Source: a virus. Taken from it: 64,000 nucleotides of DNA. Under the pieces are notes generated by a model, which made no database searches, was not told where the DNA came from, and saw only the letters and a list, made by a program, of their open reading frames with translations. Made by a program: the position numbers and the translations under genes. This document shows positions 1 through 64,000 of the stretch, one piece after another (position 1 is the first letter of the stretch; each line of letters opens with the position of its first letter). The stretch lies in IMG/VR virus record IMGVR_UViG_3300023084_000004; one strand, written 5' to 3'.

Positions 1-720
1 ATGTAAATGAGATAATACTAAACTATTATTCTCATTCATCAATCCTGAAGTAACTCTAGCAATAGAGTCCTTCGCAATCTTAAAACCAACAGTTGAACCG
101 CTGACACTAGTTGCTCCAAATCCGTTTTCTGAATACATATAGTATTCATTTTTTACTTTCTTGACTGGAGCACCTGAATGCTTGTCTTTAACTTTCTTAT
201 CCATTTCTCGGATAAGTTTGAGCTTACGAGGATCACAATAACGTAATTCTTGTATGCCACCTTTTAAGTTCTCTGGATCGATGACGATATGATAGTTCAA
301 TCTACCATCGATATAGAACTTATAAAACATATCATAACCTTGGTTAGAAATATCTAATAAGGTTAAGATATTATGAAATTCATCAACAATTTTATCTTTA
401 ACTTTGTCTGGTAAATCTGTTTCTCCCAGACTAATGTCAACTACACTTTCATCTAATTCAATTGAAATGGCTTCGTTAACAATATCATCAACAGCTTGTG
501 CAATTTCTGGTTGCAATGCCATCTGTCTGTACTTAGTGATAAGTTCAGATTCCGACTTAGCGGAACCTTCCATATCAAGTAAAGTACTATAAAAACCACC
601 GAGCGAATTACCACTAACGGTAATCGCCCCATCATCGTTTTGAGGTTCGACAAACGAAAGAGCTCTTTCATCTACTTTTTCGTCTTCTGGCCTCTTTATT
701 TCAAAGCCAAATATTTTCAT
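1..720 (-). CDS. gp20: Portal protein gp20, N-terminal part (runs off the window edge)
   Basis: Not in ORF track. My translation from ATG at 720 is open to position 1: MKIFGFEIKRPEDEK...ELITKYRQMALQPEIAQAVDDIVNEAI...FYIDGRLNYHIVID...ELRYCDPRKLKLIRE...SLVLSHLH; T4-type portal motifs; follows gp19. Confidence 0.95.
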   Translation of the reverse strand, partial: MKIFGFEIKRPEDEKVDERALSFVEPQNDDGAITVSGNSLGGFYSTLLDMEGSAKSESELITKYRQMALQPEIAQAVDDIVNEAISIELDESVVDISLGETDLPDKVKDKIVDEFHNILTLLDISNQGYDMFYKFYIDGRLNYHIVIDPENLKGGIQELRYCDPRKLKLIREMDKKVKDKHSGAPVKKVKNEYYMYSENGFGATSVSGSTVGFKIAKDSIARVTSGLMNENNSLVLSHLH

Positions 721-736
721 TCTATATACCTATAAA

Positions 737-1270
737 TTATGTAGTTGGAATTCCAGTTGTTCCTTCAACTCTCCAGAAGTCGTATTGGAACGTAACTGTA
801 AATTCTTCAATTGTATCTGTTGTACCCCAATCCATTTGGATTTGATCAATAGTCACTGGGTACAATCCTTCAAACACATAAGATCTAATTGCGTCTCCGT
901 CTTTACTATATTGTGTAATTAAACCATTTGATTTATAATCAGCTGGAAGTGATCTTAAATTGCCATCATGTGTATTAATAGCGTTTGACCAAGCTTCCAT
1001 AGCGTTTCTAACGAGGAAATCTTCATCGTTAATAACTGTTACTGTCCAATCTTCAAACGTCCTGTCTCCGGCATACTTAACCTGACGGCCAAAATATGGT
1101 GCTGTAAAAGAACCCAATGAAGAGCCGGGGATACCCGCGGCTCTTACCATGAAAGGAACTTTAAAGTCGGCTTCAGGAGCAACAGGGTTTAAGATTTGAA
1201 CCTGGAAAAGAGTTGGACGAGCGCCACCACCAACAAGTTGGGATTTGAACTCGTTAATATTAAATGCCAT
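737..1270 (-). CDS. gp19: Tail tube protein gp19
   Basis: GGARPTLF, PYFGRQVKYAGDRTFEDWTVTVINDEDF and EEFTVTFQYDFW motifs; between sheath and portal. Confidence 0.95.
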   Translation of the reverse strand: MAFNINEFKSQLVGGGARPTLFQVQILNPVAPEADFKVPFMVRAAGIPGSSLGSFTAPYFGRQVKYAGDRTFEDWTVTVINDEDFLVRNAMEAWSNAINTHDGNLRSLPADYKSNGLITQYSKDGDAIRSYVFEGLYPVTIDQIQMDWGTTDTIEEFTVTFQYDFWRVEGTTGIPTT

Positions 1271-1295
1271 GTTCGTGTTCTCCTATTTTCTTAAT

Positions 1296-1303
1296 TATTT
1301 ATT
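1296..1303 (-). promoter_or_regulatory. Late promoter variant AATAAATA upstream of gp19
   Basis: ATAAATA core overlapping the gp18 stop, followed by GGAG SD and the gp19 ATG. Confidence 0.6.
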
Positions 1304-3224
1304 AACCAATTGAGCCAACAATTTCTTCAAATTCAACACCACTTCTTGTTGCAACAAATGTTAATTCAATAACATTTATGCTTCTAGCAGGCTTGATAAA
1401 GATATTTGCTCTAAATTTACCAGCATCCACGATTTCAGGAGTGTTTACTGTTGTATCAGATACTACTCTAAAGTCGATAATACCACGTCTACCTTGAATT
1501 TCTCTCAAGAATGGTTCAACAATATTTTTGAACTGAGTTTGTGAGAATTCATCGTTGAGTTCGAATAAGAAAGATTGAGCTGCGTTAGCAATTGCTTTTT
1601 CAACCGCAATAAAGAGTCTTCTTACATTGATTCTGTCAAATGCACTTGGTAAACCAAGACCTGTCTTATCACCAAATAGTACAATTCCTTGTCCTACTTG
1701 ACTCATTACAGGGTTAACATCTGAAGAGTATAATTGATCTCTTTGTGTTTTATTAGGATTAAAAGCAAGTTTTACAACATTCTTAATTACACCTTTACGG
1801 AAACCAGCTGGTGATTCAAAAGGTTCAACTCTTGAAGCAAGACCTGCTGTATCTCCATTTAATGGAACATAACGGTATGTATCGTTGTACTTATCGTATC
1901 TGTATTTGTATCCACTATCCATAAACCAGTATGAAGAGTTTTGTAATTTGTTACGATATGCAATGACGTTGTTAAGTTTTGCATTTGTTTTATTTTCGTC
2001 TACTACATCAGCTTTAGAAGGTGAAATAAATGCTACTGCATCTTTTCTGTAATCTGCGATATTAGAAATGATGTAGTTAGCAAGCGTTCCGGCTTGGTCA
2101 CCCTTACCTTGAAGTACGAATGAAACATCGATTTCATTTGCAGATTTGAAAAGATCATATCCTGCAGCAAGAGGTCCTAATGCAACACTTGATTCTGATG
2201 TACCATCAGTACCATTTTCAAGTGTTTCATATGAACTGTTTGAACCAACTGCTTCAAAATGTGTAGTATTTGCAACTTCAACCCATGAAGAGCCATTGCG
2301 TATTACGTCTACGTAGTAATTTGTTGTTCCGTCTGATAGTTTTGCTGTGGATGTTGTTGAAACGTCTGTATAAAGTTCCAATGCAGTTCCAGCTTGACCA
2401 GAGATTGTACCATCGTTATCAATTACAGCAATGTGATAGTTTCCACTTTGCGGTGCTCTACCAAACCAACTTGAATATTTCCACTTTCTATTAATAGAAA
2501 GTTTATTAAGATCAGTTTCTGCTAATCTCCAAGATGAACCAAACCCAATTGCGTAATCATACGCAGTTAATGTTTGTGTATTTGCAGTTTCATCGCCGGC
2601 TGAATCTCTCATTGTTTCACTAAATGAACTTACTTCGAGCTCTTGGTAACCTACTGAATCGTTTCCAATTACTAGAATATCACCAACTTCAACGGTTCCA
2701 GGAGCAATTCTATTTGCTGGAGCTACTTCAAAGTCAACTGTTGTGTCGTTGAATTCTAATGTTTGCTGAATTTGTGTGTTACCTGTTAATTGAGAAGATG
2801 TAATGTCACCGACATCAAGAAGGTCATTTGAGAAGCTTGATTCCTTAACATAAGCAACATCGATTGAGTTACCTAGTGCACCAGGATATAAGGCGTCAAA
2901 AGCACCAAAAGTGTGCAATTGTGTATTTGCACTTGATGTATCAGATGCAGATGCCTTTACAGCACCATTATCTACTCTAGCCACGTAAAGAGCATTTGCA
3001 TAAGAAAGGTAGTCTGCTGCTACAAAAAATGTTTCGTAATTGTCATCGCTGGGTTTGCCGAAGCGATTTACTAATCCATTTTCTGAAGAAATAAGAACTG
3101 CCTCGCCTACAGGACCCCATCTAAAAACACCCGCAATTGCAGCAGGTGGTGTTGCGATGGCTGGTACCGCTGCTGATGCGTCCACTTCGCGAACTATTAC
3201 GGAAGGACTTACGGAAAAAGCCAT
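1302..3224 (-). CDS. gp18: Tail sheath protein gp18
   Basis: SPSVIVREVD N-terminus, AGVFRWGPV, FESPAGFRKG, FDRINVRRLF, FIKPARSINVIELTFVATRSGVEFEE C-terminus. Confidence 0.96.
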   Translation of the reverse strand: MAFSVSPSVIVREVDASAAVPAIATPPAAIAGVFRWGPVGEAVLISSENGLVNRFGKPSDDNYETFFVAADYLSYANALYVARVDNGAVKASASDTSSANTQLHTFGAFDALYPGALGNSIDVAYVKESSFSNDLLDVGDITSSQLTGNTQIQQTLEFNDTTVDFEVAPANRIAPGTVEVGDILVIGNDSVGYQELEVSSFSETMRDSAGDETANTQTLTAYDYAIGFGSSWRLAETDLNKLSINRKWKYSSWFGRAPQSGNYHIAVIDNDGTISGQAGTALELYTDVSTTSTAKLSDGTTNYYVDVIRNGSSWVEVANTTHFEAVGSNSSYETLENGTDGTSESSVALGPLAAGYDLFKSANEIDVSFVLQGKGDQAGTLANYIISNIADYRKDAVAFISPSKADVVDENKTNAKLNNVIAYRNKLQNSSYWFMDSGYKYRYDKYNDTYRYVPLNGDTAGLASRVEPFESPAGFRKGVIKNVVKLAFNPNKTQRDQLYSSDVNPVMSQVGQGIVLFGDKTGLGLPSAFDRINVRRLFIAVEKAIANAAQSFLFELNDEFSQTQFKNIVEPFLREIQGRRGIIDFRVVSDTTVNTPEIVDAGKFRANIFIKPARSINVIELTFVATRSGVEFEEIVGSIG

Positions 3225-3285
3225 ATTATTCTCCTTTAATATTATCTATTTAAAAAACCTAGTCTAATTTTAGTTATCACTGATT

Positions 3286-3293
3286 TATTTATA
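3286..3293 (-). promoter_or_regulatory. T4-type late promoter TATAAATA
   Basis: Exact T4 sigma-gp55 consensus in the gp17-gp18 intergenic region. Confidence 0.8.
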
Positions 3294-3305
3294 AAATGAA
3301 TGAAT

Positions 3306-4913
3306 TTAAATTTCCCATTCATCTTGAATTGCCTCGAATCCGTCTCGATCTACCATTGGACTGCCATCATCTATAAAGCCGAACGGTAATAATTCTTCTT
3401 CAATTTGTTCTTCAGTTTTCTGACGAAGCTTTAACAATGTATTTATGTCTGTAAGGTCTTTAAAAAAAGTTTGATCTGATAACCATGAAAAAATGACTAG
3501 GTTCATAACCAAATCATCATGAGAGCCAGATTCTGCTTCATATGAAGAGCCTTTTTTACTAAATCGTGATAACTCTTGTATTGTATTATAGTCTTGTACT
3601 ATAAGTTGATTCTGTTCAATCAACATTTTTAATATTGTACAACCAATAGATTTAACACTTTTAGTTGTACGTATTCCATTATCTACTCTTTTTCCAAATC
3701 CTGCCGAAATTCTTTTCCCAGATCTTCCTGCATTTTCGGTATAAAGAAGATTCTCATAACCATAGTCCATCAAGAGAACGTCTGATACTTGTTCACCAAT
3801 ATCATTAATTTCAATCAGAACAGCACTCTCATTGTACATTAATCCTATTCTATATATAATAGAAGCAAAATCTACTGGTGCAACCATATTATCTCTATAA
3901 ACACAAACTTGTTTATAAGGCATTTGTGTTACATCAATTACACAAAAGGTACTATAATCTAGACCTTTTCCTCTCGAAACATCAACAGTCATTACATAAG
4001 AATGGCCTTCTTGTGCGTTTTCATATTGAGATAACCCACTTTGTTCTGCTATAGGCCTTGAATATGCTAATTCTTTAAGTTTTGAACCATCAATAAGAGT
4101 ACCAGAACTTCCTAAGAATTGACAACAATATTCTTGTCTAAACTTTTCTTCATCATAATCTAATGCTTCAAGAGTTTCTTGCTTCCATTTATCATCTCTA
4201 CCTGGAACATCATTCCACATTACTTCAACATATTGATAACCATTTGTTCCTTCGCGCGCACCTTTGCAAGTTTTCCAAAAATGATTTAAACCATTTGGTG
4301 TTGAAGTCATTAATAACTTTGTGCTTTCACCTGCTGATATTGTTGGATATACTGAAGCAAAGAATTCATCAAATCCTTCAATAAATGCAACCTCATCAAG
4401 ATATAGGAACGAAATAGATTTACCACGAATTGCCGATGATGTTGTTGTACCTGCATATATTTTACAGCCATTTTCTAATGTGATATTACCTTTATTCCAT
4501 TCTTCAATACCTTGTTGCATCCATTTAGGTAAAGCTTCATAAGCAAGTTGTACTCTACTTAATACTTCTCTTGCTGCATCTCCTTTATTAGCAAGGATAG
4601 CAACTGTTTTAAACTCGTTAAAAAGTATATAATGAAGAATAACTGCAACAGCTGTAGTTGTCTTACCGCTTTGTCTAGCAGTTAATACAGCAACGCGTCT
4701 ATTATGAGTAATTTTTTCTGTAATTTCTTTTTGATAATCATACATTTCAAAAGGAACAAATCCTTTATCAACATGTACGATTTTAATATAATTTTCTGCG
4801 AAATATATTGGGTCTTCTGCACATTTCATATACTCTTTAATTTGCTCAGGAGTATATTCTATTTGCTCATTGGACCTTTTAAGGTAGGTATTACCTAAGT
4901 ATCCAACTGGCAT
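3306..4913 (-). CDS. gp17: Terminase large subunit gp17
   Basis: Walker A ARQSGKTT, Walker B LYLDEVAF, TSTPNG motif, nuclease domain VDVSRG...HDDLVM; uninterrupted. Confidence 0.97.
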   Translation of the reverse strand: MPVGYLGNTYLKRSNEQIEYTPEQIKEYMKCAEDPIYFAENYIKIVHVDKGFVPFEMYDYQKEITEKITHNRRVAVLTARQSGKTTTAVAVILHYILFNEFKTVAILANKGDAAREVLSRVQLAYEALPKWMQQGIEEWNKGNITLENGCKIYAGTTTSSAIRGKSISFLYLDEVAFIEGFDEFFASVYPTISAGESTKLLMTSTPNGLNHFWKTCKGAREGTNGYQYVEVMWNDVPGRDDKWKQETLEALDYDEEKFRQEYCCQFLGSSGTLIDGSKLKELAYSRPIAEQSGLSQYENAQEGHSYVMTVDVSRGKGLDYSTFCVIDVTQMPYKQVCVYRDNMVAPVDFASIIYRIGLMYNESAVLIEINDIGEQVSDVLLMDYGYENLLYTENAGRSGKRISAGFGKRVDNGIRTTKSVKSIGCTILKMLIEQNQLIVQDYNTIQELSRFSKKGSSYEAESGSHDDLVMNLVIFSWLSDQTFFKDLTDINTLLKLRQKTEEQIEEELLPFGFIDDGSPMVDRDGFEAIQDEWEI

Positions 4914-5380
4914 TATTCGTTTCCGTCTTTAATCATTTTCAATAAATCTGCAGTTGAGACAATAAGGTTATTATTAGTAACGTTTTGTGTTGTTGTTTGT
5001 TCTTCTTTTGCGTATCTTTTCTTTGTTGACATTTCAACATAATCTTTGTTTGCATCTAAGAGTGTTTTCATAAGAGTAGATACAACTTCAAAAGCTCTTG
5101 GTGATTCAGATTGTTTTGCAATTTCAACCATTTCTTTTACAGCATCATCACCTAAATTAATTATATTTTCAATATTTGCTTTTGCTAATTCAATATCTTT
5201 TAAATTTTCTTCAGCATTTTTATCATCAGATTGTATTGCAGGTAAAGTCTCTTGTCTTATAACTGGTAAGTCAGGTTGTTCTTCTTCAAGAGTTGCTTCA
5301 AATTCAGCCCTTAAATCTTCTTTAGCTTCATCAATAGGTCTCATATTAAGAGTCTCTGCAATTTTATTTTCTTTAGCCAT
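4913..5380 (-). CDS. gp16: Terminase small subunit gp16
   Basis: ESPRAFEVVSTLMKTLLDAN and NNNLIVSTADLLKMI motifs; TAATG overlap with gp17. Confidence 0.88.
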   Translation of the reverse strand: MAKENKIAETLNMRPIDEAKEDLRAEFEATLEEEQPDLPVIRQETLPAIQSDDKNAEENLKDIELAKANIENIINLGDDAVKEMVEIAKQSESPRAFEVVSTLMKTLLDANKDYVEMSTKKRYAKEEQTTTQNVTNNNLIVSTADLLKMIKDGNE

Positions 5381-5786
5381 TTTTTTCTATTACTCTTTTT
5401 CTTAAGCCACTACTACTAAATCTATGATCTCTTTTATTAAAATACAAATCGATATCTCGTTTACGACAAATATCTTTTCCTGTGAAATCTTTATCACGAT
5501 ATTCTTCTCCTAATATACGAACATGAATTGTATATAGTTCTAAAATATCTTCAAGATCTCTTTCAGTAGCATAAGGTATAATTTCATCAACATAACTTAC
5601 TGCTTTTAATTGCGTATATCTTTCTACAACTGTTTGAATGGGTGAATTTTTTTCTGGCCTATCAACACTTGGATCGATTTGTAATGCGCATATTAAATAA
5701 TCACATTCTGTTTTAGCATCTCTTAACATCTGTACATGACCTGCGTGTAATAGATCAAATGTACTTGCGGTTAACCCTACTTTCAT
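5373..5786 (-). CDS. Cytidylyltransferase, glycerol-3-phosphate cytidylyltransferase (TagD)-like
   Basis: TFDLLHAGH (HxGH) motif, ERYTQLKAVSYVDEIIPY, C-terminal RDHRFSSSGLR. Confidence 0.85.
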   Translation of the reverse strand: MKVGLTASTFDLLHAGHVQMLRDAKTECDYLICALQIDPSVDRPEKNSPIQTVVERYTQLKAVSYVDEIIPYATERDLEDILELYTIHVRILGEEYRDKDFTGKDICRKRDIDLYFNKRDHRFSSSGLRKRVIEKNG

Positions 5787-5815
5787 AATATATCTCCATA
5801 ATTAAATAACCTAAT

Positions 5816-5844
5816 ATTATAACATACTTTTTACAGAATGTCAA
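5816..5844 (-). promoter_or_regulatory. Sigma70-type promoter TTGACA-N17-TATAAT with extended -10 (TG)
   Basis: -35 TTGACA at 5844-5839 (overlaps the gp15 TGA stop), 17-nt spacer, -10 TATAAT at 5821-5816, downstream GGAG SD. Confidence 0.85.
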
Positions 5845-6659
5845 CTAGAAGGTGCTGTATTTGCGATTTGATCGGCATAATCCCAATCGTCATCAAAATC
5901 AATTAAACTAAAATCAACAGATAAATCAGGATCTGTTGTCGGTTCATTATTAGCAGTCATACCTGGCTGCAATGTGTAAAATTCTTCTGGTGTTGTATTT
6001 GAAGTAATATCAGTATGATAACGAGTATCGATAAATTTAATAATACCTTTTTCTTTTTCTGGTCCAAAGAACCAGCCTTTCATAGTAAAGGTTAAAGTAT
6101 ATAATATACTACGTCTTTCATCAAAAGAACCTTCGTAGATGTCCTCCATAGATACACCATTTAACACTAATGGAATATCTATAGGATCTAACCCATCAAT
6201 AATTCTAGCTGTTCTAGTGTAATCTGGATTAAAGAATGGAATAATCTGTTCTAATAATTTAACTGCATCTTCTTGATATTTTGTCATAATATAAAGAGAA
6301 AATTCCATGTTGTATGGAACACCTGCATAATGAAATTTACGACCACTTACGTCATTAGATACAGTATTTTTTCTTATTTTTGTAATCGGTGAAATTTTAC
6401 GGTCAGCATCATAACTCATACTATTCATTTCAAAAGACATGCGAGGTAATTGAATTGCTGCTTTTGCTTTAAAATCTGGATTTTGTTCTAGTCTTGCAAG
6501 AATCTTTTGAAATGGTGCATAAGAAATAGGCACAATCATTTCTTGTTGAGTAATGTTACCATTATCAACTCTTAAAACTTTTAACTGATTAAAATATGTA
6601 CCAAATAATGCTACATATTTTCTTAGTGTTGCGTTATAAAAATAATTTGCAATTGCCAT
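5841..6659 (-). CDS. gp15: Tail sheath stabiliser/terminator gp15
   Basis: YFYNATLRKYVALFGTYFN, VPISYAPFQKILARL, LPRMSFEM, VPYNMEFSLYIMTK; follows gp14. Confidence 0.92.
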   Translation of the reverse strand: MAIANYFYNATLRKYVALFGTYFNQLKVLRVDNGNITQQEMIVPISYAPFQKILARLEQNPDFKAKAAIQLPRMSFEMNSMSYDADRKISPITKIRKNTVSNDVSGRKFHYAGVPYNMEFSLYIMTKYQEDAVKLLEQIIPFFNPDYTRTARIIDGLDPIDIPLVLNGVSMEDIYEGSFDERRSILYTLTFTMKGWFFGPEKEKGIIKFIDTRYHTDITSNTTPEEFYTLQPGMTANNEPTTDPDLSVDFSLIDFDDDWDYADQIANTAPSS

Positions 6660-7348
6660 TATGTGTCGCTAATATTAATGTTTTCAGTAAATGGATCACT
6701 TTCTGAAAAATCAAGAATATTATCTCCTTCTGTTTCGAATGTATAGTTTCTCGCTAATGCATCACTACCATCAGCTTCTGTATTTGCAAGTGCTTGAAGT
6801 GTTGTTGTTTGAGTGGTATCAATTGAATCAAAGTAATTATCAATATTCTCATAGCCGGTAGCAAACCTTTGACCCGTATATTCTATTAATTCACAACGAA
6901 CATCATATACTTGTAATGCACCACTTTGATAGAATACACTTTCATGTTCTGTAAATTTAATTTCAAACATCTTCTCATTTAATGGGAAGTAAATTAAATC
7001 ACCTTCACGAGGTCTTATAAGAGTTTCTACTTCACGAGTAACGTAGCGTTCGAATGTTCTGTTTGCTATTGAAAATGTAACTTGGTCTCTGATTTGTAGA
7101 CCAAATTTAGATAGGAAATCGCCTTCACCTTCAAATCCATCAACGGTTTTAACATAAGCTTCAAATTGAAATACGGTATCGTATAAAGGAAGATCATCTT
7201 CATTAAATACTTTATCAATTGCACCATGTGAACGGCTGACGTATATAACGTCAACACCATACATTTTAATGCTTTCAATTACAAGATCATCAATAAGTTG
7301 TTGCTCATTGAAGTTATCGTAATTTCTGAAGAATACATTTGTTGCCAT
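6659..7348 (-). CDS. gp14: Neck protein gp14
   Basis: EQQLIDDLVIESIKMYGVDVIYVSR, FLSKFGLQIRDQVTF, PREGDLIYFP. Confidence 0.93.
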   Translation of the reverse strand: MATNVFFRNYDNFNEQQLIDDLVIESIKMYGVDVIYVSRSHGAIDKVFNEDDLPLYDTVFQFEAYVKTVDGFEGEGDFLSKFGLQIRDQVTFSIANRTFERYVTREVETLIRPREGDLIYFPLNEKMFEIKFTEHESVFYQSGALQVYDVRCELIEYTGQRFATGYENIDNYFDSIDTTQTTTLQALANTEADGSDALARNYTFETEGDNILDFSESDPFTENINISDT

Positions 7349-7355
7349 TTAAACA

Positions 7356-8099
7356 TTACCCAATAAAGTTATAGGTGAGAGGCTGATAAGCTCGTATCGC
7401 TTCTTCTTCCATATTTCTTCTTTCTTCGCGTGCTTCTGATAGAATTTGTTCTCCATTAAATGATACACCGCCAACTAATTGCATGTTGGTAAATTTAGTT
7501 AAGTTAAGTCCCCATTGCTCTCTTACTAAAACAGTTGCATAGTTTTGCAACCATCTGTCTCCCCAAACATCTGAGTAAGTAGATGGGTCAATAACATCAT
7601 ATGCTTCAATGATAATATATTCACCAGGAGTTAAAAACTCTTTTTCAACATCTATATAAAGACGATTAACATGTTTATTATATCTTATCATTGGTTTTCC
7701 TACAAGAATTTCTTGTAAGAATTGAAGATGGCTCATTGCCATATAATAGTTTTGAACATTATAGCCTGTAATATCTTGAATGTTATTTAATACAAACTGA
7801 TATTGAACATTAAAAATGCCTGAGCCTGTAGAAAGGTTTGTTGTAAGAGGAAAAATACCAGAAATACCTAACAATCCATCGGGCAAAGAAATGTATCCGT
7901 TATTCTTATCGTCTTCAGTAATTTGGTGTTTTAAATAAACGAGTTGACTTCCATTATAATGATAATCTCTCCAAAAAGAAACAGCTTCGTCTATACGATC
8001 TTCAACCTGTTCATCTGACACGTTTACTTCAATAACGGGCGCACCGATTTTTCGGAGGATATAATCCTTGAAAAGTTCTCTTGAATTCGGTATTGACAT
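7356..8099 (-). CDS. gp13: Neck protein gp13
   Basis: YILRKIGAPVIEVNVSDEQVEDRIDEA, WLQNYATVLVREQWGLNLTKF, GGVSFNGEQI. Confidence 0.93.
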   Translation of the reverse strand: MSIPNSRELFKDYILRKIGAPVIEVNVSDEQVEDRIDEAVSFWRDYHYNGSQLVYLKHQITEDDKNNGYISLPDGLLGISGIFPLTTNLSTGSGIFNVQYQFVLNNIQDITGYNVQNYYMAMSHLQFLQEILVGKPMIRYNKHVNRLYIDVEKEFLTPGEYIIIEAYDVIDPSTYSDVWGDRWLQNYATVLVREQWGLNLTKFTNMQLVGGVSFNGEQILSEAREERRNMEEEAIRAYQPLTYNFIG

Positions 8100-8126
8100 G
8101 TTATTCTATTTCCATTAATTTATTAA

Positions 8127-8134
8127 TATTTATT
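8127..8134 (-). promoter_or_regulatory. Late promoter variant AATAAATA upstream of gp13
   Basis: ATAAATA core in the short intergenic region. Confidence 0.55.
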
Positions 8135-8147
8135 TTAATTATCTGCT

Positions 8148-8816
8148 TTATGGTGAATCAGCCTCAGAGTCTAAGTCTACTCTAATTTGCCATAATTTTG
8201 TATCATCATATCCAGATACACGACCCCAAAATTCAACAACCCATGTAATATTATTTCCAGACATAGCACCGGAACCTGCAGCAGCTTGGTTTGCAAACTC
8301 AACAGTAATGTTATCTCCTGTATTATTTGTTGCTAACCAAGTATCATTCACATAACTATTCTCAAATGTTACAGAAGAACTGTTACTTCCGTATTGCTGT
8401 AGTGTAGACTGAGAATATTTCATCTTAATATGAGTTGGTGTATAAGCGCTTTGAAGAATTTGCCAAACATCATCTGCACTATCAAATGCGCTAGTTGTTA
8501 AATTTGTATAAGAACCACCTACTGCATATTTTCTTGAGTAGCTACTAGTTACATCACCATTTGTTGTAAGAGCTGATCTACGTGCCTGTATTTCCATTCC
8601 ACTTGCAAGTCTCATAAATTTAAGTTCGATTCCGCATGCTGATAAAGATGATGCTCCAGACGAAAAAGAAAAAGCAGCACTATCAAGTCCAAGCCCATCA
8701 TCAGAATTTTGGACATATTCAATTGCTGATCCAGTTGGAATAGGATTACCTGAAGTTCCGCCTGTTCCACCAGTTACTGTTAATCCTGAAGCTGTGTTAT
8801 AAGTATGTGTTGCCAT
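8148..8816 (-). CDS. Putative virion structural protein (S/T/G-rich, beta-rich)
   Basis: Start moved from 8834 to the ATG at 8816, which overlaps the upstream stop (TAATG); composition and context of a virion appendage. Confidence 0.65.
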   Translation of the reverse strand: MATHTYNTASGLTVTGGTGGTSGNPIPTGSAIEYVQNSDDGLGLDSAAFSFSSGASSLSACGIELKFMRLASGMEIQARRSALTTNGDVTSSYSRKYAVGGSYTNLTTSAFDSADDVWQILQSAYTPTHIKMKYSQSTLQQYGSNSSSVTFENSYVNDTWLATNNTGDNITVEFANQAAAGSGAMSGNNITWVVEFWGRVSGYDDTKLWQIRVDLDSEADSP

Positions 8817-9649
8817 TATGCTGTTCCTTCCCATTCACATTGATAATAACCAGTGGCAAGTATATTTGAACCACCAGAATCAGAAGCAATTTCTACTTTC
8901 ATTGTTCCAGACTCGTTTCCGTATGAACTGATATCTCTCGCGTCTCTATATCTAAATGTTCTCGTTGTTGTTAGTGCTATCCAAGCATTTAATGTAGCAC
9001 TATCACCAGTGCTTAAATTGTTACCAGCAAAATTACTGACTCGAATATAATATGTGGTACTAGGTGTTGTGTTAACCCACGTTGATGTAGAATATAAGTA
9101 TGTTCCAGCACCACTTACATTATAAATGTTTTCATATTTGTAAATATTGCCGTTAGAATCAAAAGTCCAACCCATAACAAGATCGTCAAGTCCACCACTC
9201 TGGTCAAAGAAACTTATAGGTGTACCTGTGGTACCTTCTAATGAAACTGTTTCTGATGGAGGGCCACCACTTGTTGCCGTAAACCCAACAGCGTTTGCTC
9301 TTATTTCAGATGCAGAAACACAAGTTGCATAAACTTGCCAATGCTGATAATTACCCCATGTAGGTTCTGTATTGCTTACCCAATTCCAAGAAGCAGGAAA
9401 AGTTGGTGTATAATAATTTGTAGATGTATCTAATAAGAGAGTTGCTGTTCTGCCGGCGGCCATACCAGATTCTGTAAATGTGGTTGCTGCAGCTAAAGTA
9501 CACGACATCATAGGTGTAGTAAAATTGACATTATCAGTTATTGCTATAGGAGATGAACGAAGATTCGTAAAATAACCAGTAGCATCGGTAATGTTTTTTA
9601 ATTTTCTATTATCATCTACTACAATTGTTGAACTAATTTTAATTGCCAT
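8816..9649 (-). CDS. Putative structural protein, paralogue family member 3 (MAIK- N-terminal domain plus beta-rich C-terminal domain)
   Basis: Shares a ~125-aa N-terminal domain (LLLDTST..YTPTFP...W.V..TC) with 9824..10222 and 10233..11177. Confidence 0.7.
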   Translation of the reverse strand: MAIKISSTIVVDDNRKLKNITDATGYFTNLRSSPIAITDNVNFTTPMMSCTLAAATTFTESGMAAGRTATLLLDTSTNYYTPTFPASWNWVSNTEPTWGNYQHWQVYATCVSASEIRANAVGFTATSGGPPSETVSLEGTTGTPISFFDQSGGLDDLVMGWTFDSNGNIYKYENIYNVSGAGTYLYSTSTWVNTTPSTTYYIRVSNFAGNNLSTGDSATLNAWIALTTTRTFRYRDARDISSYGNESGTMKVEIASDSGGSNILATGYYQCEWEGTA

Positions 9650-9822
9650 TATGATTCACCCAACGTTATTAGACCTTTTACTTTGAGAATTTGTCTTTTT
9701 ATTTGTTCTTTTTGCTCTTGTGGATCGTCATGTTCTGGTATAGTATACCATACTTCCACTTCATTATTACTTGAATCTTTTTGACAAATACATATTTGTA
9801 TATTTTTTCCTGTTTTTGCCAT
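9649..9822 (-). CDS. Small hypothetical protein, 57 aa (below the ORF-track cutoff)
   Basis: MAKTGKNIQICICQKDSSNNEVEVWYTIPEHDDPQEQKEQIKRQILKVKGLITLGES; starts 1 nt after the upstream stop, and its TAA overlaps the next ATG. Confidence 0.7.
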   Translation of the reverse strand: MAKTGKNIQICICQKDSSNNEVEVWYTIPEHDDPQEQKEQIKRQILKVKGLITLGES

Positions 9823-9823
9823 C

Positions 9824-10222
9824 TTATGCTCCCCAACTCGTTGCTACAGCTCTTATTACACTTGAATCCCAACAAGTAAAAACAATTTGCCAATATCTTG
9901 CTCCAGTAAATGATGGTGTTGTATCATTTGCCCATTTAACATCTGTATCAAAAGTTGGTGCATATCCATTTGCACTAATATCTAAAATGAGTGTGTGCAT
10001 TTTTCCAGCCGCTCGGTTTGTCATATTTGCATTTGCGAATGTTGTTGCTGCAGTTAATGTACACTTATTAAAAGTTCTATCAAAATTTATAGTACCTACT
10101 CCACCGCCTGGAGTTGTAAACGACAAAGGCTGAAAATCTCCATAATTTCCTTCCATACCAGTAATATTAAGAAACTCTTGAAAGTTGTTTATTATTTCTG
10201 TTCCGCCTATTTTAATTGACAT
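9824..10222 (-). CDS. Putative structural protein, paralogue family member 2 (shared domain only)
   Basis: MSIKIGGTEIINN...LILDISANGYAPTFD...WQIVFTCWDSSVIRA. Confidence 0.7.
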   Translation of the reverse strand: MSIKIGGTEIINNFQEFLNITGMEGNYGDFQPLSFTTPGGGVGTINFDRTFNKCTLTAATTFANANMTNRAAGKMHTLILDISANGYAPTFDTDVKWANDTTPSFTGARYWQIVFTCWDSSVIRAVATSWGA

Positions 10223-10232
10223 ATTTTATTCC

Positions 10233-11177
10233 TTAAAGTGCTGGAGTACCTTCAGACGCTGTTAATGTCATTGCATTTCCTGGTGTTTCACCTGTTGAAT
10301 AGAAAGTACCTTCATTAGAAACAAGTTTTACACGAAAATCTGGATTTGCTGAACCGAAATCAGCTGTTGTAATTGTTGTTACAGGGTTACTAGTATTTGG
10401 ATCACCTTCGGCCATCCAAGAAAATTGTCTTGCACCTGGAGAAGCTGGTACATTGTAATATGTTCCTGAATTATAACCGTCTGAAGCTGGAGTTGGCCCA
10501 AAACTGTAATTAGATGCATTACAGTCACCTTGGCAAGATTGACCTGAAACATTATATTGAACCTGAATACCAGTACTAGCATCAATACCAGTCATTCCAG
10601 TATAGTTTATATAGTCTGTATAAACTGTTGCTTGAGCTGCGCTTGTTCCACTTGCATAGTTAACTATTATTCTGCTATTTGCATCATCACGAGCGAATTC
10701 TACAAATAACCAAGCTTGTGGAAATCCAACACTTGAATTAATACTTCTACTCATTTGCAAACTAGTTAATGAAAAACCACTATCCATTGATGAAGATTGT
10801 GTACCAGCCGCATCATAAGGAAGTGCTGTTGCTCTAACAGTAGAAGCATCCCAACAAGTTAAAGTAACTGTCCAAAATCTATTTGAGGACCATGTAATTG
10901 CTGTTGGAAATTTAACTTCTGAAGGCCAAGTAGGCGCGTATGGTGTTGTACTTGTGTCAAGCAATAAAGTAACTTGCTTTCCAGTGTTTCTATTTGATGT
11001 AGTAAACGTAACATTGCTGGTCATTGCCAGCGTAACGAATGGTTTTGTGAAATCTATATCTGTGGTAATTGCATTTACAAGAGGATGAAAATTAGTAAAT
11101 AATCCTTCAAATTCTGCAACGTTTTCTAATGCAAAACTGTTATTGATAACAGTTTGTGAACCTACTTTAATCGCCAT
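10233..11177 (-). CDS. Putative structural protein, paralogue family member 1
   Basis: MAIKVGSQTVINN...LLLDTSTTPYAPTWP...WTVTLTCWDASTVRA plus ~190-aa unique C-terminus; preceded by TATAAATA and GGAG. Confidence 0.72.
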   Translation of the reverse strand: MAIKVGSQTVINNSFALENVAEFEGLFTNFHPLVNAITTDIDFTKPFVTLAMTSNVTFTTSNRNTGKQVTLLLDTSTTPYAPTWPSEVKFPTAITWSSNRFWTVTLTCWDASTVRATALPYDAAGTQSSSMDSGFSLTSLQMSRSINSSVGFPQAWLFVEFARDDANSRIIVNYASGTSAAQATVYTDYINYTGMTGIDASTGIQVQYNVSGQSCQGDCNASNYSFGPTPASDGYNSGTYYNVPASPGARQFSWMAEGDPNTSNPVTTITTADFGSANPDFRVKLVSNEGTFYSTGETPGNAMTLTASEGTPAL

Positions 11178-11220
11178 CTTCGTCTCCTGACTATTAGCGT
11201 GTTAATTTAATTTATAGTTC

Positions 11221-11228
11221 TATTTATA
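11221..11228 (-). promoter_or_regulatory. T4-type late promoter TATAAATA
   Basis: Exact consensus immediately after the stop of the upstream cassette. Confidence 0.8.
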
Positions 11229-11229
11229 A

Positions 11230-11982
11230 CTAGTCTCGTCTTTCGATGTCATCTTCAGTAAGAATATTTCCTAACCAAACTTCAATAACTTTAGCATCAA
11301 CATTACTAATATTAGTTGCTTTATGCCAAGTATTAACAGGAATATCTATACTCTCACCAGTATTATATGTTTTTGTTAATCTATCACCATTTGGATATTC
11401 TAAATCCATCTTAATTTTACCACTGACTACGTGCCAATGTTCAGATCTATGAGAGTGTTTTTGATCACTTAAAGATCTTCCTTTAGTAAAGGAAAGTTCT
11501 TTTACTTGCCAAGTTGTATTATTATTTAATACTTTATATGTTCCCCATTTTCGTTTTGTGACTGGGTGTTTCCATTCCTCTAAAATCCAACTTGAACTAT
11601 TTGATTTTTCTGAACCGCCTACACCAAACTCAAACTCAACATCATCAAAAATCATTTCTGGAATATTTTCTTTTGTTCTATCTCCACCATTTACAAAAAC
11701 AATTGTGTCATTTGGAAATTTTTCTTTTACTTTTCTTATACAATCAATTGCTGTATCATCTGAATCGTCGAAATCCATTACATTATCAACACTTGCTAAT
11801 CCATTTACAATTGATGCTCGCTCATACCAAGGCATAAAGTTTTTACCCTTTTTTCTTATGAGCCATTCATCAGAATTAATACCTACAATAAGTCTTGTTC
11901 CATAGGTTGCTGCATCTTTTAAATATTTAATATGTCCAGAATGAATTGGATCAAATCCACCTGTTGCTATTACTGTAATCAT
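11230..11982 (-). CDS. Cytidylyltransferase-like nucleotidyltransferase (RfaE-II/TagD family) fused to a mannose-6-phosphate-isomerase-type cupin
   Basis: ATGGFDPIHSGH (HxGH), GINSDEWL.RKKG, NGGDR; C-terminal RKWGTYKVL...SDQKHSHRSEHWHVV...NTWH cupin. Confidence 0.85.
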   Translation of the reverse strand: MITVIATGGFDPIHSGHIKYLKDAATYGTRLIVGINSDEWLIRKKGKNFMPWYERASIVNGLASVDNVMDFDDSDDTAIDCIRKVKEKFPNDTIVFVNGGDRTKENIPEMIFDDVEFEFGVGGSEKSNSSSWILEEWKHPVTKRKWGTYKVLNNNTTWQVKELSFTKGRSLSDQKHSHRSEHWHVVSGKIKMDLEYPNGDRLTKTYNTGESIDIPVNTWHKATNISNVDAKVIEVWLGNILTEDDIERRD

Positions 11983-13211
11983 ATTTGTAACTCATTTTTT
12001 TCTGTTAAAGGTTCCATAAAATAATCAAATATAAAATTAACATGATTAGATGTCGCTAATAATTTAGATGGAATATCAACTAAATCTGGATGTGCATACC
12101 AGTCTTCATAAGAATGTTCTGGAGTAAATCCAACATCGCTAACAACTAATTTATATCCATGTTGCATTAATATTTGTCTTGCTTCATCGCGTATTTCTGT
12201 TCCTAATCGATAACAATCATGTTCAAATGTTATAATACCAAATTTGTGAGTATTGAATGGAAGCTTCTTTAAAATGTCTAAAGATGCTTCATCACAATCT
12301 ATTTGTAAATAATCAAATGTTGGTTCTACACAATGTTTTTCAAATAAATCTTCCCAGTTTGTTTCTGTTGCATCTAAACATATAACCGTATTATTTCTTT
12401 CTTCTTTAAATTGATAACATAATGCTGGAGAATTATCAACAGAAATACCTTTCCAACCAAATTTAGTTTCAAGTAAAGCTGTATTATTATGAATAAATGG
12501 CTGACCAGATCCTATTTCTAAGTAAGTTCCATTTCTTTTACCATTCAACATAGTTAAGACAAACATATCTTGAAAATGTTTAGAATAATTTTTTATTATA
12601 CTTTGTAAGCCTGGAAACGTATGCTTAAGTCGATGTTCGTCGTGTTTTTTATAAGGAATAGTATCAGGATATCCAATTTGCTTAAGCATTTGCTCAGCTC
12701 TATTTTTAAGTTCACCCTCTAATATAACTTTATGTTTTAAATCAAATAATTTGTGTTTACCAGATTGTTGACCAGCAATATACCAAGTAGCCATTGAATT
12801 AAGAAAGGCTAAAACTTTTCTTCCTGGATAACCAACATGAATTTCAGGTAATACTCTTTCGGCCATTAATCCTAGATTTGCATGAGTTAGACATTGTTTC
12901 CACATTCCTCTTTCGCAATAATGATTTGATAAAAAGAAATGTGCTTCTGGTCTATCTGGCATTAAAGCCGCAGCATCGTGATAAGCACCTTCAACAGTAA
13001 AGTTTCTTCCACCTTGTCTTTCATATGACTTACCAAGTAATATCATACATTTATATTGAAGTTGTTTATCATTAGTTAAGTCTGCAGTTTTAAGATATAA
13101 AGAAACTGCCATAGCTCCTTGTTCTAATCCATCATATTCTTGTGCTAAACGAAAAAGCTTTTCTGGATTTTTAGGATCGAGTACGTGTTCATTCAATAAT
13201 TCTTGCAACAT
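11979..13211 (-). CDS. TPR-repeat protein fused to a FkbM-like SAM-dependent methyltransferase
   Basis: Helical N-terminal repeats (MPDRPEAHFFLS); C-terminal QDMFV...YLEIGSG...WKGISVD...DYLQIDCD...ITFEHD. Confidence 0.7.
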   Translation of the reverse strand: MLQELLNEHVLDPKNPEKLFRLAQEYDGLEQGAMAVSLYLKTADLTNDKQLQYKCMILLGKSYERQGGRNFTVEGAYHDAAALMPDRPEAHFFLSNHYCERGMWKQCLTHANLGLMAERVLPEIHVGYPGRKVLAFLNSMATWYIAGQQSGKHKLFDLKHKVILEGELKNRAEQMLKQIGYPDTIPYKKHDEHRLKHTFPGLQSIIKNYSKHFQDMFVLTMLNGKRNGTYLEIGSGQPFIHNNTALLETKFGWKGISVDNSPALCYQFKEERNNTVICLDATETNWEDLFEKHCVEPTFDYLQIDCDEASLDILKKLPFNTHKFGIITFEHDCYRLGTEIRDEARQILMQHGYKLVVSDVGFTPEHSYEDWYAHPDLVDIPSKLLATSNHVNFIFDYFMEPLTEKNELQI

Positions 13212-13214
13212 AAT

Positions 13215-14261
13215 TTATCCTCTACTCACAAATTCAAAGAAAAGATCTTCTGGCATTCTCAATATAAAAGTTCCATTATCTTGATATCCAAAAACGATAA
13301 GAACTTGGCCGTTTACAAATTGCATACCAGTAGCAAATTCAATATTATATTCATATCCTGTTACTGGATCAATCTGAGTGCCCAAGAAATGAAAATCATT
13401 AGTCCACTTAATAAGATTCCAATCTTTGTCCCAGACGATTATACGATGATTATAGTGGCCATCTTTTCTATGAAATATATCTTTAGATAAATCAACTTCA
13501 TGTGTAAAGCACATATGTCGGCCATCACCAATAGGAAGTACTTGAGTTCCTCCTCTTAAATCTCTAAAGAAAATATCTGGGCGAAATTGAGATTCGTCTA
13601 AATGAACTGTGGTTGTTGTTCGTGTATTAATATCATATTTTACAACTTCTGTAGGATTACACCATTTTACAAAATGCCAAGGCATATCGACAATTGGCAT
13701 CCAATTCTTTTCACAATATGTTCCATCATCTCCTGGTGCAGGAATTGGATTTCGAGATACTTCTTGCCATACACCATCAATAAATTCTATTTCACACATT
13801 TCCATTCGACCTTTACCTTTGTCGTCATAACAATCACGACGAACACCACAAAGAAAAAGTCTATCTTCCCAAGCAAACAATCTACCATCTTCAAGACCAA
13901 TAAAGTTCCAGGTTGGTTCACCTGTATCTAAATTCATCTTAATTCGATTTGCTGATCCTGGAACGATATTTAAATGCGCATCTAATTCACACATAATATT
14001 ATGTGTTGTTAAAGATACGTCGTTTTCCGGATGGATATATTGAAGTGGTCCCCAAGTATGGGGAAACTTTTTACCTTCTGAATGATAAAGAGTATAATTA
14101 ACATGTCGAACATTAAGCAATAATTTTCCTTTATGGAAAAATATTGATGGATTCATGATCCCTGTTTCGCCAGTTAACTCTTTTGGCAATATGACAGGAT
14201 GAATACTCCCGCCTCTTTTCAACGCCCAATGGACTAGGCCATAATGCCGTAAATCGTGCAT
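13215..14261 (-). CDS. Beta-propeller glycosidase/phosphorylase-like protein (GH130/GH43 clan-like)
   Basis: MNPSI, GLEDGRL, CEKNWMP, LRGGT and IEFATG blade motifs. Confidence 0.6.
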   Translation of the reverse strand: MHDLRHYGLVHWALKRGGSIHPVILPKELTGETGIMNPSIFFHKGKLLLNVRHVNYTLYHSEGKKFPHTWGPLQYIHPENDVSLTTHNIMCELDAHLNIVPGSANRIKMNLDTGEPTWNFIGLEDGRLFAWEDRLFLCGVRRDCYDDKGKGRMEMCEIEFIDGVWQEVSRNPIPAPGDDGTYCEKNWMPIVDMPWHFVKWCNPTEVVKYDINTRTTTTVHLDESQFRPDIFFRDLRGGTQVLPIGDGRHMCFTHEVDLSKDIFHRKDGHYNHRIIVWDKDWNLIKWTNDFHFLGTQIDPVTGYEYNIEFATGMQFVNGQVLIVFGYQDNGTFILRMPEDLFFEFVSRG

Positions 14262-14299
14262 AATATCTCCATGATATAAATCATACTATTCTACGTGTT

Positions 14300-14328
14300 A
14301 TTATAACACGTGTTTAACTAAATGTCAA
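14300..14328 (-). promoter_or_regulatory. Sigma70-type promoter TTGACA-N17-TATAAT with extended -10
   Basis: -35 at 14328-14323, 17-nt spacer, -10 at 14305-14300 preceded by TGt; GGAG SD before the ATG at 14261. Confidence 0.85.
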
Positions 14329-14331
14329 TAT

Positions 14332-14339
14332 TATTTATT
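14332..14339 (-). promoter_or_regulatory. AATAAATA (late promoter variant or UP element) just upstream of the -35 box
   Basis: ATAAATA core a few nt upstream of TTGACA. Confidence 0.45.
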
Positions 14340-14346
14340 GATTATT

Positions 14347-14679
14347 TTAAAGCCAAGGAACGCTTCGATCGGTTGCGATGTCTTGATTTAATTTTTTCTC
14401 TAAAGAACTGTCATAATCAGCAATAAGCTCTGCACCAAGTTTTGATTCAAGCCATTCTACAACTTTAGCTTCAGTAAGACTTTCAAACGCTATAAAGTCT
14501 GCTAATGATACAGATTCTGAAGATAGAAGGCATTGACCAGTAATAGATACTTTGTTTCCTGCACCATTATCTGCATGCCTTCTCCAATTAATAGTTAATA
14601 CTGCATCCGTTAAAGATTCACCACTGGAATTAACAGTGTTTTGTGTTTTAAGACTAAGAATTTCCCAAGTATAAGTCAT
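14347..14679 (-). CDS. Small tail-fibre-associated protein
   Basis: MTYTWEI...FIAFESLTEAKVVEWL; paralogue of 14693..15133; downstream of the giant fibre. Confidence 0.65.
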   Translation of the reverse strand: MTYTWEILSLKTQNTVNSSGESLTDAVLTINWRRHADNGAGNKVSITGQCLLSSESVSLADFIAFESLTEAKVVEWLESKLGAELIADYDSSLEKKLNQDIATDRSVPWL

Positions 14680-14692
14680 TTCTTATTCCTTA

Positions 14693-15133
14693 TTATTCTG
14701 AGTCTATAATGTCAGTATTACCGCCTGATGTTGCTTCAGCTTCCACTTCAGTTTCAAGATTATCATTAGGAACTGGTGTTACTTCTTCAGGGGCCCAAGG
14801 CATTTGTGCATCTTCGATAGTAACTTTACCAATCTCATGTCTAATGCGCTCTTCGATATGATCCATATAGCCGCCGTCACCTTCAACAACGTTTCTGATC
14901 CAACCAAGAACAGTTTCTTCTGTTAAATCCTCGAAAGCAACAAATGTACCTGCTGGAACATTTTCTGCTGAAAAAGGAGTTGCACCAGAGAACACAGAAG
15001 TATTACCGTTTTCATCGGTACCTTCGCATTCCCAGTATGTCTGAACGACCGCGCCATTTAATGTAGCGCCTTCACTGTTAACTTGGTCTTGCTTTCGAAG
15101 ACCTTTAACTTTCCAAGTATATGTAAGTGCCAT
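14693..15133 (-). CDS. Small tail-fibre-associated protein
   Basis: MALTYTWKV...FVAFEDLTEETVLGWI; paralogue of 14347..14679. Confidence 0.65.
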   Translation of the reverse strand: MALTYTWKVKGLRKQDQVNSEGATLNGAVVQTYWECEGTDENGNTSVFSGATPFSAENVPAGTFVAFEDLTEETVLGWIRNVVEGDGGYMDHIEERIRHEIGKVTIEDAQMPWAPEEVTPVPNDNLETEVEAEATSGGNTDIIDSE

Positions 15134-15168
15134 TTTTTTATTTCTCCGTAATAATTTTAATTACTTGT

Positions 15169-15176
15169 TATTTATA
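15169..15176 (-). promoter_or_regulatory. T4-type late promoter TATAAATA
   Basis: Exact consensus upstream of 14693..15133. Confidence 0.78.
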
Positions 15177-15177
15177 A

Positions 15178-15585
15178 TTAATCGTTAACCGCATCAGACC
15201 AAGTAGGTAGAGTCATTAGGTGATCATAACCTTGTTCTATAATACTTTTTTCTGATGCTAGGTCAATTGTAAAATTCATATCCTCTACTTGCATAATATT
15301 AATTTCTCCTTGAAAGTCTCCTCCAGGAACATCAGTAGGATATTGTGCGTATGCTGCAATTGCTTGTTTACCAGCTTCTCGAGCTGCTCTACTAGCATAT
15401 ACTACAACCGATACTCTTCCGTAATAACCAGCTTTCCACGCATGATCTGGTGAATTGTCTGGTCTTACACCACCTGGATCTTGGTCATCAACAACACGTT
15501 TTTTCGTTTCAACATTATGAATAACGTGATATGCTTCAGGACATTCTAATCCAGAGTTTAGTTCATATGATTTAATGAGTGCCAT
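15178..15585 (-). CDS. Hypothetical protein, probably fibre-associated
   Basis: Starts 3 nt after the stop of the giant fibre gene. Confidence 0.6.
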   Translation of the reverse strand: MALIKSYELNSGLECPEAYHVIHNVETKKRVVDDQDPGGVRPDNSPDHAWKAGYYGRVSVVVYASRAAREAGKQAIAAYAQYPTDVPGGDFQGEINIMQVEDMNFTIDLASEKSIIEQGYDHLMTLPTWSDAVND

Positions 15586-15588
15586 AAT

Positions 15589-18500
15589 CTATTTGTCTCC
15601 TCGTAAAAATTTTACTTCTTCTCTCAATTCATCTAATTCTGATTTTAAGTCTTTAACTGCTTGTATTAAGAATGGTGTAATCTTGTCATAGTTAACTGTG
15701 AGGAAGTCTTTAAGCTCCTCACCATCAACCATAATTTTGTCTTTGCCGCCGTTACCAGCTTTATTTATAACTACAGAATTAGGTATTACATCTTGTGTTT
15801 CTTGAGCAATAACAGCGACTTCTTCCATTCCACCTTCAATAACACCAGCTGTTACTTGTTCGGCTTCTTTCTTCCAATTAAATCGACTTGGTTTCAGTTT
15901 CATGATCGTATCAAGACCTTCACCTCTTGGAAGTTCTTGAATATTTTCTTTCAATCTTCTATCTGACCAATAAGCAACAACGTTACCTGGTGTATATACT
16001 GAACCGTTTAGATATAATCTCCAACCAAACGATGTACTATAGAAACCATGCTCTGTATAGTTCATCATCAAGCAGATGTTGTTATCAAACTGCATACCAC
16101 CCCAACCGTTACGAGAACCTTGAACTCTCCAAGAACCGTAAGATGCGTTGTTAGGATAGAAGTGAGCGCCGTTAATACCAGAGTAAATACCGTGATAGCC
16201 AGTTAAGTTGTTCCAACGATACTGGTAAGAGTAGTTCGAACCACCGTTGAACTGCCATACCAAGCTTGCCATGTTATAATCAGTATAGAAACGCATACCT
16301 TCATATGATGGGTTAGCACCAAATTTCAAACCAGTATGGAATGCGATACGTAAGTCAGGATATGGATAGCTCCAACCACCGCCTTCACGATATACACGAT
16401 AAGCAGTTGATTGGTTGTTAGCGAACGCTACACCATATTCGTGGTTAGTTGAAACATCATAGTTATTACGTAGATAGAATGTTCCAAGACCCCAGAAACG
16501 AGACCAGGTATTCATATTAGCATAATAACTACTATCATGGTCATAGAATACAGAACCATAAACTCTATTATAGAAGTATGCGATAGCGTTTCCACCTTCA
16601 CGACCAATATATGCTACGTTCTGTGAATTACCAGAACCATTGTCGTGAATACGTACATAAGAGTTTCCGTTATTATTATTTGAGTCAAGTCTTAGGTTAA
16701 TGTCATTAAACGAGTTAAGTGACATTGAATCTGTAAACGAACCATTAATATCCGTCGAGGAAAGTCCATGATAGTAGTAATAATCATAGTTAGCATTCCA
16801 GTCGAATGATATGTAAGCCATCTTATGGAATTCAGATGACCATGTTCCATATCCTTGCAAGCGACCTTTATTAGTATCACTACCACCATAAGCCGTATTT
16901 GTTCTTGTTACATTAAATCTTGAATTACCATTTGGGTCAGCATAATATGCAGTGTTATTACGATCGTAGAAGATATATGCGCGAGCATCATTCATGTATG
17001 TAACACGGTATAGCTCCATGTGGCTATTTCCGTAGAATATACGAACCTGCCAGTTACCAGAACTATTAAGAAGACCGAAACCGTTTCCGTCCCAATATCC
17101 TGCATAACCTCTTAAATCTGATTCGTAGTTTCTATATGCTACTAGACCACCATAACTATAGCCTCCACCTGCATACTTGTAGTATCCATTATTGGAGTAG
17201 AAATGCATTCCGGTAGCTTGGTTATATAATCCATTACCAGAGTTTCTGTTGCGGAACCAACCATAAGTGTAATGTTCATTAGCATCAGTCGCATTTAATC
17301 TTGAGGTACCATTTGGATCGCAATAATAACCAGTATTATCAGAATCGTAGTAAATGGATGCGTAGAATGAACCAGAATATTCATTAACACCATGCATCGC
17401 GACTTTCTTCCAGCTACTAAAGCCGGACCAAGTATTACGGAACCACAATCCTGAGATAGGACCACCAGCCAGCTGCCAACCGTATCTTGCTGAACCATTA
17501 GTGTAGTGATAGGCTTGAACACCGACCCAGTGTGATGTACCTGAAGGCTGGTTAGGTGGATTACTCCATGAATCAAAGAAGCCTGAACCCCAGTCGGCAA
17601 CCGTGTTCATATTTACCCGGCTCCAACCGACTGAACCAGTCCAGTAGTTTGTATCTCCTGTTATACGAGGTCTAGCTGCATAGTATTCTTTACTTGATCT
17701 TGTTTGACCAGAAAGACCCATGAATGCCATTGTTAGGTTATTAACACCACGGAATCTTGTACTGTTATCTGAAGCACCATTGAAATAATAACCAGTGTCA
17801 TTGGTATCATAGAAGATAGGCGCTCTCATAGAACCTTGAGCTTGCAGATAACCATAATTATATTGGTGATAACTACCATTCCAATAATACATCCAAGTTC
17901 TAGAGTTATCATGAATACCGATATTATCTCCACCAGTACTCATTAATACCCAACGTGAACCTAATCCATAACCTCTCCAACCGTTTCTACCGCTACCGTA
18001 TGTAGCTACGTTACCGTATGAGTTTCCTTCAGATTCAGGAGCCCATAAACCATGTCCATAAGATTGGAAATAAAGACCGGTGTTACCTTGTGGTCTAAAC
18101 CAATCATTAGCATAAACTGTTCTTAATTGTGTAGAACCATTCGGGTCAACATAATAGCCAGTATTATTCCTATCATAGATAATCGGTGTATCAAGACGAC
18201 TAGCAATTAATACTTGACCGTTACCGCGAATAATTTGATTCCAAGAACCTCCGAATCCACCATCACGGAAGATGAAGTCCTCTCCACCTGATGTAGCAAA
18301 TTCAAAGTGAGAATCATTAGTTTCAGTTGCACGAATATATCCACGTAAGGAACCTGAACTTGTGTAGAAGTAAATAGGCGCGCCACCTTGCATTCTAAGA
18401 TCTGCATTTAGATACAATCTAGAGAATTGTGAATTGCCATTAGGATCTGCGTAATAGCCAGCATCGTTAGCATCATAGTAAATTGTTGCATACATTGCGC

Positions 18501-21500
18501 CGGAACCAATATTTTGGTTATACACGGCTGTGGTCTTCATAGTAATGCCTACGCCTTTACTATAACTTGGCAATGTTGAGTTTGAAATACTTGTAACTAA
18601 GTTTCTATCATCGCCATTTGCATTTCTTACGTGAACAGTGAAGGAGTTCCAATAAGATACTCTTGGCCACCAGAAACATAATACTCCACCATTTTCAAAT
18701 GCATATAGTGTTCCAAATCCTGCTTTACCAAAATGTTGACCAGAATAGTTGATAATAGTATTATTGTACAAATAACCTTGTGCAATAAAACTAAATGGTG
18801 GATCACCAGAATAAGATTTACCTGTTGCTTCAAGTACGAATGAAGCACCGTTAGTTGCTGTCGCAGGAATACTTGTTCTTACAATTGTACCATTTGCAAA
18901 ATCAGAACCTGAGTGTGCGAATGTTCTTGTGTACCAACCTCTTTGTCTTACATCATAGAGTTCTGATAGATTGCTTGGCTCAACATAGTATCCAGTAGAA
19001 TTTCTATCTCTAAATATGTCAGCTCTTACGTCGTTTTCAGCATATACGTGTCTATCATTTTGTAGCCACATAATAGCAACATTATCACCAGATGACCAAC
19101 CTCTACCAATACCGTAGTGTGGGTTATTTGATGGTGGATTTGCTCTATATCCAAAACTCAACATCGTTGCATTTGTACCAGGAATACCAATTACCCAATG
19201 TTTTAGGTTACCTGAAGATGCGTTAGCCGAATCATAGGCTGTAAATCTTAATGTAGGACCGTGATTACTGTTATTAATCTCAGATGACATAAGGTTCAAC
19301 TGAGGATATTGTCCTTTAATTGTTAAATCAGGTCTACGTGTTTCTTGAAGTACGCCATTATATAAATTAGACTCATCACCAATATGTAATCTGTATATAA
19401 GTCGTTGTTCATAGAATCTTGTTGTTCCAGCTGGATTAGCGTAGTAGTTTGTATCATTATAGTCGTAATAAATTGGTGAACGCATCTGATTAGGAGCATA
19501 ACCATAACCAGCACGAGTACCTAATTGCTCAACATTAGCAGCATAAAGTTGTACATAGTGATCGTTGGTGTTGCTACCTGAATTTGTAGAACGAATTAAG
19601 TTGTATGCACCATTAGAGCCACCGCGTATTTGAATACCACGATAAGTATTCCAAAGTATTCCATCAAATCCTGAGTTAGCTGCACCTCTAGCATTTGGTC
19701 CACCATAGTAGTCATTCCACAATACGTGGTTAGTATCAGTGCCGGCATTAAACCAAATACCATTGTGTGTATAATTACGCGCAAGTCTTAAACCGTAATT
19801 TCTTAATTCTAAATTATGTAGAATAGAATTTGAAGCCGGGTTTACATAATAGTTTGTATCATTTCTATCATAGAAAATAGATGCACGAACATCGTTTAAG
19901 ATTGAAATACCATTTGGATTTAAATAGTAATTAGCATCATTTAAATCATAATAAATTGGAGCACGCATATGTCTTGTTGCTCTGAATACTTCAGTTGCTA
20001 CTTCAGCATTATATTCTACTTGATCTCCCCAGAATACAAATGTTGCACCTGTACCATCTGGGTTAGCATCAGATACTCTAATTTCAGCATCAAAGCTTGA
20101 GTTAATAAAACCAATTCTATTACCAGCAAGAGTCAGTGTATTCATGTGTGACTGAGATGCTGGATTTACATAGTAATTAGTATCGTTACTATCGTAGAAG
20201 ATTGGAGCACGGAAACTTGTTGGTGAGTACACATAGTTAAAATATGTGATTAAGTTATCACGCGTGTCGTAAGCACCGTATGTTCTCTTGAATCTATGAC
20301 GAATAGATTCATTACCATCGTAATCGTCTTCAGATTGAAGGATGAGAGCGCCAGTGTTTGTTCCACTTGGTGATTCGCCGTAGATCTTCCAAGCATCGTC
20401 ATTACCCATTGTCTGACCAATATAATAGTCAGGTTGTGTTGCAACACTAGCGTATGCGGTACCGACTGGGTTTTGTGGTAATGTTAGTCTTGCAAAATTA
20501 GATGTTCCTGCAGGATCAGCATAAAAGTTCGTATCATCTGTATCTACAAATCTTCTTGCAAACATTTCGTCTGCAGTAATATCACCTGAGAATACTGTAT
20601 CACCATCTTCATCAACATAGAATCTATCGCCTTTACCATTAAAGTGAATAATAAATGCAGATTTACCATTGACATTATCGTGGACTAACCAAGGATAGTT
20701 AGCATCAGCACCACTGTTTCTGAAACCAATTAAGTATCTGTTATTATGATAGACTCCTAATGGATATGAAGTAGAACCTGTTAGAGCACCTTGGTTTCCT
20801 AATTCTAAAGTATTAAATCTTGAACGAGAAGCAAAGTCTCCAAAATATCCTGTATTATCTAAATCATAATAAATTGGTGAGCGTACATCTTGTCTCGAAT
20901 CAATTGAACCAAAGTGATGTCTTGTATTCGTAACAGTAGCACCAGTAACATTTCCAAGAGTTGCTCTTACTTGTTGACCAGTTAAGATTTCAATAGAGTT
21001 TGCTGGTGTTGTTAATTGTTTGCCTGAACCATCTTCTAATGTGATACCACTTACTGCAACCCAATGCCATCTTACATATGAATCCCAAGTGATGCTGTCC
21101 ATTTGCATCCAAATTCGGTTGTTATTATCAACACGAACTTTTGGTGTACCATTATTGAGTGGGCCAGTTGTATGATGGTCAATAGAAATTGAACTACTAT
21201 TCCATGAACTGATTACAATTCTACCAATAACATTACCACTATAGTTTACATCGTCTTTAGCGTAATATTCTAAGAAACCTTTTGCACCACCATTATTTGT
21301 AACACCAACTGGAATCCAGTAATATTGTGTATTAGGTGTTTGTGATGTGCTATAACTATATGTACTTTGTTGATACCAATAAGATTCAACTGGGTTATTT
21401 TGTAAATAACCACCTTGTTCGAACGTACCATTAACAATTAAGTTTTGAATATTTGAAGTATTGTTAGGATCTACATAGAATGCTGTATTATTTAAGTCAT

Positions 21501-24500
21501 AGAATATTGGAGTACGTAATTGGTTATTTGCTCTAAAGTATCCGTTGTCTGTTCTTGCTTGTTCACCACCATTATACATTAATCTCATGTATGAGTTGCG
21601 ATCTGCGTACCAGATCCATTCATTATCTACATCATTGTAAACACCTACACGATTTGCGCCATCATGCATGAATACAAAACGGTCATCAATACTGAATCCT
21701 GAGTATCCATTTCTTGCGCCACCGCTTACTGCAAATGAACCATAATCTCCTGTAGGCTCTCTTAATACAACAGCGTTACCATCAAGTTTGATAGTATCCA
21801 TTCTAGATTCTGAATTTGGATCTACAAAATAATTAGTATTATTTGAATCATAGAAAATTGGTGCGCGGAATGAGCCTGAAGCAACAACAAAGCTACCAGA
21901 CCTTGGACCTTTCATTGCCCATTGACCGGTTGCGCTACCATCATGGCCCCACATACCCCATTCGCCGTTATTGATTTGAGTTAAACCTGTCCAAGTATTA
22001 CCATCAGAACCAACAATACTTGTAGCACCACCACGATATCCAAGTGACATACCATAAGCAGACATTGAACCTGTTGAACTGTTATGTTCTGTGAAGAATA
22101 TTCTTGATGAACCTTCACCTGAAGTATCTGCATTACCTTCGATAGATAACCATCTACCTTTTTGAGCTTCTGCGTTTGATGCTGTTCCATTTCCAGGTAA
22201 ACCAAATGATAGATTTCCACCAAAGAAACCTGCATTACTTCCGGCATTACCTGTTGCGTTTGGATCTAAATAATATCTATTGTCGTCTTGATCATAGTAG
22301 ATAGAAGCATACATTCCACCGCCGCCACCAGTAATCTGAATTGGTCTGTTAAATTGGAATGTATTTGTTCCAGTTGATGTAGATAGAATCTCGAATCTTA
22401 AAGAATGATCTGTGGTATCAGTTTCGTCTTGCCAATATTGAATGTAACCTATACCATCTGTAATATACTGGCGAATACGTTCTGATGAGCTACGGCCAAC
22501 ATTTAATTCACCAGTGGTTGCACCACTGTAAACATTTAAGTATTTAAGTACAGAAGTTCCATCACCATCAATAAAGAAAGTATTATCATCAGAGTCATAA
22601 TAACGAGGTGCATAAACATTTCCTTGGAAATCAGCGGAATCATTGTCAATGTTTAATCTTTGAACTCCATTTGTCCAAACTCTGAATGTATCATTAGCTT
22701 CAAAACCAAAATAAGTGTTTGTATCTCCACGATGACGAATATAGTCATCAATGTCGATAGTATTCATTTGTGAATCACCAGCTGGGTCTACATAATAATT
22801 TGTATTATCAACGTCATAATAAGTTGAAGCGTAGAAATCGCCGTTAGATGAAAAATCTTTATTGTTTCGAATCTTAACTGTAGTGGTGTTGTCCATGTAG
22901 AAACCACCACCTGAACCAAATCCTAGTTCATCACCTTTTAAGAATGTAGCAGTTCCATTTCCAACAACAAAAGCATCGTCTAAACTAGCTAATTGAACAG
23001 ATCCACCAACATGTAATTTATTGTCTGTTGTTGCGCCTATAAGAGGTGTATTATCATTTGCTGTATATGTAGGACCAGTAGAGTTATTGACCATAACATT
23101 AGCGCTATCGTCAACAATTAATGCTTCAGTATAACCTGATGTCCAGAATCCCCAGTTAGTACTTGCTTTTAGAACTTGATAAAGATTACCAGAAGCATCA
23201 CCTCTAAATTGTCCGCCAGCAGTTCCGTCTGCATTAAACTGAAGATACACATTAGATGCATTTGTTGGATTATTTCCAATATCAATTCTATTTAAATTGA
23301 GTAATGCAGCTCCACCATTAGATCCACTAATTTGAATATTTGAATTTGTACCTGCAGCATTTGGCTGAATCGTGATACCACCATCACCTGTGTTATCATC
23401 TGTTCTATCTGCATCAGATACATTACCAATTAAAATTTTACCAGCAGCAGTTAATGATGTTGTCGTACTTGAACCATCAAAATAATAATCATTATTATCT
23501 GAATCATAATAGATTCCAGCATACATTGTAGGAGCTGTAATAGAAAGAGTACTTGTGATTGCAGAAGTATTAGCTGTAAATCTTATGGTTCCGCCGGTTG
23601 AAATTACAAATTCATCATTATTCGGAAATCCGATGTATGTATCAGTATCACCATTGTGAGCAATATAATCATCAAGACCAATATCATTCATTACCGAAGT
23701 GCCGGCAAAATTACCATAATAAGCTGTATTATTTGAATCGTAGAAAATAGGTGAACGCATCTGATCATTTGCTAATACATAAGTATTATTAACAAGTAAT
23801 CTTTGAGAACCACCAGTTACTACTCTAAAACTATCTGCTGCATTAAACTGTAAATAAGTATCTGCATCACCGTCGTGAATAATTTCACCAACTAATGAAA
23901 TATCATTTAATCTTGAGCTGCTAGCTGGATCGACATAATAAGTAGCATTACCACTGTCGTAATATCTACCTGCATATAAGTTCGGGAAGAAACCGTCGAC
24001 TGCACCAGTAATAAATGTTCCGTTAATTTCTAAACGCTGAGTACCATCAGTAAAGAATTGAATATTATCGTTTGCGTTAAATCCGAAATAAGTATTTGTA
24101 TCACCATTATGGAAGATGTAATCATCGATTCCTATGGTGTTCATTACTGAAGTACCAGCTGGATCTACTTCATATGTTGGGTCATCGGCATCTTGGAATT
24201 TTGAAACTTGTAATGTTCTATACGTTCTTAAAATTGTGTTATTAGCAAATAATGCTTCAGTACCACCAGTGTAGATAACAGCTTCATCGGCATTAGGGAA
24301 TCCGATATAGGTATTTAAATCTGAACGATGCCTAATAAAGTTATCAATATCAATACCAGACATCTGAGAAGTAGCATGGAAATCACCATAATAATCGCGA
24401 TTATTTCGATCATAATATCTCGGTGCTTCCATTTCACTAAGAGCAGTAACAGTATTTGCAGTAATATCAGTAGCAACTATATTACCAATATATACGCCAC

Positions 24501-25902
24501 TATTATTTGCAGTTAATCTTGTTGCTCCACCGGTGTTAAGCTTTATTGTATCATCAGTAAAATTAACTTTTGTATCTGTATCATTATTATGGAAAAGATC
24601 ATCATCAATTCCTATATTATTCATTACAGAAGTATCAGCAGGATTTACATAATAGTTATTATTATCTGCATCTAAAAATCTTTGTCCAATTACGTCTGTA
24701 CCTGCAGTAACTGTTGTTCCTGCAGCGACTGTTGTTCCTGCACTTACTGAACCCGCTGTTGCTGAAATATTACCAGTTGTCGCGGTAATATTTTCATCTG
24801 CTACAAGATGTCTATCTGTTCTTAAATCTCTTCCGATATATACGTCTCTATTTTGGTCTACTTTTAACGACCAACTAGAATTTGAATCTAAGAATCCAGC
24901 ATCGCCATTATTAGAATAGATAACACCATCTGCGCCTGTTCCTGCAAGAGTAATTTGTGCAGGACCTGCATTATCTCCAACAGTAAGATTACCTTCAATT
25001 GTTATATTACCTGCAGCAATATCATCAACATCTGATCTTAAGAATTGGTATCCTTCTAAACCATCAACCGTATCTGCATCAAATCCATTATTAGCACCTT
25101 CATCGGCTGTTGTAATAATACGACCTAAGTCGGTTCCAGCTGAGTTGAGTTTAAACCAATCATTTGTTTCATCCCAAAGAACTCCAGAATTTGCTGAAGA
25201 TCCACGGTTAACTTCCCAACCTGCATCTTGTGTAGGTGCACCAGAATGATTTGCATTAAGAGTAAGAATATTGTCCGATAAAAGAATTGTTTCGGTATCT
25301 ACATAAGTTGTATTACCTGAAACTGTAAGATCACCATCAATTGTTAAATTTTGTTGAATGGTATAACTACCAGCCATAATGTCATCGACATCAGCACGAA
25401 CAAATTGAGAAGCTTCTAAACCATCAACTGTGTCTGCATCAAAACCATTACCAGGACCCTCATCGGCCGTGGTAATAATTCTGTTTCCATCAATATCTGT
25501 TGTTGATAAACCAGTAAAGTGATTTCCTGTTGAATCAATATTTAAACGGTCACTACCATTATATTGAATAACAACACCTGGTGTACTATCATAGAAGATA
25601 ATACCATTATTTTGTTGAGTGTTAACGATTGAATAATCGCCGGTGCCAATATTTTTAACTTGAAGAGCATCAGAATCACCACGGAATGTGGCTACGATTG
25701 TAGAAGAACCAGCACCTAAGAAATTATGAACATCGAGAGTGGCAGACGACGCGGTATTACTAGATATACTAGTTTCACCTGATAAATTTGTTGTTCCTGT
25801 AACTTGAAGTTGATCAACACCATTATCGGTAGTACTACCAATAACAGCATTTTCAGGAGTCAAGAGTCCATTCTTGACTATAAATTTTTTGTCATTTGCC
25901 AT
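15589..25902 (-). CDS. Giant modular tail fibre/adhesin (~3437 aa) with a C-terminal peptidase-S74 intramolecular chaperone
   Basis: ~24 copies of an [AS]PIFYDxNxTxYYVDP junction motif; C-terminal WSDRRLKENI...LKPSRFNW...IAQE...YDKITPFLIQAVKDL; start placed at ATG 25902 after GGGGAGAG (ORF track starts at 25911). Confidence 0.85.
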   Translation of the reverse strand: MANDKKFIVKNGLLTPENAVIGSTTDNGVDQLQVTGTTNLSGETSISSNTASSATLDVHNFLGAGSSTIVATFRGDSDALQVKNIGTGDYSIVNTQQNNGIIFYDSTPGVVIQYNGSDRLNIDSTGNHFTGLSTTDIDGNRIITTADEGPGNGFDADTVDGLEASQFVRADVDDIMAGSYTIQQNLTIDGDLTVSGNTTYVDTETILLSDNILTLNANHSGAPTQDAGWEVNRGSSANSGVLWDETNDWFKLNSAGTDLGRIITTADEGANNGFDADTVDGLEGYQFLRSDVDDIAAGNITIEGNLTVGDNAGPAQITLAGTGADGVIYSNNGDAGFLDSNSSWSLKVDQNRDVYIGRDLRTDRHLVADENITATTGNISATAGSVSAGTTVAAGTTVTAGTDVIGQRFLDADNNNYYVNPADTSVMNNIGIDDDLFHNNDTDTKVNFTDDTIKLNTGGATRLTANNSGVYIGNIVATDITANTVTALSEMEAPRYYDRNNRDYYGDFHATSQMSGIDIDNFIRHRSDLNTYIGFPNADEAVIYTGGTEALFANNTILRTYRTLQVSKFQDADDPTYEVDPAGTSVMNTIGIDDYIFHNGDTNTYFGFNANDNIQFFTDGTQRLEINGTFITGAVDGFFPNLYAGRYYDSGNATYYVDPASSSRLNDISLVGEIIHDGDADTYLQFNAADSFRVVTGGSQRLLVNNTYVLANDQMRSPIFYDSNNTAYYGNFAGTSVMNDIGLDDYIAHNGDTDTYIGFPNNDEFVISTGGTIRFTANTSAITSTLSITAPTMYAGIYYDSDNNDYYFDGSSTTTSLTAAGKILIGNVSDADRTDDNTGDGGITIQPNAAGTNSNIQISGSNGGAALLNLNRIDIGNNPTNASNVYLQFNADGTAGGQFRGDASGNLYQVLKASTNWGFWTSGYTEALIVDDSANVMVNNSTGPTYTANDNTPLIGATTDNKLHVGGSVQLASLDDAFVVGNGTATFLKGDELGFGSGGGFYMDNTTTVKIRNNKDFSSNGDFYASTYYDVDNTNYYVDPAGDSQMNTIDIDDYIRHRGDTNTYFGFEANDTFRVWTNGVQRLNIDNDSADFQGNVYAPRYYDSDDNTFFIDGDGTSVLKYLNVYSGATTGELNVGRSSSERIRQYITDGIGYIQYWQDETDTTDHSLRFEILSTSTGTNTFQFNRPIQITGGGGGMYASIYYDQDDNRYYLDPNATGNAGSNAGFFGGNLSFGLPGNGTASNAEAQKGRWLSIEGNADTSGEGSSRIFFTEHNSSTGSMSAYGMSLGYRGGATSIVGSDGNTWTGLTQINNGEWGMWGHDGSATGQWAMKGPRSGSFVVASGSFRAPIFYDSNNTNYFVDPNSESRMDTIKLDGNAVVLREPTGDYGSFAVSGGARNGYSGFSIDDRFVFMHDGANRVGVYNDVDNEWIWYADRNSYMRLMYNGGEQARTDNGYFRANNQLRTPIFYDLNNTAFYVDPNNTSNIQNLIVNGTFEQGGYLQNNPVESYWYQQSTYSYSTSQTPNTQYYWIPVGVTNNGGAKGFLEYYAKDDVNYSGNVIGRIVISSWNSSSISIDHHTTGPLNNGTPKVRVDNNNRIWMQMDSITWDSYVRWHWVAVSGITLEDGSGKQLTTPANSIEILTGQQVRATLGNVTGATVTNTRHHFGSIDSRQDVRSPIYYDLDNTGYFGDFASRSRFNTLELGNQGALTGSTSYPLGVYHNNRYLIGFRNSGADANYPWLVHDNVNGKSAFIIHFNGKGDRFYVDEDGDTVFSGDITADEMFARRFVDTDDTNFYADPAGTSNFARLTLPQNPVGTAYASVATQPDYYIGQTMGNDDAWKIYGESPSGTNTGALILQSEDDYDGNESIRHRFKRTYGAYDTRDNLITYFNYVYSPTSFRAPIFYDSNDTNYYVNPASQSHMNTLTLAGNRIGFINSSFDAEIRVSDANPDGTGATFVFWGDQVEYNAEVATEVFRATRHMRAPIYYDLNDANYYLNPNGISILNDVRASIFYDRNDTNYYVNPASNSILHNLELRNYGLRLARNYTHNGIWFNAGTDTNHVLWNDYYGGPNARGAANSGFDGILWNTYRGIQIRGGSNGAYNLIRSTNSGSNTNDHYVQLYAANVEQLGTRAGYGYAPNQMRSPIYYDYNDTNYYANPAGTTRFYEQRLIYRLHIGDESNLYNGVLQETRRPDLTIKGQYPQLNLMSSEINNSNHGPTLRFTAYDSANASSGNLKHWVIGIPGTNATMLSFGYRANPPSNNPHYGIGRGWSSGDNVAIMWLQNDRHVYAENDVRADIFRDRNSTGYYVEPSNLSELYDVRQRGWYTRTFAHSGSDFANGTIVRTSIPATATNGASFVLEATGKSYSGDPPFSFIAQGYLYNNTIINYSGQHFGKAGFGTLYAFENGGVLCFWWPRVSYWNSFTVHVRNANGDDRNLVTSISNSTLPSYSKGVGITMKTTAVYNQNIGSGAMYATIYYDANDAGYYADPNGNSQFSRLYLNADLRMQGGAPIYFYTSSGSLRGYIRATETNDSHFEFATSGGEDFIFRDGGFGGSWNQIIRGNGQVLIASRLDTPIIYDRNNTGYYVDPNGSTQLRTVYANDWFRPQGNTGLYFQSYGHGLWAPESEGNSYGNVATYGSGRNGWRGYGLGSRWVLMSTGGDNIGIHDNSRTWMYYWNGSYHQYNYGYLQAQGSMRAPIFYDTNDTGYYFNGASDNSTRFRGVNNLTMAFMGLSGQTRSSKEYYAARPRITGDTNYWTGSVGWSRVNMNTVADWGSGFFDSWSNPPNQPSGTSHWVGVQAYHYTNGSARYGWQLAGGPISGLWFRNTWSGFSSWKKVAMHGVNEYSGSFYASIYYDSDNTGYYCDPNGTSRLNATDANEHYTYGWFRNRNSGNGLYNQATGMHFYSNNGYYKYAGGGYSYGGLVAYRNYESDLRGYAGYWDGNGFGLLNSSGNWQVRIFYGNSHMELYRVTYMNDARAYIFYDRNNTAYYADPNGNSRFNVTRTNTAYGGSDTNKGRLQGYGTWSSEFHKMAYISFDWNANYDYYYYHGLSSTDINGSFTDSMSLNSFNDINLRLDSNNNNGNSYVRIHDNGSGNSQNVAYIGREGGNAIAYFYNRVYGSVFYDHDSSYYANMNTWSRFWGLGTFYLRNNYDVSTNHEYGVAFANNQSTAYRVYREGGGWSYPYPDLRIAFHTGLKFGANPSYEGMRFYTDYNMASLVWQFNGGSNYSYQYRWNNLTGYHGIYSGINGAHFYPNNASYGSWRVQGSRNGWGGMQFDNNICLMMNYTEHGFYSTSFGWRLYLNGSVYTPGNVVAYWSDRRLKENIQELPRGEGLDTIMKLKPSRFNWKKEAEQVTAGVIEGGMEEVAVIAQETQDVIPNSVVINKAGNGGKDKIMVDGEELKDFLTVNYDKITPFLIQAVKDLKSELDELREEVKFLRGDK

Positions 25903-25949
25903 TCGGTTCACTCTCCCCAGATAGGCGATTTAAATTGTAATTACTTTTC

Positions 25950-25957
25950 TATTTATT
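25950..25957 (-). promoter_or_regulatory. Late promoter variant AATAAATA
   Basis: ATAAATA core overlapping the upstream stop, in front of the giant fibre gene. Confidence 0.6.
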
Positions 25958-28658
25958 AAATATCTATTAATGTTATTTGCATCTTGTAATATTTAAGACT
26001 ACTATTTGCTGGTGTAATCTTAAAATCTATGTTTCCACTATTATATGCAACATCAAATGTTGCTAAAACAGAGCCAGTTGTTATTTCACCAAACTCAGTT
26101 GCATAAGCTGTTGCACCATCATGTGTTATAAGCAGCTTACTAATATGTCTAGAATTTCCTAATTGTGCTACAACAATTATTTCAGCACCACCATATAGTG
26201 TTGCGTCAAAACTGTAAGCAGTAAATTGAGATGTTCCTATCGATAATTTTTCTTCTGAATCAAATGTAGCAGCTTCTAAAGAAATTGTATTTGCAACTGT
26301 AAGTGCACCGGACATTGTATCACCAGTAACATTTACATATAGTGCATCTGCCTGTGCTTGAGTTAGGAAGCTTAATGTTTTAGTTGTATGTGATAAGACG
26401 TGGCCAAAAGTATCGAAATTTAAACTTTCAATAACATCATTACCAGTTACTGCAACATTTGCTACACTACTTGTATCTGCGTGACTAATTGTTACGTTTG
26501 CAGACAAAGGTCCACCATCAGTAAGACCAGCACCAGCTATAATCTGTGTTGTTTTATCTGTTTTAAGATCAAGTAAACCGTCGGTTTCTGTTTCTGTATA
26601 ATATCTTGTGTCTAAATCTATTGAACCTACAGTTTGAACATGGCCATAAGTATCAAAACTAATATCTTGTAATACATTACCGTTTGAATTATCAACATCA
26701 GCAACTGATGATGTATCAGCGTGTTGAATAATAATTGATGTATTTGAAAAATCGTTAAGATTAAAACTTCCGCTACCAGTTAGTCCTGTATTTCCAATAA
26801 TAGTAACAAGACCATTACCAACACCACCGGCCGCAGTATTCGCTGCTTGAGATAGAATATCAGATGCATGTAAACCATCTAATAAATCGGCATCTAATCC
26901 TGATCCTGTTCCATCTAACGAAAGAACAGCATTAAAGATTTCAGTATTTGACTGATCAGCTGTAGCACCTGCTTCAATTCCATCAAGCTTTGTACCATCA
27001 GCTGCAATATCTCTTCCATCAACTAAACCTGCAACTGTAATGTTATTAGCACTTATATCATTAAATGAATCTATAACTGTGTTAAATGTCGAACCATCAC
27101 CAGTTTGAATTGCAAATGTATTATTTGCTGAATACCAGTTTGTTGCGTCAACACCGGCAACTGCAGTGTTACTTGCACTTGTGATACGACCATCTTCATC
27201 AATTGTAATAACTGGAATTTGAGAAGCAGTTCCGTATGTACCAGCAATTACTCCTGTATTTGCCAGTTCTGTTGCAATTTGAATTGTTCCATTAGATGAT
27301 GAAGCAGTACCTGTAACTTTACCAGATAATTCAACTGCTGTTGTAGTTTTAACATGGAAATTAGAACCATCACCTGTTGTAAGTAATATCGTATTGTTTG
27401 CTACTGTATAGACAAAATCATCGACACCTGCAACTGAAGTATTACTTGCTGCAGTTAATCGTCCATCTTCATCAACAGTAAAAATAGGAATTTGTGTTGA
27501 ACTACCATAAGTTCCTGGAGTAACGGTTGTGTTTGCTAATTCAGTAACAAGAGTCATTACACCCGTGTTAGATGATGCAGTTCCTGTTACTTTGCCAGTA
27601 AGTGTAAGATCTAATCCATCTTCTAATAAATCAAGTTTAGCACCATCGGCAGCAATATCACGTCCATCTACTAATCCAGAAACTATAATATTATTTGCTG
27701 TAATATCATTTGTAGTAATATCTGCAAAGGTATCAATAACTGTGTTGAATACTGAACCATCGCCAGTTTCAATTGAATACGTATTATTTGCTGAATACCA
27801 TTGAGTCGCATTTACTCCAGCAACTGCAGTATTCGAAAGAGCTGTAATTCTTCCATCAACATCTACAGTAACAATAGGAATTTGAGAAGCATTACCATAA
27901 GTTCCTGGAGTTACTCCAGTATCGGTAAGTTCTAAATTGATGTTAATTGTACCATCAGTAACATCTGTAAGTGTTGTGTTTCCACTTCCTTCTACGTCAC
28001 CAGTAATAACAACATCAATCTTAGGATCTGGTTTATTTGTTGTATTTGTCCAATCTAAATAATATGTACCTTCTTGACCATCTAATGTATCAGCATCTAA
28101 ACCACTACCTGATCCTTCATCACCTGTGGTTAATATTCTACCTGTTACACCACCTGAAGCAATTTCCCAATAATCACTTGCTTCATTCCATTGAAGTACT
28201 ACATTATTTGAACTTCCTCTTTCAACTTCAAGACCAGCATCTTGAGTTGGAGCACCTGTATGATTTGCATTAAGAGTAATAATGTTATCAGATAACTGAA
28301 TCGTTTCTGTATTAACGTAAGTAGTATTACCTGATACTGTAAGATCACCTGTAATTGTTAAATTAGCAGCAAACGTATCATCAACGTCTGATCTTAAATA
28401 TTGAGTGGAATCTAATCCATCGAGGAGGTCTGCATCTAAACCTGAATTTGCGCCGTCAACTGTTTTGATTAAAGCAAGAAGATCGTTCGGGTCAGCACTA
28501 AACTCTACGATGCTTTCAGTATTTGAAACTGAATCGTATTGTTTAATGAAGATTTTACCGTCTTGTGTATTGATCGCAAGTTCGCCCAACTCCAATTGGG
28601 CAATAGTAGGCACGCGACCGGCAACGGCACTTCTTTTAAGCTTAATCAATGTTGACAT
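25956..28658 (-). CDS. Tail fibre protein with Mtd-N-like anchor and internal repeats
   Basis: N-terminal IKLKRSAVAGRVPTIAQLELGELAIN; repeated GLDADLLDG and GTYG...IP..TVDxDGRIT motifs. Confidence 0.78.
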   Translation of the reverse strand: MSTLIKLKRSAVAGRVPTIAQLELGELAINTQDGKIFIKQYDSVSNTESIVEFSADPNDLLALIKTVDGANSGLDADLLDGLDSTQYLRSDVDDTFAANLTITGDLTVSGNTTYVNTETIQLSDNIITLNANHTGAPTQDAGLEVERGSSNNVVLQWNEASDYWEIASGGVTGRILTTGDEGSGSGLDADTLDGQEGTYYLDWTNTTNKPDPKIDVVITGDVEGSGNTTLTDVTDGTININLELTDTGVTPGTYGNASQIPIVTVDVDGRITALSNTAVAGVNATQWYSANNTYSIETGDGSVFNTVIDTFADITTNDITANNIIVSGLVDGRDIAADGAKLDLLEDGLDLTLTGKVTGTASSNTGVMTLVTELANTTVTPGTYGSSTQIPIFTVDEDGRLTAASNTSVAGVDDFVYTVANNTILLTTGDGSNFHVKTTTAVELSGKVTGTASSSNGTIQIATELANTGVIAGTYGTASQIPVITIDEDGRITSASNTAVAGVDATNWYSANNTFAIQTGDGSTFNTVIDSFNDISANNITVAGLVDGRDIAADGTKLDGIEAGATADQSNTEIFNAVLSLDGTGSGLDADLLDGLHASDILSQAANTAAGGVGNGLVTIIGNTGLTGSGSFNLNDFSNTSIIIQHADTSSVADVDNSNGNVLQDISFDTYGHVQTVGSIDLDTRYYTETETDGLLDLKTDKTTQIIAGAGLTDGGPLSANVTISHADTSSVANVAVTGNDVIESLNFDTFGHVLSHTTKTLSFLTQAQADALYVNVTGDTMSGALTVANTISLEAATFDSEEKLSIGTSQFTAYSFDATLYGGAEIIVVAQLGNSRHISKLLITHDGATAYATEFGEITTGSVLATFDVAYNSGNIDFKITPANSSLKYYKMQITLIDI
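26985..27910 (-). repeat. Three imperfect coding repeats (GTYGxxxQIPxxTVDxDGRITxASNTxVAGV...TGDGS)
   Basis: Visible in the translation of the 900-aa fibre; two copies continue into GLVDGRDIAADG. Confidence 0.8.
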
Positions 28659-28692
28659 ATATATGTCCCTTTTTCACGCCTATATAGGCAGG

Positions 28693-31600
28693 TTAAAAAG
28701 TTCCTCCGTCAAGAGTAGTTACGGTGACATCTCCACCTGTAACTGTAAAGTTATTTATGTTAAAGGATGCAATACCAATATTGGTGTTATTTGCTAATTC
28801 GCCAGCAATCAATATTTGATTGTTACTAGCAGTAATATCTATTCCTTCACCTTCTTGGAAGAATAGAGTTTCTCCTAACTGAATAACATCTGTATTTCCA
28901 GTAGGTGCAGATATAGAAATACCGCCTAATGTTAGACTTGTAATTTCTGTATCTACATAATATTTTGTTGCTGCGTCCTGAGCATTTGTAGGATCAACAA
29001 GATTTGTAATTTGTGAATTATTAACATTAACTTCAGATCCATTAGTGTCTATATTTAAAACACTTGGTGTATAGATCTGATTACTTGTAATTCTTAAATC
29101 GTTTCCAACTTCTATGTAATTGCCAACTTCTACAAAATTATCTACATCAATTTCATATAATCTACTTCCTGAACCACTAGGATTTAAATTATATACAATA
29201 TTATTTCTATCTTGAAAAACGTTAGCTCTAAGGTTTCCTGCGACATGGAAATTTCCTTGTGAAATATCAAAATATGCACCTAAAGTAGAGGCTGCATCAA
29301 GGAAACCAATATTTACACCTTGAGAATATAAGTAGTTCCAAGTATTGGAACCAGCTTGCATTGATAGTAAACCAAAACTTTGATCGTAACCAAGTTCTAA
29401 TCTATTAATTCTAGACGTGCCATCAAAATCACCATAAAAAGTATTAGCATCTGCATCTAAAAATCTTGGGGCCGCAATATCACCTGTTGCAGTATCACCA
29501 GCAACTTCTAAATATCTTTGATCTAATGTTGTATATAAATTAGTATAATCAAGCGATGTTGCAATTTCAACGTTTGAGTTATGAACAACAGTATTTGAAC
29601 CAAGTATATCACCAGTTAAATTAATTACGAAATCATTTGTTCTGAAATCAATCTTATCGTTTGCATCATCACCTACTACACTAATACCTAACTCAGTATT
29701 ATTCCTCATCATTTCACCGACAAGGTCGTGTACAGTTTCTGTAAAGTCAGGAATCGCGTTCGCTTGTAATTCTACTGGTATTTCTGTCGCGAATGTAATA
29801 CGACCTTGAGCATCAACTCGAATACGAGGAGTAAATCCATCAGTACCGTATAGGTCTGCGGTTACGCCAGTATCTTCAAGACCGATTTCAAATTCGTTAT
29901 TGGCTAGATCTGTATTTGCACCTAATTCTAAACCTGTACCAATATAAATTCTAGGTGAATCGAGTAAGTCAATTACTCCTGTATTAGCACCATCTGTAAT
30001 GTCTAAGTTCGAACTGAAATTGTCATTAATAAATCTTAAATTAACTGCATCAGAAGGGTTGACAGGATCACCAACACCTGTTATAATATTATTACTAACA
30101 TTAATATTACCGCTTGGATCAAACGTTAAATCAGTATTTGCTGCAGTGGCGATAACACCATTATTAGAAACATAGAATCTTTGTACACCGGCGGTAAAGA
30201 ATTGTAATTCGTCATTATCAGCATTTGGTGAAGTTTCAGCAATAATTTTTGTATCTTGGTCAACGTCAATAACTGAGCCTGCAAGCCCAGCCCAAATATT
30301 TCCGTCATATCCTTCAAACCTAGCATCAGTCGTATTATAACGTAGCATACCAGTCGTAGGTGTAGGTCTATCACTTGTTGAACCTACAGGAATATTTAAT
30401 GCGCCAGTTTCATCTATTGTTATAACACCGCTATCACTCTTAAGTGTAGGTGTAAATACTCTATTCCAATTTTTATTAATAGAACCTAAACTATATGTAA
30501 GTGTTGCGTCTGGAATTAAGTCAGAAGTAAAATCGGCAACAACGTTAATTGTATCTACATTGGCATCACCAATTCGAATATTTCCGCCGAGAGTAAGATT
30601 ACCATGAATGTCTGCATTACCTTCAACCGTAAAAGTATTGGCAGAAAAACGTAATCTATTATCGTCTACTAATTGTCCATTTGCACCAACAAATACAACG
30701 CGATTTTGAGTAAGGCCGGTGAGATTAAGTGTATCAACTTCTAAACTACTGTTAATATCAACAGCACCAGTTGCCCAATCTATAGTAAATTTATCTAGAC
30801 CATCACCAAATTTAAAATCGCCGTCGGTATCTAATCTTAATCTTTCAGTGTTTGCTGTAAAGAATTTTAATTGGTCATTATCACTACCTGGTGTATTTTC
30901 TGCAATAATTTTCGTGTCTTGATCGACATCAATAACACCACCAAGACCTTTCCAAGCAGTTCCATCATATCCTTCAAATTGTTGATCCGAAATATTGAAT
31001 CGAATCATACCACGTTCTGCAGTTGGTCTTTCTGCTGTGGTACCGTCTGGAATTACAATAGCACCAGTAGAATCAAAATTGACTAGACCTTTAAATGTTG
31101 CATCACCAGAATTATAGTCAATAACTAACTTATTAAGATTCGAACCAAAATATAAATCACCATCTGATTGAAGTTGCATTACAACAGTATTTGCAGTATA
31201 GAATTTTAATTGGTCGTTATCTGATCCTGGACTATTTTCAGCAATAATCTTAGTATCTTGATCGACATCAACTACACCACCTAAACCTGTCCATGCTATT
31301 CCATTATATGCTTCAAATCTTGAATCTGATGTATTATAACGAATCATTCCTTGATCTGGTGTTGGTCTTTCTAAAGTTGTACCAACTGGAATAATAAATC
31401 CACCAGAACTATTGACATCTACGACATTTGATGATATAATAAGACTATCGTCTTTTCCATTAATCTGTTCGAAGGTTTGAGTATAATCTATATCAAATCG
31501 AGTGTTATCAGTAAGAGTTAAACCTCTACCATCTAAACCCTTTCCTTGGAATTGTTTGTAGATAATATCGTCAGTATTTAATGCAAATGTTTCTGCATCT

Positions 31601-32667
31601 CCAACTGTTGCAACCCACCCAGTTTGGCCGTTAAGAGTACCATCTGTTACAAATACAAAAGATCCAGGTATTTCGGACAGAGTAAGTCCATACTCTGAGG
31701 TTTCATCAGTATACCGATCTCTCTGGAAAATCCAATCATCAGCTAAGGCGCCAACTTGAATCAACTCATAACGGCCATTCTGTTTAGGGTCAGTCTGGTC
31801 TTTGACTAACAATCCATCACCAAGTTCCCAGTCAGTTACACCATCTATATCGATAACGGCTGCTGGTGATAAATTAATTGTGTCGGAGAAAGAAGAATTA
31901 CCACTAGTATAGGTTCCACCTAAATCTACGGTTGTTGCTGCAAGAACAACATTTCTTGCTAACATATCTAATTGCGCATTATCTACGTATCTTTTGTTAG
32001 CAACATCTTCTGGGTCAACAGGATCTCCGACCTGTCCTAATTCTTGTTCTAAATAGTTAACTGTAACAGCATCTTGTGGAAAAATTGGGTTTTTAAGATT
32101 TGATATTCTGTGATCAGTAACGTTAATAACGTCGTCAACTTCTCCAGGAACTAAACGAATATCATCTACACCTAATATTCCATCTTGTGTTAGAGTAAGT
32201 TCTCCAACATCAACTCTTGTTAAACCAGTAATTTCTGTCGTTGATTCGCCAATAGTTAATGAAGTATTACCTAATGTAATATCTTTTGCTTGAATATTTG
32301 TGCTGTTAGCAGTAAAGTTTAAAGGAGATAAACTTGTATTATAGAAATTTGTGACATGACCAAATTGATCAATATCAACATTTCGTGTAAATTCGAGTAC
32401 ATCATTATTTGTTGAGATTTCAACTGATGTATTTGCGTGGGAAATAACGAGATTAGCAAGTTCAGTATCGCTTTCAGGTGTTACAATGATACCTTGCCCA
32501 GCATCAACTGCTTGAACATATGCACCAATCGTATCAATACCAAGAACAACTGAATCAGGAACGATTACAGGTTTTCTTTCTCCTGGAGCAACGATACTTG
32601 TGGTAGTATCTTGTTTAGGTACTGCTCGAATAGATTTCGAGGAGTTAACCTTAACCTTTATACTCAC
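28693..32667 (-). CDS. Tail fibre/virion structural protein with tandem repeats
   Basis: Three IPxGTTxERP...GMIRYNT...FEGY.G..W.GL.GV.DVDQDTKIIAE repeats; DP...DAA.K.YVD motifs. Confidence 0.75.
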   Translation of the reverse strand: MSIKVKVNSSKSIRAVPKQDTTTSIVAPGERKPVIVPDSVVLGIDTIGAYVQAVDAGQGIIVTPESDTELANLVISHANTSVEISTNNDVLEFTRNVDIDQFGHVTNFYNTSLSPLNFTANSTNIQAKDITLGNTSLTIGESTTEITGLTRVDVGELTLTQDGILGVDDIRLVPGEVDDVINVTDHRISNLKNPIFPQDAVTVNYLEQELGQVGDPVDPEDVANKRYVDNAQLDMLARNVVLAATTVDLGGTYTSGNSSFSDTINLSPAAVIDIDGVTDWELGDGLLVKDQTDPKQNGRYELIQVGALADDWIFQRDRYTDETSEYGLTLSEIPGSFVFVTDGTLNGQTGWVATVGDAETFALNTDDIIYKQFQGKGLDGRGLTLTDNTRFDIDYTQTFEQINGKDDSLIISSNVVDVNSSGGFIIPVGTTLERPTPDQGMIRYNTSDSRFEAYNGIAWTGLGGVVDVDQDTKIIAENSPGSDNDQLKFYTANTVVMQLQSDGDLYFGSNLNKLVIDYNSGDATFKGLVNFDSTGAIVIPDGTTAERPTAERGMIRFNISDQQFEGYDGTAWKGLGGVIDVDQDTKIIAENTPGSDNDQLKFFTANTERLRLDTDGDFKFGDGLDKFTIDWATGAVDINSSLEVDTLNLTGLTQNRVVFVGANGQLVDDNRLRFSANTFTVEGNADIHGNLTLGGNIRIGDANVDTINVVADFTSDLIPDATLTYSLGSINKNWNRVFTPTLKSDSGVITIDETGALNIPVGSTSDRPTPTTGMLRYNTTDARFEGYDGNIWAGLAGSVIDVDQDTKIIAETSPNADNDELQFFTAGVQRFYVSNNGVIATAANTDLTFDPSGNINVSNNIITGVGDPVNPSDAVNLRFINDNFSSNLDITDGANTGVIDLLDSPRIYIGTGLELGANTDLANNEFEIGLEDTGVTADLYGTDGFTPRIRVDAQGRITFATEIPVELQANAIPDFTETVHDLVGEMMRNNTELGISVVGDDANDKIDFRTNDFVINLTGDILGSNTVVHNSNVEIATSLDYTNLYTTLDQRYLEVAGDTATGDIAAPRFLDADANTFYGDFDGTSRINRLELGYDQSFGLLSMQAGSNTWNYLYSQGVNIGFLDAASTLGAYFDISQGNFHVAGNLRANVFQDRNNIVYNLNPSGSGSRLYEIDVDNFVEVGNYIEVGNDLRITSNQIYTPSVLNIDTNGSEVNVNNSQITNLVDPTNAQDAATKYYVDTEITSLTLGGISISAPTGNTDVIQLGETLFFQEGEGIDITASNNQILIAGELANNTNIGIASFNINNFTVTGGDVTVTTLDGGTF
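30180..31420 (-). repeat. Three ~110-aa coding repeats
   Basis: DVDQDTKIIAE occurs three times, each followed by P.[SA]DND.L.F.TA. Confidence 0.8.
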
Positions 32668-32999
32668 GAAACCTCCGTAATAGTGTCAACTACAATCGCT
32701 AAGCCTTCAACTATTTTGGTCAATTCTCCTGTGGTTTTTTCCATGATTACATCATATTGGTATTTACCTGGCTTGAGAGCTGCAGTTTGAGTATCACTCA
32801 AAATAAGTGTGACGTCGTTATTTGCTGTTTTCTCGATTGAAAAGGTCGCAACAGGACTTGCGTCTGAGTATAACTTTTTCATCCCACTGTAGAAATTGTA
32901 GGTTGAGTGAAAAAGCTCTTGGTCGTCTTCGTCGAACAATTCAATTGTTGTTCTGAAATCCGTACCCTTGTCTATGTAAATATTAGCTCTTGATGCCAT
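32664..32999 (-). CDS. Small virion protein (BppU-N-like fibre/baseplate adaptor)
   Basis: RANIYIDKGTDFRTTI...LKPGKYQYDV...KIVEG pattern; preceded by TATAAATA. Confidence 0.6.
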   Translation of the reverse strand: MASRANIYIDKGTDFRTTIELFDEDDQELFHSTYNFYSGMKKLYSDASPVATFSIEKTANNDVTLILSDTQTAALKPGKYQYDVIMEKTTGELTKIVEGLAIVVDTITEVS

Positions 33000-33030
33000 T
33001 GGTGATGAAACCTTCTAAATCTTTATTAGT

Positions 33031-33038
33031 TATTTATA
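33031..33038 (-). promoter_or_regulatory. T4-type late promoter TATAAATA
   Basis: Exact consensus. Confidence 0.8.
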
Positions 33039-33062
33039 AGAAAGGGCATATAAAATGCCCTT
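33039..33062 (-). terminator. Rho-independent terminator-like hairpin
   Basis: 8-bp stem AAGGGCAT/ATGCCCTT with a 5-nt loop and a short U-rich tail, downstream of the collagen-like fibre gene. Confidence 0.65.
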
Positions 33063-33114
33063 CAATGTTTTTATAATTATTGTTGAGCAAGTCACCCTTA
33101 CTGCATAGTATAAA

Positions 33115-36100
33115 TTATTTTGACTTTAATTCGTCAATTTGTTTTTGTTGTTCTTTAATAGCTTCAATCAATAATCCGACAATGTTTCCATAAGAAACTG
33201 ATTTATATCCTTCGCTTGTAAGCCCAACAACTTCAGGAAGAACTTTTTCTACTTCTTGCGCAATTAAACCAATTTCATGTCTTTCGTTATCTATCTTATT
33301 ATATGAAACTCCTCGTAAAGCTTTTACTTTATCAAGCGAACTTTCAAGTGTTTGTATATTTTCTTTTAATCTTTCGTCAGAATTTGTTGTGACGTTACCT
33401 GTTGCTGTAAAATCACCTGTTCCTGTATCGAATGTAAATCTTGTAGTTGTTCCTTCTCTCATTATGAGATCATGAGAGGCGTCAAAATCAATGTACATTG
33501 AAGTACCGTTATCATAGAACTGAACATCTTCACCAGTTCCGAAATATGCTGAACCGCCTCCACCGTTAGAACCATCTTGGAATACAATCTTACCAGAAGA
33601 TACTGTATTTGTAGCGGTTCCATCGAATGAACCACCACCGCCTGATGGCCATGAGGTAATTGTGGATCCACCAAGTGTCATTGATGTTGCTGTTACACTT
33701 ATAAAGTCAGCATTTTCATATATGATAGTATCGGTATTTAAGTTAAGTGTAATATTTCTTGTACCATTGTATCTTACAGAAGACATGATGTATAAGTCAC
33801 GAACACCACTTCCGTTAGTTACAAAGGTTGGCTTCATAGAAGCTGTTGTTTGAAGAACAGAGTTTTGAGTATTAATATCTACAGGATTAACACCTGAAGC
33901 CGAACCAGCTGGACCTTGGAAACCTATTGTACCTTGAGGACCTTGTGTACCGGTCTGACCTTGAAGACCTGAACCAGTAACACCAGAAACACCTTGAATA
34001 CCTTGGAAACCGATATAACCTTGAATACCTCTAAAGCCTTGAACACCAGGTGAACCAGCAAAACCTTGTGGGCCTGCCGAACCTGAACCAAATGCACCTT
34101 GAGTACCAGTATAACCTTGGAAACCTCTAGTACCTTGTGGACCTGCTACACCTGCAGGACCCTGTGTGGCTGCACCAGCTAAACCGTCCGCACCTTGAGG
34201 ACCGGCTGGTCCTTGACCACCTGAAGTACCTTGACCGGAAAAACCTTGAATACCTCTAAAGCCTTGAACACCCTGTGCACCAGCAGTACCTTGTGGACCA
34301 GAACCACCAGAACCACCATCTAGACCTTGCGGACCTTGAATACCTGTTGTTCCTTGGATACCCTGTAAGCCTGTTCCAAATCCACCTTGAACACCTTGGA
34401 ATCCATTTGCACCCTGCGCACCTTGAATACCAGCCCCACCATCGCCACCAACAGTTCCTTGGAAACCTTGGAAACCACGATACCCTTGAACACCAGGAGC
34501 TCCTAAACCAAATGGTCCTTGAACACCTTGAGGTCCTTGAATACCAGTAAGACCTTGAACTCCAGTACCTGTTGTTCCATCAATACCTTGAGGACCTTGC
34601 GTACCTTGAGGACCCACTCCACCTGATCCTTGAGCTCCTATTAAACCTTGTAGACCTAATGGTCCTTGTAAACCTTGAACACCTTGAACACCGATAACAC
34701 CCTGTCCACCAATACCAGATGTTCCTTGAATACCTTGAATACCTTGAGGTCCTGGCGCACCAATTGCACTTGTTCCTTGTAAACCTTGAGGACCTTGTGT
34801 ACCGCCTGAACCATCAGAACCTTGAATACCTTGAATACCTTGAGCACCCGTGGCACCTTGGAAACCACCTGCTCCAACACCACCGATACCTTGAGCACCA
34901 GTTAAACCTTGAATACCTTGAATACCTTGAGCGCCAACACCACCAGGTCCTTGGAAACCACCTGCACCCTGTGCTCCATCAGCACCTTGTAAACCTTGAA
35001 TACCTTGAGGACCAACTCCACCAGTTGCACCATCAGAACCTTGAATACCTGTTGTGCCCTGTAGGCCTTGAATACCTTGTGCACCAGCACCATCGCGACC
35101 TTGTAGACCTTGAATACCTGTTGTGCCTTGTAAACCTTGAACACCTTGAGGTCCAGTTGAACCCGTAGCACCTGTATCACCAGTTCTTGCGAATGTAATT
35201 GTTACGTCTTCGTCATTTGCAAATGTTCCATTACCACTTACAAAAGCACAAGTGATATTAAAATAACCAGTTAATTCTGCTAATGCACTGATCGTAAAGA
35301 TTTGGAATATTTCTGGTTGTGATTTCTTAGTAACTTTAAAGTGTCCTTTAATAGGACTTGTAGAGTCATCAACTGTTCTTATGAATGGCTGAATATCAAC
35401 AAAGTTATCGTCTCTGTCATCAATATACATTGATGTGACAGATGAGTATGAACTATTGTTGAATTTTAAGTAACCAACACCAGGATCGTTATTAATTGTA
35501 TCTGTTGAGAAGGTATAATCGAATGTAACACCACCGAATGAACCTTCAGCACCTTGTAAACCTAATGAACCTTGTAAACCTTGAGGGCCCTGTGTACCAG
35601 CACCAGTTCTTCCTTGTAAACCTTGAACGCCCTGAATACCTTGAATACCTTGAATACCAGCAGGACCGCGTGGAATAAATGTAATTAATGTGGCAGGACC
35701 ATGAACCTGATTAACAGAGATTTCCCAGCTTGTTACATTACCATCTACATAATTAACATCAAAGTAACCGTAGTTCTTAGAACCTGAATCCCAAGTCCAA
35801 TCTGTAATTTCATAAACTAACCAATGGTGACCAGCAGGACCAGACCCATCGTTGTAATTACCTTCTTGAACTTTTAAATAACCTTTAACTGTTCCTGGTT
35901 GAGACGCAATCCAATCTAAGAAATCATCAATCTCTTGAGTATATTGGTCAAGAGGAATATCATCAAGTGTAATTAATGTTGCTAATGTTGGATTAGCATT
36001 ATTGAATTTGAAATTATTTGTACCAGGATCTGTTCCACCAATAATATTATTACTAAAGTTCCATATCCAAGTTAAACCACCATATTGTCCTTGCTCACCC

Positions 36101-38367
36101 TGAAGTCCTTGTAGACCTTGAATACCTGTTGTGCCCTGTAGGCCTTGAATACCTTGTGCACCAGTTGCACCAGCGTTACCCTGTAACCCTTGTAAACCTT
36201 GAATACCAGTCGTTCCTTGAACGCCCTGTACACCTTGAATTGCTTCACCTTGAATACCTTGGAAACCTTGAATACCAGTATCACCTTGGATACCTTTTTC
36301 ACCTTGTACTCCCTGAAGCCCTTGAATACCTTGAATACCTAATAGACCTTGGATACCTTGAATACCCTGTGTACCTTGATCACCAGTTCTTGAGAAGGTT
36401 ACACGAATATCTTCGCCATCTGATAATGAATTAATACCATTCATTTTAGCGACATCAAGTACCCAATAACCTGTTCCATTTACAATGTCATCAATTCTAA
36501 ATGTTACGAAATTATTAACATTAGATGCTTGTATAATTTTTACATAGCCTTTAACACCAGAACTTGAAGCAGCAAGATCGGTCATTAAACCGTCCATTAC
36601 ATTTGTGCTACCATCGTCTTGATCATCGATGTATATTTGCGTTGCTGAAGCAAAGGCGATATTATTAATTCTTAAGAAGCCTATACCAGGATCGGCAGCG
36701 GCTACGTTATCACTATAGGTATAATCATATGTGATTCCACCGAAATCACCTGTGTTACCTTGAACACCTTGTAAACCTGTAATGCCTTGTAAACCTTGAA
36801 CACCTTGAGGTCCTCTTGTACCTTGTGTTCCTTGAATACCAGTATTACCTTGAATACCAGTTGTGCCCTGTGGGCCTTGTAAACCTTGAAGACCCTGTGT
36901 TCCTTGCGGGCCTTGTGTACCTGTAGTACCTTGAATACCAGTTGTACCTTGGATACCTTGCTCACCTTCTTTCATGAAGGAAAGTCTAATATCAGTTCCG
37001 TTAGTTAATCCAGTTACACCTGAAACTCTTACAACATCAAATTGCCAGTAACCTGTTCTGTCTGTAACACCTTCAATTCTGAATAATACTTGGTCATATA
37101 TGTTATTACCGTTAACTGCTCTAACATAACCTTTAATAGGACCACCGACGCCAGCTAATTCAGTGGCGATACCGTCCATAACTCCAACACCGCCATCATC
37201 TTCATCATCAACATACATATAAAGACCAACAGCGGCCAAGTTAGTACTTGAGAATTTAACGATACCAGTTCCTGGATCTGAATCTACTGTATTATTTGAA
37301 TAAGTATAATCATATGTGATACCACCAAAGTCTCCAGTAGCACCTTGAGTACCAGTATCACCTTGAATACCTGTAATGCCTTGAACACCTTGTGGACCAA
37401 TACGTCCTTGTATACCTTGGAAACCTAAATCACCTTGGATACCTGTAATGCCTTGTACACCTTGAGGTCCTCTAAAACCTTGTATACCTTGGAAACCTAA
37501 ATCACCTTGAACACCCTGTGTTCCTTGCCAACCCTGAACACCTTGGAAACCACGGAAACCTCTTTCCCCTTGAATACCTTCATTACCTAAAGGACCTTGA
37601 ACACCTTGAATACCTTGTGGGCCTTGGAAACCTTGAACACCGCGGAATGTACCAATGTTAACCCAAACAGATCCATCATAAACCCAAAGTGTATCGTCAG
37701 ATTGATCAACAACTGCTTGACCTGTTGTTGCACCTGGAAATGCTGTATTTAATGAAGATTGGTCACCAGGACCCGCGATTGAACCGATAATATTAAAACC
37801 AGGACCATAAGAACCTTGTAAACCTTGAGCACCAGTGGCACCTTGGATACCTTGCTGTCCTTGTCCTATTTGACTAACAGGATCAGATGCAAATACCATA
37901 ATAGCAAATGCACTTGATGTAGACGGAGTTGTTACATTACCATTGCTGTCATAGAATGAAGCTTCAAAACCATTTACTGTTTTACTTTGAATTGATACTA
38001 AACGAGCATCATCATTCAATTCACCATCAGTGACAACAGTATAATCAGTATCAGGTTGAGCAGTATCAAAAGTAAAGTCTAATGTGCCATTACCTGCATC
38101 CCAATTCGAAGATGAAATTCCGGTACCTGTAATATTACCTGTTCCGTCAACTCGAATAAATGCGAATGGAAGAATAGCGTCAACTGTGGTTCCTGTACCA
38201 CCGCTTAATAATTCAATCCATTGTGTACCATCAGAAAAATATAATTTATCATTATCAGCATAGACAACCGCACCCTCATAAGCAACTGGGTCGAGTGTAA
38301 TCGGATAGGCTTGAGGATTACCAAAGCCTATTAACTGACTTTTTCCTGTTAGTGTTCCAAAGGACAT
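33115..38367 (-). CDS. Collagen-like (Gly-X-Y) tail fibre with four interspersed globular repeats and a C-terminal S74 chaperone
   Basis: Long GxQ triplet runs; four GG[IVL]T[YFW]..[YF]S...DPG.G inserts; SDERLKENI...GLIAQEVE...YGNIVGLLIEAIKE. Confidence 0.88.
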   Translation of the reverse strand: MSFGTLTGKSQLIGFGNPQAYPITLDPVAYEGAVVYADNDKLYFSDGTQWIELLSGGTGTTVDAILPFAFIRVDGTGNITGTGISSSNWDAGNGTLDFTFDTAQPDTDYTVVTDGELNDDARLVSIQSKTVNGFEASFYDSNGNVTTPSTSSAFAIMVFASDPVSQIGQGQQGIQGATGAQGLQGSYGPGFNIIGSIAGPGDQSSLNTAFPGATTGQAVVDQSDDTLWVYDGSVWVNIGTFRGVQGFQGPQGIQGVQGPLGNEGIQGERGFRGFQGVQGWQGTQGVQGDLGFQGIQGFRGPQGVQGITGIQGDLGFQGIQGRIGPQGVQGITGIQGDTGTQGATGDFGGITYDYTYSNNTVDSDPGTGIVKFSSTNLAAVGLYMYVDDEDDGGVGVMDGIATELAGVGGPIKGYVRAVNGNNIYDQVLFRIEGVTDRTGYWQFDVVRVSGVTGLTNGTDIRLSFMKEGEQGIQGTTGIQGTTGTQGPQGTQGLQGLQGPQGTTGIQGNTGIQGTQGTRGPQGVQGLQGITGLQGVQGNTGDFGGITYDYTYSDNVAAADPGIGFLRINNIAFASATQIYIDDQDDGSTNVMDGLMTDLAASSSGVKGYVKIIQASNVNNFVTFRIDDIVNGTGYWVLDVAKMNGINSLSDGEDIRVTFSRTGDQGTQGIQGIQGLLGIQGIQGLQGVQGEKGIQGDTGIQGFQGIQGEAIQGVQGVQGTTGIQGLQGLQGNAGATGAQGIQGLQGTTGIQGLQGLQGEQGQYGGLTWIWNFSNNIIGGTDPGTNNFKFNNANPTLATLITLDDIPLDQYTQEIDDFLDWIASQPGTVKGYLKVQEGNYNDGSGPAGHHWLVYEITDWTWDSGSKNYGYFDVNYVDGNVTSWEISVNQVHGPATLITFIPRGPAGIQGIQGIQGVQGLQGRTGAGTQGPQGLQGSLGLQGAEGSFGGVTFDYTFSTDTINNDPGVGYLKFNNSSYSSVTSMYIDDRDDNFVDIQPFIRTVDDSTSPIKGHFKVTKKSQPEIFQIFTISALAELTGYFNITCAFVSGNGTFANDEDVTITFARTGDTGATGSTGPQGVQGLQGTTGIQGLQGRDGAGAQGIQGLQGTTGIQGSDGATGGVGPQGIQGLQGADGAQGAGGFQGPGGVGAQGIQGIQGLTGAQGIGGVGAGGFQGATGAQGIQGIQGSDGSGGTQGPQGLQGTSAIGAPGPQGIQGIQGTSGIGGQGVIGVQGVQGLQGPLGLQGLIGAQGSGGVGPQGTQGPQGIDGTTGTGVQGLTGIQGPQGVQGPFGLGAPGVQGYRGFQGFQGTVGGDGGAGIQGAQGANGFQGVQGGFGTGLQGIQGTTGIQGPQGLDGGSGGSGPQGTAGAQGVQGFRGIQGFSGQGTSGGQGPAGPQGADGLAGAATQGPAGVAGPQGTRGFQGYTGTQGAFGSGSAGPQGFAGSPGVQGFRGIQGYIGFQGIQGVSGVTGSGLQGQTGTQGPQGTIGFQGPAGSASGVNPVDINTQNSVLQTTASMKPTFVTNGSGVRDLYIMSSVRYNGTRNITLNLNTDTIIYENADFISVTATSMTLGGSTITSWPSGGGGSFDGTATNTVSSGKIVFQDGSNGGGGSAYFGTGEDVQFYDNGTSMYIDFDASHDLIMREGTTTRFTFDTGTGDFTATGNVTTNSDERLKENIQTLESSLDKVKALRGVSYNKIDNERHEIGLIAQEVEKVLPEVVGLTSEGYKSVSYGNIVGLLIEAIKEQQKQIDELKSK
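33890..37880 (-). repeat. Collagen-like 9-nt-periodic coding repeats
   Basis: Recurrent ACCTTGAAT/ACCTTG units on the + strand encoding GIQ/GVQ/GLQ/GPQ. Confidence 0.9.
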
Positions 38368-38395
38368 TTAAATTATTCTCCGTTAATCATTATAA

Positions 38396-38403
38396 TATTT
38401 ATT
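38396..38403 (-). promoter_or_regulatory. Late promoter variant AATAAATA
   Basis: Intergenic, upstream of GGAG SD and the collagen fibre ATG. Confidence 0.6.
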
Positions 38404-38406
38404 TCA

Positions 38407-38829
38407 TTAAACAACGTCATCTTCCTCAGATTGACCAAGTGTAAATGATAATGTTGAATGTACAGCTAAATCTGTGTCAGCTTTGATTTCTAACGTATCA
38501 CCACTCTTTAAGAATTGGCCATTCAAAGGAATTGGAATTGTTTGATAACCTGGCACAGGCAATAATCTCAAGATATAAAACTCTTGGTTGACATCGTCCC
38601 TATGTACTCTTACGTCAATATTGACTGTGTTTGCGGTTGTGTTACACAAAATTAGAGGTGAAATAACTTCACCAACACCTGGTTCAACAGTTGTTGATCC
38701 ACCAAAAACTAGTTCAGGAACCTCGTACTGAGGAACTTCAATAATGACTTGCCAGTTTGTCGATACTACTAAATTGACGGCAACTGGTTTTGCGTCAGGT
38801 GCCTGAGAAGTTGTAATTGTTGTTGGCAT
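38407..38829 (-). CDS. Hypothetical structural protein, partner of the 3379-aa protein
   Basis: Directly downstream with GGA SD; beta-rich. Confidence 0.65.
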   Translation of the reverse strand: MPTTITTSQAPDAKPVAVNLVVSTNWQVIIEVPQYEVPELVFGGSTTVEPGVGEVISPLILCNTTANTVNIDVRVHRDDVNQEFYILRLLPVPGYQTIPIPLNGQFLKSGDTLEIKADTDLAVHSTLSFTLGQSEEDDVV

Positions 38830-38848
38830 TATTTTATCCTATATTAAT

Positions 38849-41800
38849 TTAAATTACTGCTCTACTGTTTGAAGCTCTTCTTGCAAGTTTTCTTACAGAA
38901 GATGTAAATGGTCGTCCTTCAATTCGACCTGTTCTACCATTAATTCTTAGACCTCTTGCGAAGTATTGGTTATTCAATTCATCCGCACCAGACCATCTAA
39001 TTCTACCACCGTCTTCACTTAGTACCGAAGCTACCGCTGATATAGCAGAACCTAAGTTTCTAAAGTTTAGAGGTAGAGCATTTCTGTTAACACCCGCGGA
39101 TGCACCATTAAACTGGTGAGCAATAGATTCTACCAAGGAACCAAATACTAGAGTTTCAGGTCTTAAGATATTATCTTTTAGACAATCATTAAATAATCCT
39201 TCAACCATTAAGTCATGCTGTGAGTTAGGTGATAGATTATCAACAATATAATCTCTCATTCTATCCCAAGCACCAGTGAAGGCATCTAATAACGATGTAT
39301 CATTAGGTCCATCTAGTACCCATGTTGTTCCGTTCCAGTAATATATATCTCCAGCGAAATGATTAGTTGCATAGTTAGATGCAACAATATATGCATGGTT
39401 TGGTTTTTGTCCTGTTATTGCCGCAAGATCTGAAAGTTGTTCAACACTTCCTTGATACTTATAAGCCGCATTAGATGGATTAAATACTGGGAATGTGTGC
39501 TGTCCTTTCTGATCGAAGAATGCTGCAGTAAATGATCTTGTTGATTTTTGAGATCCTGCTACGTCTCCATATACTGGTGTACCTGCAGAAGCATCTTCAT
39601 ATCTGAAGTCGTTTGTAATAGCTTCAAGCAAGTTGTAACCATCTCTTCTTGTTAATCCAATATCGATAAAGTCGTATGTGCTATTAACAAATCTTACAAC
39701 ATCAAATGCAAGATCGAGTTTATTTTGCTCAAGAATAAATTGAGCACTTGTGAATTGATCTCCTGAGTATGTATAATCTGGTTCTTCTTTAGCAGGTAAG
39801 TACTTAGTATCTTTAAAGAATTGTGTCTTATAGAAAATATTAGCAAGATTTTGTACTTTTTCGGCTTCAACTTGAGTTCCAAGTTCGCCAAGAGCAACCT
39901 GATTTGGATATTTTCCTACAACAATATCTTTACAAATTACACCGAGTTGCTTATAAGCTTTTGCTGTTGCAACTCTTTGATCTTCAGGGACTCTATATTG
40001 ATTATTCCAGAAGTAGAAATCTGCATTCCATCTTGATGCGATATTACCGCCATAGTTCAAGTCATAAGAGAATGCGTCAAGTAAGTAACCTACGTCTCTT
40101 CTACACTTATCTCTGTTATAATCAAGAACATCAAATTCTGTATTGATATATTCAATCATATCGTTAGCAAGAATTTCAAGATTATCATCAATCTGTTGAG
40201 CTGCACCTATAACGTCTGAAGCAACCCAAGCTGTTGTAGGTTGTACTAAACCAGGCATTGAATCAAGTGAATTTGCTCTGATAACATCTTCTACAATTCC
40301 GATTAAGTCAGAAACTCTTGCACCTTCAACCGCAGTTGCTGGTGTACCTGTTGTATCAAATGGTGTATCAGTATATGTTGTATTTGCAATACTTCCATCT
40401 TCTTGAACAACCGCATCAAGAACTGTTCCTAAGTAGTTGTATACATCAGCAGTTTGAGTTCTTGTATCTGCAGGTAATACGCTCACACCCCAATCGAAGT
40501 AAATTTGAGCTGCGATACGTGTTGCATAGTTTCCGTCATATTGAATATCATGAGAGATAGCATCGATTAAGTATCCAATGTCTCTTCTACACCTTTGTTC
40601 AGGGAAACTCAATCCGTTATGAACATTAGAAATATAATTTAAGATCGAAGCGGCTAGGTTAACGCTTTCATCTTCAATCAATTCTTTAGATGCTACGTAT
40701 GGAGTTCTTTGCCATGTTTGTACAGGATCTACGCGATCTGGGAATGAAACGTAAGATCCTTTATCTACGACATTGGCAACAATCTTAACTAGGTTTTGAG
40801 CTCTTATTGCGATTTCTGGGCTACCAGCAATTTGTGTCTGATCTTGTTTTTCTATATTACCATCAATTTGTAATATTGCATTAGGTATTGCACTTACAAA
40901 AGTATGTGCACCTGTGTATTGTTTTGCATATCCAGTATTTACAGTAAATGTATTTGAAGTTACTGCTGTAATTTCAAGAGGTTTCTTAAATGCAGGATCG
41001 GTTCTTCTTGGATGAGAAATTTGAACAGCAGGTGAACCACACTCGAATGTTATACCTTCTTCTGCGATAATAATATGATCGCCAACACTCATATAATGAG
41101 GTGAAGTTGTTGTAATAACAGTTTCTCCAGTGGTTGGACTATAAGTTGCTGTACTTACACCAAACTTACGCTTAACCCAATCTGTTTGATCTACATCAAG
41201 TCTTCTTACACATTGCTCAACAAGATTTGATACATGAGTAAATGCTTTCTTACTTGCTTCTCTCTGGAATACTGGTAGTGTACTTACTGCATTATCAAAA
41301 TACATATAAGCGGCATTTAATGTTGCTGCATTACCACCGTATTGAATATCATGTGATACTGCATCAAGAACATATCCAATATCTCTTCTACATTTATCTT
41401 CATCATAAGGAAGAATTTCAAAGAATCTTGCAAGATAAGTAAGAATTCCATCTTGAATACCTGATATTGAAGTAACGAGTTGAGCATAAGCTGTTTGATA
41501 TTCTGCTTGATAACCTGCAAGATTTGGAAGTTCTTCAGCTGGTAAACTATCAATACCATCATTATCTATGGCATCAGAAACTAATTCAAACATTTGTCTA
41601 ACTTTTAATGCCATTGCAGCACCTGCATTACCAGATGCGAATGATTGATTTTCAGCATTACCAGTAGTTTTTGTTACTGCAGAATCTTGAACAACTAATT
41701 CAGCAACCGTTGCGATATGAGCAAATGCTGCAGCGGTTGGAGCTCTTTGATCTTCAGGTAATATTGCTACTGCGTTTTCGAAGTAGATATTAGCATTCCA

Positions 41801-44800
41801 TCTTGAAGCTACATTACCACCGTGCATTGCATCCCAAGTTACTGAATCAATAATATATCCAAGATCTCTTTCACACTTAGCTGAATCATAAACTAGTGAA
41901 CCATAGTTTTGTGCAATCCAAGCAGTCATTTCAGCTTGCATGAATGCTTTGTTATTTTGTAATTGTTCTCTTGCGTTGATGCCATTAGCACCAGCTTGTG
42001 AAGCAGCTCCAAATGATATTGTATCAGGAGTATTATTACCCATAATATCAATAATTTCATTAAATGCTGCTTGTGCTCTTTCTCTTGCACCATCATCAGT
42101 AATCGATCTTACTGCGATGTCTCTAGCGTATTCAACACCTTTAATTGTTTCTGTAAGTTGTTCATTCACAACTAGATTTGTTCCAGCAGTACCTGAACGA
42201 TATGCTAATCCATTAAAGACTGAATTGAAGTTTGAATCTGCTAATACGTCTCTTGCAACTGCTTTAACAATTGTTTCGATATCACGCTTACACTTATCTC
42301 CATCGAAAGTAAAGTATTTGTCTCTTAAGTATGCAATCGTATCGGCAGCAATAAAGTCTTTGTTTAATTGAATTTGCTTACGTGCTTGTGTTCTATTTGA
42401 ATCAACTGTAGGATCAACTTGTGTTGTAGTTAAGTTTTCGTCAGATGCGTCATCTACTACATTAGCAATAATTTCTATAAGATCATGTACCGCAGTACCT
42501 GTTGCCGCGTCAGCCGGTGTTCCAGAAGTATCTTGTGTTGGAACATTATTTGCTGAAGGAGTAATTGAAATTTCTTGTACAACATCGCTTGCAACATCAG
42601 CTAATCTTTGGAATGCAAGTTTTGTAGGTATGCGTTGCTCTTCAGGAAGAATATTAATTAAAGTACGTAAACCTGAAACGTTTGCTGTCTTGTATGTTTC
42701 AGCAGTATCTCTAAATTGTCCTGAAACTTCAATTGGAAGAACGTTAATTGATCTGAGTTGTTCTAAATCAGCAGAAATTTCATTGTCTAATCTAAAGTAG
42801 TATTTTGCTGCTTCGATAGTATTAGCATTACCACCATAGATAATATCTTTAGAAACGGCGTCAATAATAAGACCAACATCTCTTCTACATGTCGCTTTAT
42901 CGTATGGTAAACCTTTCCATTCTCTTCTTACATAACCGATAACGTCATCTTGAAGAACCTCTGTTTGTCCATCAATCTTATTAACTGCATCAGCATAACC
43001 AGTTTCAATAATTGGTTCTACATATTCTGGTAACCAAGTAAGTGTATTGTCTCTAATAACGTTAGTTGTAATTTCTACTAATTCTTTAACTTTATTAGCA
43101 ACTGCAATACCTGCATCTGTTTGTGAAACATCTTGTGTTGCAGCATTACCGCTTGTTACTGAAACTGCTTGGTCTCTAACAATTTGATAACATACTTCTG
43201 CAATGTGTGCCCATGTTTTAGCAGTTGGTAAAATTTGATCACCTGGTAATACAGAAATTGCATTATCATAATACATTCTAGCGAAGTTTACAGAAGCTGC
43301 GTTTGAACCATGTTGGATATCCCAAGAAACTGCGTCGATCAAGAATCCTGTATCTCTTTCACACTTAGCAACATCATATACAAGATTTGGCCAAGTTTGA
43401 GCAATATATGCTGTAACTTCAGCTGCTAGGAATGCTTTGTTTAATTGTAATGCAGTTCTTGCGGTTGTATGATTTGCGCTTACAGTGTTTGTTCCAAATG
43501 TAAGAACATCAGCATTACCAGTACCGTTATTTAGAATATCAATTATTTCATCGAATGCTGCATTTGCTCTTGTTAAAGAATTTCCTGTTAATTCATTTGC
43601 AATTTCTGATTTTAAGAAATTAATCGAACCAGTAGTTTGTGGTAATTGATCTGAAACAACTAGATTAATACTTCCTGAACCAAGTTGATATGAAAGACCT
43701 GCAAACACTGCGTTATAATTTGAACCTGTTGCAACATCTCTTCGTATTGCATCAAGAATTAAACCTGTATCTCTTGAACATTTTGCTCCATCAAATACAA
43801 AATAATTATCATCTAAATAAGCCATGATTTCGTCTTGAATCATGTTCCTATTGATTTGTAATTGCTCTGCAGCTCTTTGTCCGTCTGAATTATATGTTAC
43901 TTTAGCAACAGCATGATTTGCTGCAGATACAAATGTATGAGCACCACCAGCACCAACTCCAACATTTACTGTAATATCATCACCAGCAACAGTTGTAATT
44001 CTCATTGGAGTATTATAGTTGCCGTCACCTTTTCTTGGGTATGAATGTTCTGTTGCATTACCATCAGAAGCACAAGTAAATGTTAAACTGTATGGAGCAA
44101 ATTCAATATAATCATCAACTAATAAATTATGTCCTGGAATCGTTACGACACTGATTCCAGTTACTGGATCGTATGTAGCTGTTGTTGGTGTATAATATTG
44201 TAAGTAATTTGAAGGATCTGTCCAAATGATAGGATCTCCAACAATACAATCGTCATCTGCTCTTACAAAGGTATGTGCACCAGTATAACCGTTAGCATCT
44301 CCAACATTCATCGTAATTGTTGTAGAAGTAATTCCTGTAATTTTTACAGGTGTTTTATACGCTGGATCTGTAGGTCTTGGATGAACGATTTCAATACTAT
44401 TACATTCAAATACAACACTCTCTGGTTTAATTTCTACATAATCACCAACTACAAATGAGTGTTGCCCGATTGTTGCTTCAAATTCTCCTGTGATAGGATC
44501 GTATGTAGCAGTTGATAATGAGAATGTTGGAATATATGTTGCTGCTTTAACACAATCAGCATCAGCAGCTACAAAGGTATGTGCACCAGTATAACCACCG
44601 GCATCTCCAGCATTAAATTCAATTGTGGTTGAGGTAACCTTATTAATTGTTAAAGGAGTCCTGTAGGCAGGATCTGTGGGTCTTGGATGCACAATATTAA
44701 CAGAAGGAGAACCACACTGCCAAGTTAAACTTAAATCATCTAATACAATTTTATCACCTTGTTTAAAGTCGTGAGCACCAATTGTAAGACTTGTAATACC

Positions 44801-47800
44801 AGTTAATGGATCGTATGTTCCATTAGTTGGAGTATATGATTTACCTTTACTTTCTACAATATCAATAAGTTGTCTAAATGACTCGTCAGATCTATGAATT
44901 GATGCAGCATCAGTAATAGTGTTATTAGCAATAAGTTGTTTTAATTCGTTAAAGGCACCAACTGTTTCTGGTCTTTCGTTATACCAGTTTCTTAATGTTC
45001 CTTGATTACCTTGTCTGTATGCAACACCTGCTTGTTTAGCATTAAAGTTTGTACCAGTAATAATATCTCTTTCGATTGCTGGTAAAATGTGCTGAATAAC
45101 ATCTCTTTCACATTTTTCTGAATCATATCTGAAGTAGTTATAATCAATATAACCCATCATATGATCTTGAATAAAGTTTTTGTTATTCTGTAATTGAATT
45201 CGTGCGTTACGCTTACTTGAAATAATATTTGTATTATCAGAGAATCTTATTTTAGAACTTGCAAGAATAACTGAATTTACGTCTGCACTTACAAAAGTAT
45301 GTGGAGCAACATAAGCCGCAGGACCAACATTAATTGTAATTGATGTTGGAGTTGTTGCTTCAATTTCTAGAGGACTTCTGTAAGCAGGATCTCCAACTCT
45401 TGGATGCGATAGTGTTGTGACTGTACCATCACCCTCACAAGAGAATGAAATACTTCCAGGCTTGAGAATTACTTTATCTCCAACACTTAATCCATGTCTA
45501 CCAGCAAGTGTAAGTACAGCAATACCAGTTTCTGCATCGTATGTTCCATCTATAGGAGTCCATGCAACATCAGAAGCTGCAGTTATTGCATCTTTATAAG
45601 CACTCACAAATGTATGAGCACCTGTATAACCATTTGCGTCACCTGCTTGAACAGTTACTGTTGTTGCTGTTTTATTAAGAACAACGTATGGCTTGTTATA
45701 GAAAGGATCGGTTGTTCTTGGGTGAGAAATTGTTACACCACTACCACAACTAAATGTCATTCCATTTGGTTTGATAAAGAATGAATCACCAACTGCAAAA
45801 TTATGTGAACCAATTGTTACTGTCATAATTCCAGTTACTGGATCGTATGTCGCATCTGTAGGTGTATAAGAAGCATCTACTTGTGCAAATCTTCCACCAT
45901 CACCTTCAAGTATTCCAATAATTTCGTCAAATGCTTCATCAGATCTTGCAGAACCAATATAGCTGTTTGCGTCAAGTATTTCGTTTGTTTGATCTTTAAG
46001 TCTTCGATATGCAGAGATTGTTTCATCTCTTTGTTTATCAATAACTTTCTTAGCAGCATTCATGTAATAAGCATTACCTGCAGTTACTGCATTATAGTTT
46101 GTTTCTAATAACATATCGTACTTAACGGCAGGTAAAATATATTCTGTAACATCTCTTCTACATTTTACACTATCGTAAGCAAAGAATTCGTCGTTATTGT
46201 CAATCCAATCTGTAAGTTCATCTTGGATAAATGATCTGTTGTCTTGTAATAATTCTCTAGCTGCTGTTCTTTCAACTTTACCAGAATCAACCCATGTAAT
46301 TGGGTTCATATTTTCTTCACCATATTGAAGAACATTATAGAGTTCTTGCATTGAAGTATTTGCGCGATTAATAATTTCAGTTGAACCTTCAAAAATAGAT
46401 TCAACGCGCGATTGCAAGTATTGGTTAGCGCCAAGAGTTTCTTCTAATTGATCTCCTGGAACAATGTATGAAATTGGTGAGCGATAAGTAATACCAGCTA
46501 ATCTACCCCAATAATTAGAATCAAGTGCAATATCGTATCCTAATCCATCAACAATAATTCTACTATCTCTTTCACATTTACCTGCATCATAACCAGTATA
46601 ACCTAATCCACCATTTGCTGAATTTGCAGTGAGATATTCAACCATATCATCAACGATATCGTCATAAGCATTCTCGATAGTGTCAGCAAATACTGTGTTA
46701 CCAAATATAGTTGCGTTAGTTGATTTAGGTGCGAAGAACTGAGTTGTACCTTTTGCTCTCATTGAGATGTCACCGAACTGAGTACCTGAGTTGTTCAGTG
46801 TCATTTGTCCACCATTCAATGCATAGAATGCGCATCGTACGAAAATGGATAGAGAACCGATACCGTTAACACCAGCACCGTCTCGAGCAACATAACCCAT
46901 ACCGTTTTGAGAACGAGGTGTGAAACCGAAACATAATACGTAAGTATATAATGAATCTGGGTCTAATACTCTTCTATCTGCAAGTAGACATCCACCACCT
47001 CTTCCAACTAATCTGTTAGGGAAGTCGTCGATACCAATTGCGTCGATTGTAGCAGTACCACCAGATTCAGATGTAATAGTATCTCCAACCGCAAAACCTT
47101 TGTTGTTCTTTAAGTTTCTTACGTGAATCTTATTATCAGAAGCAAGTTCAGAAACATAAGATACGAAACCAACTGCACCAGATGAGAATGTAATCTCATC
47201 ATCAACTGCAAATCCGCTAACAGCTGACACATTACTTAATGTAAACTCTCTACCTAAATCGTCGAGTGTACCTTTACTGTTATATGGGTTTAGAGGTGGT
47301 TCAACATCTACCCTGTTAAAGTTAGATAATTGAGAACTGTCTCTGATGTATGGTGAACGGAGTAACTTAGCACCAGGTCTGTAAGCAACGGCGAATCCAC
47401 CTTCTGGATAATCGAAGTTATCGATTTTCCAGTTCATATAAGCAAAACCTTGAACGTAGTTACCAGAACCAACTAACCAACAGTTATTATTTTCATAACC
47501 AGGAAGTGCTTCAATAACTGTAGCATATTGTCCAGCTTTAGAAGTAACCGCACAATCATCTGGAATTGCAAGTTCACCTTTTGTATAATAAGTACCTTGT
47601 CCTACTTCAATATGAACTGCGTTGTTTAATGAGTTTCTATCATAAGAACCACCTGCTTTTTCTAAAGCAAGTTCACATGCTCTTTCAAGTGTACGAACTG
47701 GTTGTAATTCAGTACCTGGATATTCGTCATTACCTTTAGCAGCATCTACAGAAACTTTTAATGCTGATTGAGTAGATTTTGATACTTCGTTGAATAATTG

Positions 47801-48988
47801 TTTGTAAGAAATTTGTTCTGTTTCACCAGTTTTTTCATTTCGAATTGCAAAGTAACTTTCTTCATCAATAGGAGCTTCAAACTCTTTAGTAAGCTCCATA
47901 TCGAAGTCAACAAGTTGAGATGAATCAATTACACCACCTGAGAATGTTGATTGTGAAAGTGTACCATTATCGAATGATGAATTTGTTGAAGATAATCCAT
48001 CAGCTGAAGAACTGGTAATCGTTAAATCGTTAGCAACCACTCCGTCCATTGTACCAGCAAATGAGGTATTTGAAATGGATCCATTTTGGAATACGGAATA
48101 ATCAATTGTTGAATTTGTAAGTACTACATTATTGCCTGTACCATCATTAAATTCTGATTGAGTAATAACTGTATTGTTAACTGTACCATCATTAAATTCT
48201 GAAGTTGTGATAACAGTATTACTAATATTTCCTTCATAGAAATTAGAAGCACTAATATCTGTTGTTGTAATATCTGAATTTGAAAGAGATACATCAACAC
48301 CAACAACAGTAGACATTGTACCGCTATTGAATTCTGAACTTGAAATGACTGTATTATTAACTGTACCATCATTAAATTCTGATTGAGTAATGACAATATT
48401 GTTTGCTGTAGAATTTGAGATTGTGCCATCAGTAAATGATGAATTAGCAAGTCTAATATTATCACCATCAACATTAGACATATCGCCATTTTGGAATGTT
48501 GAACTATCGATGGTTGAATTATTGAGTACTACGTTGTTACCAGTACCATCATTAAATTCTGATTGAGTAATGACAATATTATTTGCGGTACCATCTGAGA
48601 AATCAGAATTGGTAATTGTCATTGTATTTGCTGTTGTAGCAAATATCGTTCCAAGCTGGAACGAAGAGTAAGACATTACAATGTTGTTAGCGTCAGAGTT
48701 TGTTATTTCGGTTCTATCAATACTACCACGAACAAAATCTGTATCTTCAATATCTGAATTGTCAATAATAACATTATCAAGTCTTGAATCTGACATGACA
48801 ACACCGGAGATAGTACCTCCAGTGATGGTGATTCTTGAAAAAATCTCGTATTGAATGGCTTCGACTAATTCTTTACGAGTTATGTTTTTGGTACCATCGT
48901 CACCTTGAACAAGGTTAACAATAACGAACAGGTCTTCCGACCTGGTATTTGCACCTGTAATTGTACCTAGTTCTGAAATTTTTGACAT
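38849..48988 (-). CDS. Giant multidomain virion protein (3379 aa): pentapeptide solenoid, beta-helix-like region, 11-12 CxRD helical repeats, six beta-sandwich repeats
   Basis: KISEL N-terminus; strict 5-residue periodicity at aa ~55-365; repeated [YF]DxxKCxRD and TYDPxTG...HPR...AHTF motifs. Confidence 0.8.
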   Translation of the reverse strand: MSKISELGTITGANTRSEDLFVIVNLVQGDDGTKNITRKELVEAIQYEIFSRITITGGTISGVVMSDSRLDNVIIDNSDIEDTDFVRGSIDRTEITNSDANNIVMSYSSFQLGTIFATTANTMTITNSDFSDGTANNIVITQSEFNDGTGNNVVLNNSTIDSSTFQNGDMSNVDGDNIRLANSSFTDGTISNSTANNIVITQSEFNDGTVNNTVISSSEFNSGTMSTVVGVDVSLSNSDITTTDISASNFYEGNISNTVITTSEFNDGTVNNTVITQSEFNDGTGNNVVLTNSTIDYSVFQNGSISNTSFAGTMDGVVANDLTITSSSADGLSSTNSSFDNGTLSQSTFSGGVIDSSQLVDFDMELTKEFEAPIDEESYFAIRNEKTGETEQISYKQLFNEVSKSTQSALKVSVDAAKGNDEYPGTELQPVRTLERACELALEKAGGSYDRNSLNNAVHIEVGQGTYYTKGELAIPDDCAVTSKAGQYATVIEALPGYENNNCWLVGSGNYVQGFAYMNWKIDNFDYPEGGFAVAYRPGAKLLRSPYIRDSSQLSNFNRVDVEPPLNPYNSKGTLDDLGREFTLSNVSAVSGFAVDDEITFSSGAVGFVSYVSELASDNKIHVRNLKNNKGFAVGDTITSESGGTATIDAIGIDDFPNRLVGRGGGCLLADRRVLDPDSLYTYVLCFGFTPRSQNGMGYVARDGAGVNGIGSLSIFVRCAFYALNGGQMTLNNSGTQFGDISMRAKGTTQFFAPKSTNATIFGNTVFADTIENAYDDIVDDMVEYLTANSANGGLGYTGYDAGKCERDSRIIVDGLGYDIALDSNYWGRLAGITYRSPISYIVPGDQLEETLGANQYLQSRVESIFEGSTEIINRANTSMQELYNVLQYGEENMNPITWVDSGKVERTAARELLQDNRSFIQDELTDWIDNNDEFFAYDSVKCRRDVTEYILPAVKYDMLLETNYNAVTAGNAYYMNAAKKVIDKQRDETISAYRRLKDQTNEILDANSYIGSARSDEAFDEIIGILEGDGGRFAQVDASYTPTDATYDPVTGIMTVTIGSHNFAVGDSFFIKPNGMTFSCGSGVTISHPRTTDPFYNKPYVVLNKTATTVTVQAGDANGYTGAHTFVSAYKDAITAASDVAWTPIDGTYDAETGIAVLTLAGRHGLSVGDKVILKPGSISFSCEGDGTVTTLSHPRVGDPAYRSPLEIEATTPTSITINVGPAAYVAPHTFVSADVNSVILASSKIRFSDNTNIISSKRNARIQLQNNKNFIQDHMMGYIDYNYFRYDSEKCERDVIQHILPAIERDIITGTNFNAKQAGVAYRQGNQGTLRNWYNERPETVGAFNELKQLIANNTITDAASIHRSDESFRQLIDIVESKGKSYTPTNGTYDPLTGITSLTIGAHDFKQGDKIVLDDLSLTWQCGSPSVNIVHPRPTDPAYRTPLTINKVTSTTIEFNAGDAGGYTGAHTFVAADADCVKAATYIPTFSLSTATYDPITGEFEATIGQHSFVVGDYVEIKPESVVFECNSIEIVHPRPTDPAYKTPVKITGITSTTITMNVGDANGYTGAHTFVRADDDCIVGDPIIWTDPSNYLQYYTPTTATYDPVTGISVVTIPGHNLLVDDYIEFAPYSLTFTCASDGNATEHSYPRKGDGNYNTPMRITTVAGDDITVNVGVGAGGAHTFVSAANHAVAKVTYNSDGQRAAEQLQINRNMIQDEIMAYLDDNYFVFDGAKCSRDTGLILDAIRRDVATGSNYNAVFAGLSYQLGSGSINLVVSDQLPQTTGSINFLKSEIANELTGNSLTRANAAFDEIIDILNNGTGNADVLTFGTNTVSANHTTARTALQLNKAFLAAEVTAYIAQTWPNLVYDVAKCERDTGFLIDAVSWDIQHGSNAASVNFARMYYDNAISVLPGDQILPTAKTWAHIAEVCYQIVRDQAVSVTSGNAATQDVSQTDAGIAVANKVKELVEITTNVIRDNTLTWLPEYVEPIIETGYADAVNKIDGQTEVLQDDVIGYVRREWKGLPYDKATCRRDVGLIIDAVSKDIIYGGNANTIEAAKYYFRLDNEISADLEQLRSINVLPIEVSGQFRDTAETYKTANVSGLRTLINILPEEQRIPTKLAFQRLADVASDVVQEISITPSANNVPTQDTSGTPADAATGTAVHDLIEIIANVVDDASDENLTTTQVDPTVDSNRTQARKQIQLNKDFIAADTIAYLRDKYFTFDGDKCKRDIETIVKAVARDVLADSNFNSVFNGLAYRSGTAGTNLVVNEQLTETIKGVEYARDIAVRSITDDGARERAQAAFNEIIDIMGNNTPDTISFGAASQAGANGINAREQLQNNKAFMQAEMTAWIAQNYGSLVYDSAKCERDLGYIIDSVTWDAMHGGNVASRWNANIYFENAVAILPEDQRAPTAAAFAHIATVAELVVQDSAVTKTTGNAENQSFASGNAGAAMALKVRQMFELVSDAIDNDGIDSLPAEELPNLAGYQAEYQTAYAQLVTSISGIQDGILTYLARFFEILPYDEDKCRRDIGYVLDAVSHDIQYGGNAATLNAAYMYFDNAVSTLPVFQREASKKAFTHVSNLVEQCVRRLDVDQTDWVKRKFGVSTATYSPTTGETVITTTSPHYMSVGDHIIIAEEGITFECGSPAVQISHPRRTDPAFKKPLEITAVTSNTFTVNTGYAKQYTGAHTFVSAIPNAILQIDGNIEKQDQTQIAGSPEIAIRAQNLVKIVANVVDKGSYVSFPDRVDPVQTWQRTPYVASKELIEDESVNLAASILNYISNVHNGLSFPEQRCRRDIGYLIDAISHDIQYDGNYATRIAAQIYFDWGVSVLPADTRTQTADVYNYLGTVLDAVVQEDGSIANTTYTDTPFDTTGTPATAVEGARVSDLIGIVEDVIRANSLDSMPGLVQPTTAWVASDVIGAAQQIDDNLEILANDMIEYINTEFDVLDYNRDKCRRDVGYLLDAFSYDLNYGGNIASRWNADFYFWNNQYRVPEDQRVATAKAYKQLGVICKDIVVGKYPNQVALGELGTQVEAEKVQNLANIFYKTQFFKDTKYLPAKEEPDYTYSGDQFTSAQFILEQNKLDLAFDVVRFVNSTYDFIDIGLTRRDGYNLLEAITNDFRYEDASAGTPVYGDVAGSQKSTRSFTAAFFDQKGQHTFPVFNPSNAAYKYQGSVEQLSDLAAITGQKPNHAYIVASNYATNHFAGDIYYWNGTTWVLDGPNDTSLLDAFTGAWDRMRDYIVDNLSPNSQHDLMVEGLFNDCLKDNILRPETLVFGSLVESIAHQFNGASAGVNRNALPLNFRNLGSAISAVASVLSEDGGRIRWSGADELNNQYFARGLRINGRTGRIEGRPFTSSVRKLARRASNSRAVI
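39500..46700 (-). repeat. CxRD helical repeats, 11 with Cys and one degenerate
   Basis: Cys codons at 46574, 46160, 45110, 43778, 43361, 42887, 42290, 41873, 41390, 40589 and 40103; Cys-less LTRRDG copy near 39641-39655. Confidence 0.88.
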
Positions 48989-49012
48989 TGATTAGTCTTC
49001 CCTGTTTCTTTT

Positions 49013-49020
49013 TATTTATT
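49013..49020 (-). promoter_or_regulatory. Late promoter variant AATAAATA
   Basis: Intergenic, upstream of the 3379-aa gene. Confidence 0.6.
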
Positions 49021-49027
49021 AGACCAA

Positions 49028-50368
49028 TTACAAATTATCGCCGTTATTAAGACGATTTTCTAAATCATTTACCTTTCCTGTCAATTCTTTTATTGCTTCT
49101 AAAAGAAGAGGTACGATATTACTATATCTTACCGCTTTATATGTTTCATCTTCTTTTTGCACATCATATACTACTTCTGGTAAAACTTTTTCAATTTCTT
49201 GAGCAATTACACCTGGTAATTTTTGCTCTGGGTTGTCTTTATAGTTAAATGTGTAACCGTTAATTCGTTGTACTGTATCTAGCGCATTATTAATTGGTAC
49301 TATATTTTCTTTTAATCTTTGATCTGACAGTGTACCATTTGATGTAATATCGCCTACCGTTACGATATTTCCGTTTTCATAAATTCTTGCTTTTGCTGTG
49401 GAACCTTCATACCAAGCCACATCACCATAAAATATACTTAATTTTGAATTATCGCTTGAAGAACCACAAATTATTCCATTTTCTGATCTAACACCATTTG
49501 CACCGTTAACATAAAGATTTCCTTCTGTTACGAATCTTGTTCCGTCAATAAGTAAAACTTTTGTCCAAGCACTAGTTCCGCCAGGAGTTCCTCTACCTAT
49601 TTCAAGTTCTAATTGAGTTTCACTTAATAGACCTGTACCACTTGATGTGCATAACCAACGAGTACCAAGACCACTTGGATCAAATCCGTTTGTCGCAACT
49701 CCATCTTTAATTGTTACGCTTTCAAATTGTACATCATCTATAGTTTCAATATTACCGCCACTAGTGATGTTAATATTTTGTCCTGCTCCAAACGCTGCTC
49801 TCGCTCTATCATCTGTATAGAATAAGTTTGTTGTACCTTCTGTAAGATCGTCTGAACTTAATCCAGATCCACCACCACCAATTGACAAGCTTCCAACAGT
49901 TAAAGAACCTGTTACAACTGCGTCAGGAACTGTTAATGTACCGGCAGTTGATAGTTGAAACTTATTAGCACCTGTACCAGTATCGATAATGAAGTTTGCT
50001 GGATTGGAATTTTCCATACCAACATCCCAACTTACACTACCATTTGTAAATCTTACTTGTCCGCCTGATGCACCATAATTAAATATTGCTGTTGTTGCTG
50101 ATGAACCATTAACTTGAATTGGTGAATTAAATTGTATTGTTTGTCCACCAGTACGAGAGGCTATTGTGTCAGATGATAATAAAGTACTTGCAATTAAATT
50201 AGTTGCAGTAAAGTCACCAACAAGAGTAGCATCACCTGTTGTTTGGTCGCCTAATGCGGATGCAGTAATTGCATCTGTTCTAAAAATATCAACAAGATCG
50301 TTAGTCTTATCAAACCAGTTTTGAAAAGTTTGCGATGTTGTTATATTTGGTAATGCTGGTTTAGCCAT
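49028..50368 (-). CDS. Short fibre/spike with a C-terminal S74 chaperone
   Basis: TFQNWFDKTNDL anchor; LSDQRLKENI...GYTFNY...GVIAQEIE...YSNIVPLLLEAIKEL. Confidence 0.82.
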   Translation of the reverse strand: MAKPALPNITTSQTFQNWFDKTNDLVDIFRTDAITASALGDQTTGDATLVGDFTATNLIASTLLSSDTIASRTGGQTIQFNSPIQVNGSSATTAIFNYGASGGQVRFTNGSVSWDVGMENSNPANFIIDTGTGANKFQLSTAGTLTVPDAVVTGSLTVGSLSIGGGGSGLSSDDLTEGTTNLFYTDDRARAAFGAGQNINITSGGNIETIDDVQFESVTIKDGVATNGFDPSGLGTRWLCTSSGTGLLSETQLELEIGRGTPGGTSAWTKVLLIDGTRFVTEGNLYVNGANGVRSENGIICGSSSDNSKLSIFYGDVAWYEGSTAKARIYENGNIVTVGDITSNGTLSDQRLKENIVPINNALDTVQRINGYTFNYKDNPEQKLPGVIAQEIEKVLPEVVYDVQKEDETYKAVRYSNIVPLLLEAIKELTGKVNDLENRLNNGDNL

Positions 50369-50370
50369 CT

Positions 50371-50556
50371 CTATCTATTTTCCAATTTTTCTATTTTTTC
50401 GTAAATTGTAATAATGCTTCTTTTGATCTCTAGAATATCTTGCTGAAGCTTATCGACCTTTCTATAATAGCTTCTTTCTACTTTATATTTATTCAGAGCC
50501 TCGATATCGTTATTAACTATCGCGTTAGAATGTGGGTCTCGAACTAATTTAGTCAT
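50371..50556 (-). CDS. Small coiled-coil hypothetical protein
   Basis: LVRDPHSNAIVN then heptads; GGAG SD; tightly packed between neighbours. Confidence 0.65.
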   Translation of the reverse strand: MTKLVRDPHSNAIVNNDIEALNKYKVERSYYRKVDKLQQDILEIKRSIITIYEKIEKLENR

Positions 50557-50567
50557 AACAAAATCTC

Positions 50568-53500
50568 CTAGGTTAATGCAATACCGCGATAATCTCTTAA
50601 TGTTGGTGCATTATGCACATTAGGAGATAATAAATCTATTCTAATAGCAAATCTTCTGAATCCTGTCCAGTTGGTTGATGCGTCATTAGAATATGTTAAA
50701 ACTCCATTTCCATCTTTGTTATCATCAGATACTCTAAACTTAAACTCTCTATAATCATGCAGATTAGTATTACTTGAGAATACACCAACACCTTCAAACA
50801 ATTCGAGCTCAATCCAATCTACAGAATCAAAAGGCTCACTATCAAAAGAACTTTGTGGTCTAATATAAGCCTTAATATCAGATCCTGATGGACGATATCC
50901 TGTTACAATTAAGTGTAAATCTTCAGCATCAAGATCAGCAGCTAATTCAATAGATTTTGAAATATATTTAGAAGAAGTTGCTGCGTCATTTGTAATCTTA
51001 TATGCATAAGCTAATAGTTTTGATGTTTCAATATCTACAAATGGAGTTGATGTTACATTAGCATCATTTTCCATTTCAATTACGATATCAAAAGCTTTTG
51101 AACGATTTGGGTCGTTTGATTTACTATAAACAATTACACCTTTTTGACTAAAATGATTATTATCATTAAATGACATTGGCATACTATAAGTTACATTTAC
51201 ATCAGAAGGTGGAACAAAGGTTCCTCTTACTAATGTTCTTGATGTTGAATCAACAGCCTTATTAATAAGCGGTTGAATATAACTAAGATTAATATTATCG
51301 ATACTTACTACGTTTGCTTGTTTACCACTATCTAATCCTAATATATTTGCACCCGCCGCAAATACTGAACCAGATCTAACTGAGCTTTCTTCTAAATGCA
51401 TTTCATAAGGATTATTAATATTGTAGTATGAAAGTTTACCGATAACTACTGGTGTACCTGTTCCATTACTTACTGCAAAAGGTGCAGGTTTGTCAAGTGT
51501 AAGTGTCGTAGCATTTTCAATACTTACAATTTGGAAAATATCTGATTGAGTATTACCTGCATTCGCGATAAGAATATAATCTTCTTCAGCATACGTATCA
51601 TCAAGCGCAGTACCTGTCATCGTACTTGTATTAATAGGTACGTTAACGGTAGCACTTGTTGAACCTTGAAGTGATTTAGTTTGATAAATTGTTTCACCAG
51701 GAATAAATCTTCCAGTAATATTATCAACTGTTAAAAATTCATGATCGTTATTTGTCATTGTGACAGAACCAGTTGCAGTGTTGAAGTTATGTCTACGTAA
51801 AGTAAATTTCATATCTTCATCCTGGTATGACTTCCAAGCACTATTATTGGTAGAGCTGAATAATACCCCATCTCCCCAATCCTGTACAATGGCAGCCCCC
51901 TGAGTGACTCCTGGTGTCAAATCTGTGCCGCCTACCTTAGAAGTATATACTAAGTAGTTAGGATCTGATGCATCTGGTTGAACTACAATTGCATATTCTT
52001 TTTCAACATCAAGTCTTACAGGTGTATCAAACGCAAATGTAGTTGCGATCGAAGCATCGTCAGATACTGAGTTTGTTAAATCAGTTGGTAATTTGTGTAC
52101 AACTGAGAATGGAACGATTTGATTTGAAGGATAACCATTTACAACTTCTCTTACCTGTAATGACACACCATTAGTATCACTTACACGTTTGAAGTATACA
52201 TCAACCTCTGATAAGTAAACAGAGTTTGAACCTTGTCCCATACCTTTCTTAATAAAGAATGTTTGAGCAATTGGGTCACGACCTCTTGGTCTTCTTGCAA
52301 CGTTTCTTGTAGTTGTCGTTGTATTAACATCAAATTCTGGTTGACGAGTTGATGTTGTTAAACTTGTTTTTTCAACGCTAAAGTTGTATGCTCTATAAGT
52401 AACAAACCCTCTTGATGTTGAACCACTTTCAATACTATTATATAAATTAACATCAGCAATTTCTAATACTCTGTCACCAACAAAGAATGTTTCTGGTGGT
52501 AAAGCAAATACTGCTCTTAATACACCATTTGCATCTGTTGTAACAGCGTCACCTTTAGAACCATTACGTTTAATTGATCCTGCAGTATTATCAGGTGAAC
52601 CTGGAATTACGTGAGCATTAACGTCAACACCATCAAAGAAGAAATAATGTCGTACATTTGGACGTAAGCCAGACATATAAACTTTAATGTCACGGCCGGC
52701 CATGTATGGTTTGAAACTAAAATTAGAAACAAAGTCTCCAACAAATTGTTCTTGTGTTGAACCTTGTGATACACTAATTTCGCTTGTTCGAGTTGTTATA
52801 GTCGTAACTTCTGTTCCGCTACGACCGCGACCACCCATACGTCTTCCCCAACTCCAAGCATCTTCTCTAAATTCAGTTGTTTGAGTTGTGTCAGTGAGTG
52901 GTAAAAATTCTTGAATGTTATCAACAAATTCCTCGAAAGCTGTTGACATATCAATGTCAATAGTAACTGGATTTGTTGTTGTATCGTATGCAGCATCATA
53001 AGGTGGAGAAATAACTCCATCACCTTGATATTTGTAGAAGTTACTTACTGCATTACGGAAACCTGAAGCATAAGGTTGATTAATGATTTCAACATTTGCA
53101 TTACGACCGAGTGTTCCAACTTTAGCATCTGATGTTGTTGGGAAGATCGAAGCTCCAGTACTTGTTTTATATTTAAGATCCATAGAATAAGTTTTAACTG
53201 CAGGTGTTAAAATCTTTTGATTAAATGGAACAGCTGCATTAAAAGATGGATCTTGAATATTTGCTAATGAGAGATCATTAAATGGATCAACTACAAAACC
53301 GTTTTTAAATCTGTTTAAACCATTTTCATCTAAAACATTTAGATTTTGTGTTTCTGATTCTAATTGGTTTAATGAAATATAATAAGCCATGTTATCAATC
53401 TTCTTCTCTAAAGAATGAAGATCTTTCATGGTATAATTTTTAATTCCTGTAGAACGTGCTTTAATCGCGTATTCTCTTTTCTTCGCAGTATTAGCAGCTG

Positions 53501-55940
53501 CAGAACTGAGTGCAGGGAAACCAGGAATATTAACTTCAGCAACAACAAGTTTATCTGTTTCTACTCTAGGAGGTGAAGGCTCTTTAGCTTCTTTACCTTT
53601 TATTAAACTTATTTCTCCATAAGAATCACATACGATTGCATCGATTCTTGACAAATAATATTCAATATCTGTTGTTGCACTTGCTGCTGAGGCAGGCACT
53701 AATGGAGAACCTAGATCTGAAAAACTAATTGGATATGCACCAACTGCGGTTGTTACCGTACCAGCAGAAGCTGGAGTAGTATCGTTATAATCTACTACAG
53801 AATCTTTATTGATATATGCTCTAAAGTCAAAGCATTCTCTTAGATTAAATCTATTACCTACAGAAGAAGTATATACTGGAATATCATATTTGTCTAATGA
53901 GTTAGGATAACTGTTTATTGTAAAATAAAATTCTCCAGAAGATGTGCTTACTTGGAAAACTTTTAATTTAATAGTTAAAACTCCATTTGCAGGAAGTGGT
54001 CTTCCTTGGATATATTCCATATATGAAATATCATAGTAAGTATCTTTCTGATTATTTTTAAGTACAAAACTGTTTGTATAATCATCACCGCTTGCATCTT
54101 CTATACTTGTAATAGCAAATACATCAGGAAAACCTAAACTGTATTTAGTTGTCGAACTTGTAAAGTTAACTTTAACGTATGGTTCTGCAACTGTTTTATT
54201 ATAGGGATCAACACCTGCAATCGAACCAATTAATCTTTTATTATAGAATAATGTAACGTTTGTTGCTGAACTTGCAGCAGGATCTAAATTAATTGTGAGT
54301 TGACTATTATTAAGTGCAAGTGAAGTACTTAAAACTGGAATTACTGTATTTGTATTATCAACAACAAGAATATCATTTTGGTGAACATCAAAATCTTCAC
54401 CAGGATTTGCTGTAAGTGTTATAACATTACCTGTTTGTGTTGCCGCAATTTGATCTCTTACTGGAATCAATGTATCTGTTGTTCCAAATACACTTCTCAT
54501 ACCAGTATTAAAGAGTAAAGATTTTCTACCTGCTTCTCTTATTCTTGGATCAACTTCAATATAACCAGAGCCATCGCTGAGTCTTGCAATATTTGATATT
54601 GTATTTGATCCTGTTAAAGTAACTGCTGTTAAATAAACTCTTGTAGGTGTAACGTTAATTGCAATAGCGGTACCAATATTACTTCCACCACTATTTTGCA
54701 CATTAACAGGTGTCCAATCAATATCTACTGTTCCATTAATAGAAACAACTGAAAGATAATTTCCATAATCAAATGAAACTGATTGAGCATTTTGAGTTTC
54801 TGTTGAACTAATCTGATCAATTGTAAATGAACGTTCACCAGAATTTTCTACTCTATAACCTTTTACGTATGCTGTACCTGTTCCTAATAAAACATTTACA
54901 TTACCATCTCTATCATCTGTAGATAATGGAAATTGTTTTAAAACGTAGTTACCTGATTCTTCGTAAGTGCGTCTAGCAAGTTCTTCACCTAATACATTAT
55001 ATTGAGAAACGTCTCTTAAAGTAATAGCGTTTCCGTTTTGGTAACGAATAAGTGTAAAGAAATCAGCGTCAACATCGGCATCTGCTGTATCTAAAACAAC
55101 AAGATTTGGAATTAGTTTTAATCTATCAGCACCAGGCGCATTTTCGTTACTTGAACCGTTTGCATTATCATATAAACTATTATCTTGTAACGCATTAGTA
55201 GTTGATTCTGTTACTGAATAACCTACAGATACTGCATCAGGCGTATTATTATATTTGGATACAACTAATATTTGATCTTGAGCAAATAAGAAATGACCTT
55301 TTTGGAAAATAACACCAGGAGCGGATTGAATACCAAAAGATCTTCCTACATGATTTGCAAGAGATGTTACAGCTAAACCTGGAATGCTTTGTGTTTCTGA
55401 AGCAAATACGGTATTTGTAACACCAACTTTATATTTGTAAAGTGTGACGGTTAATGGCTCACCAGCTCTAAATTCTGTATCTGATGTAGCTGAATTAACA
55501 GGTGTTAAATAATTAATATAAAAAGTATTTAGATCTGGTGGTCTTGTTTCAAAACCTCTTGAAGCAGAAATAATTTGAGCTCTTAATCCAGAGTTTGCAC
55601 CAGTAACTTCGTAAACATAATCAAGTTCTAATTCTTGACCGAGAATAGTTTCTGTAACTCTTCTGCTAATATAAGACGTTGGATCGAACCCTGTAACGTC
55701 AATAAGTTTTACGAATCTAAGATCATCAAGATTTGTAAAAGAACAACCTTTAACAATACTACCTTCTTTAAAGATATTATCGCCAAATTGCTCCACTTGA
55801 TTTTGGAGCATTGATTGTAATTGTGTTAATTCCCTTGCCTGTACAGCAAACCCAGGTTTAAAGAGCACACGATAGTATTGATTCTCGAGATCAAAATCGT
55901 CGAAATATGGTGATTGGTTTAGGTTTGTGTTAATAGGCAT
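50568..55940 (-). CDS. DUF4815/VrlC-like large virion structural protein
   Basis: PYFDDF...YYRVLFKPGFAVQARELTQLQSMLQNQ, APGADRLK, ELARRTYEESGNY, NRFKNGFVVDPF, DPIAQTFF. Confidence 0.85.
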   Translation of the reverse strand: MPINTNLNQSPYFDDFDLENQYYRVLFKPGFAVQARELTQLQSMLQNQVEQFGDNIFKEGSIVKGCSFTNLDDLRFVKLIDVTGFDPTSYISRRVTETILGQELELDYVYEVTGANSGLRAQIISASRGFETRPPDLNTFYINYLTPVNSATSDTEFRAGEPLTVTLYKYKVGVTNTVFASETQSIPGLAVTSLANHVGRSFGIQSAPGVIFQKGHFLFAQDQILVVSKYNNTPDAVSVGYSVTESTTNALQDNSLYDNANGSSNENAPGADRLKLIPNLVVLDTADADVDADFFTLIRYQNGNAITLRDVSQYNVLGEELARRTYEESGNYVLKQFPLSTDDRDGNVNVLLGTGTAYVKGYRVENSGERSFTIDQISSTETQNAQSVSFDYGNYLSVVSINGTVDIDWTPVNVQNSGGSNIGTAIAINVTPTRVYLTAVTLTGSNTISNIARLSDGSGYIEVDPRIREAGRKSLLFNTGMRSVFGTTDTLIPVRDQIAATQTGNVITLTANPGEDFDVHQNDILVVDNTNTVIPVLSTSLALNNSQLTINLDPAASSATNVTLFYNKRLIGSIAGVDPYNKTVAEPYVKVNFTSSTTKYSLGFPDVFAITSIEDASGDDYTNSFVLKNNQKDTYYDISYMEYIQGRPLPANGVLTIKLKVFQVSTSSGEFYFTINSYPNSLDKYDIPVYTSSVGNRFNLRECFDFRAYINKDSVVDYNDTTPASAGTVTTAVGAYPISFSDLGSPLVPASAASATTDIEYYLSRIDAIVCDSYGEISLIKGKEAKEPSPPRVETDKLVVAEVNIPGFPALSSAAANTAKKREYAIKARSTGIKNYTMKDLHSLEKKIDNMAYYISLNQLESETQNLNVLDENGLNRFKNGFVVDPFNDLSLANIQDPSFNAAVPFNQKILTPAVKTYSMDLKYKTSTGASIFPTTSDAKVGTLGRNANVEIINQPYASGFRNAVSNFYKYQGDGVISPPYDAAYDTTTNPVTIDIDMSTAFEEFVDNIQEFLPLTDTTQTTEFREDAWSWGRRMGGRGRSGTEVTTITTRTSEISVSQGSTQEQFVGDFVSNFSFKPYMAGRDIKVYMSGLRPNVRHYFFFDGVDVNAHVIPGSPDNTAGSIKRNGSKGDAVTTDANGVLRAVFALPPETFFVGDRVLEIADVNLYNSIESGSTSRGFVTYRAYNFSVEKTSLTTSTRQPEFDVNTTTTTRNVARRPRGRDPIAQTFFIKKGMGQGSNSVYLSEVDVYFKRVSDTNGVSLQVREVVNGYPSNQIVPFSVVHKLPTDLTNSVSDDASIATTFAFDTPVRLDVEKEYAIVVQPDASDPNYLVYTSKVGGTDLTPGVTQGAAIVQDWGDGVLFSSTNNSAWKSYQDEDMKFTLRRHNFNTATGSVTMTNNDHEFLTVDNITGRFIPGETIYQTKSLQGSTSATVNVPINTSTMTGTALDDTYAEEDYILIANAGNTQSDIFQIVSIENATTLTLDKPAPFAVSNGTGTPVVIGKLSYYNINNPYEMHLEESSVRSGSVFAAGANILGLDSGKQANVVSIDNINLSYIQPLINKAVDSTSRTLVRGTFVPPSDVNVTYSMPMSFNDNNHFSQKGVIVYSKSNDPNRSKAFDIVIEMENDANVTSTPFVDIETSKLLAYAYKITNDAATSSKYISKSIELAADLDAEDLHLIVTGYRPSGSDIKAYIRPQSSFDSEPFDSVDWIELELFEGVGVFSSNTNLHDYREFKFRVSDDNKDGNGVLTYSNDASTNWTGFRRFAIRIDLLSPNVHNAPTLRDYRGIALT

Positions 55941-55955
55941 ATCGTATTACTTTCC

Positions 55956-57830
55956 TTAAAATTCCAATACAAACTTAAATTCTTCTCTTGATAGGTCTGT
56001 TCTTGCTAATGGGAAGAAATCTTCCATGAAATAAACCTCACCTGTTCTTTGAACATAGTTTGAAAATACAACATTAGATGCTACTGGACTATTTATAGTA
56101 ATTGTTTGACCTGTATCGTTTCTAAGTTGTAATGTTAAATCTAAAGAGGTATCTCCATTTCCTGAGTCTGGATTACTTTCATAAGGACCCATATATTCTG
56201 CTAAATAAGCCGTATTCGCGCTTTCATCTACTTCATGAACTTTAGCAGAAAAAACTACTTCATTATCAGAATTTAATTGAGTTACTGTTGTATTTGCGGT
56301 TAATCTATCTATATCGTCTGTTGTGATGGCAATTCTATTATCAAAAATTGTTGGTGTTGATGTATGAAAACTTGGTGATCTTACAATTCCAACACCTGTA
56401 TAAGTATTTGTATCTCCAATTCTAGTATTATCATCGGCAGAAATATAAGCATAAAAACTAAAATGCTTACATCTAAATTCTTCTAATACGTTATATGTAT
56501 GTCCACCATCTGGTGATAAACGAGGTCTTATGACTGCTCTTACGTCAGTAGTTGTTGTATCTTCAGGATCAAAATCATAAGCTGGATCAACAACTTCTGC
56601 TGTAATATTATCATAACCACTACCTTGATTTAATACAGTGATTGAAGTGATTTGTCCATTTTGAATTTGTGGAATACCAACTGCTCCTCTTCCATTTCCT
56701 TTAATATCTACTCTTGGGAAAATACTAAATGAAGCATTTCCAACAACACCTGAAGCAACTGCATCTCTTTCTGTTATATATGTTCCACCACTAGAATATG
56801 CAGTAAATCCAGTACCGTCTACATTTGTACTTAATCCTCTATCTGCCTTTAAGGCAAATGTATCTGCAGATAAAACTTGTACGTAATAGTTATTTCCATT
56901 TAATTCTGTCATTCCTACGACATTACTAAATGTAATTGATTGGCCATTTACAAACCCGTGTTCTACTGAAGTACATACAACTGGATTTGCTTGAGTTGCA
57001 AAAGTTATTGCACCTCGTGTTTTACCATAAATTTTTTCATTACCTACTCGTATTTCAGCGTTACCAGTATTTTGATTATAAAAATAATATTGTATTTCAA
57101 ATAAATTTGCAACGCCATTTGGATTTACTGTGTAAATATTTTGTCCAACGTAATAACCTGTAATAGGACTCCAAGTTGAAAAAGGATCTACTAACATAGT
57201 GCCATCATAAAATGGAGATGAAATTAATCCACCCGTTTCTTTAACATATCCAGAATTGTCTAATGGATTAGTAACAACAATATCAGATAATTTTGATCCT
57301 TGACCTAAAGTTGGATTAGTATTAAAAGTTCCAATAATTGGTACATAACCTAAAGCATTATAAGCTTCGAATTGTAATTCACTAATAACATACATATATT
57401 TCCATACGTACCCATCAGCTGTTTCATAAACTTGGTTTGTAGTTGTTGGATTATAATTAGGAGGTGATGTTACTGTTGCGCCATTATTATTATTCAAACA
57501 TTTATAAACGCGATAATCACCAGTTTCATTATCGTTAGGTCCAACAACAGCATAGAATTTTTGATCTGTTAAATCTACTGTATCATCATATTCAACATAC
57601 ACTTGACCAACCTGCCAAGGATGATATCTAATCATAAAATGAATATCATTGATTTCAACTTTTTTGCCAAACAAAGTTCTTTCTAAAAATTCATTTTTAG
57701 AAAATTTAGAATCTACTGGATCGAAAGAATCGATAGCGGAAACAAACAAGAAATAATCATTGTTATTAATATCATCAATGAATAATCTTGTGATATCCGT
57801 TTTAAAATTGTTAGATAATACTTCTGGCAT
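55956..57830 (-). CDS. gp8: Baseplate wedge subunit gp8 with an internal beta-sandwich insertion
   Basis: YRVYKCLNNNNG, TADGYVWKYMY, C-terminal GEVYFMEDFFPLAR...EEFKFVLEF. Confidence 0.88.
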   Translation of the reverse strand: MPEVLSNNFKTDITRLFIDDINNNDYFLFVSAIDSFDPVDSKFSKNEFLERTLFGKKVEINDIHFMIRYHPWQVGQVYVEYDDTVDLTDQKFYAVVGPNDNETGDYRVYKCLNNNNGATVTSPPNYNPTTTNQVYETADGYVWKYMYVISELQFEAYNALGYVPIIGTFNTNPTLGQGSKLSDIVVTNPLDNSGYVKETGGLISSPFYDGTMLVDPFSTWSPITGYYVGQNIYTVNPNGVANLFEIQYYFYNQNTGNAEIRVGNEKIYGKTRGAITFATQANPVVCTSVEHGFVNGQSITFSNVVGMTELNGNNYYVQVLSADTFALKADRGLSTNVDGTGFTAYSSGGTYITERDAVASGVVGNASFSIFPRVDIKGNGRGAVGIPQIQNGQITSITVLNQGSGYDNITAEVVDPAYDFDPEDTTTTDVRAVIRPRLSPDGGHTYNVLEEFRCKHFSFYAYISADDNTRIGDTNTYTGVGIVRSPSFHTSTPTIFDNRIAITTDDIDRLTANTTVTQLNSDNEVVFSAKVHEVDESANTAYLAEYMGPYESNPDSGNGDTSLDLTLQLRNDTGQTITINSPVASNVVFSNYVQRTGEVYFMEDFFPLARTDLSREEFKFVLEF

Positions 57831-57866
57831 TTTATAAGCTCATTGAAAAAATTTGATTGTTAGTTT

Positions 57867-57874
57867 TATTTATC
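57867..57874 (-). promoter_or_regulatory. Possible late promoter GATAAATA
   Basis: ATAAATA core upstream of gp8. Confidence 0.45.
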
Positions 57875-57882
57875 TTCATTCT

Positions 57883-60312
57883 CTAAGCTACTCTAATCTT
57901 CCGCCTAGGATATGTTTGTCCTGTTGCTGGTCTAGAAGTATAAGTTATACTTCTTGGTTGCTTTGTTTTTCCTGCTGTTCCCATTCTTATTGACCAAGGT
58001 AACCAAACTCTTGTGTTTGGAGTTGTGCCCATAATTCCACTGCCTGAATAATAATATTCAGTTTCACTTAATATAACAATATAATTAGCCATTGCAGCGT
58101 GGTTCGAACAAATATAATAATAGAGCCCTGCAGGTACAGTGTCGGTGGCCCAAATCATAAATCCTGATTGAGTTCCATTATTTGTTACACCAGTATTATA
58201 AGCATCAGCAGAACCTTGTACTACACTTCCTTTGTATTGTTTAATATACATAGGATGTCCTGTTGCATTAATACTAAAAGTGAGTGTATCACCTTTTCTT
58301 ATAACTAATATTGGATCATTAGTACTACTAAATGTTTCTGCTCCAACAGTTCCTGTAAAGGTATAAGCCGTAGTTCCGTTAGCTCCTACAGAAACTGCCC
58401 AGTTATCGTTATAACTGTTTCTATCTTGTACTCTTTCTGTTAACTGTGTGCGTTGAGTCATAGTTTGGTTTACAAGGTAGCTACCTTGTAATCTATGTCC
58501 CCACATTTCTGTGCCCGCTGCAGGAAAACTTGTTTTACTTACTGCATTACCACTACGATCTTTTCCTAAATCTTCTACTAATGGAAGAGGGTGTTGAGAG
58601 AAAGTACTTCTTATCATGGTTCTTAATTCTGCGATACTTGGCCAAGATGCTCCGCCTTCTCCATGATAATAATGATCAAGCATTAATGCGACTGCACCAA
58701 CCACATTTGGACATGCCGCTGAAGTTCCAGAAAATGTTCCCCACTCAAATCCATTTGAGTCAGTTTTAACATTATAAACAGATGTCGCACACCATGAACC
58801 TCTTCCTTGTCCTATTGCATCAATCGCTGGACCTCTTGCGGGATAATGCTCCATTAATGGGTTTGTTGTACTAAACTGATATGATGAAACATAAAATGAA
58901 TAGCGATTACCGAGATACTCACACCTATGAGTATATTCTGTACCAGTTACAGGAGCATAAGTGTTTTCAGTAGCAGTAACTTTATTACTGCCAGTGGATT
59001 CGTTTAAGTCATAGTAAAAATAATTTGAATCCATAAAGATTTGATTATTATACTGAGGCTGGTCTGTTCTTGCAAAAACAACTGGAGAATTACCAGATGC
59101 GAAGAACATATAAATCCCGTTAACACCATTAAAGAAATTTAAAACAGCATCCCAAACAGTATCCCTAGAAGAGTTTGAACGAAAAGTTGCGATTCCCCAC
59201 TTATCAGTTCCATTAGCACCAGTCGTGTTAACAACATTGAATCCGTTGTCTATGAAATCTGAGTAATCACTTCCCCAACCACCACCTGGTCTAGTTACTG
59301 TTGTTTGATTTCCATCATCATCAAATGCGTTAAAAGAAGAAATTTCTTCGATAGGTATAATATTCTCAGCTCTTACATCATCAGCGTAACCCCAAGAATT
59401 GTTTACGATAGTAGCGTTTCGTTTACCTGTATCTGGGTTAACTGGTTTTGCTTGATGCCATGCAAGAATTGCTGCATAAATTGATAATTCATTATCATAA
59501 GTCGCATCAGCATAATAAAGGTTTGCGTTTTTTGCCCAACCACAATAAGTACCTGCTGCAACTGATGCACATCCAAGTGCGTGTGTACCAAAGTCTGTCC
59601 AACCATTTGTGACTTGATTATTTCTTACGTTGGTTACTCCCGCATCATAATCACCCCAATCAACAGCAACAAATCTAAAATTATTAGATGCGTCTTTGAA
59701 ATCTGGATGTGCTTGAGCCCACGATGGCTGTTCAAGAGCACCACCACTAGGGTCTACAATAACAATATCAACAGTGCTTCCATCAAAATTATGAGATATA
59801 GTCGTATTTGTTGATGCGTAAGTATCTTCTTGAGTTCCACCACCAAACTGAGCGTTATTAAAGAAACCTAAAGGCCTTCCATTTGGTGTTGGTGCTGTTG
59901 TATTTGTATCCCAGAAAAATTTAGCTGGAATAAAATCAGTTCCATCAAAAGTACTTGAAGGATAAGAAGTGTCGAAGTATGTTTCAACAGTCGTTTTACC
60001 GTTACGATTTTGTGGGTTATAACTATAAAGTACTTTATCTTGTTCGACATTTACACTAACAACATCATCTCTTTCTGAAATAGTATTCGCTTCTTCTTCG
60101 GTAAATTTAAATACACATATTCTATGAAACATGCTAGGATTAGCAATACATTCAAATCCTTGTGAATTTAAATCTTCACAAAAAGCGTCGCAGTCGGTTC
60201 CTTCGCTTAAACGGATTGAGTGATTTTTTCTACCATTAGAATCTGCTTCATGAGGAATAACTCTATAAAGTTCTTCTGGTGGTAAAAATTTTAATGACTC
60301 GTCGATTGCCAT
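57883..60312 (-). CDS. Subtilisin-like serine protease (S8) with a C-terminal cupredoxin-like module
   Basis: Triad contexts IVIVDP (Asp), GTHALGCASVAAG (His), FSGTSAACPNVVGAVAL (Ser); oxyanion ASGN; prodomain-like N-terminus; GHP...YYICSNHAAM. Confidence 0.85.
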   Translation of the reverse strand: MAIDESLKFLPPEELYRVIPHEADSNGRKNHSIRLSEGTDCDAFCEDLNSQGFECIANPSMFHRICVFKFTEEEANTISERDDVVSVNVEQDKVLYSYNPQNRNGKTTVETYFDTSYPSSTFDGTDFIPAKFFWDTNTTAPTPNGRPLGFFNNAQFGGGTQEDTYASTNTTISHNFDGSTVDIVIVDPSGGALEQPSWAQAHPDFKDASNNFRFVAVDWGDYDAGVTNVRNNQVTNGWTDFGTHALGCASVAAGTYCGWAKNANLYYADATYDNELSIYAAILAWHQAKPVNPDTGKRNATIVNNSWGYADDVRAENIIPIEEISSFNAFDDDGNQTTVTRPGGGWGSDYSDFIDNGFNVVNTTGANGTDKWGIATFRSNSSRDTVWDAVLNFFNGVNGIYMFFASGNSPVVFARTDQPQYNNQIFMDSNYFYYDLNESTGSNKVTATENTYAPVTGTEYTHRCEYLGNRYSFYVSSYQFSTTNPLMEHYPARGPAIDAIGQGRGSWCATSVYNVKTDSNGFEWGTFSGTSAACPNVVGAVALMLDHYYHGEGGASWPSIAELRTMIRSTFSQHPLPLVEDLGKDRSGNAVSKTSFPAAGTEMWGHRLQGSYLVNQTMTQRTQLTERVQDRNSYNDNWAVSVGANGTTAYTFTGTVGAETFSSTNDPILVIRKGDTLTFSINATGHPMYIKQYKGSVVQGSADAYNTGVTNNGTQSGFMIWATDTVPAGLYYYICSNHAAMANYIVILSETEYYYSGSGIMGTTPNTRVWLPWSIRMGTAGKTKQPRSITYTSRPATGQTYPRRKIRVA

Positions 60313-60315
60313 CTA

Positions 60316-61995
60316 TTAAGTCTCTAATGTTAATGCTGTTATATCTACTTGTACGGTTCCTGTCGAACCACTTAAATTTGTTACTGAAACTGGAACAGTT
60401 GATTCACTGTTTCCTACCCAGCCAAATACGCCTGGTGTAACTTTAACAGTGGTTGCACCACCTGTAATAAATTCTGCGATTACACCAGATCCTTCAGCCG
60501 GATCTTGACCTTGTGTTCTACTTGCATCAGCTGTTCTTGATGCAACTTCATCATAGATACGTACCCATGCTGCTTTATCAGTTGTAACTTCATATAAAAC
60601 ATATGATTTACCGATATCTGCAAAAGCAACATTACCTGCTGCACCGTCTGCAATTGAAGCCGTTGTTTCTGTTTCTGTATTACGTGTAGCAGAACTTCCG
60701 CCTCCGCCTCCACCACCTGCGGCAGCTTCAACAACGATTGTTCCTGTCATTCCCGAATGTGATGCACATTGATATTTGTAATTGCCAGAAATTGATGCTG
60801 GTATCTTCCAGAATAATGTTCCTGAATAAGTGCCTTGAGCATTAGCTTCTTCGTATATGTTACCTTCTTGTAAAGCAACTAATCCTGTATTATAATCTGC
60901 TCCACCGCTTGTTTGAATTTTAAGCGGGTGTGTACCACCTGAATCGAAAGACATATCAAATCCAACAGTTGTACCAGCTTTTACGTAAATAGTTGGATTG
61001 TCTGTTGTTCCATATTGGTCAAAACGATATGCGGATGTACCATTTGCTGATACTGTTAATACTGTTGCTGCATTACGGAAACTATTTTCAAATAACGCTT
61101 TATCAGCTGAATCTGCTGGTTGTTGGTCTATATCTGCGAAAGATGGAGTGAATGTTACGTTTCTCCATGTACTATCATTTGGGAAATAACTTAGAATATC
61201 TCCACTTTGTGGATTTGTAATTGTCGTATCAGTAATGTCAGTCATAGCAACTGAGCCACCACTACCACCTGACTGTGCTACCCAAGCGTAATCTGAACCA
61301 TTCCAAGAAAGTACATAGCCTGATGTTGGATTACTTTGATTTAGATGCGCGTCAACGTCAGAATTAGAATACATTGTTGGTAATGTAGCAAATTCTAAAG
61401 CATTACCTGCTGAATTTACTCTTGCGTATTGAAGAGCTGAACCTAATGTTCCTGGTGTATCACTTAAACCTACAAAACTTGAAGATCCACTACCACCACC
61501 GCCTGTTGCAGTAATAGTAATAGAATCATTAGTATCACTAGTTGTAATTTGAATTCCAGTACCCGCAATGAATGTTAGAGTATCATCAGCTGAATCTGCT
61601 TCAATATCATTTTGGCCAGAAACTGATATTGTTGTAAATGCTGAGGTTACCGAAATTCCACTAATGTCAGAATAATTCGCAAGTTGTTGCCATGCTCCGT
61701 TGTGAGCATAATAAAGTTTTCCAGTATCATGTGCGTGTCCTATTGCACCATGATATGTACTCGCATCAACAGCTTCAAGATCTGCTATTGTATCATAATA
61801 GAATGATATTTTATGAGAGGCTCCTGGAAAATCAAGTTCTCCTTGAGCATTAAACATTGAAGTAGCGTTAGTAGCGCTACCTAATGCGAAATATAATTCA
61901 TTAAAGTTATCGTTTGTTTTATCGAATGCATTACGTATTGGATCTCCTGATCCATCGTTTGCTGATGCTCCGATATTAATTATTTGCTTGGCCAT
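60316..61995 (-). CDS. Baseplate/fibre protein with a T4 gp9/gp10-type N-terminal anchor and a cupredoxin-like module
   Basis: INIGASANDGSGDPIRNAFDKTNDNFNELY; THPL...YKYQCASHSGMTGTIVV. Confidence 0.78.
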   Translation of the reverse strand: MAKQIINIGASANDGSGDPIRNAFDKTNDNFNELYFALGSATNATSMFNAQGELDFPGASHKISFYYDTIADLEAVDASTYHGAIGHAHDTGKLYYAHNGAWQQLANYSDISGISVTSAFTTISVSGQNDIEADSADDTLTFIAGTGIQITTSDTNDSITITATGGGGSGSSSFVGLSDTPGTLGSALQYARVNSAGNALEFATLPTMYSNSDVDAHLNQSNPTSGYVLSWNGSDYAWVAQSGGSGGSVAMTDITDTTITNPQSGDILSYFPNDSTWRNVTFTPSFADIDQQPADSADKALFENSFRNAATVLTVSANGTSAYRFDQYGTTDNPTIYVKAGTTVGFDMSFDSGGTHPLKIQTSGGADYNTGLVALQEGNIYEEANAQGTYSGTLFWKIPASISGNYKYQCASHSGMTGTIVVEAAAGGGGGGGSSATRNTETETTASIADGAAGNVAFADIGKSYVLYEVTTDKAAWVRIYDEVASRTADASRTQGQDPAEGSGVIAEFITGGATTVKVTPGVFGWVGNSESTVPVSVTNLSGSTGTVQVDITALTLET

Positions 61996-62022
61996 AGCAT
62001 TTCCTCTAAAATTCTAAATTAA

Positions 62023-62030
62023 TATTTATT
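62023..62030 (-). promoter_or_regulatory. Late promoter variant AATAAATA
   Basis: Intergenic, upstream of GAGG SD. Confidence 0.6.
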
Positions 62031-62033
62031 TGA

Positions 62034-62885
62034 TTATGCACCGCGTTGTTCTCTTGTACTTAACCCAAAAATATATGGGAAAGCCGGTGTATTAAAATCA
62101 CCATTTGCAAAAGTTAAAAAATACGCGTAAGTTCCAGTTGGATAATCAGGAGTTGACGCAAGGTATCTTCCATTATATTCGTCAAGATCTCCTAATCCAT
62201 CTACAAACTCATAATCGTTTATAAAACTTCCTGCCGGTTCTTGAGCATATGTAAATCCTCTACCCGTCGCTTCTGTTGCAAGAGTTCTCCAACTACTTAA
62301 CATTTGTCTTACTAAACTTGTATTATCTGCAGGATCCGCATAACTGTATGGTCCATATAAAGGATAGCCATCAAAACACCAACCTAATATTTTACTGTGT
62401 CCGTCAGGATGTCTAAAATTATCTCCTGAATAATTGCTATCATTATAATAAGAATTTGAACCATAAAATTTTGCGTTATTCCAACCGTTGATTAAAAATG
62501 AACCTGAGTGATAATGATACTCACCATTTTCCTCAGGATGTCCACCACATGCATCTACACCATACGCAGATTCATTAAATACTGCATTATATGTAAAACC
62601 TTGAGGTGGTTGAATTTGTGATCCTGGTAAAGGTCCAGGTGCAGCACTTGGATTAAATAATACAACACCATTATTAGCGATACCCATTGCTCCTAATGTT
62701 GTCAAATGAGGATTAGACGTATTTTGTCCACCTCTATATTCAAACTGAAAATCGTGAGTTTGATCTGAAATAGTATTACCACCACCAAACCCACTGCGAG
62801 GAGTTGTACCATCATTAGTTAATACAGTAACTCCTGCTCTTGCTGGATAAGGATCTCCATCTGATTGTATTCTCATTACTGCCAT
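62034..62885 (-). CDS. YHYH-domain protein
   Basis: GAMGIANNGVVLFNP, DACGGHP...EYHYHSG, GWCFDGYPLYGPY, DLDEYNGR, YPTGTYAYFLT. Confidence 0.88.
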   Translation of the reverse strand: MAVMRIQSDGDPYPARAGVTVLTNDGTTPRSGFGGGNTISDQTHDFQFEYRGGQNTSNPHLTTLGAMGIANNGVVLFNPSAAPGPLPGSQIQPPQGFTYNAVFNESAYGVDACGGHPEENGEYHYHSGSFLINGWNNAKFYGSNSYYNDSNYSGDNFRHPDGHSKILGWCFDGYPLYGPYSYADPADNTSLVRQMLSSWRTLATEATGRGFTYAQEPAGSFINDYEFVDGLGDLDEYNGRYLASTPDYPTGTYAYFLTFANGDFNTPAFPYIFGLSTREQRGA

Positions 62886-62886
62886 A

Positions 62887-64000
62887 TTAAGTTACCGTAA
62901 TTGTTGTTGTACTTGGATAATTACCAGTTGTATTACTTACACCCATAGTTTCGGGATCAGATCCAGCCACACCAGTCCACCCACCATTGTTAACGTGATC
63001 TGCAGTTACTGTTGTTGAATCAACAGTAAAGTTTGTTACAGATGCTTCTAAATCTACTAAGTTTGCAATATCTAATGGTGAACCTGATCCATCATCATTA
63101 AACATTCTCAAGAATCTTGGTTTAGTATTGAAGTTAACTAATGTTTTGTAAATAAAATCACCAAACATTTTTGAACCAGCTAGGTGAACATTTTGTTTTA
63201 ATAATTTTTCATATTGACTTTTATCAAGAGTTGATTTAATTTGATACGAATACTCTTGATAAAAATCGCTGTCTTGTACTCTTTGACCAGATTGATAATA
63301 TACATCTTCGCCATCGGCAGCTAATGTTTTTTGATAACCATTTAAGTGTGAACTATAATCTGACCAATAGCCTGATGTTCTTCCCTGTGAAGACGCACTA
63401 ATTATTCCAACCGCTTGAATTTCTCCAGTTGAATCAACGATTTGTACATCTGCTCCATCAACATAACCAAAACCAGAATTTTCAATGCCTACTGTTGCAA
63501 TTCTACCTGTTGCAAATTGTGTTTCAGTATTCATTATTGCATTATCACCAAGAGGTCTTGTGTTATAATCAATTTCTTTACCAATTACATCAATTTCATC
63601 GCCATTGGCTCTTATAATTGGATTAGATCCAGAGAAGCCATAATAATCAAATGGAATAACACTTATCCATCCTTGTTCTGTATTTGTTTTTGTTATTTCA
63701 CCTTGTATACCAGTTGTTTTTTCTGTAATAATTTCATTTAAGTTGAAAACACCAGCATCACCTGGATCTGTAAATCTTAATATTTGATTTCTTCTATCAA
63801 AGTTAATAAAGACATCGTCTTTTACTCTTGCAAAAACGTCATTTGTATACTCATCACCAGGATTTACATTAATGAATCCTGTAATTTTACCAATTGTTAA
63901 ATCTTGAATATCAAATGCATCTTCTAATGCTGTTGATAAATTAACTGGTGAAGCAGTACCTGACATAGGAGCAGTAGCTTCATAATCAGGAGCATTAATT
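62887..64000 (-). CDS. gp7: Baseplate wedge initiator gp7-like protein, C-terminal part (starts beyond the window)
   Basis: Frame stays open from 63966 to the edge (INAPDYEATAP-M); VQDSDFYQEYSYQIKS...HLAGSKMFG motif; upstream of gp8. Confidence 0.72.
   Translation of the reverse strand, partial: INAPDYEATAPMSGTASPVNLSTALEDAFDIQDLTIGKITGFINVNPGDEYTNDVFARVKDDVFINFDRRNQILRFTDPGDAGVFNLNEIITEKTTGIQGEITKTNTEQGWISVIPFDYYGFSGSNPIIRANGDEIDVIGKEIDYNTRPLGDNAIMNTETQFATGRIATVGIENSGFGYVDGADVQIVDSTGEIQAVGIISASSQGRTSGYWSDYSSHLNGYQKTLAADGEDVYYQSGQRVQDSDFYQEYSYQIKSTLDKSQYEKLLKQNVHLAGSKMFGDFIYKTLVNFNTKPRFLRMFNDDGSGSPLDIANLVDLEASVTNFTVDSTTVTADHVNNGGWTGVAGSDPETMGVSNTTGNYPSTTTITVT

Follow-up and report, generated by a model that had tools for sequence, protein, structure and literature searches.

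A giant virion protein carries a tandem array of C-x-R-D domains

The window analyzed here (the whole stretch of 64,000 nucleotides, IMG/VR record IMGVR_UViG_3300023084_000004) harbors a giant open reading frame (ORF), which is listed with its features in Table 1. Its translation matches phrog_701, phrog_5342, and phrog_4527 (virion structural, tail fiber, and short tail fiber) with E values of about 1e-104, and baseplate wedge and tail fiber genes flank it. These results show that the product is a giant baseplate/tail-fiber-type protein, and the structural PHROG families together with the neighborhood place its domains on the virion. The phage is an uncultured marine T4-like myovirus. The upstream AATAAATA resembles the T4 late promoter TATAAATA, and the gene is probably expressed late.

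As noted earlier from the letters of this DNA, the protein contains 11 tandem helical repeats with a C-x-R-D motif, then placed at positions 39500-46700. The 11 motifs lie in register in this one ORF, where about 0.1 would be expected by chance (0.098 from composition; mean of 0.096 and maximum of 2 in 2000 shuffles), and account for 11 of the 29 Cys of the protein. Repeats 1 to 11 span 39764-46666, in agreement with that placement, and a degenerate repeat 12 extends the array to 39449. The strings quoted in the earlier note (DKCRRDIGYVLDAVSHDIQYGG, DKCRRDVGYLLDAFSYDLNYGG, AKCERDLGYIIDSVTWDAMHGG, and SINFLKSEIA...RANAAFDEIIDIL) are present as written. An alignment of the 11 repeats, helical stretches of approximately 130 to 200 aa with one motif each, indicated that they are homologous, with 20 to 46% identity to repeat 8 and with C, R, D, D(+11), N(+17), and Y(+27) invariant.

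The array is interspersed with beta modules of approximately 90 aa (YDPxTG...HPR...HTFVSA). Across related loci, 535 copies were found, with invariant Y, G, H, C, P, D, H, and F. The sixth module of the window matched small beta-barrels in VIA, such as the E1 FCCH domain (Z 7.9), the phi92 endosialidase (Z 7.2), and other phage tail proteins.

Table 1. Features of the giant ORF and its upstream region (positions in the window)
Feature	Residues	Position	Strand	Basis
Giant ORF, baseplate/tail-fiber-type virion protein with domain array	3379 aa	38849..48988	-	Single uninterrupted frame; PHROG
Late-promoter-like AATAAATA and purine-rich ribosome-binding stretch, upstream of ATG		48995..49025	-	Sequence reading
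N-terminal pentapeptide-like repeat region	57-370	47879..48820	-	Pfam Pentapeptide_4, E 1.4e-12, above gathering score
Globin repeat 1, Cys805, most divergent	775-905	46274..46666	-	Repeat alignment; repeat-profile match E 8e-27
Globin repeat 2, Cys943, subtype A	912-1040	45869..46255	-	Repeat alignment and profile
Five ~90-aa beta modules, between globin repeats 2-3 and 3-4 (span includes globin repeat 3)	1042-1133, 1146-1238, 1387-1478, 1492-1580, 1598-1690	43919..45865	-	
Globin repeat 3, Cys1293, subtype A	1262-1388	44825..45205	-	Repeat alignment and profile
Globin repeat 4, Cys1737, subtype A, C-terminal ...RANAAFDEIIDIL	1706-1835	43484..43873	-	Repeat alignment and profile
Globin repeat 5, Cys1876, subtype B	1845-1995	43004..43456	-	Repeat alignment and profile
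Globin repeat 6, Cys2034, subtype C, ~40-aa insertion after helix F	2000-2200	42389..42991	-	Repeat alignment and profile
Globin repeat 7, Cys2233, subtype A	2203-2331	41996..42382	-	Repeat alignment and profile
Globin repeat 8, Cys2372, subtype B	2340-2492	41513..41971	-	AlphaFold2 model, structural matches
Globin repeat 9, Cys2533, subtype C, beta-barrel module in G-H loop	2497-2751	40736..41500	-	AlphaFold2 model, profile
Sixth beta module, within globin repeat 9	2612-2703	40880..41155	-	AlphaFold2 model of repeat 9
Globin repeat 10, Cys2800, subtype C	2762-2920	40229..40705	-	Repeat alignment and profile
Globin repeat 11, Cys2962, subtype C	2925-3075	39764..40216	-	Repeat alignment and profile
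Degenerate 12th repeat, T-R-R-D (aa 3113) replacing C-x-R-D	3078-3180	39449..39757	-	In-register alignment; missed by repeat profile
C-terminal ~200 aa, family not recognized		38852..39448	-	No significant match in PDB sequence search, no Pfam match

The modeled domains resemble phycobiliproteins

Repeat 8 was modeled with AlphaFold2 without templates, using an alignment of 142 phage sequences only (pLDDT 96.2, pTM 0.91). In a Foldseek search of the PDB, approximately 40 of the 42 matches listed were phycobiliproteins or the ApcE bilin domain, with TM scores by query of up to 0.71, probabilities mostly of 0.9 to 1.0, and E values of only about 0.1. The others among the matches listed were one prenyl synthase (probability 0.23) and, in the last row, myoglobin. 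An exhaustive VIA search ranked phycobiliproteins (allophycocyanin, Z 12.8; phycoerythrin, Z 12.2; ApcE, Z 11.2) above heme sensor globins (Z 8 to 10) and hemoglobins (Z 6 to 7). The tool cautions that at Z values near 13 the arrangement of helices can by itself produce a match between helical proteins. The template-free AlphaFold2 model of repeat 9 (pLDDT 83.5), with four helices, about ten strands, and a final helix, gave the same ranking (Z 13.8, 13.5, and 12.3). Its best match, allophycocyanin, extends over model residues 1-253 and so bridges the insertion, and aa 2694-2751 match repeat-profile positions 83-144. Both repeats superposed on phycobiliproteins with rmsd values of 2.1 to 2.7 A. 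As judged from these two models, the phage domain comprises helices A-H of the core but has no X-Y hairpin.

The repeats had been proposed to be globin-fold phycobiliprotein homologues, and the structural matches bear this out for the two repeats modeled. The Pfam family PF00502 did not match the phage domains even at an E value of ≤1, and in HMMER the repeat profile reached an E value of 0.96 on one phycocyanin chain in the PDB (profile 23-53 on chain 73-103). Identity to phycobiliproteins is approximately 15 to 20%.

The C-x-R-D motif falls on the bilin attachment site

To place the motif, the repeat profile was aligned with seven real phycobiliproteins by hhalign (probability 87.5%, P of 3.6e-6, score 41.3). 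The K-C-x-R-D-x-G-Y stretch of helix E aligned on phycobiliprotein K83-C84-x-R86-D87-x-G89-Y90, as had been suggested for Cys84, Arg86, and Asp87 of phycocyanin. The phycocyanin-alpha string given with that suggestion matches, in a 32-aa version, annotated cpcA genes at 78 to 84% identity, and the C terminus given with it is present in cpcA as EANSY[IL]DYAINAL. A reversed profile scored 10.1 and twenty column shuffles 7.8 to 20.7. The four motif columns give half of the score; once they were masked, the register was unchanged and the score was 20.4 (P of 0.016), which 1 of the 20 shuffles equaled (20.7). Subtypes A, B, and C each align in the same way (P of 1e-5 to 1.8e-5), and their combined coverage, template columns 39-162, takes in the C-terminal helix; subtype A aligns from the C-x-R-D helix through helix H. 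In the structural superposition, model residues 1-136 lie on phycobiliprotein chain 41-159. The B-E loop, which covers the bilin in phycobiliproteins, is approximately 9 residues shorter in the phage domains.

These data also bear on whether the domains could be an unrelated five-to-six-helix bundle that converged on this shape, with a coincidental C-x-R-D match. The lack of a significant HMMER link, the Foldseek E value, the motif-masked P value, and the VIA warning that helical models often reach a Z of 13 by arrangement would fit such an origin. We consider it very unlikely, given that superposition, profile-profile alignment, and the HMMER local match agree on one register, that phycobiliproteins dominate the Foldseek matches listed and outrank other globins for two separately modeled repeats, and that the last helix of subtype A also aligns to the phycobiliprotein C-terminal helix. 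Overall, the 11 domains (aa 775-3075) are, with high confidence and as regards the fold alone, homologous to the phycobiliprotein/bilin-binding-globin clade.

Comparison with known bilin-binding globins

Like phycocyanin, phycoerythrin, and allophycocyanin (PF00502), the phage domains have a globin-type helix A-H core and the helix-E motif, a similar C-terminal helix in subtype A and, in one copy, a G-H loop insertion as in the aligned phycoerythrin beta. They differ in lacking the X-Y hairpin, which builds the alpha-beta monomer in phycobiliproteins, in their shorter B-E loop, and in the extra invariant D(+11), N(+17), and Y(+27). Moreover, phycobiliproteins are antenna subunits of approximately 170 aa, whereas the phage domains stand in tandem in a 3379-aa virion protein with no lyase gene found nearby. 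A mimicry of phycobilisome subunits, as once suggested for this protein, found no support.

ApcE, the core-membrane linker (Z 11.2 to 12.3), likewise holds a phycobiliprotein-type domain inside a large multidomain protein and attaches its bilin autocatalytically, although at a Cys in a different sequence position. Unlike the phage array, it contains a single domain of this type, then linker repeats, and is located in the phycobilisome core. Photoglobins/photocobilins, B12-photoreceptor-linked globin-fold bilin binders for light sensing rather than harvesting (PDB 8j2w and 8j2y; Z 9.7 to 10.1), match less well than phycobiliproteins; the photoglobin/BBAG-2 lineage is devoid of CXRD, and BBAG-2 binds biliverdin (PMC10151467). 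By their published description, BBAG-1 and BBAG-3 are phycobiliprotein paralogues outside the antenna, with CXRD, the covalent bilin site of phycobiliproteins; they occur in genomes with heme oxygenase and ferredoxin-dependent bilin reductase (FDBR) and attach bilins without lyases (Rockwell, Martin and Lagarias 2023, PMC10151467). However, each BBAG is a cellular protein of a single domain, encoded in a cluster with its FDBR, whereas the phage arrays lie in a structural protein about 30 to 60 kb from the FDBR gene. Because they have neither a PF00502 match nor the X-Y hairpin, the phage domains are, judging from the models and from the published description of BBAGs, probably a new branch of bilin-binding globins.

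Conservation and distribution of the domain

The motif is nearly invariant. Among 487 distinct repeats from 80 related loci, C was found in 479/483, R in 481/483, and D in 483/483. In 150 representative giant proteins, C-x-R-D was intact in 1447 of 1553 domains (93%), the best-conserved residues being D(+11) (99.5%) and Y(+27) (97.7%). The Cys, one per domain and with no conserved partner Cys, is replaced by F, S, or T in approximately 5% of these domains, and C-[VI]-D-D occurs in P-HM2. Since neither D(+11) nor Y(+27) is a bilin ligand in phycobiliproteins, the conserved polar cluster could serve another purpose.

One such purpose would be a different ligand: the cleft might bind heme, a metal ion, or a host surface molecule, and the array would form a multivalent receptor-binding or sensing surface. 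The next-best structural matches are globin-fold sensors that bind heme or nothing (globin-coupled sensors, RsbR, and pXO2-61; Z 8 to 10.8), and the Asp, Asn, and Tyr that are invariant in this family point to a site remodeled relative to phycobiliproteins. Nevertheless, no profile column holds an invariant His as a proximal heme ligand, and every one of the closest structures is a bilin binder that shares with the domains no motif but the bilin-attachment triad; Cys-Arg-Asp is not known as a sugar- or metal-binding signature. This makes a different ligand unlikely.

Approximately 1400 giant proteins of this kind were found, with as many as 37 matched stretches arrayed in one protein and interspersed with beta-barrel spacers. 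The only cultured phages in which the domain was found are cyanophages, whose hosts produce bilins, including the cyanomyoviruses S-PM2, P-HM1/2, and S-WAM2. As the earlier note had allowed, unannotated repeats of this kind are present in other marine T4-like phages, in giant late structural proteins (S-PM2 p091, S-WAM2 gp224, and P-HM2 PHM2_086 and PHM2_096) annotated as "tail fiber," "short tail fiber," or "gp7 baseplate wedge"; in P-HM2, the domain lies in both the gp7 gene and a tail fiber gene. These proteins share the domain family and motif but are only about 25 to 28% identical to the window protein over the array and have fewer copies (C-x-R-D copies: 5 in p091, 6 in gp224, and 2 in PHM2_086). 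No annotation or paper was found that names their globin/phycobiliprotein relationship; they are annotated only as fiber or structural proteins.

Bilin genes in related phages

A search of the rest of the genome, proposed earlier, found no bilin-synthesis or lyase gene in 137 kb (64% complete), and CpeT and CpeS were absent from the four relatives searched. Relatives did yield synthesis genes: four related contigs carry both FDBR and the domain (G001, G005, G034:C57, and G035:C1), and in G001 and G005, whose giants are about 59% and 55% identical to that of the window, heme oxygenase adjoins FDBR about 62 to 64 kb upstream of the giant gene. The syntenic position lies beyond the other 20 related contigs and the window's own contig. 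Two counter-examples to tetrapyrroles on the virion are Pelagibacter phage Mosig, with heme oxygenase and FDBR, and P-SSM2, reported with pebS and pcyA (PMC2984593); the domain was not detected in either, so bilin genes have another use at least there.

Together with the failure to find a lyase, these phages would suit a pigment-free structural module, namely, a phycobiliprotein-type globin that was acquired in the distant past and now serves as a rigid helical bead in very long fibers, its C, R, D, D, N, and Y forming a ligand-free buried polar network for folding or neighbor packing. The long spacer-rich arrays are what one would expect fiber building blocks to form, the best-conserved residues are not chromophore ligands, and motif-replaced domains persist. 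Against this, the triad serves the chromophore and not the fold in phycobiliproteins (PMC10151467), packing alone hardly explains a triad at 93 to 99% in a domain otherwise at about 15 to 20% identity to phycobiliproteins, and a structural role would be unusual for the lone, unpaired, near-invariant Cys that every domain of this extracellular protein has. We therefore regard the pigment-free module as possible but rather doubtful.

A putative pigmented fiber

Covalent bilin binding by each domain during late infection is our leading prediction, held with about even confidence. A linear tetrapyrrole would enter the helix-E cleft and form a thioether with the conserved Cys, while Arg and Asp would hold its propionates and pyrrole nitrogens, as in phycobiliproteins. 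Self-catalyzed attachment, as in the BBAG-1/3 globins, would be the most likely route, as the searches turned up no lyase gene. The bilin could come from a phage heme oxygenase-FDBR cassette, as seen in relatives, or from the host, and an assembled fiber would carry about a dozen chromophores per chain.

Light-dependent adsorption offers a further comparison. The phages that need light to adsorb, S-PM2 (9 domains), P-HM1 (4), and P-HM2 (4), have the domain, and it was not found in P-SSM2 and P-SSP7, which adsorb in darkness (phenotypes from PMC6628666); these are five phages of four lineages (one-sided Fisher exact test, P = 0.1). The mechanism was stated to be unknown and may lie in the tail fibers (PMC6628666). 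The near-invariant triad, the bilin genes of relatives, and this tracking in a very small sample lend circumstantial support to tetrapyrroles on the virion. More speculatively, the pigment would make the fiber light responsive, with adsorption gated by light. The phage particle itself may carry light-absorbing bilins.

A giant structural protein with 11 in-register C-x-R-D repeats

One uninterrupted frame encloses the flagged region, and the 3379-aa giant protein that it encodes contains 11 C-x-R-D motifs, compared with 0.1 expected by composition and at most 2 in any of 2000 shuffles. The motifs take up 11 of the protein's 29 cysteines and stand in register across 11 homologous helical repeats of 116 to 201 aa each, so that the repeats described in the earlier note are confirmed both as an observation and in their position. 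A 12th repeat is degenerate and reads T-R-R-D, and three subtypes (A, B, and C) can be distinguished among the repeats.

Next, the whole protein was compared with family and structure databases. It matched PHROG phage protein families annotated as virion structural protein, tail fiber, and short tail fiber (E of ~1e-104), and the neighboring genes matched baseplate wedge, fibre connector, and tail fibre families. A late-promoter-like sequence, AATAAATA, was found upstream of the start codon. Structural-family homology and a position within the late structural gene block point to a baseplate or tail fibre protein of the T4 type. Against Pfam, Pentapeptide_4 was the sole match of the whole protein; phmmer against PDB sequences returned no match, and neither did blastn of the flagged region against cultured phages. 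Likewise, sequence searches of PDB and Pfam gave nothing significant for the segment of residues 400 to 775 or for the C-terminal 200 aa.

Six modules of ~90 aa with the pattern YDPxTG...HPR...HTFVSA are interspersed with the globin repeats. We counted 535 copies across the related loci, in which Y, G, H, C, P, D, H, and F are invariant, and the module matched nothing in Pfam or PDB by sequence. As modeled, the module is a small beta-barrel resembling the FCCH domain of ubiquitin-E1 (Z of 7.9) and domains of phage tailspike and tail proteins (Z of 6 to 7); in repeat 9, one such module sits between helices G and H. The invariant His, Cys, Asp, and His might form a metal site.

Features of the window and of related sequences
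Sequence	Feature	Coordinates	Strand	Remarks
Window	Giant ORF	38849-48988	minus	3379 aa
Window	Tandem C-x-R-D repeats (flagged region)	39500-46700		11 motifs in register
Window	Pentapeptide-like repeats (NSxFxDGT...)	47879-48820	minus	N-terminus of giant protein; above Pfam Pentapeptide_4 threshold
Window	~375 aa after the pentapeptide-like run	46667-47791	minus	Without recognisable family
Window	Beta modules	43919-45865 and 40880-41155	minus	Six copies
Window	140-aa ORF	38407-38829	minus	Directly downstream of giant gene; no PHROG family
Window	Second giant structural ORF	50568-55940	minus	1790 aa; phrog_358 and phrog_877 (function unknown), E 4e-277
Window	Third giant structural ORF	15589-25911	minus	3440 aa; tail-fibre families at its ends only
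G001 (L086)	Haem oxygenase and FDBR genes	1447-2802
G001 (L086)	Class-3 lipase gene	2870-3550		Divergent from the cassette
G005 (L085)	Haem oxygenase and FDBR genes	1492-2744
S-WAM2 (L090)	CpeT-like bilin lyase gene	4100-4624		~1.3 kb upstream of C-x-R-D 'short tail fiber' gene
Mosig (L172, MT647606)	Bilin/oxygenase gene group	35644-44285		Directly adjoins neck genes

For the small downstream ORF, a role as fibre chaperone or assembly factor is possible. The globin domain was absent from both other giant ORFs of the window.

The parent record of the window spans 137 kb and is an estimated 64% complete. The nearest matches to its major capsid protein come from Sinorhizobium phages phiN3 and phiM12 (72.8%) and Methylophilales phage Melnitz, and the gp6-like baseplate wedge protein most resembles its counterparts in Caulobacter, Sinorhizobium, Xanthomonas, and Pelagibacter phages. 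Since psbA was not found in the record or in 22 related contigs, the phage is not a typical cyanomyovirus.

The modeled repeats have the globin core of phycobiliproteins

Sequence methods alone fail to link the repeats with phycobiliproteins. A check against the Pfam Phycobilisome family (PF00502), as the earlier note had proposed, gave no match to the giant protein even at E≤1, and none was found in six frames of the 137-kb record, where a Synechococcus control scored. The repeat profile searched against PDB sequences returned a single phycocyanin chain (E of 0.96), the match spanning exactly the Cys84 region.

Profile-profile alignment was run with seven real phycobiliproteins from cyanobacterial plasmids as the template. 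Using hhalign, the repeats aligned to them with a probability of 87.5% (P of 3.6e-6), K-C-x-R-D falling on K83-C84-x-R86-D87; the score was 41.3, versus 10.1 for the reversed profile and 7.8 to 20.7 for twenty column shuffles. When the four motif columns were masked, the register was unchanged (P of 0.016). Nevertheless, the score dropped to 20.4 and one shuffle had reached 20.7, indicating that the motif itself makes up half of the sequence signal. Each subtype aligned the same way, which by profile alignment places Cys-x-Arg-Asp at the Cys84/Arg86/Asp87 position of helix E. Subtype A reached the phycobiliprotein C-terminal helix, supporting the likeness of the repeat ends to the phycocyanin C-terminus that had been pointed out before.

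For structure prediction, an alignment of 142 repeat sequences from the window and 80 related viral contigs, gathered with a single-protein query, was used to fold repeat 8 without templates. The AlphaFold2 model (pLDDT 96.2, pTM 0.91) has helices at residues 2-6, 8-22, 30-50, 54-68, 73-94, and 118-136. In a Foldseek search against PDB, phycobiliproteins and the ApcE bilin domain made up about 40 of the 42 rows listed, with TM by query up to 0.71 and probability mostly 0.9 to 1.0 at an E of only ~0.1; the other two rows were a prenyl synthase (probability of 0.23) and myoglobin. Exhaustive structure comparison with VIA ranked far-red allophycocyanin 8or7_A first (Z of 12.8; rmsd of 2.1 A over 112 residues), followed by phycoerythrin 5aqd_M (12.2) and ApcE (11.2), with photocobilins and haem sensor globins (8 to 10) and haemoglobins (6 to 7) at lower ranks. 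A second, independent model, of repeat 9 (pLDDT 83.5), retrieved the same top structures (8or7_A, 13.8; 5aqd_M, 13.5; ApcE, 12.3). In both AlphaFold2 models, a globin-like helix A-H core thus superposed on solved phycobiliproteins. Searches of the ESM Atlas by shape gave nothing above a TM of 0.5; by features, they gave fungal DUF6532 clusters with a recognition score below the useful range, which we discarded as noise.

The superpositions of repeats 8 and 9 begin at residue ~27/41 of the phycobiliprotein chain and run to its C-terminus, so the domain corresponds to the globin core without the N-terminal X-Y hairpin. In agreement, the hhalign match begins at template column 39, and a repeat spacing of only 130 to 160 aa leaves no room for a hairpin of 30 to 40 aa. 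The earlier note had also suggested that the repeats mimic phycobilisome subunits; we rejected such mimicry in the cell, given that the protein is encoded in the late structural block, among baseplate and fibre families, and has no X-Y hairpin for pairing with host subunits. As for haem, no profile column has a conserved His that could correspond to the proximal His of haem globins (the top share was 185/482 at one position), and haem-binding globins and globin-coupled sensors were weaker structural matches (Z of 8 to 10.8).

Overall, fold, register, and motif agree, and the repeats are very probably homologous to the phycobiliprotein/bilin-binding-globin clade, as the earlier note had proposed. 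They lie outside PF00502 as defined, given that the family HMM fails and the hairpin is missing. Bilin biosynthesis-associated globins (BBAGs) of types 1 and 3 share with the phage repeats a CXRD in a phycobiliprotein-like globin, the motif having been defined in PMC10151467. However, BBAG-1/3 are stand-alone single-domain proteins, whereas the phage domain occurs in arrays within large proteins. The phage domain represents a new branch within the bilin-binding globins, in a setting for which there is no precedent.

The C-x-R-D domain is conserved and widespread

Among 487 distinct repeats from 80 loci, the Cys is retained in 479/483, the Arg in 481/483, and the Asp in 483/483; D(+11) and Y(+27) are retained too (482/484 and 474/483, respectively). 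When 1.84 billion representative proteins were searched exhaustively with the profile, 1425 matched at E≤0.001. The top 150 of these are giants of 843 to 6382 aa with 5 to 37 matched stretches, and of their 1553 domains, 93% retain C-x-R-D, 99.5% D(+11), and 97.7% Y(+27). Limiting the search to proteins of 63 to 352 aa yielded four matches of 220 to 272 aa, on contigs of 0.8 to 39 kb where recorded, most of which are probably fragments; this search returned neither a stand-alone homologue from cells nor, at E≤1, any phycobiliprotein.

Of the 296 cultured-phage records in which tblastn detected the array, 293 are Synechococcus or Prochlorococcus phages and the other three are named 'Marine'. 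The gene annotations there read tail fiber, short tail fiber, or structural protein, so the suspicion that similar repeats sat unrecognized in other marine T4-like phages proved right. S-PM2 has nine domains in two giant ORFs, with five C-x-R-D in p091; S-WAM2 gp224 has six C-x-R-D; P-HM1 and P-HM2 have four domains each. In P-HM2 (PHM2_086 and PHM2_096; L182, L183), the copies in the gene annotated as gp7 baseplate wedge keep KCARD and KCIRD; in those of a tail-fibre gene, C-[VI]-D-D (NCVDD, QCIDD) replaces C-x-R-D, with Asp where Arg stood. In literature other than subscription journals, we found nothing linking cyanophage structural proteins to globins or phycobiliproteins.

A protein-pattern scan of 185,579 prokaryotic genomes gave no relatives. 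A DNA-motif scan gave 40 loci, by estimate about the number expected by chance. Of these, 18 are genuine giant ORFs; their contigs are low in GC and come from marine MAG bins whose taxonomic labels differ widely. We rejected these labels as a host signal and read the 18 contigs as mis-binned phage. In 'Rhodobacteraceae bacterium Water_Bin34' (L214, L218, L219, L197), three contigs of 49 to 70 kb with coverages of 5.7x, 67x, and 88x each carry one giant of 3700 to 4000 aa with 11 to 12 domains, and three others carry phage-type ferredoxin-dependent bilin reductases (FDBRs). The probable explanation is that the genomes of several related phages were binned together with a bacterium.

Bilin genes share a contig with the domain in four relatives

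BBAG-1/3 globins are encoded together with haem oxygenase and an FDBR. The 137-kb record of our phage, at 64% completeness, contains no haem oxygenase, FDBR, CpeT, or PF00502 gene, which extends to the whole record the earlier remark that no lyase or bilin gene is in the window. Two relatives, G001 (170 kb, 77% complete, with a giant ~59% identical to that of the window) and G005, have a cassette of haem oxygenase and FDBR genes, which overlap or nearly abut, ~62 to 64 kb upstream of the giant gene. By their coordinates, our contig ends before this position and none of the other 20 related contigs extends to it. Since only G001 and G005 reach it, both of the two informative contigs carry the cassette. 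A 159-aa ORF without a family follows the reductase gene of the cassette.

An FDBR and the domain also share a contig in G034:C57 and in the cyanophage-like, 194-kb G035:C1, which were found via the DNA motif. In all, four related contigs unite the two, and haem oxygenase, sought in two of them, was adjacent in both. G034:C57 (L185), a low-GC contig of 335 kb from a MAG labelled Neomarinimicrobiota, could represent either a phage with a very large genome or a chimera of the assembly; its phage-type FDBR lies at 51 kb and its three domain-bearing giant ORFs at 80-83, 253, and 265 kb, two of them duplicated on contig C77.

The FDBR is the phage type of two-gene hemO cassettes; among cultured phages it is matched best in Pelagibacter phage Mosig (35.5%), whereas cyanophage pcyA reaches 28%. 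Mosig, a cultured SAR11 myophage, has genes for haem oxygenase, FDBR, ferrochelatase, and four 2OG-Fe(II) oxygenases, and no detectable C-x-R-D globin domain. The acceptor of its bilin is something other than this domain. Likewise, P-SSM2 is reported to carry pebS and pcyA (PMC2984593), and the domain was not found in it by profile, DNA signature, or a P-HM2-derived query. The domain was also sought in 11 contigs with a phage-type FDBR, none of which spans the needed ~60 kb, and no match was seen.

Lyase genes were searched for as CpeT and CpeS. None was found (CpeT in our record; CpeT and CpeS in four relatives), which is compatible with lyase-independent self-attachment of a bilin. In S-WAM2, tRNA and HNH endonuclease genes lie between the CpeT-like gene and that of the 4759-aa 'short tail fiber' protein.

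Do the repeats bind bilin, and could they sense light?

CXRD is the covalent bilin site of phycobiliproteins, and cellular BBAG-1/3 with CXRD attach bilins lyase-free (PMC10151467). Covalent bilin binding by the phage repeats is a plausible candidate function, for which we consider the arguments evenly balanced. In its favor, the triad is near-perfectly kept while the remaining sequence drifted, each domain has a single, lone conserved Cys, and a bilin supply is seen where the domain is seen, in both informative contigs. On the other side stand Mosig and P-SSM2, with bilin genes and no domain, and the missing CpeT/CpeS genes. The B-E loop is shorter than that of phycobiliproteins, and the best-conserved residues are specific to the family and not known bilin ligands, which also argues against binding. 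By our arithmetic, ~100 chromophores per particle would give an absorbance of only ~0.02 at 1e12 particles per ml, so that a color of the virions would have escaped the eye.

S-PM2, P-HM1, and P-HM2 adsorb light-dependently, and P-SSM2 and podovirus P-SSP7 adsorb in darkness (PMC6628666). The domain is present in the first three and absent from the other two, a match that covers five phages in four lineages (P = 0.1 by a one-sided Fisher exact test) and is a lead only, suggesting the array as a possible virion photoreceptor. Light-sensitive tail fibres were one possibility named in PMC6628666. A bilin-loaded array would absorb light, change the conformation of the baseplate or fibre, and so permit adsorption, although we judge this virus-borne photoreceptor rather improbable. 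If true, it would explain the long-known light dependence of S-PM2, P-HM1, and P-HM2 adsorption, which is independent of host photosynthesis, and the haem oxygenase-FDBR cassettes of uncultured marine phages would gain a phage-encoded acceptor.

Globins of the phycobiliprotein type have been described as antenna subunits and, from 2023, also as cellular BBAGs (PMC10151467). Tandem arrays within phage baseplate and fibre proteins are a new setting for this fold, on a scale of up to 37 matched stretches per protein and ~1400 representative proteins. The advantage of phage bilin genes has been called 'unclear' (PMC2984593), and such genes also occur in phages of phycobilisome-free hosts; the purpose of the cassettes is described as 'still enigmatic' (PMC11480375). 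The repeats are a candidate phage-encoded acceptor for phage-made bilin. Two puzzles thereby become testable, namely, the purpose of phage bilin genes and the light-only adsorption of several cyanomyoviruses, and the tests are simple because the cultured S-PM2, P-HM1, and P-HM2 have the domain and P-SSM2 is a natural negative. Even if pigment-free, the repeats would still show that an antenna-type fold was captured long ago and put to use in building fibres.
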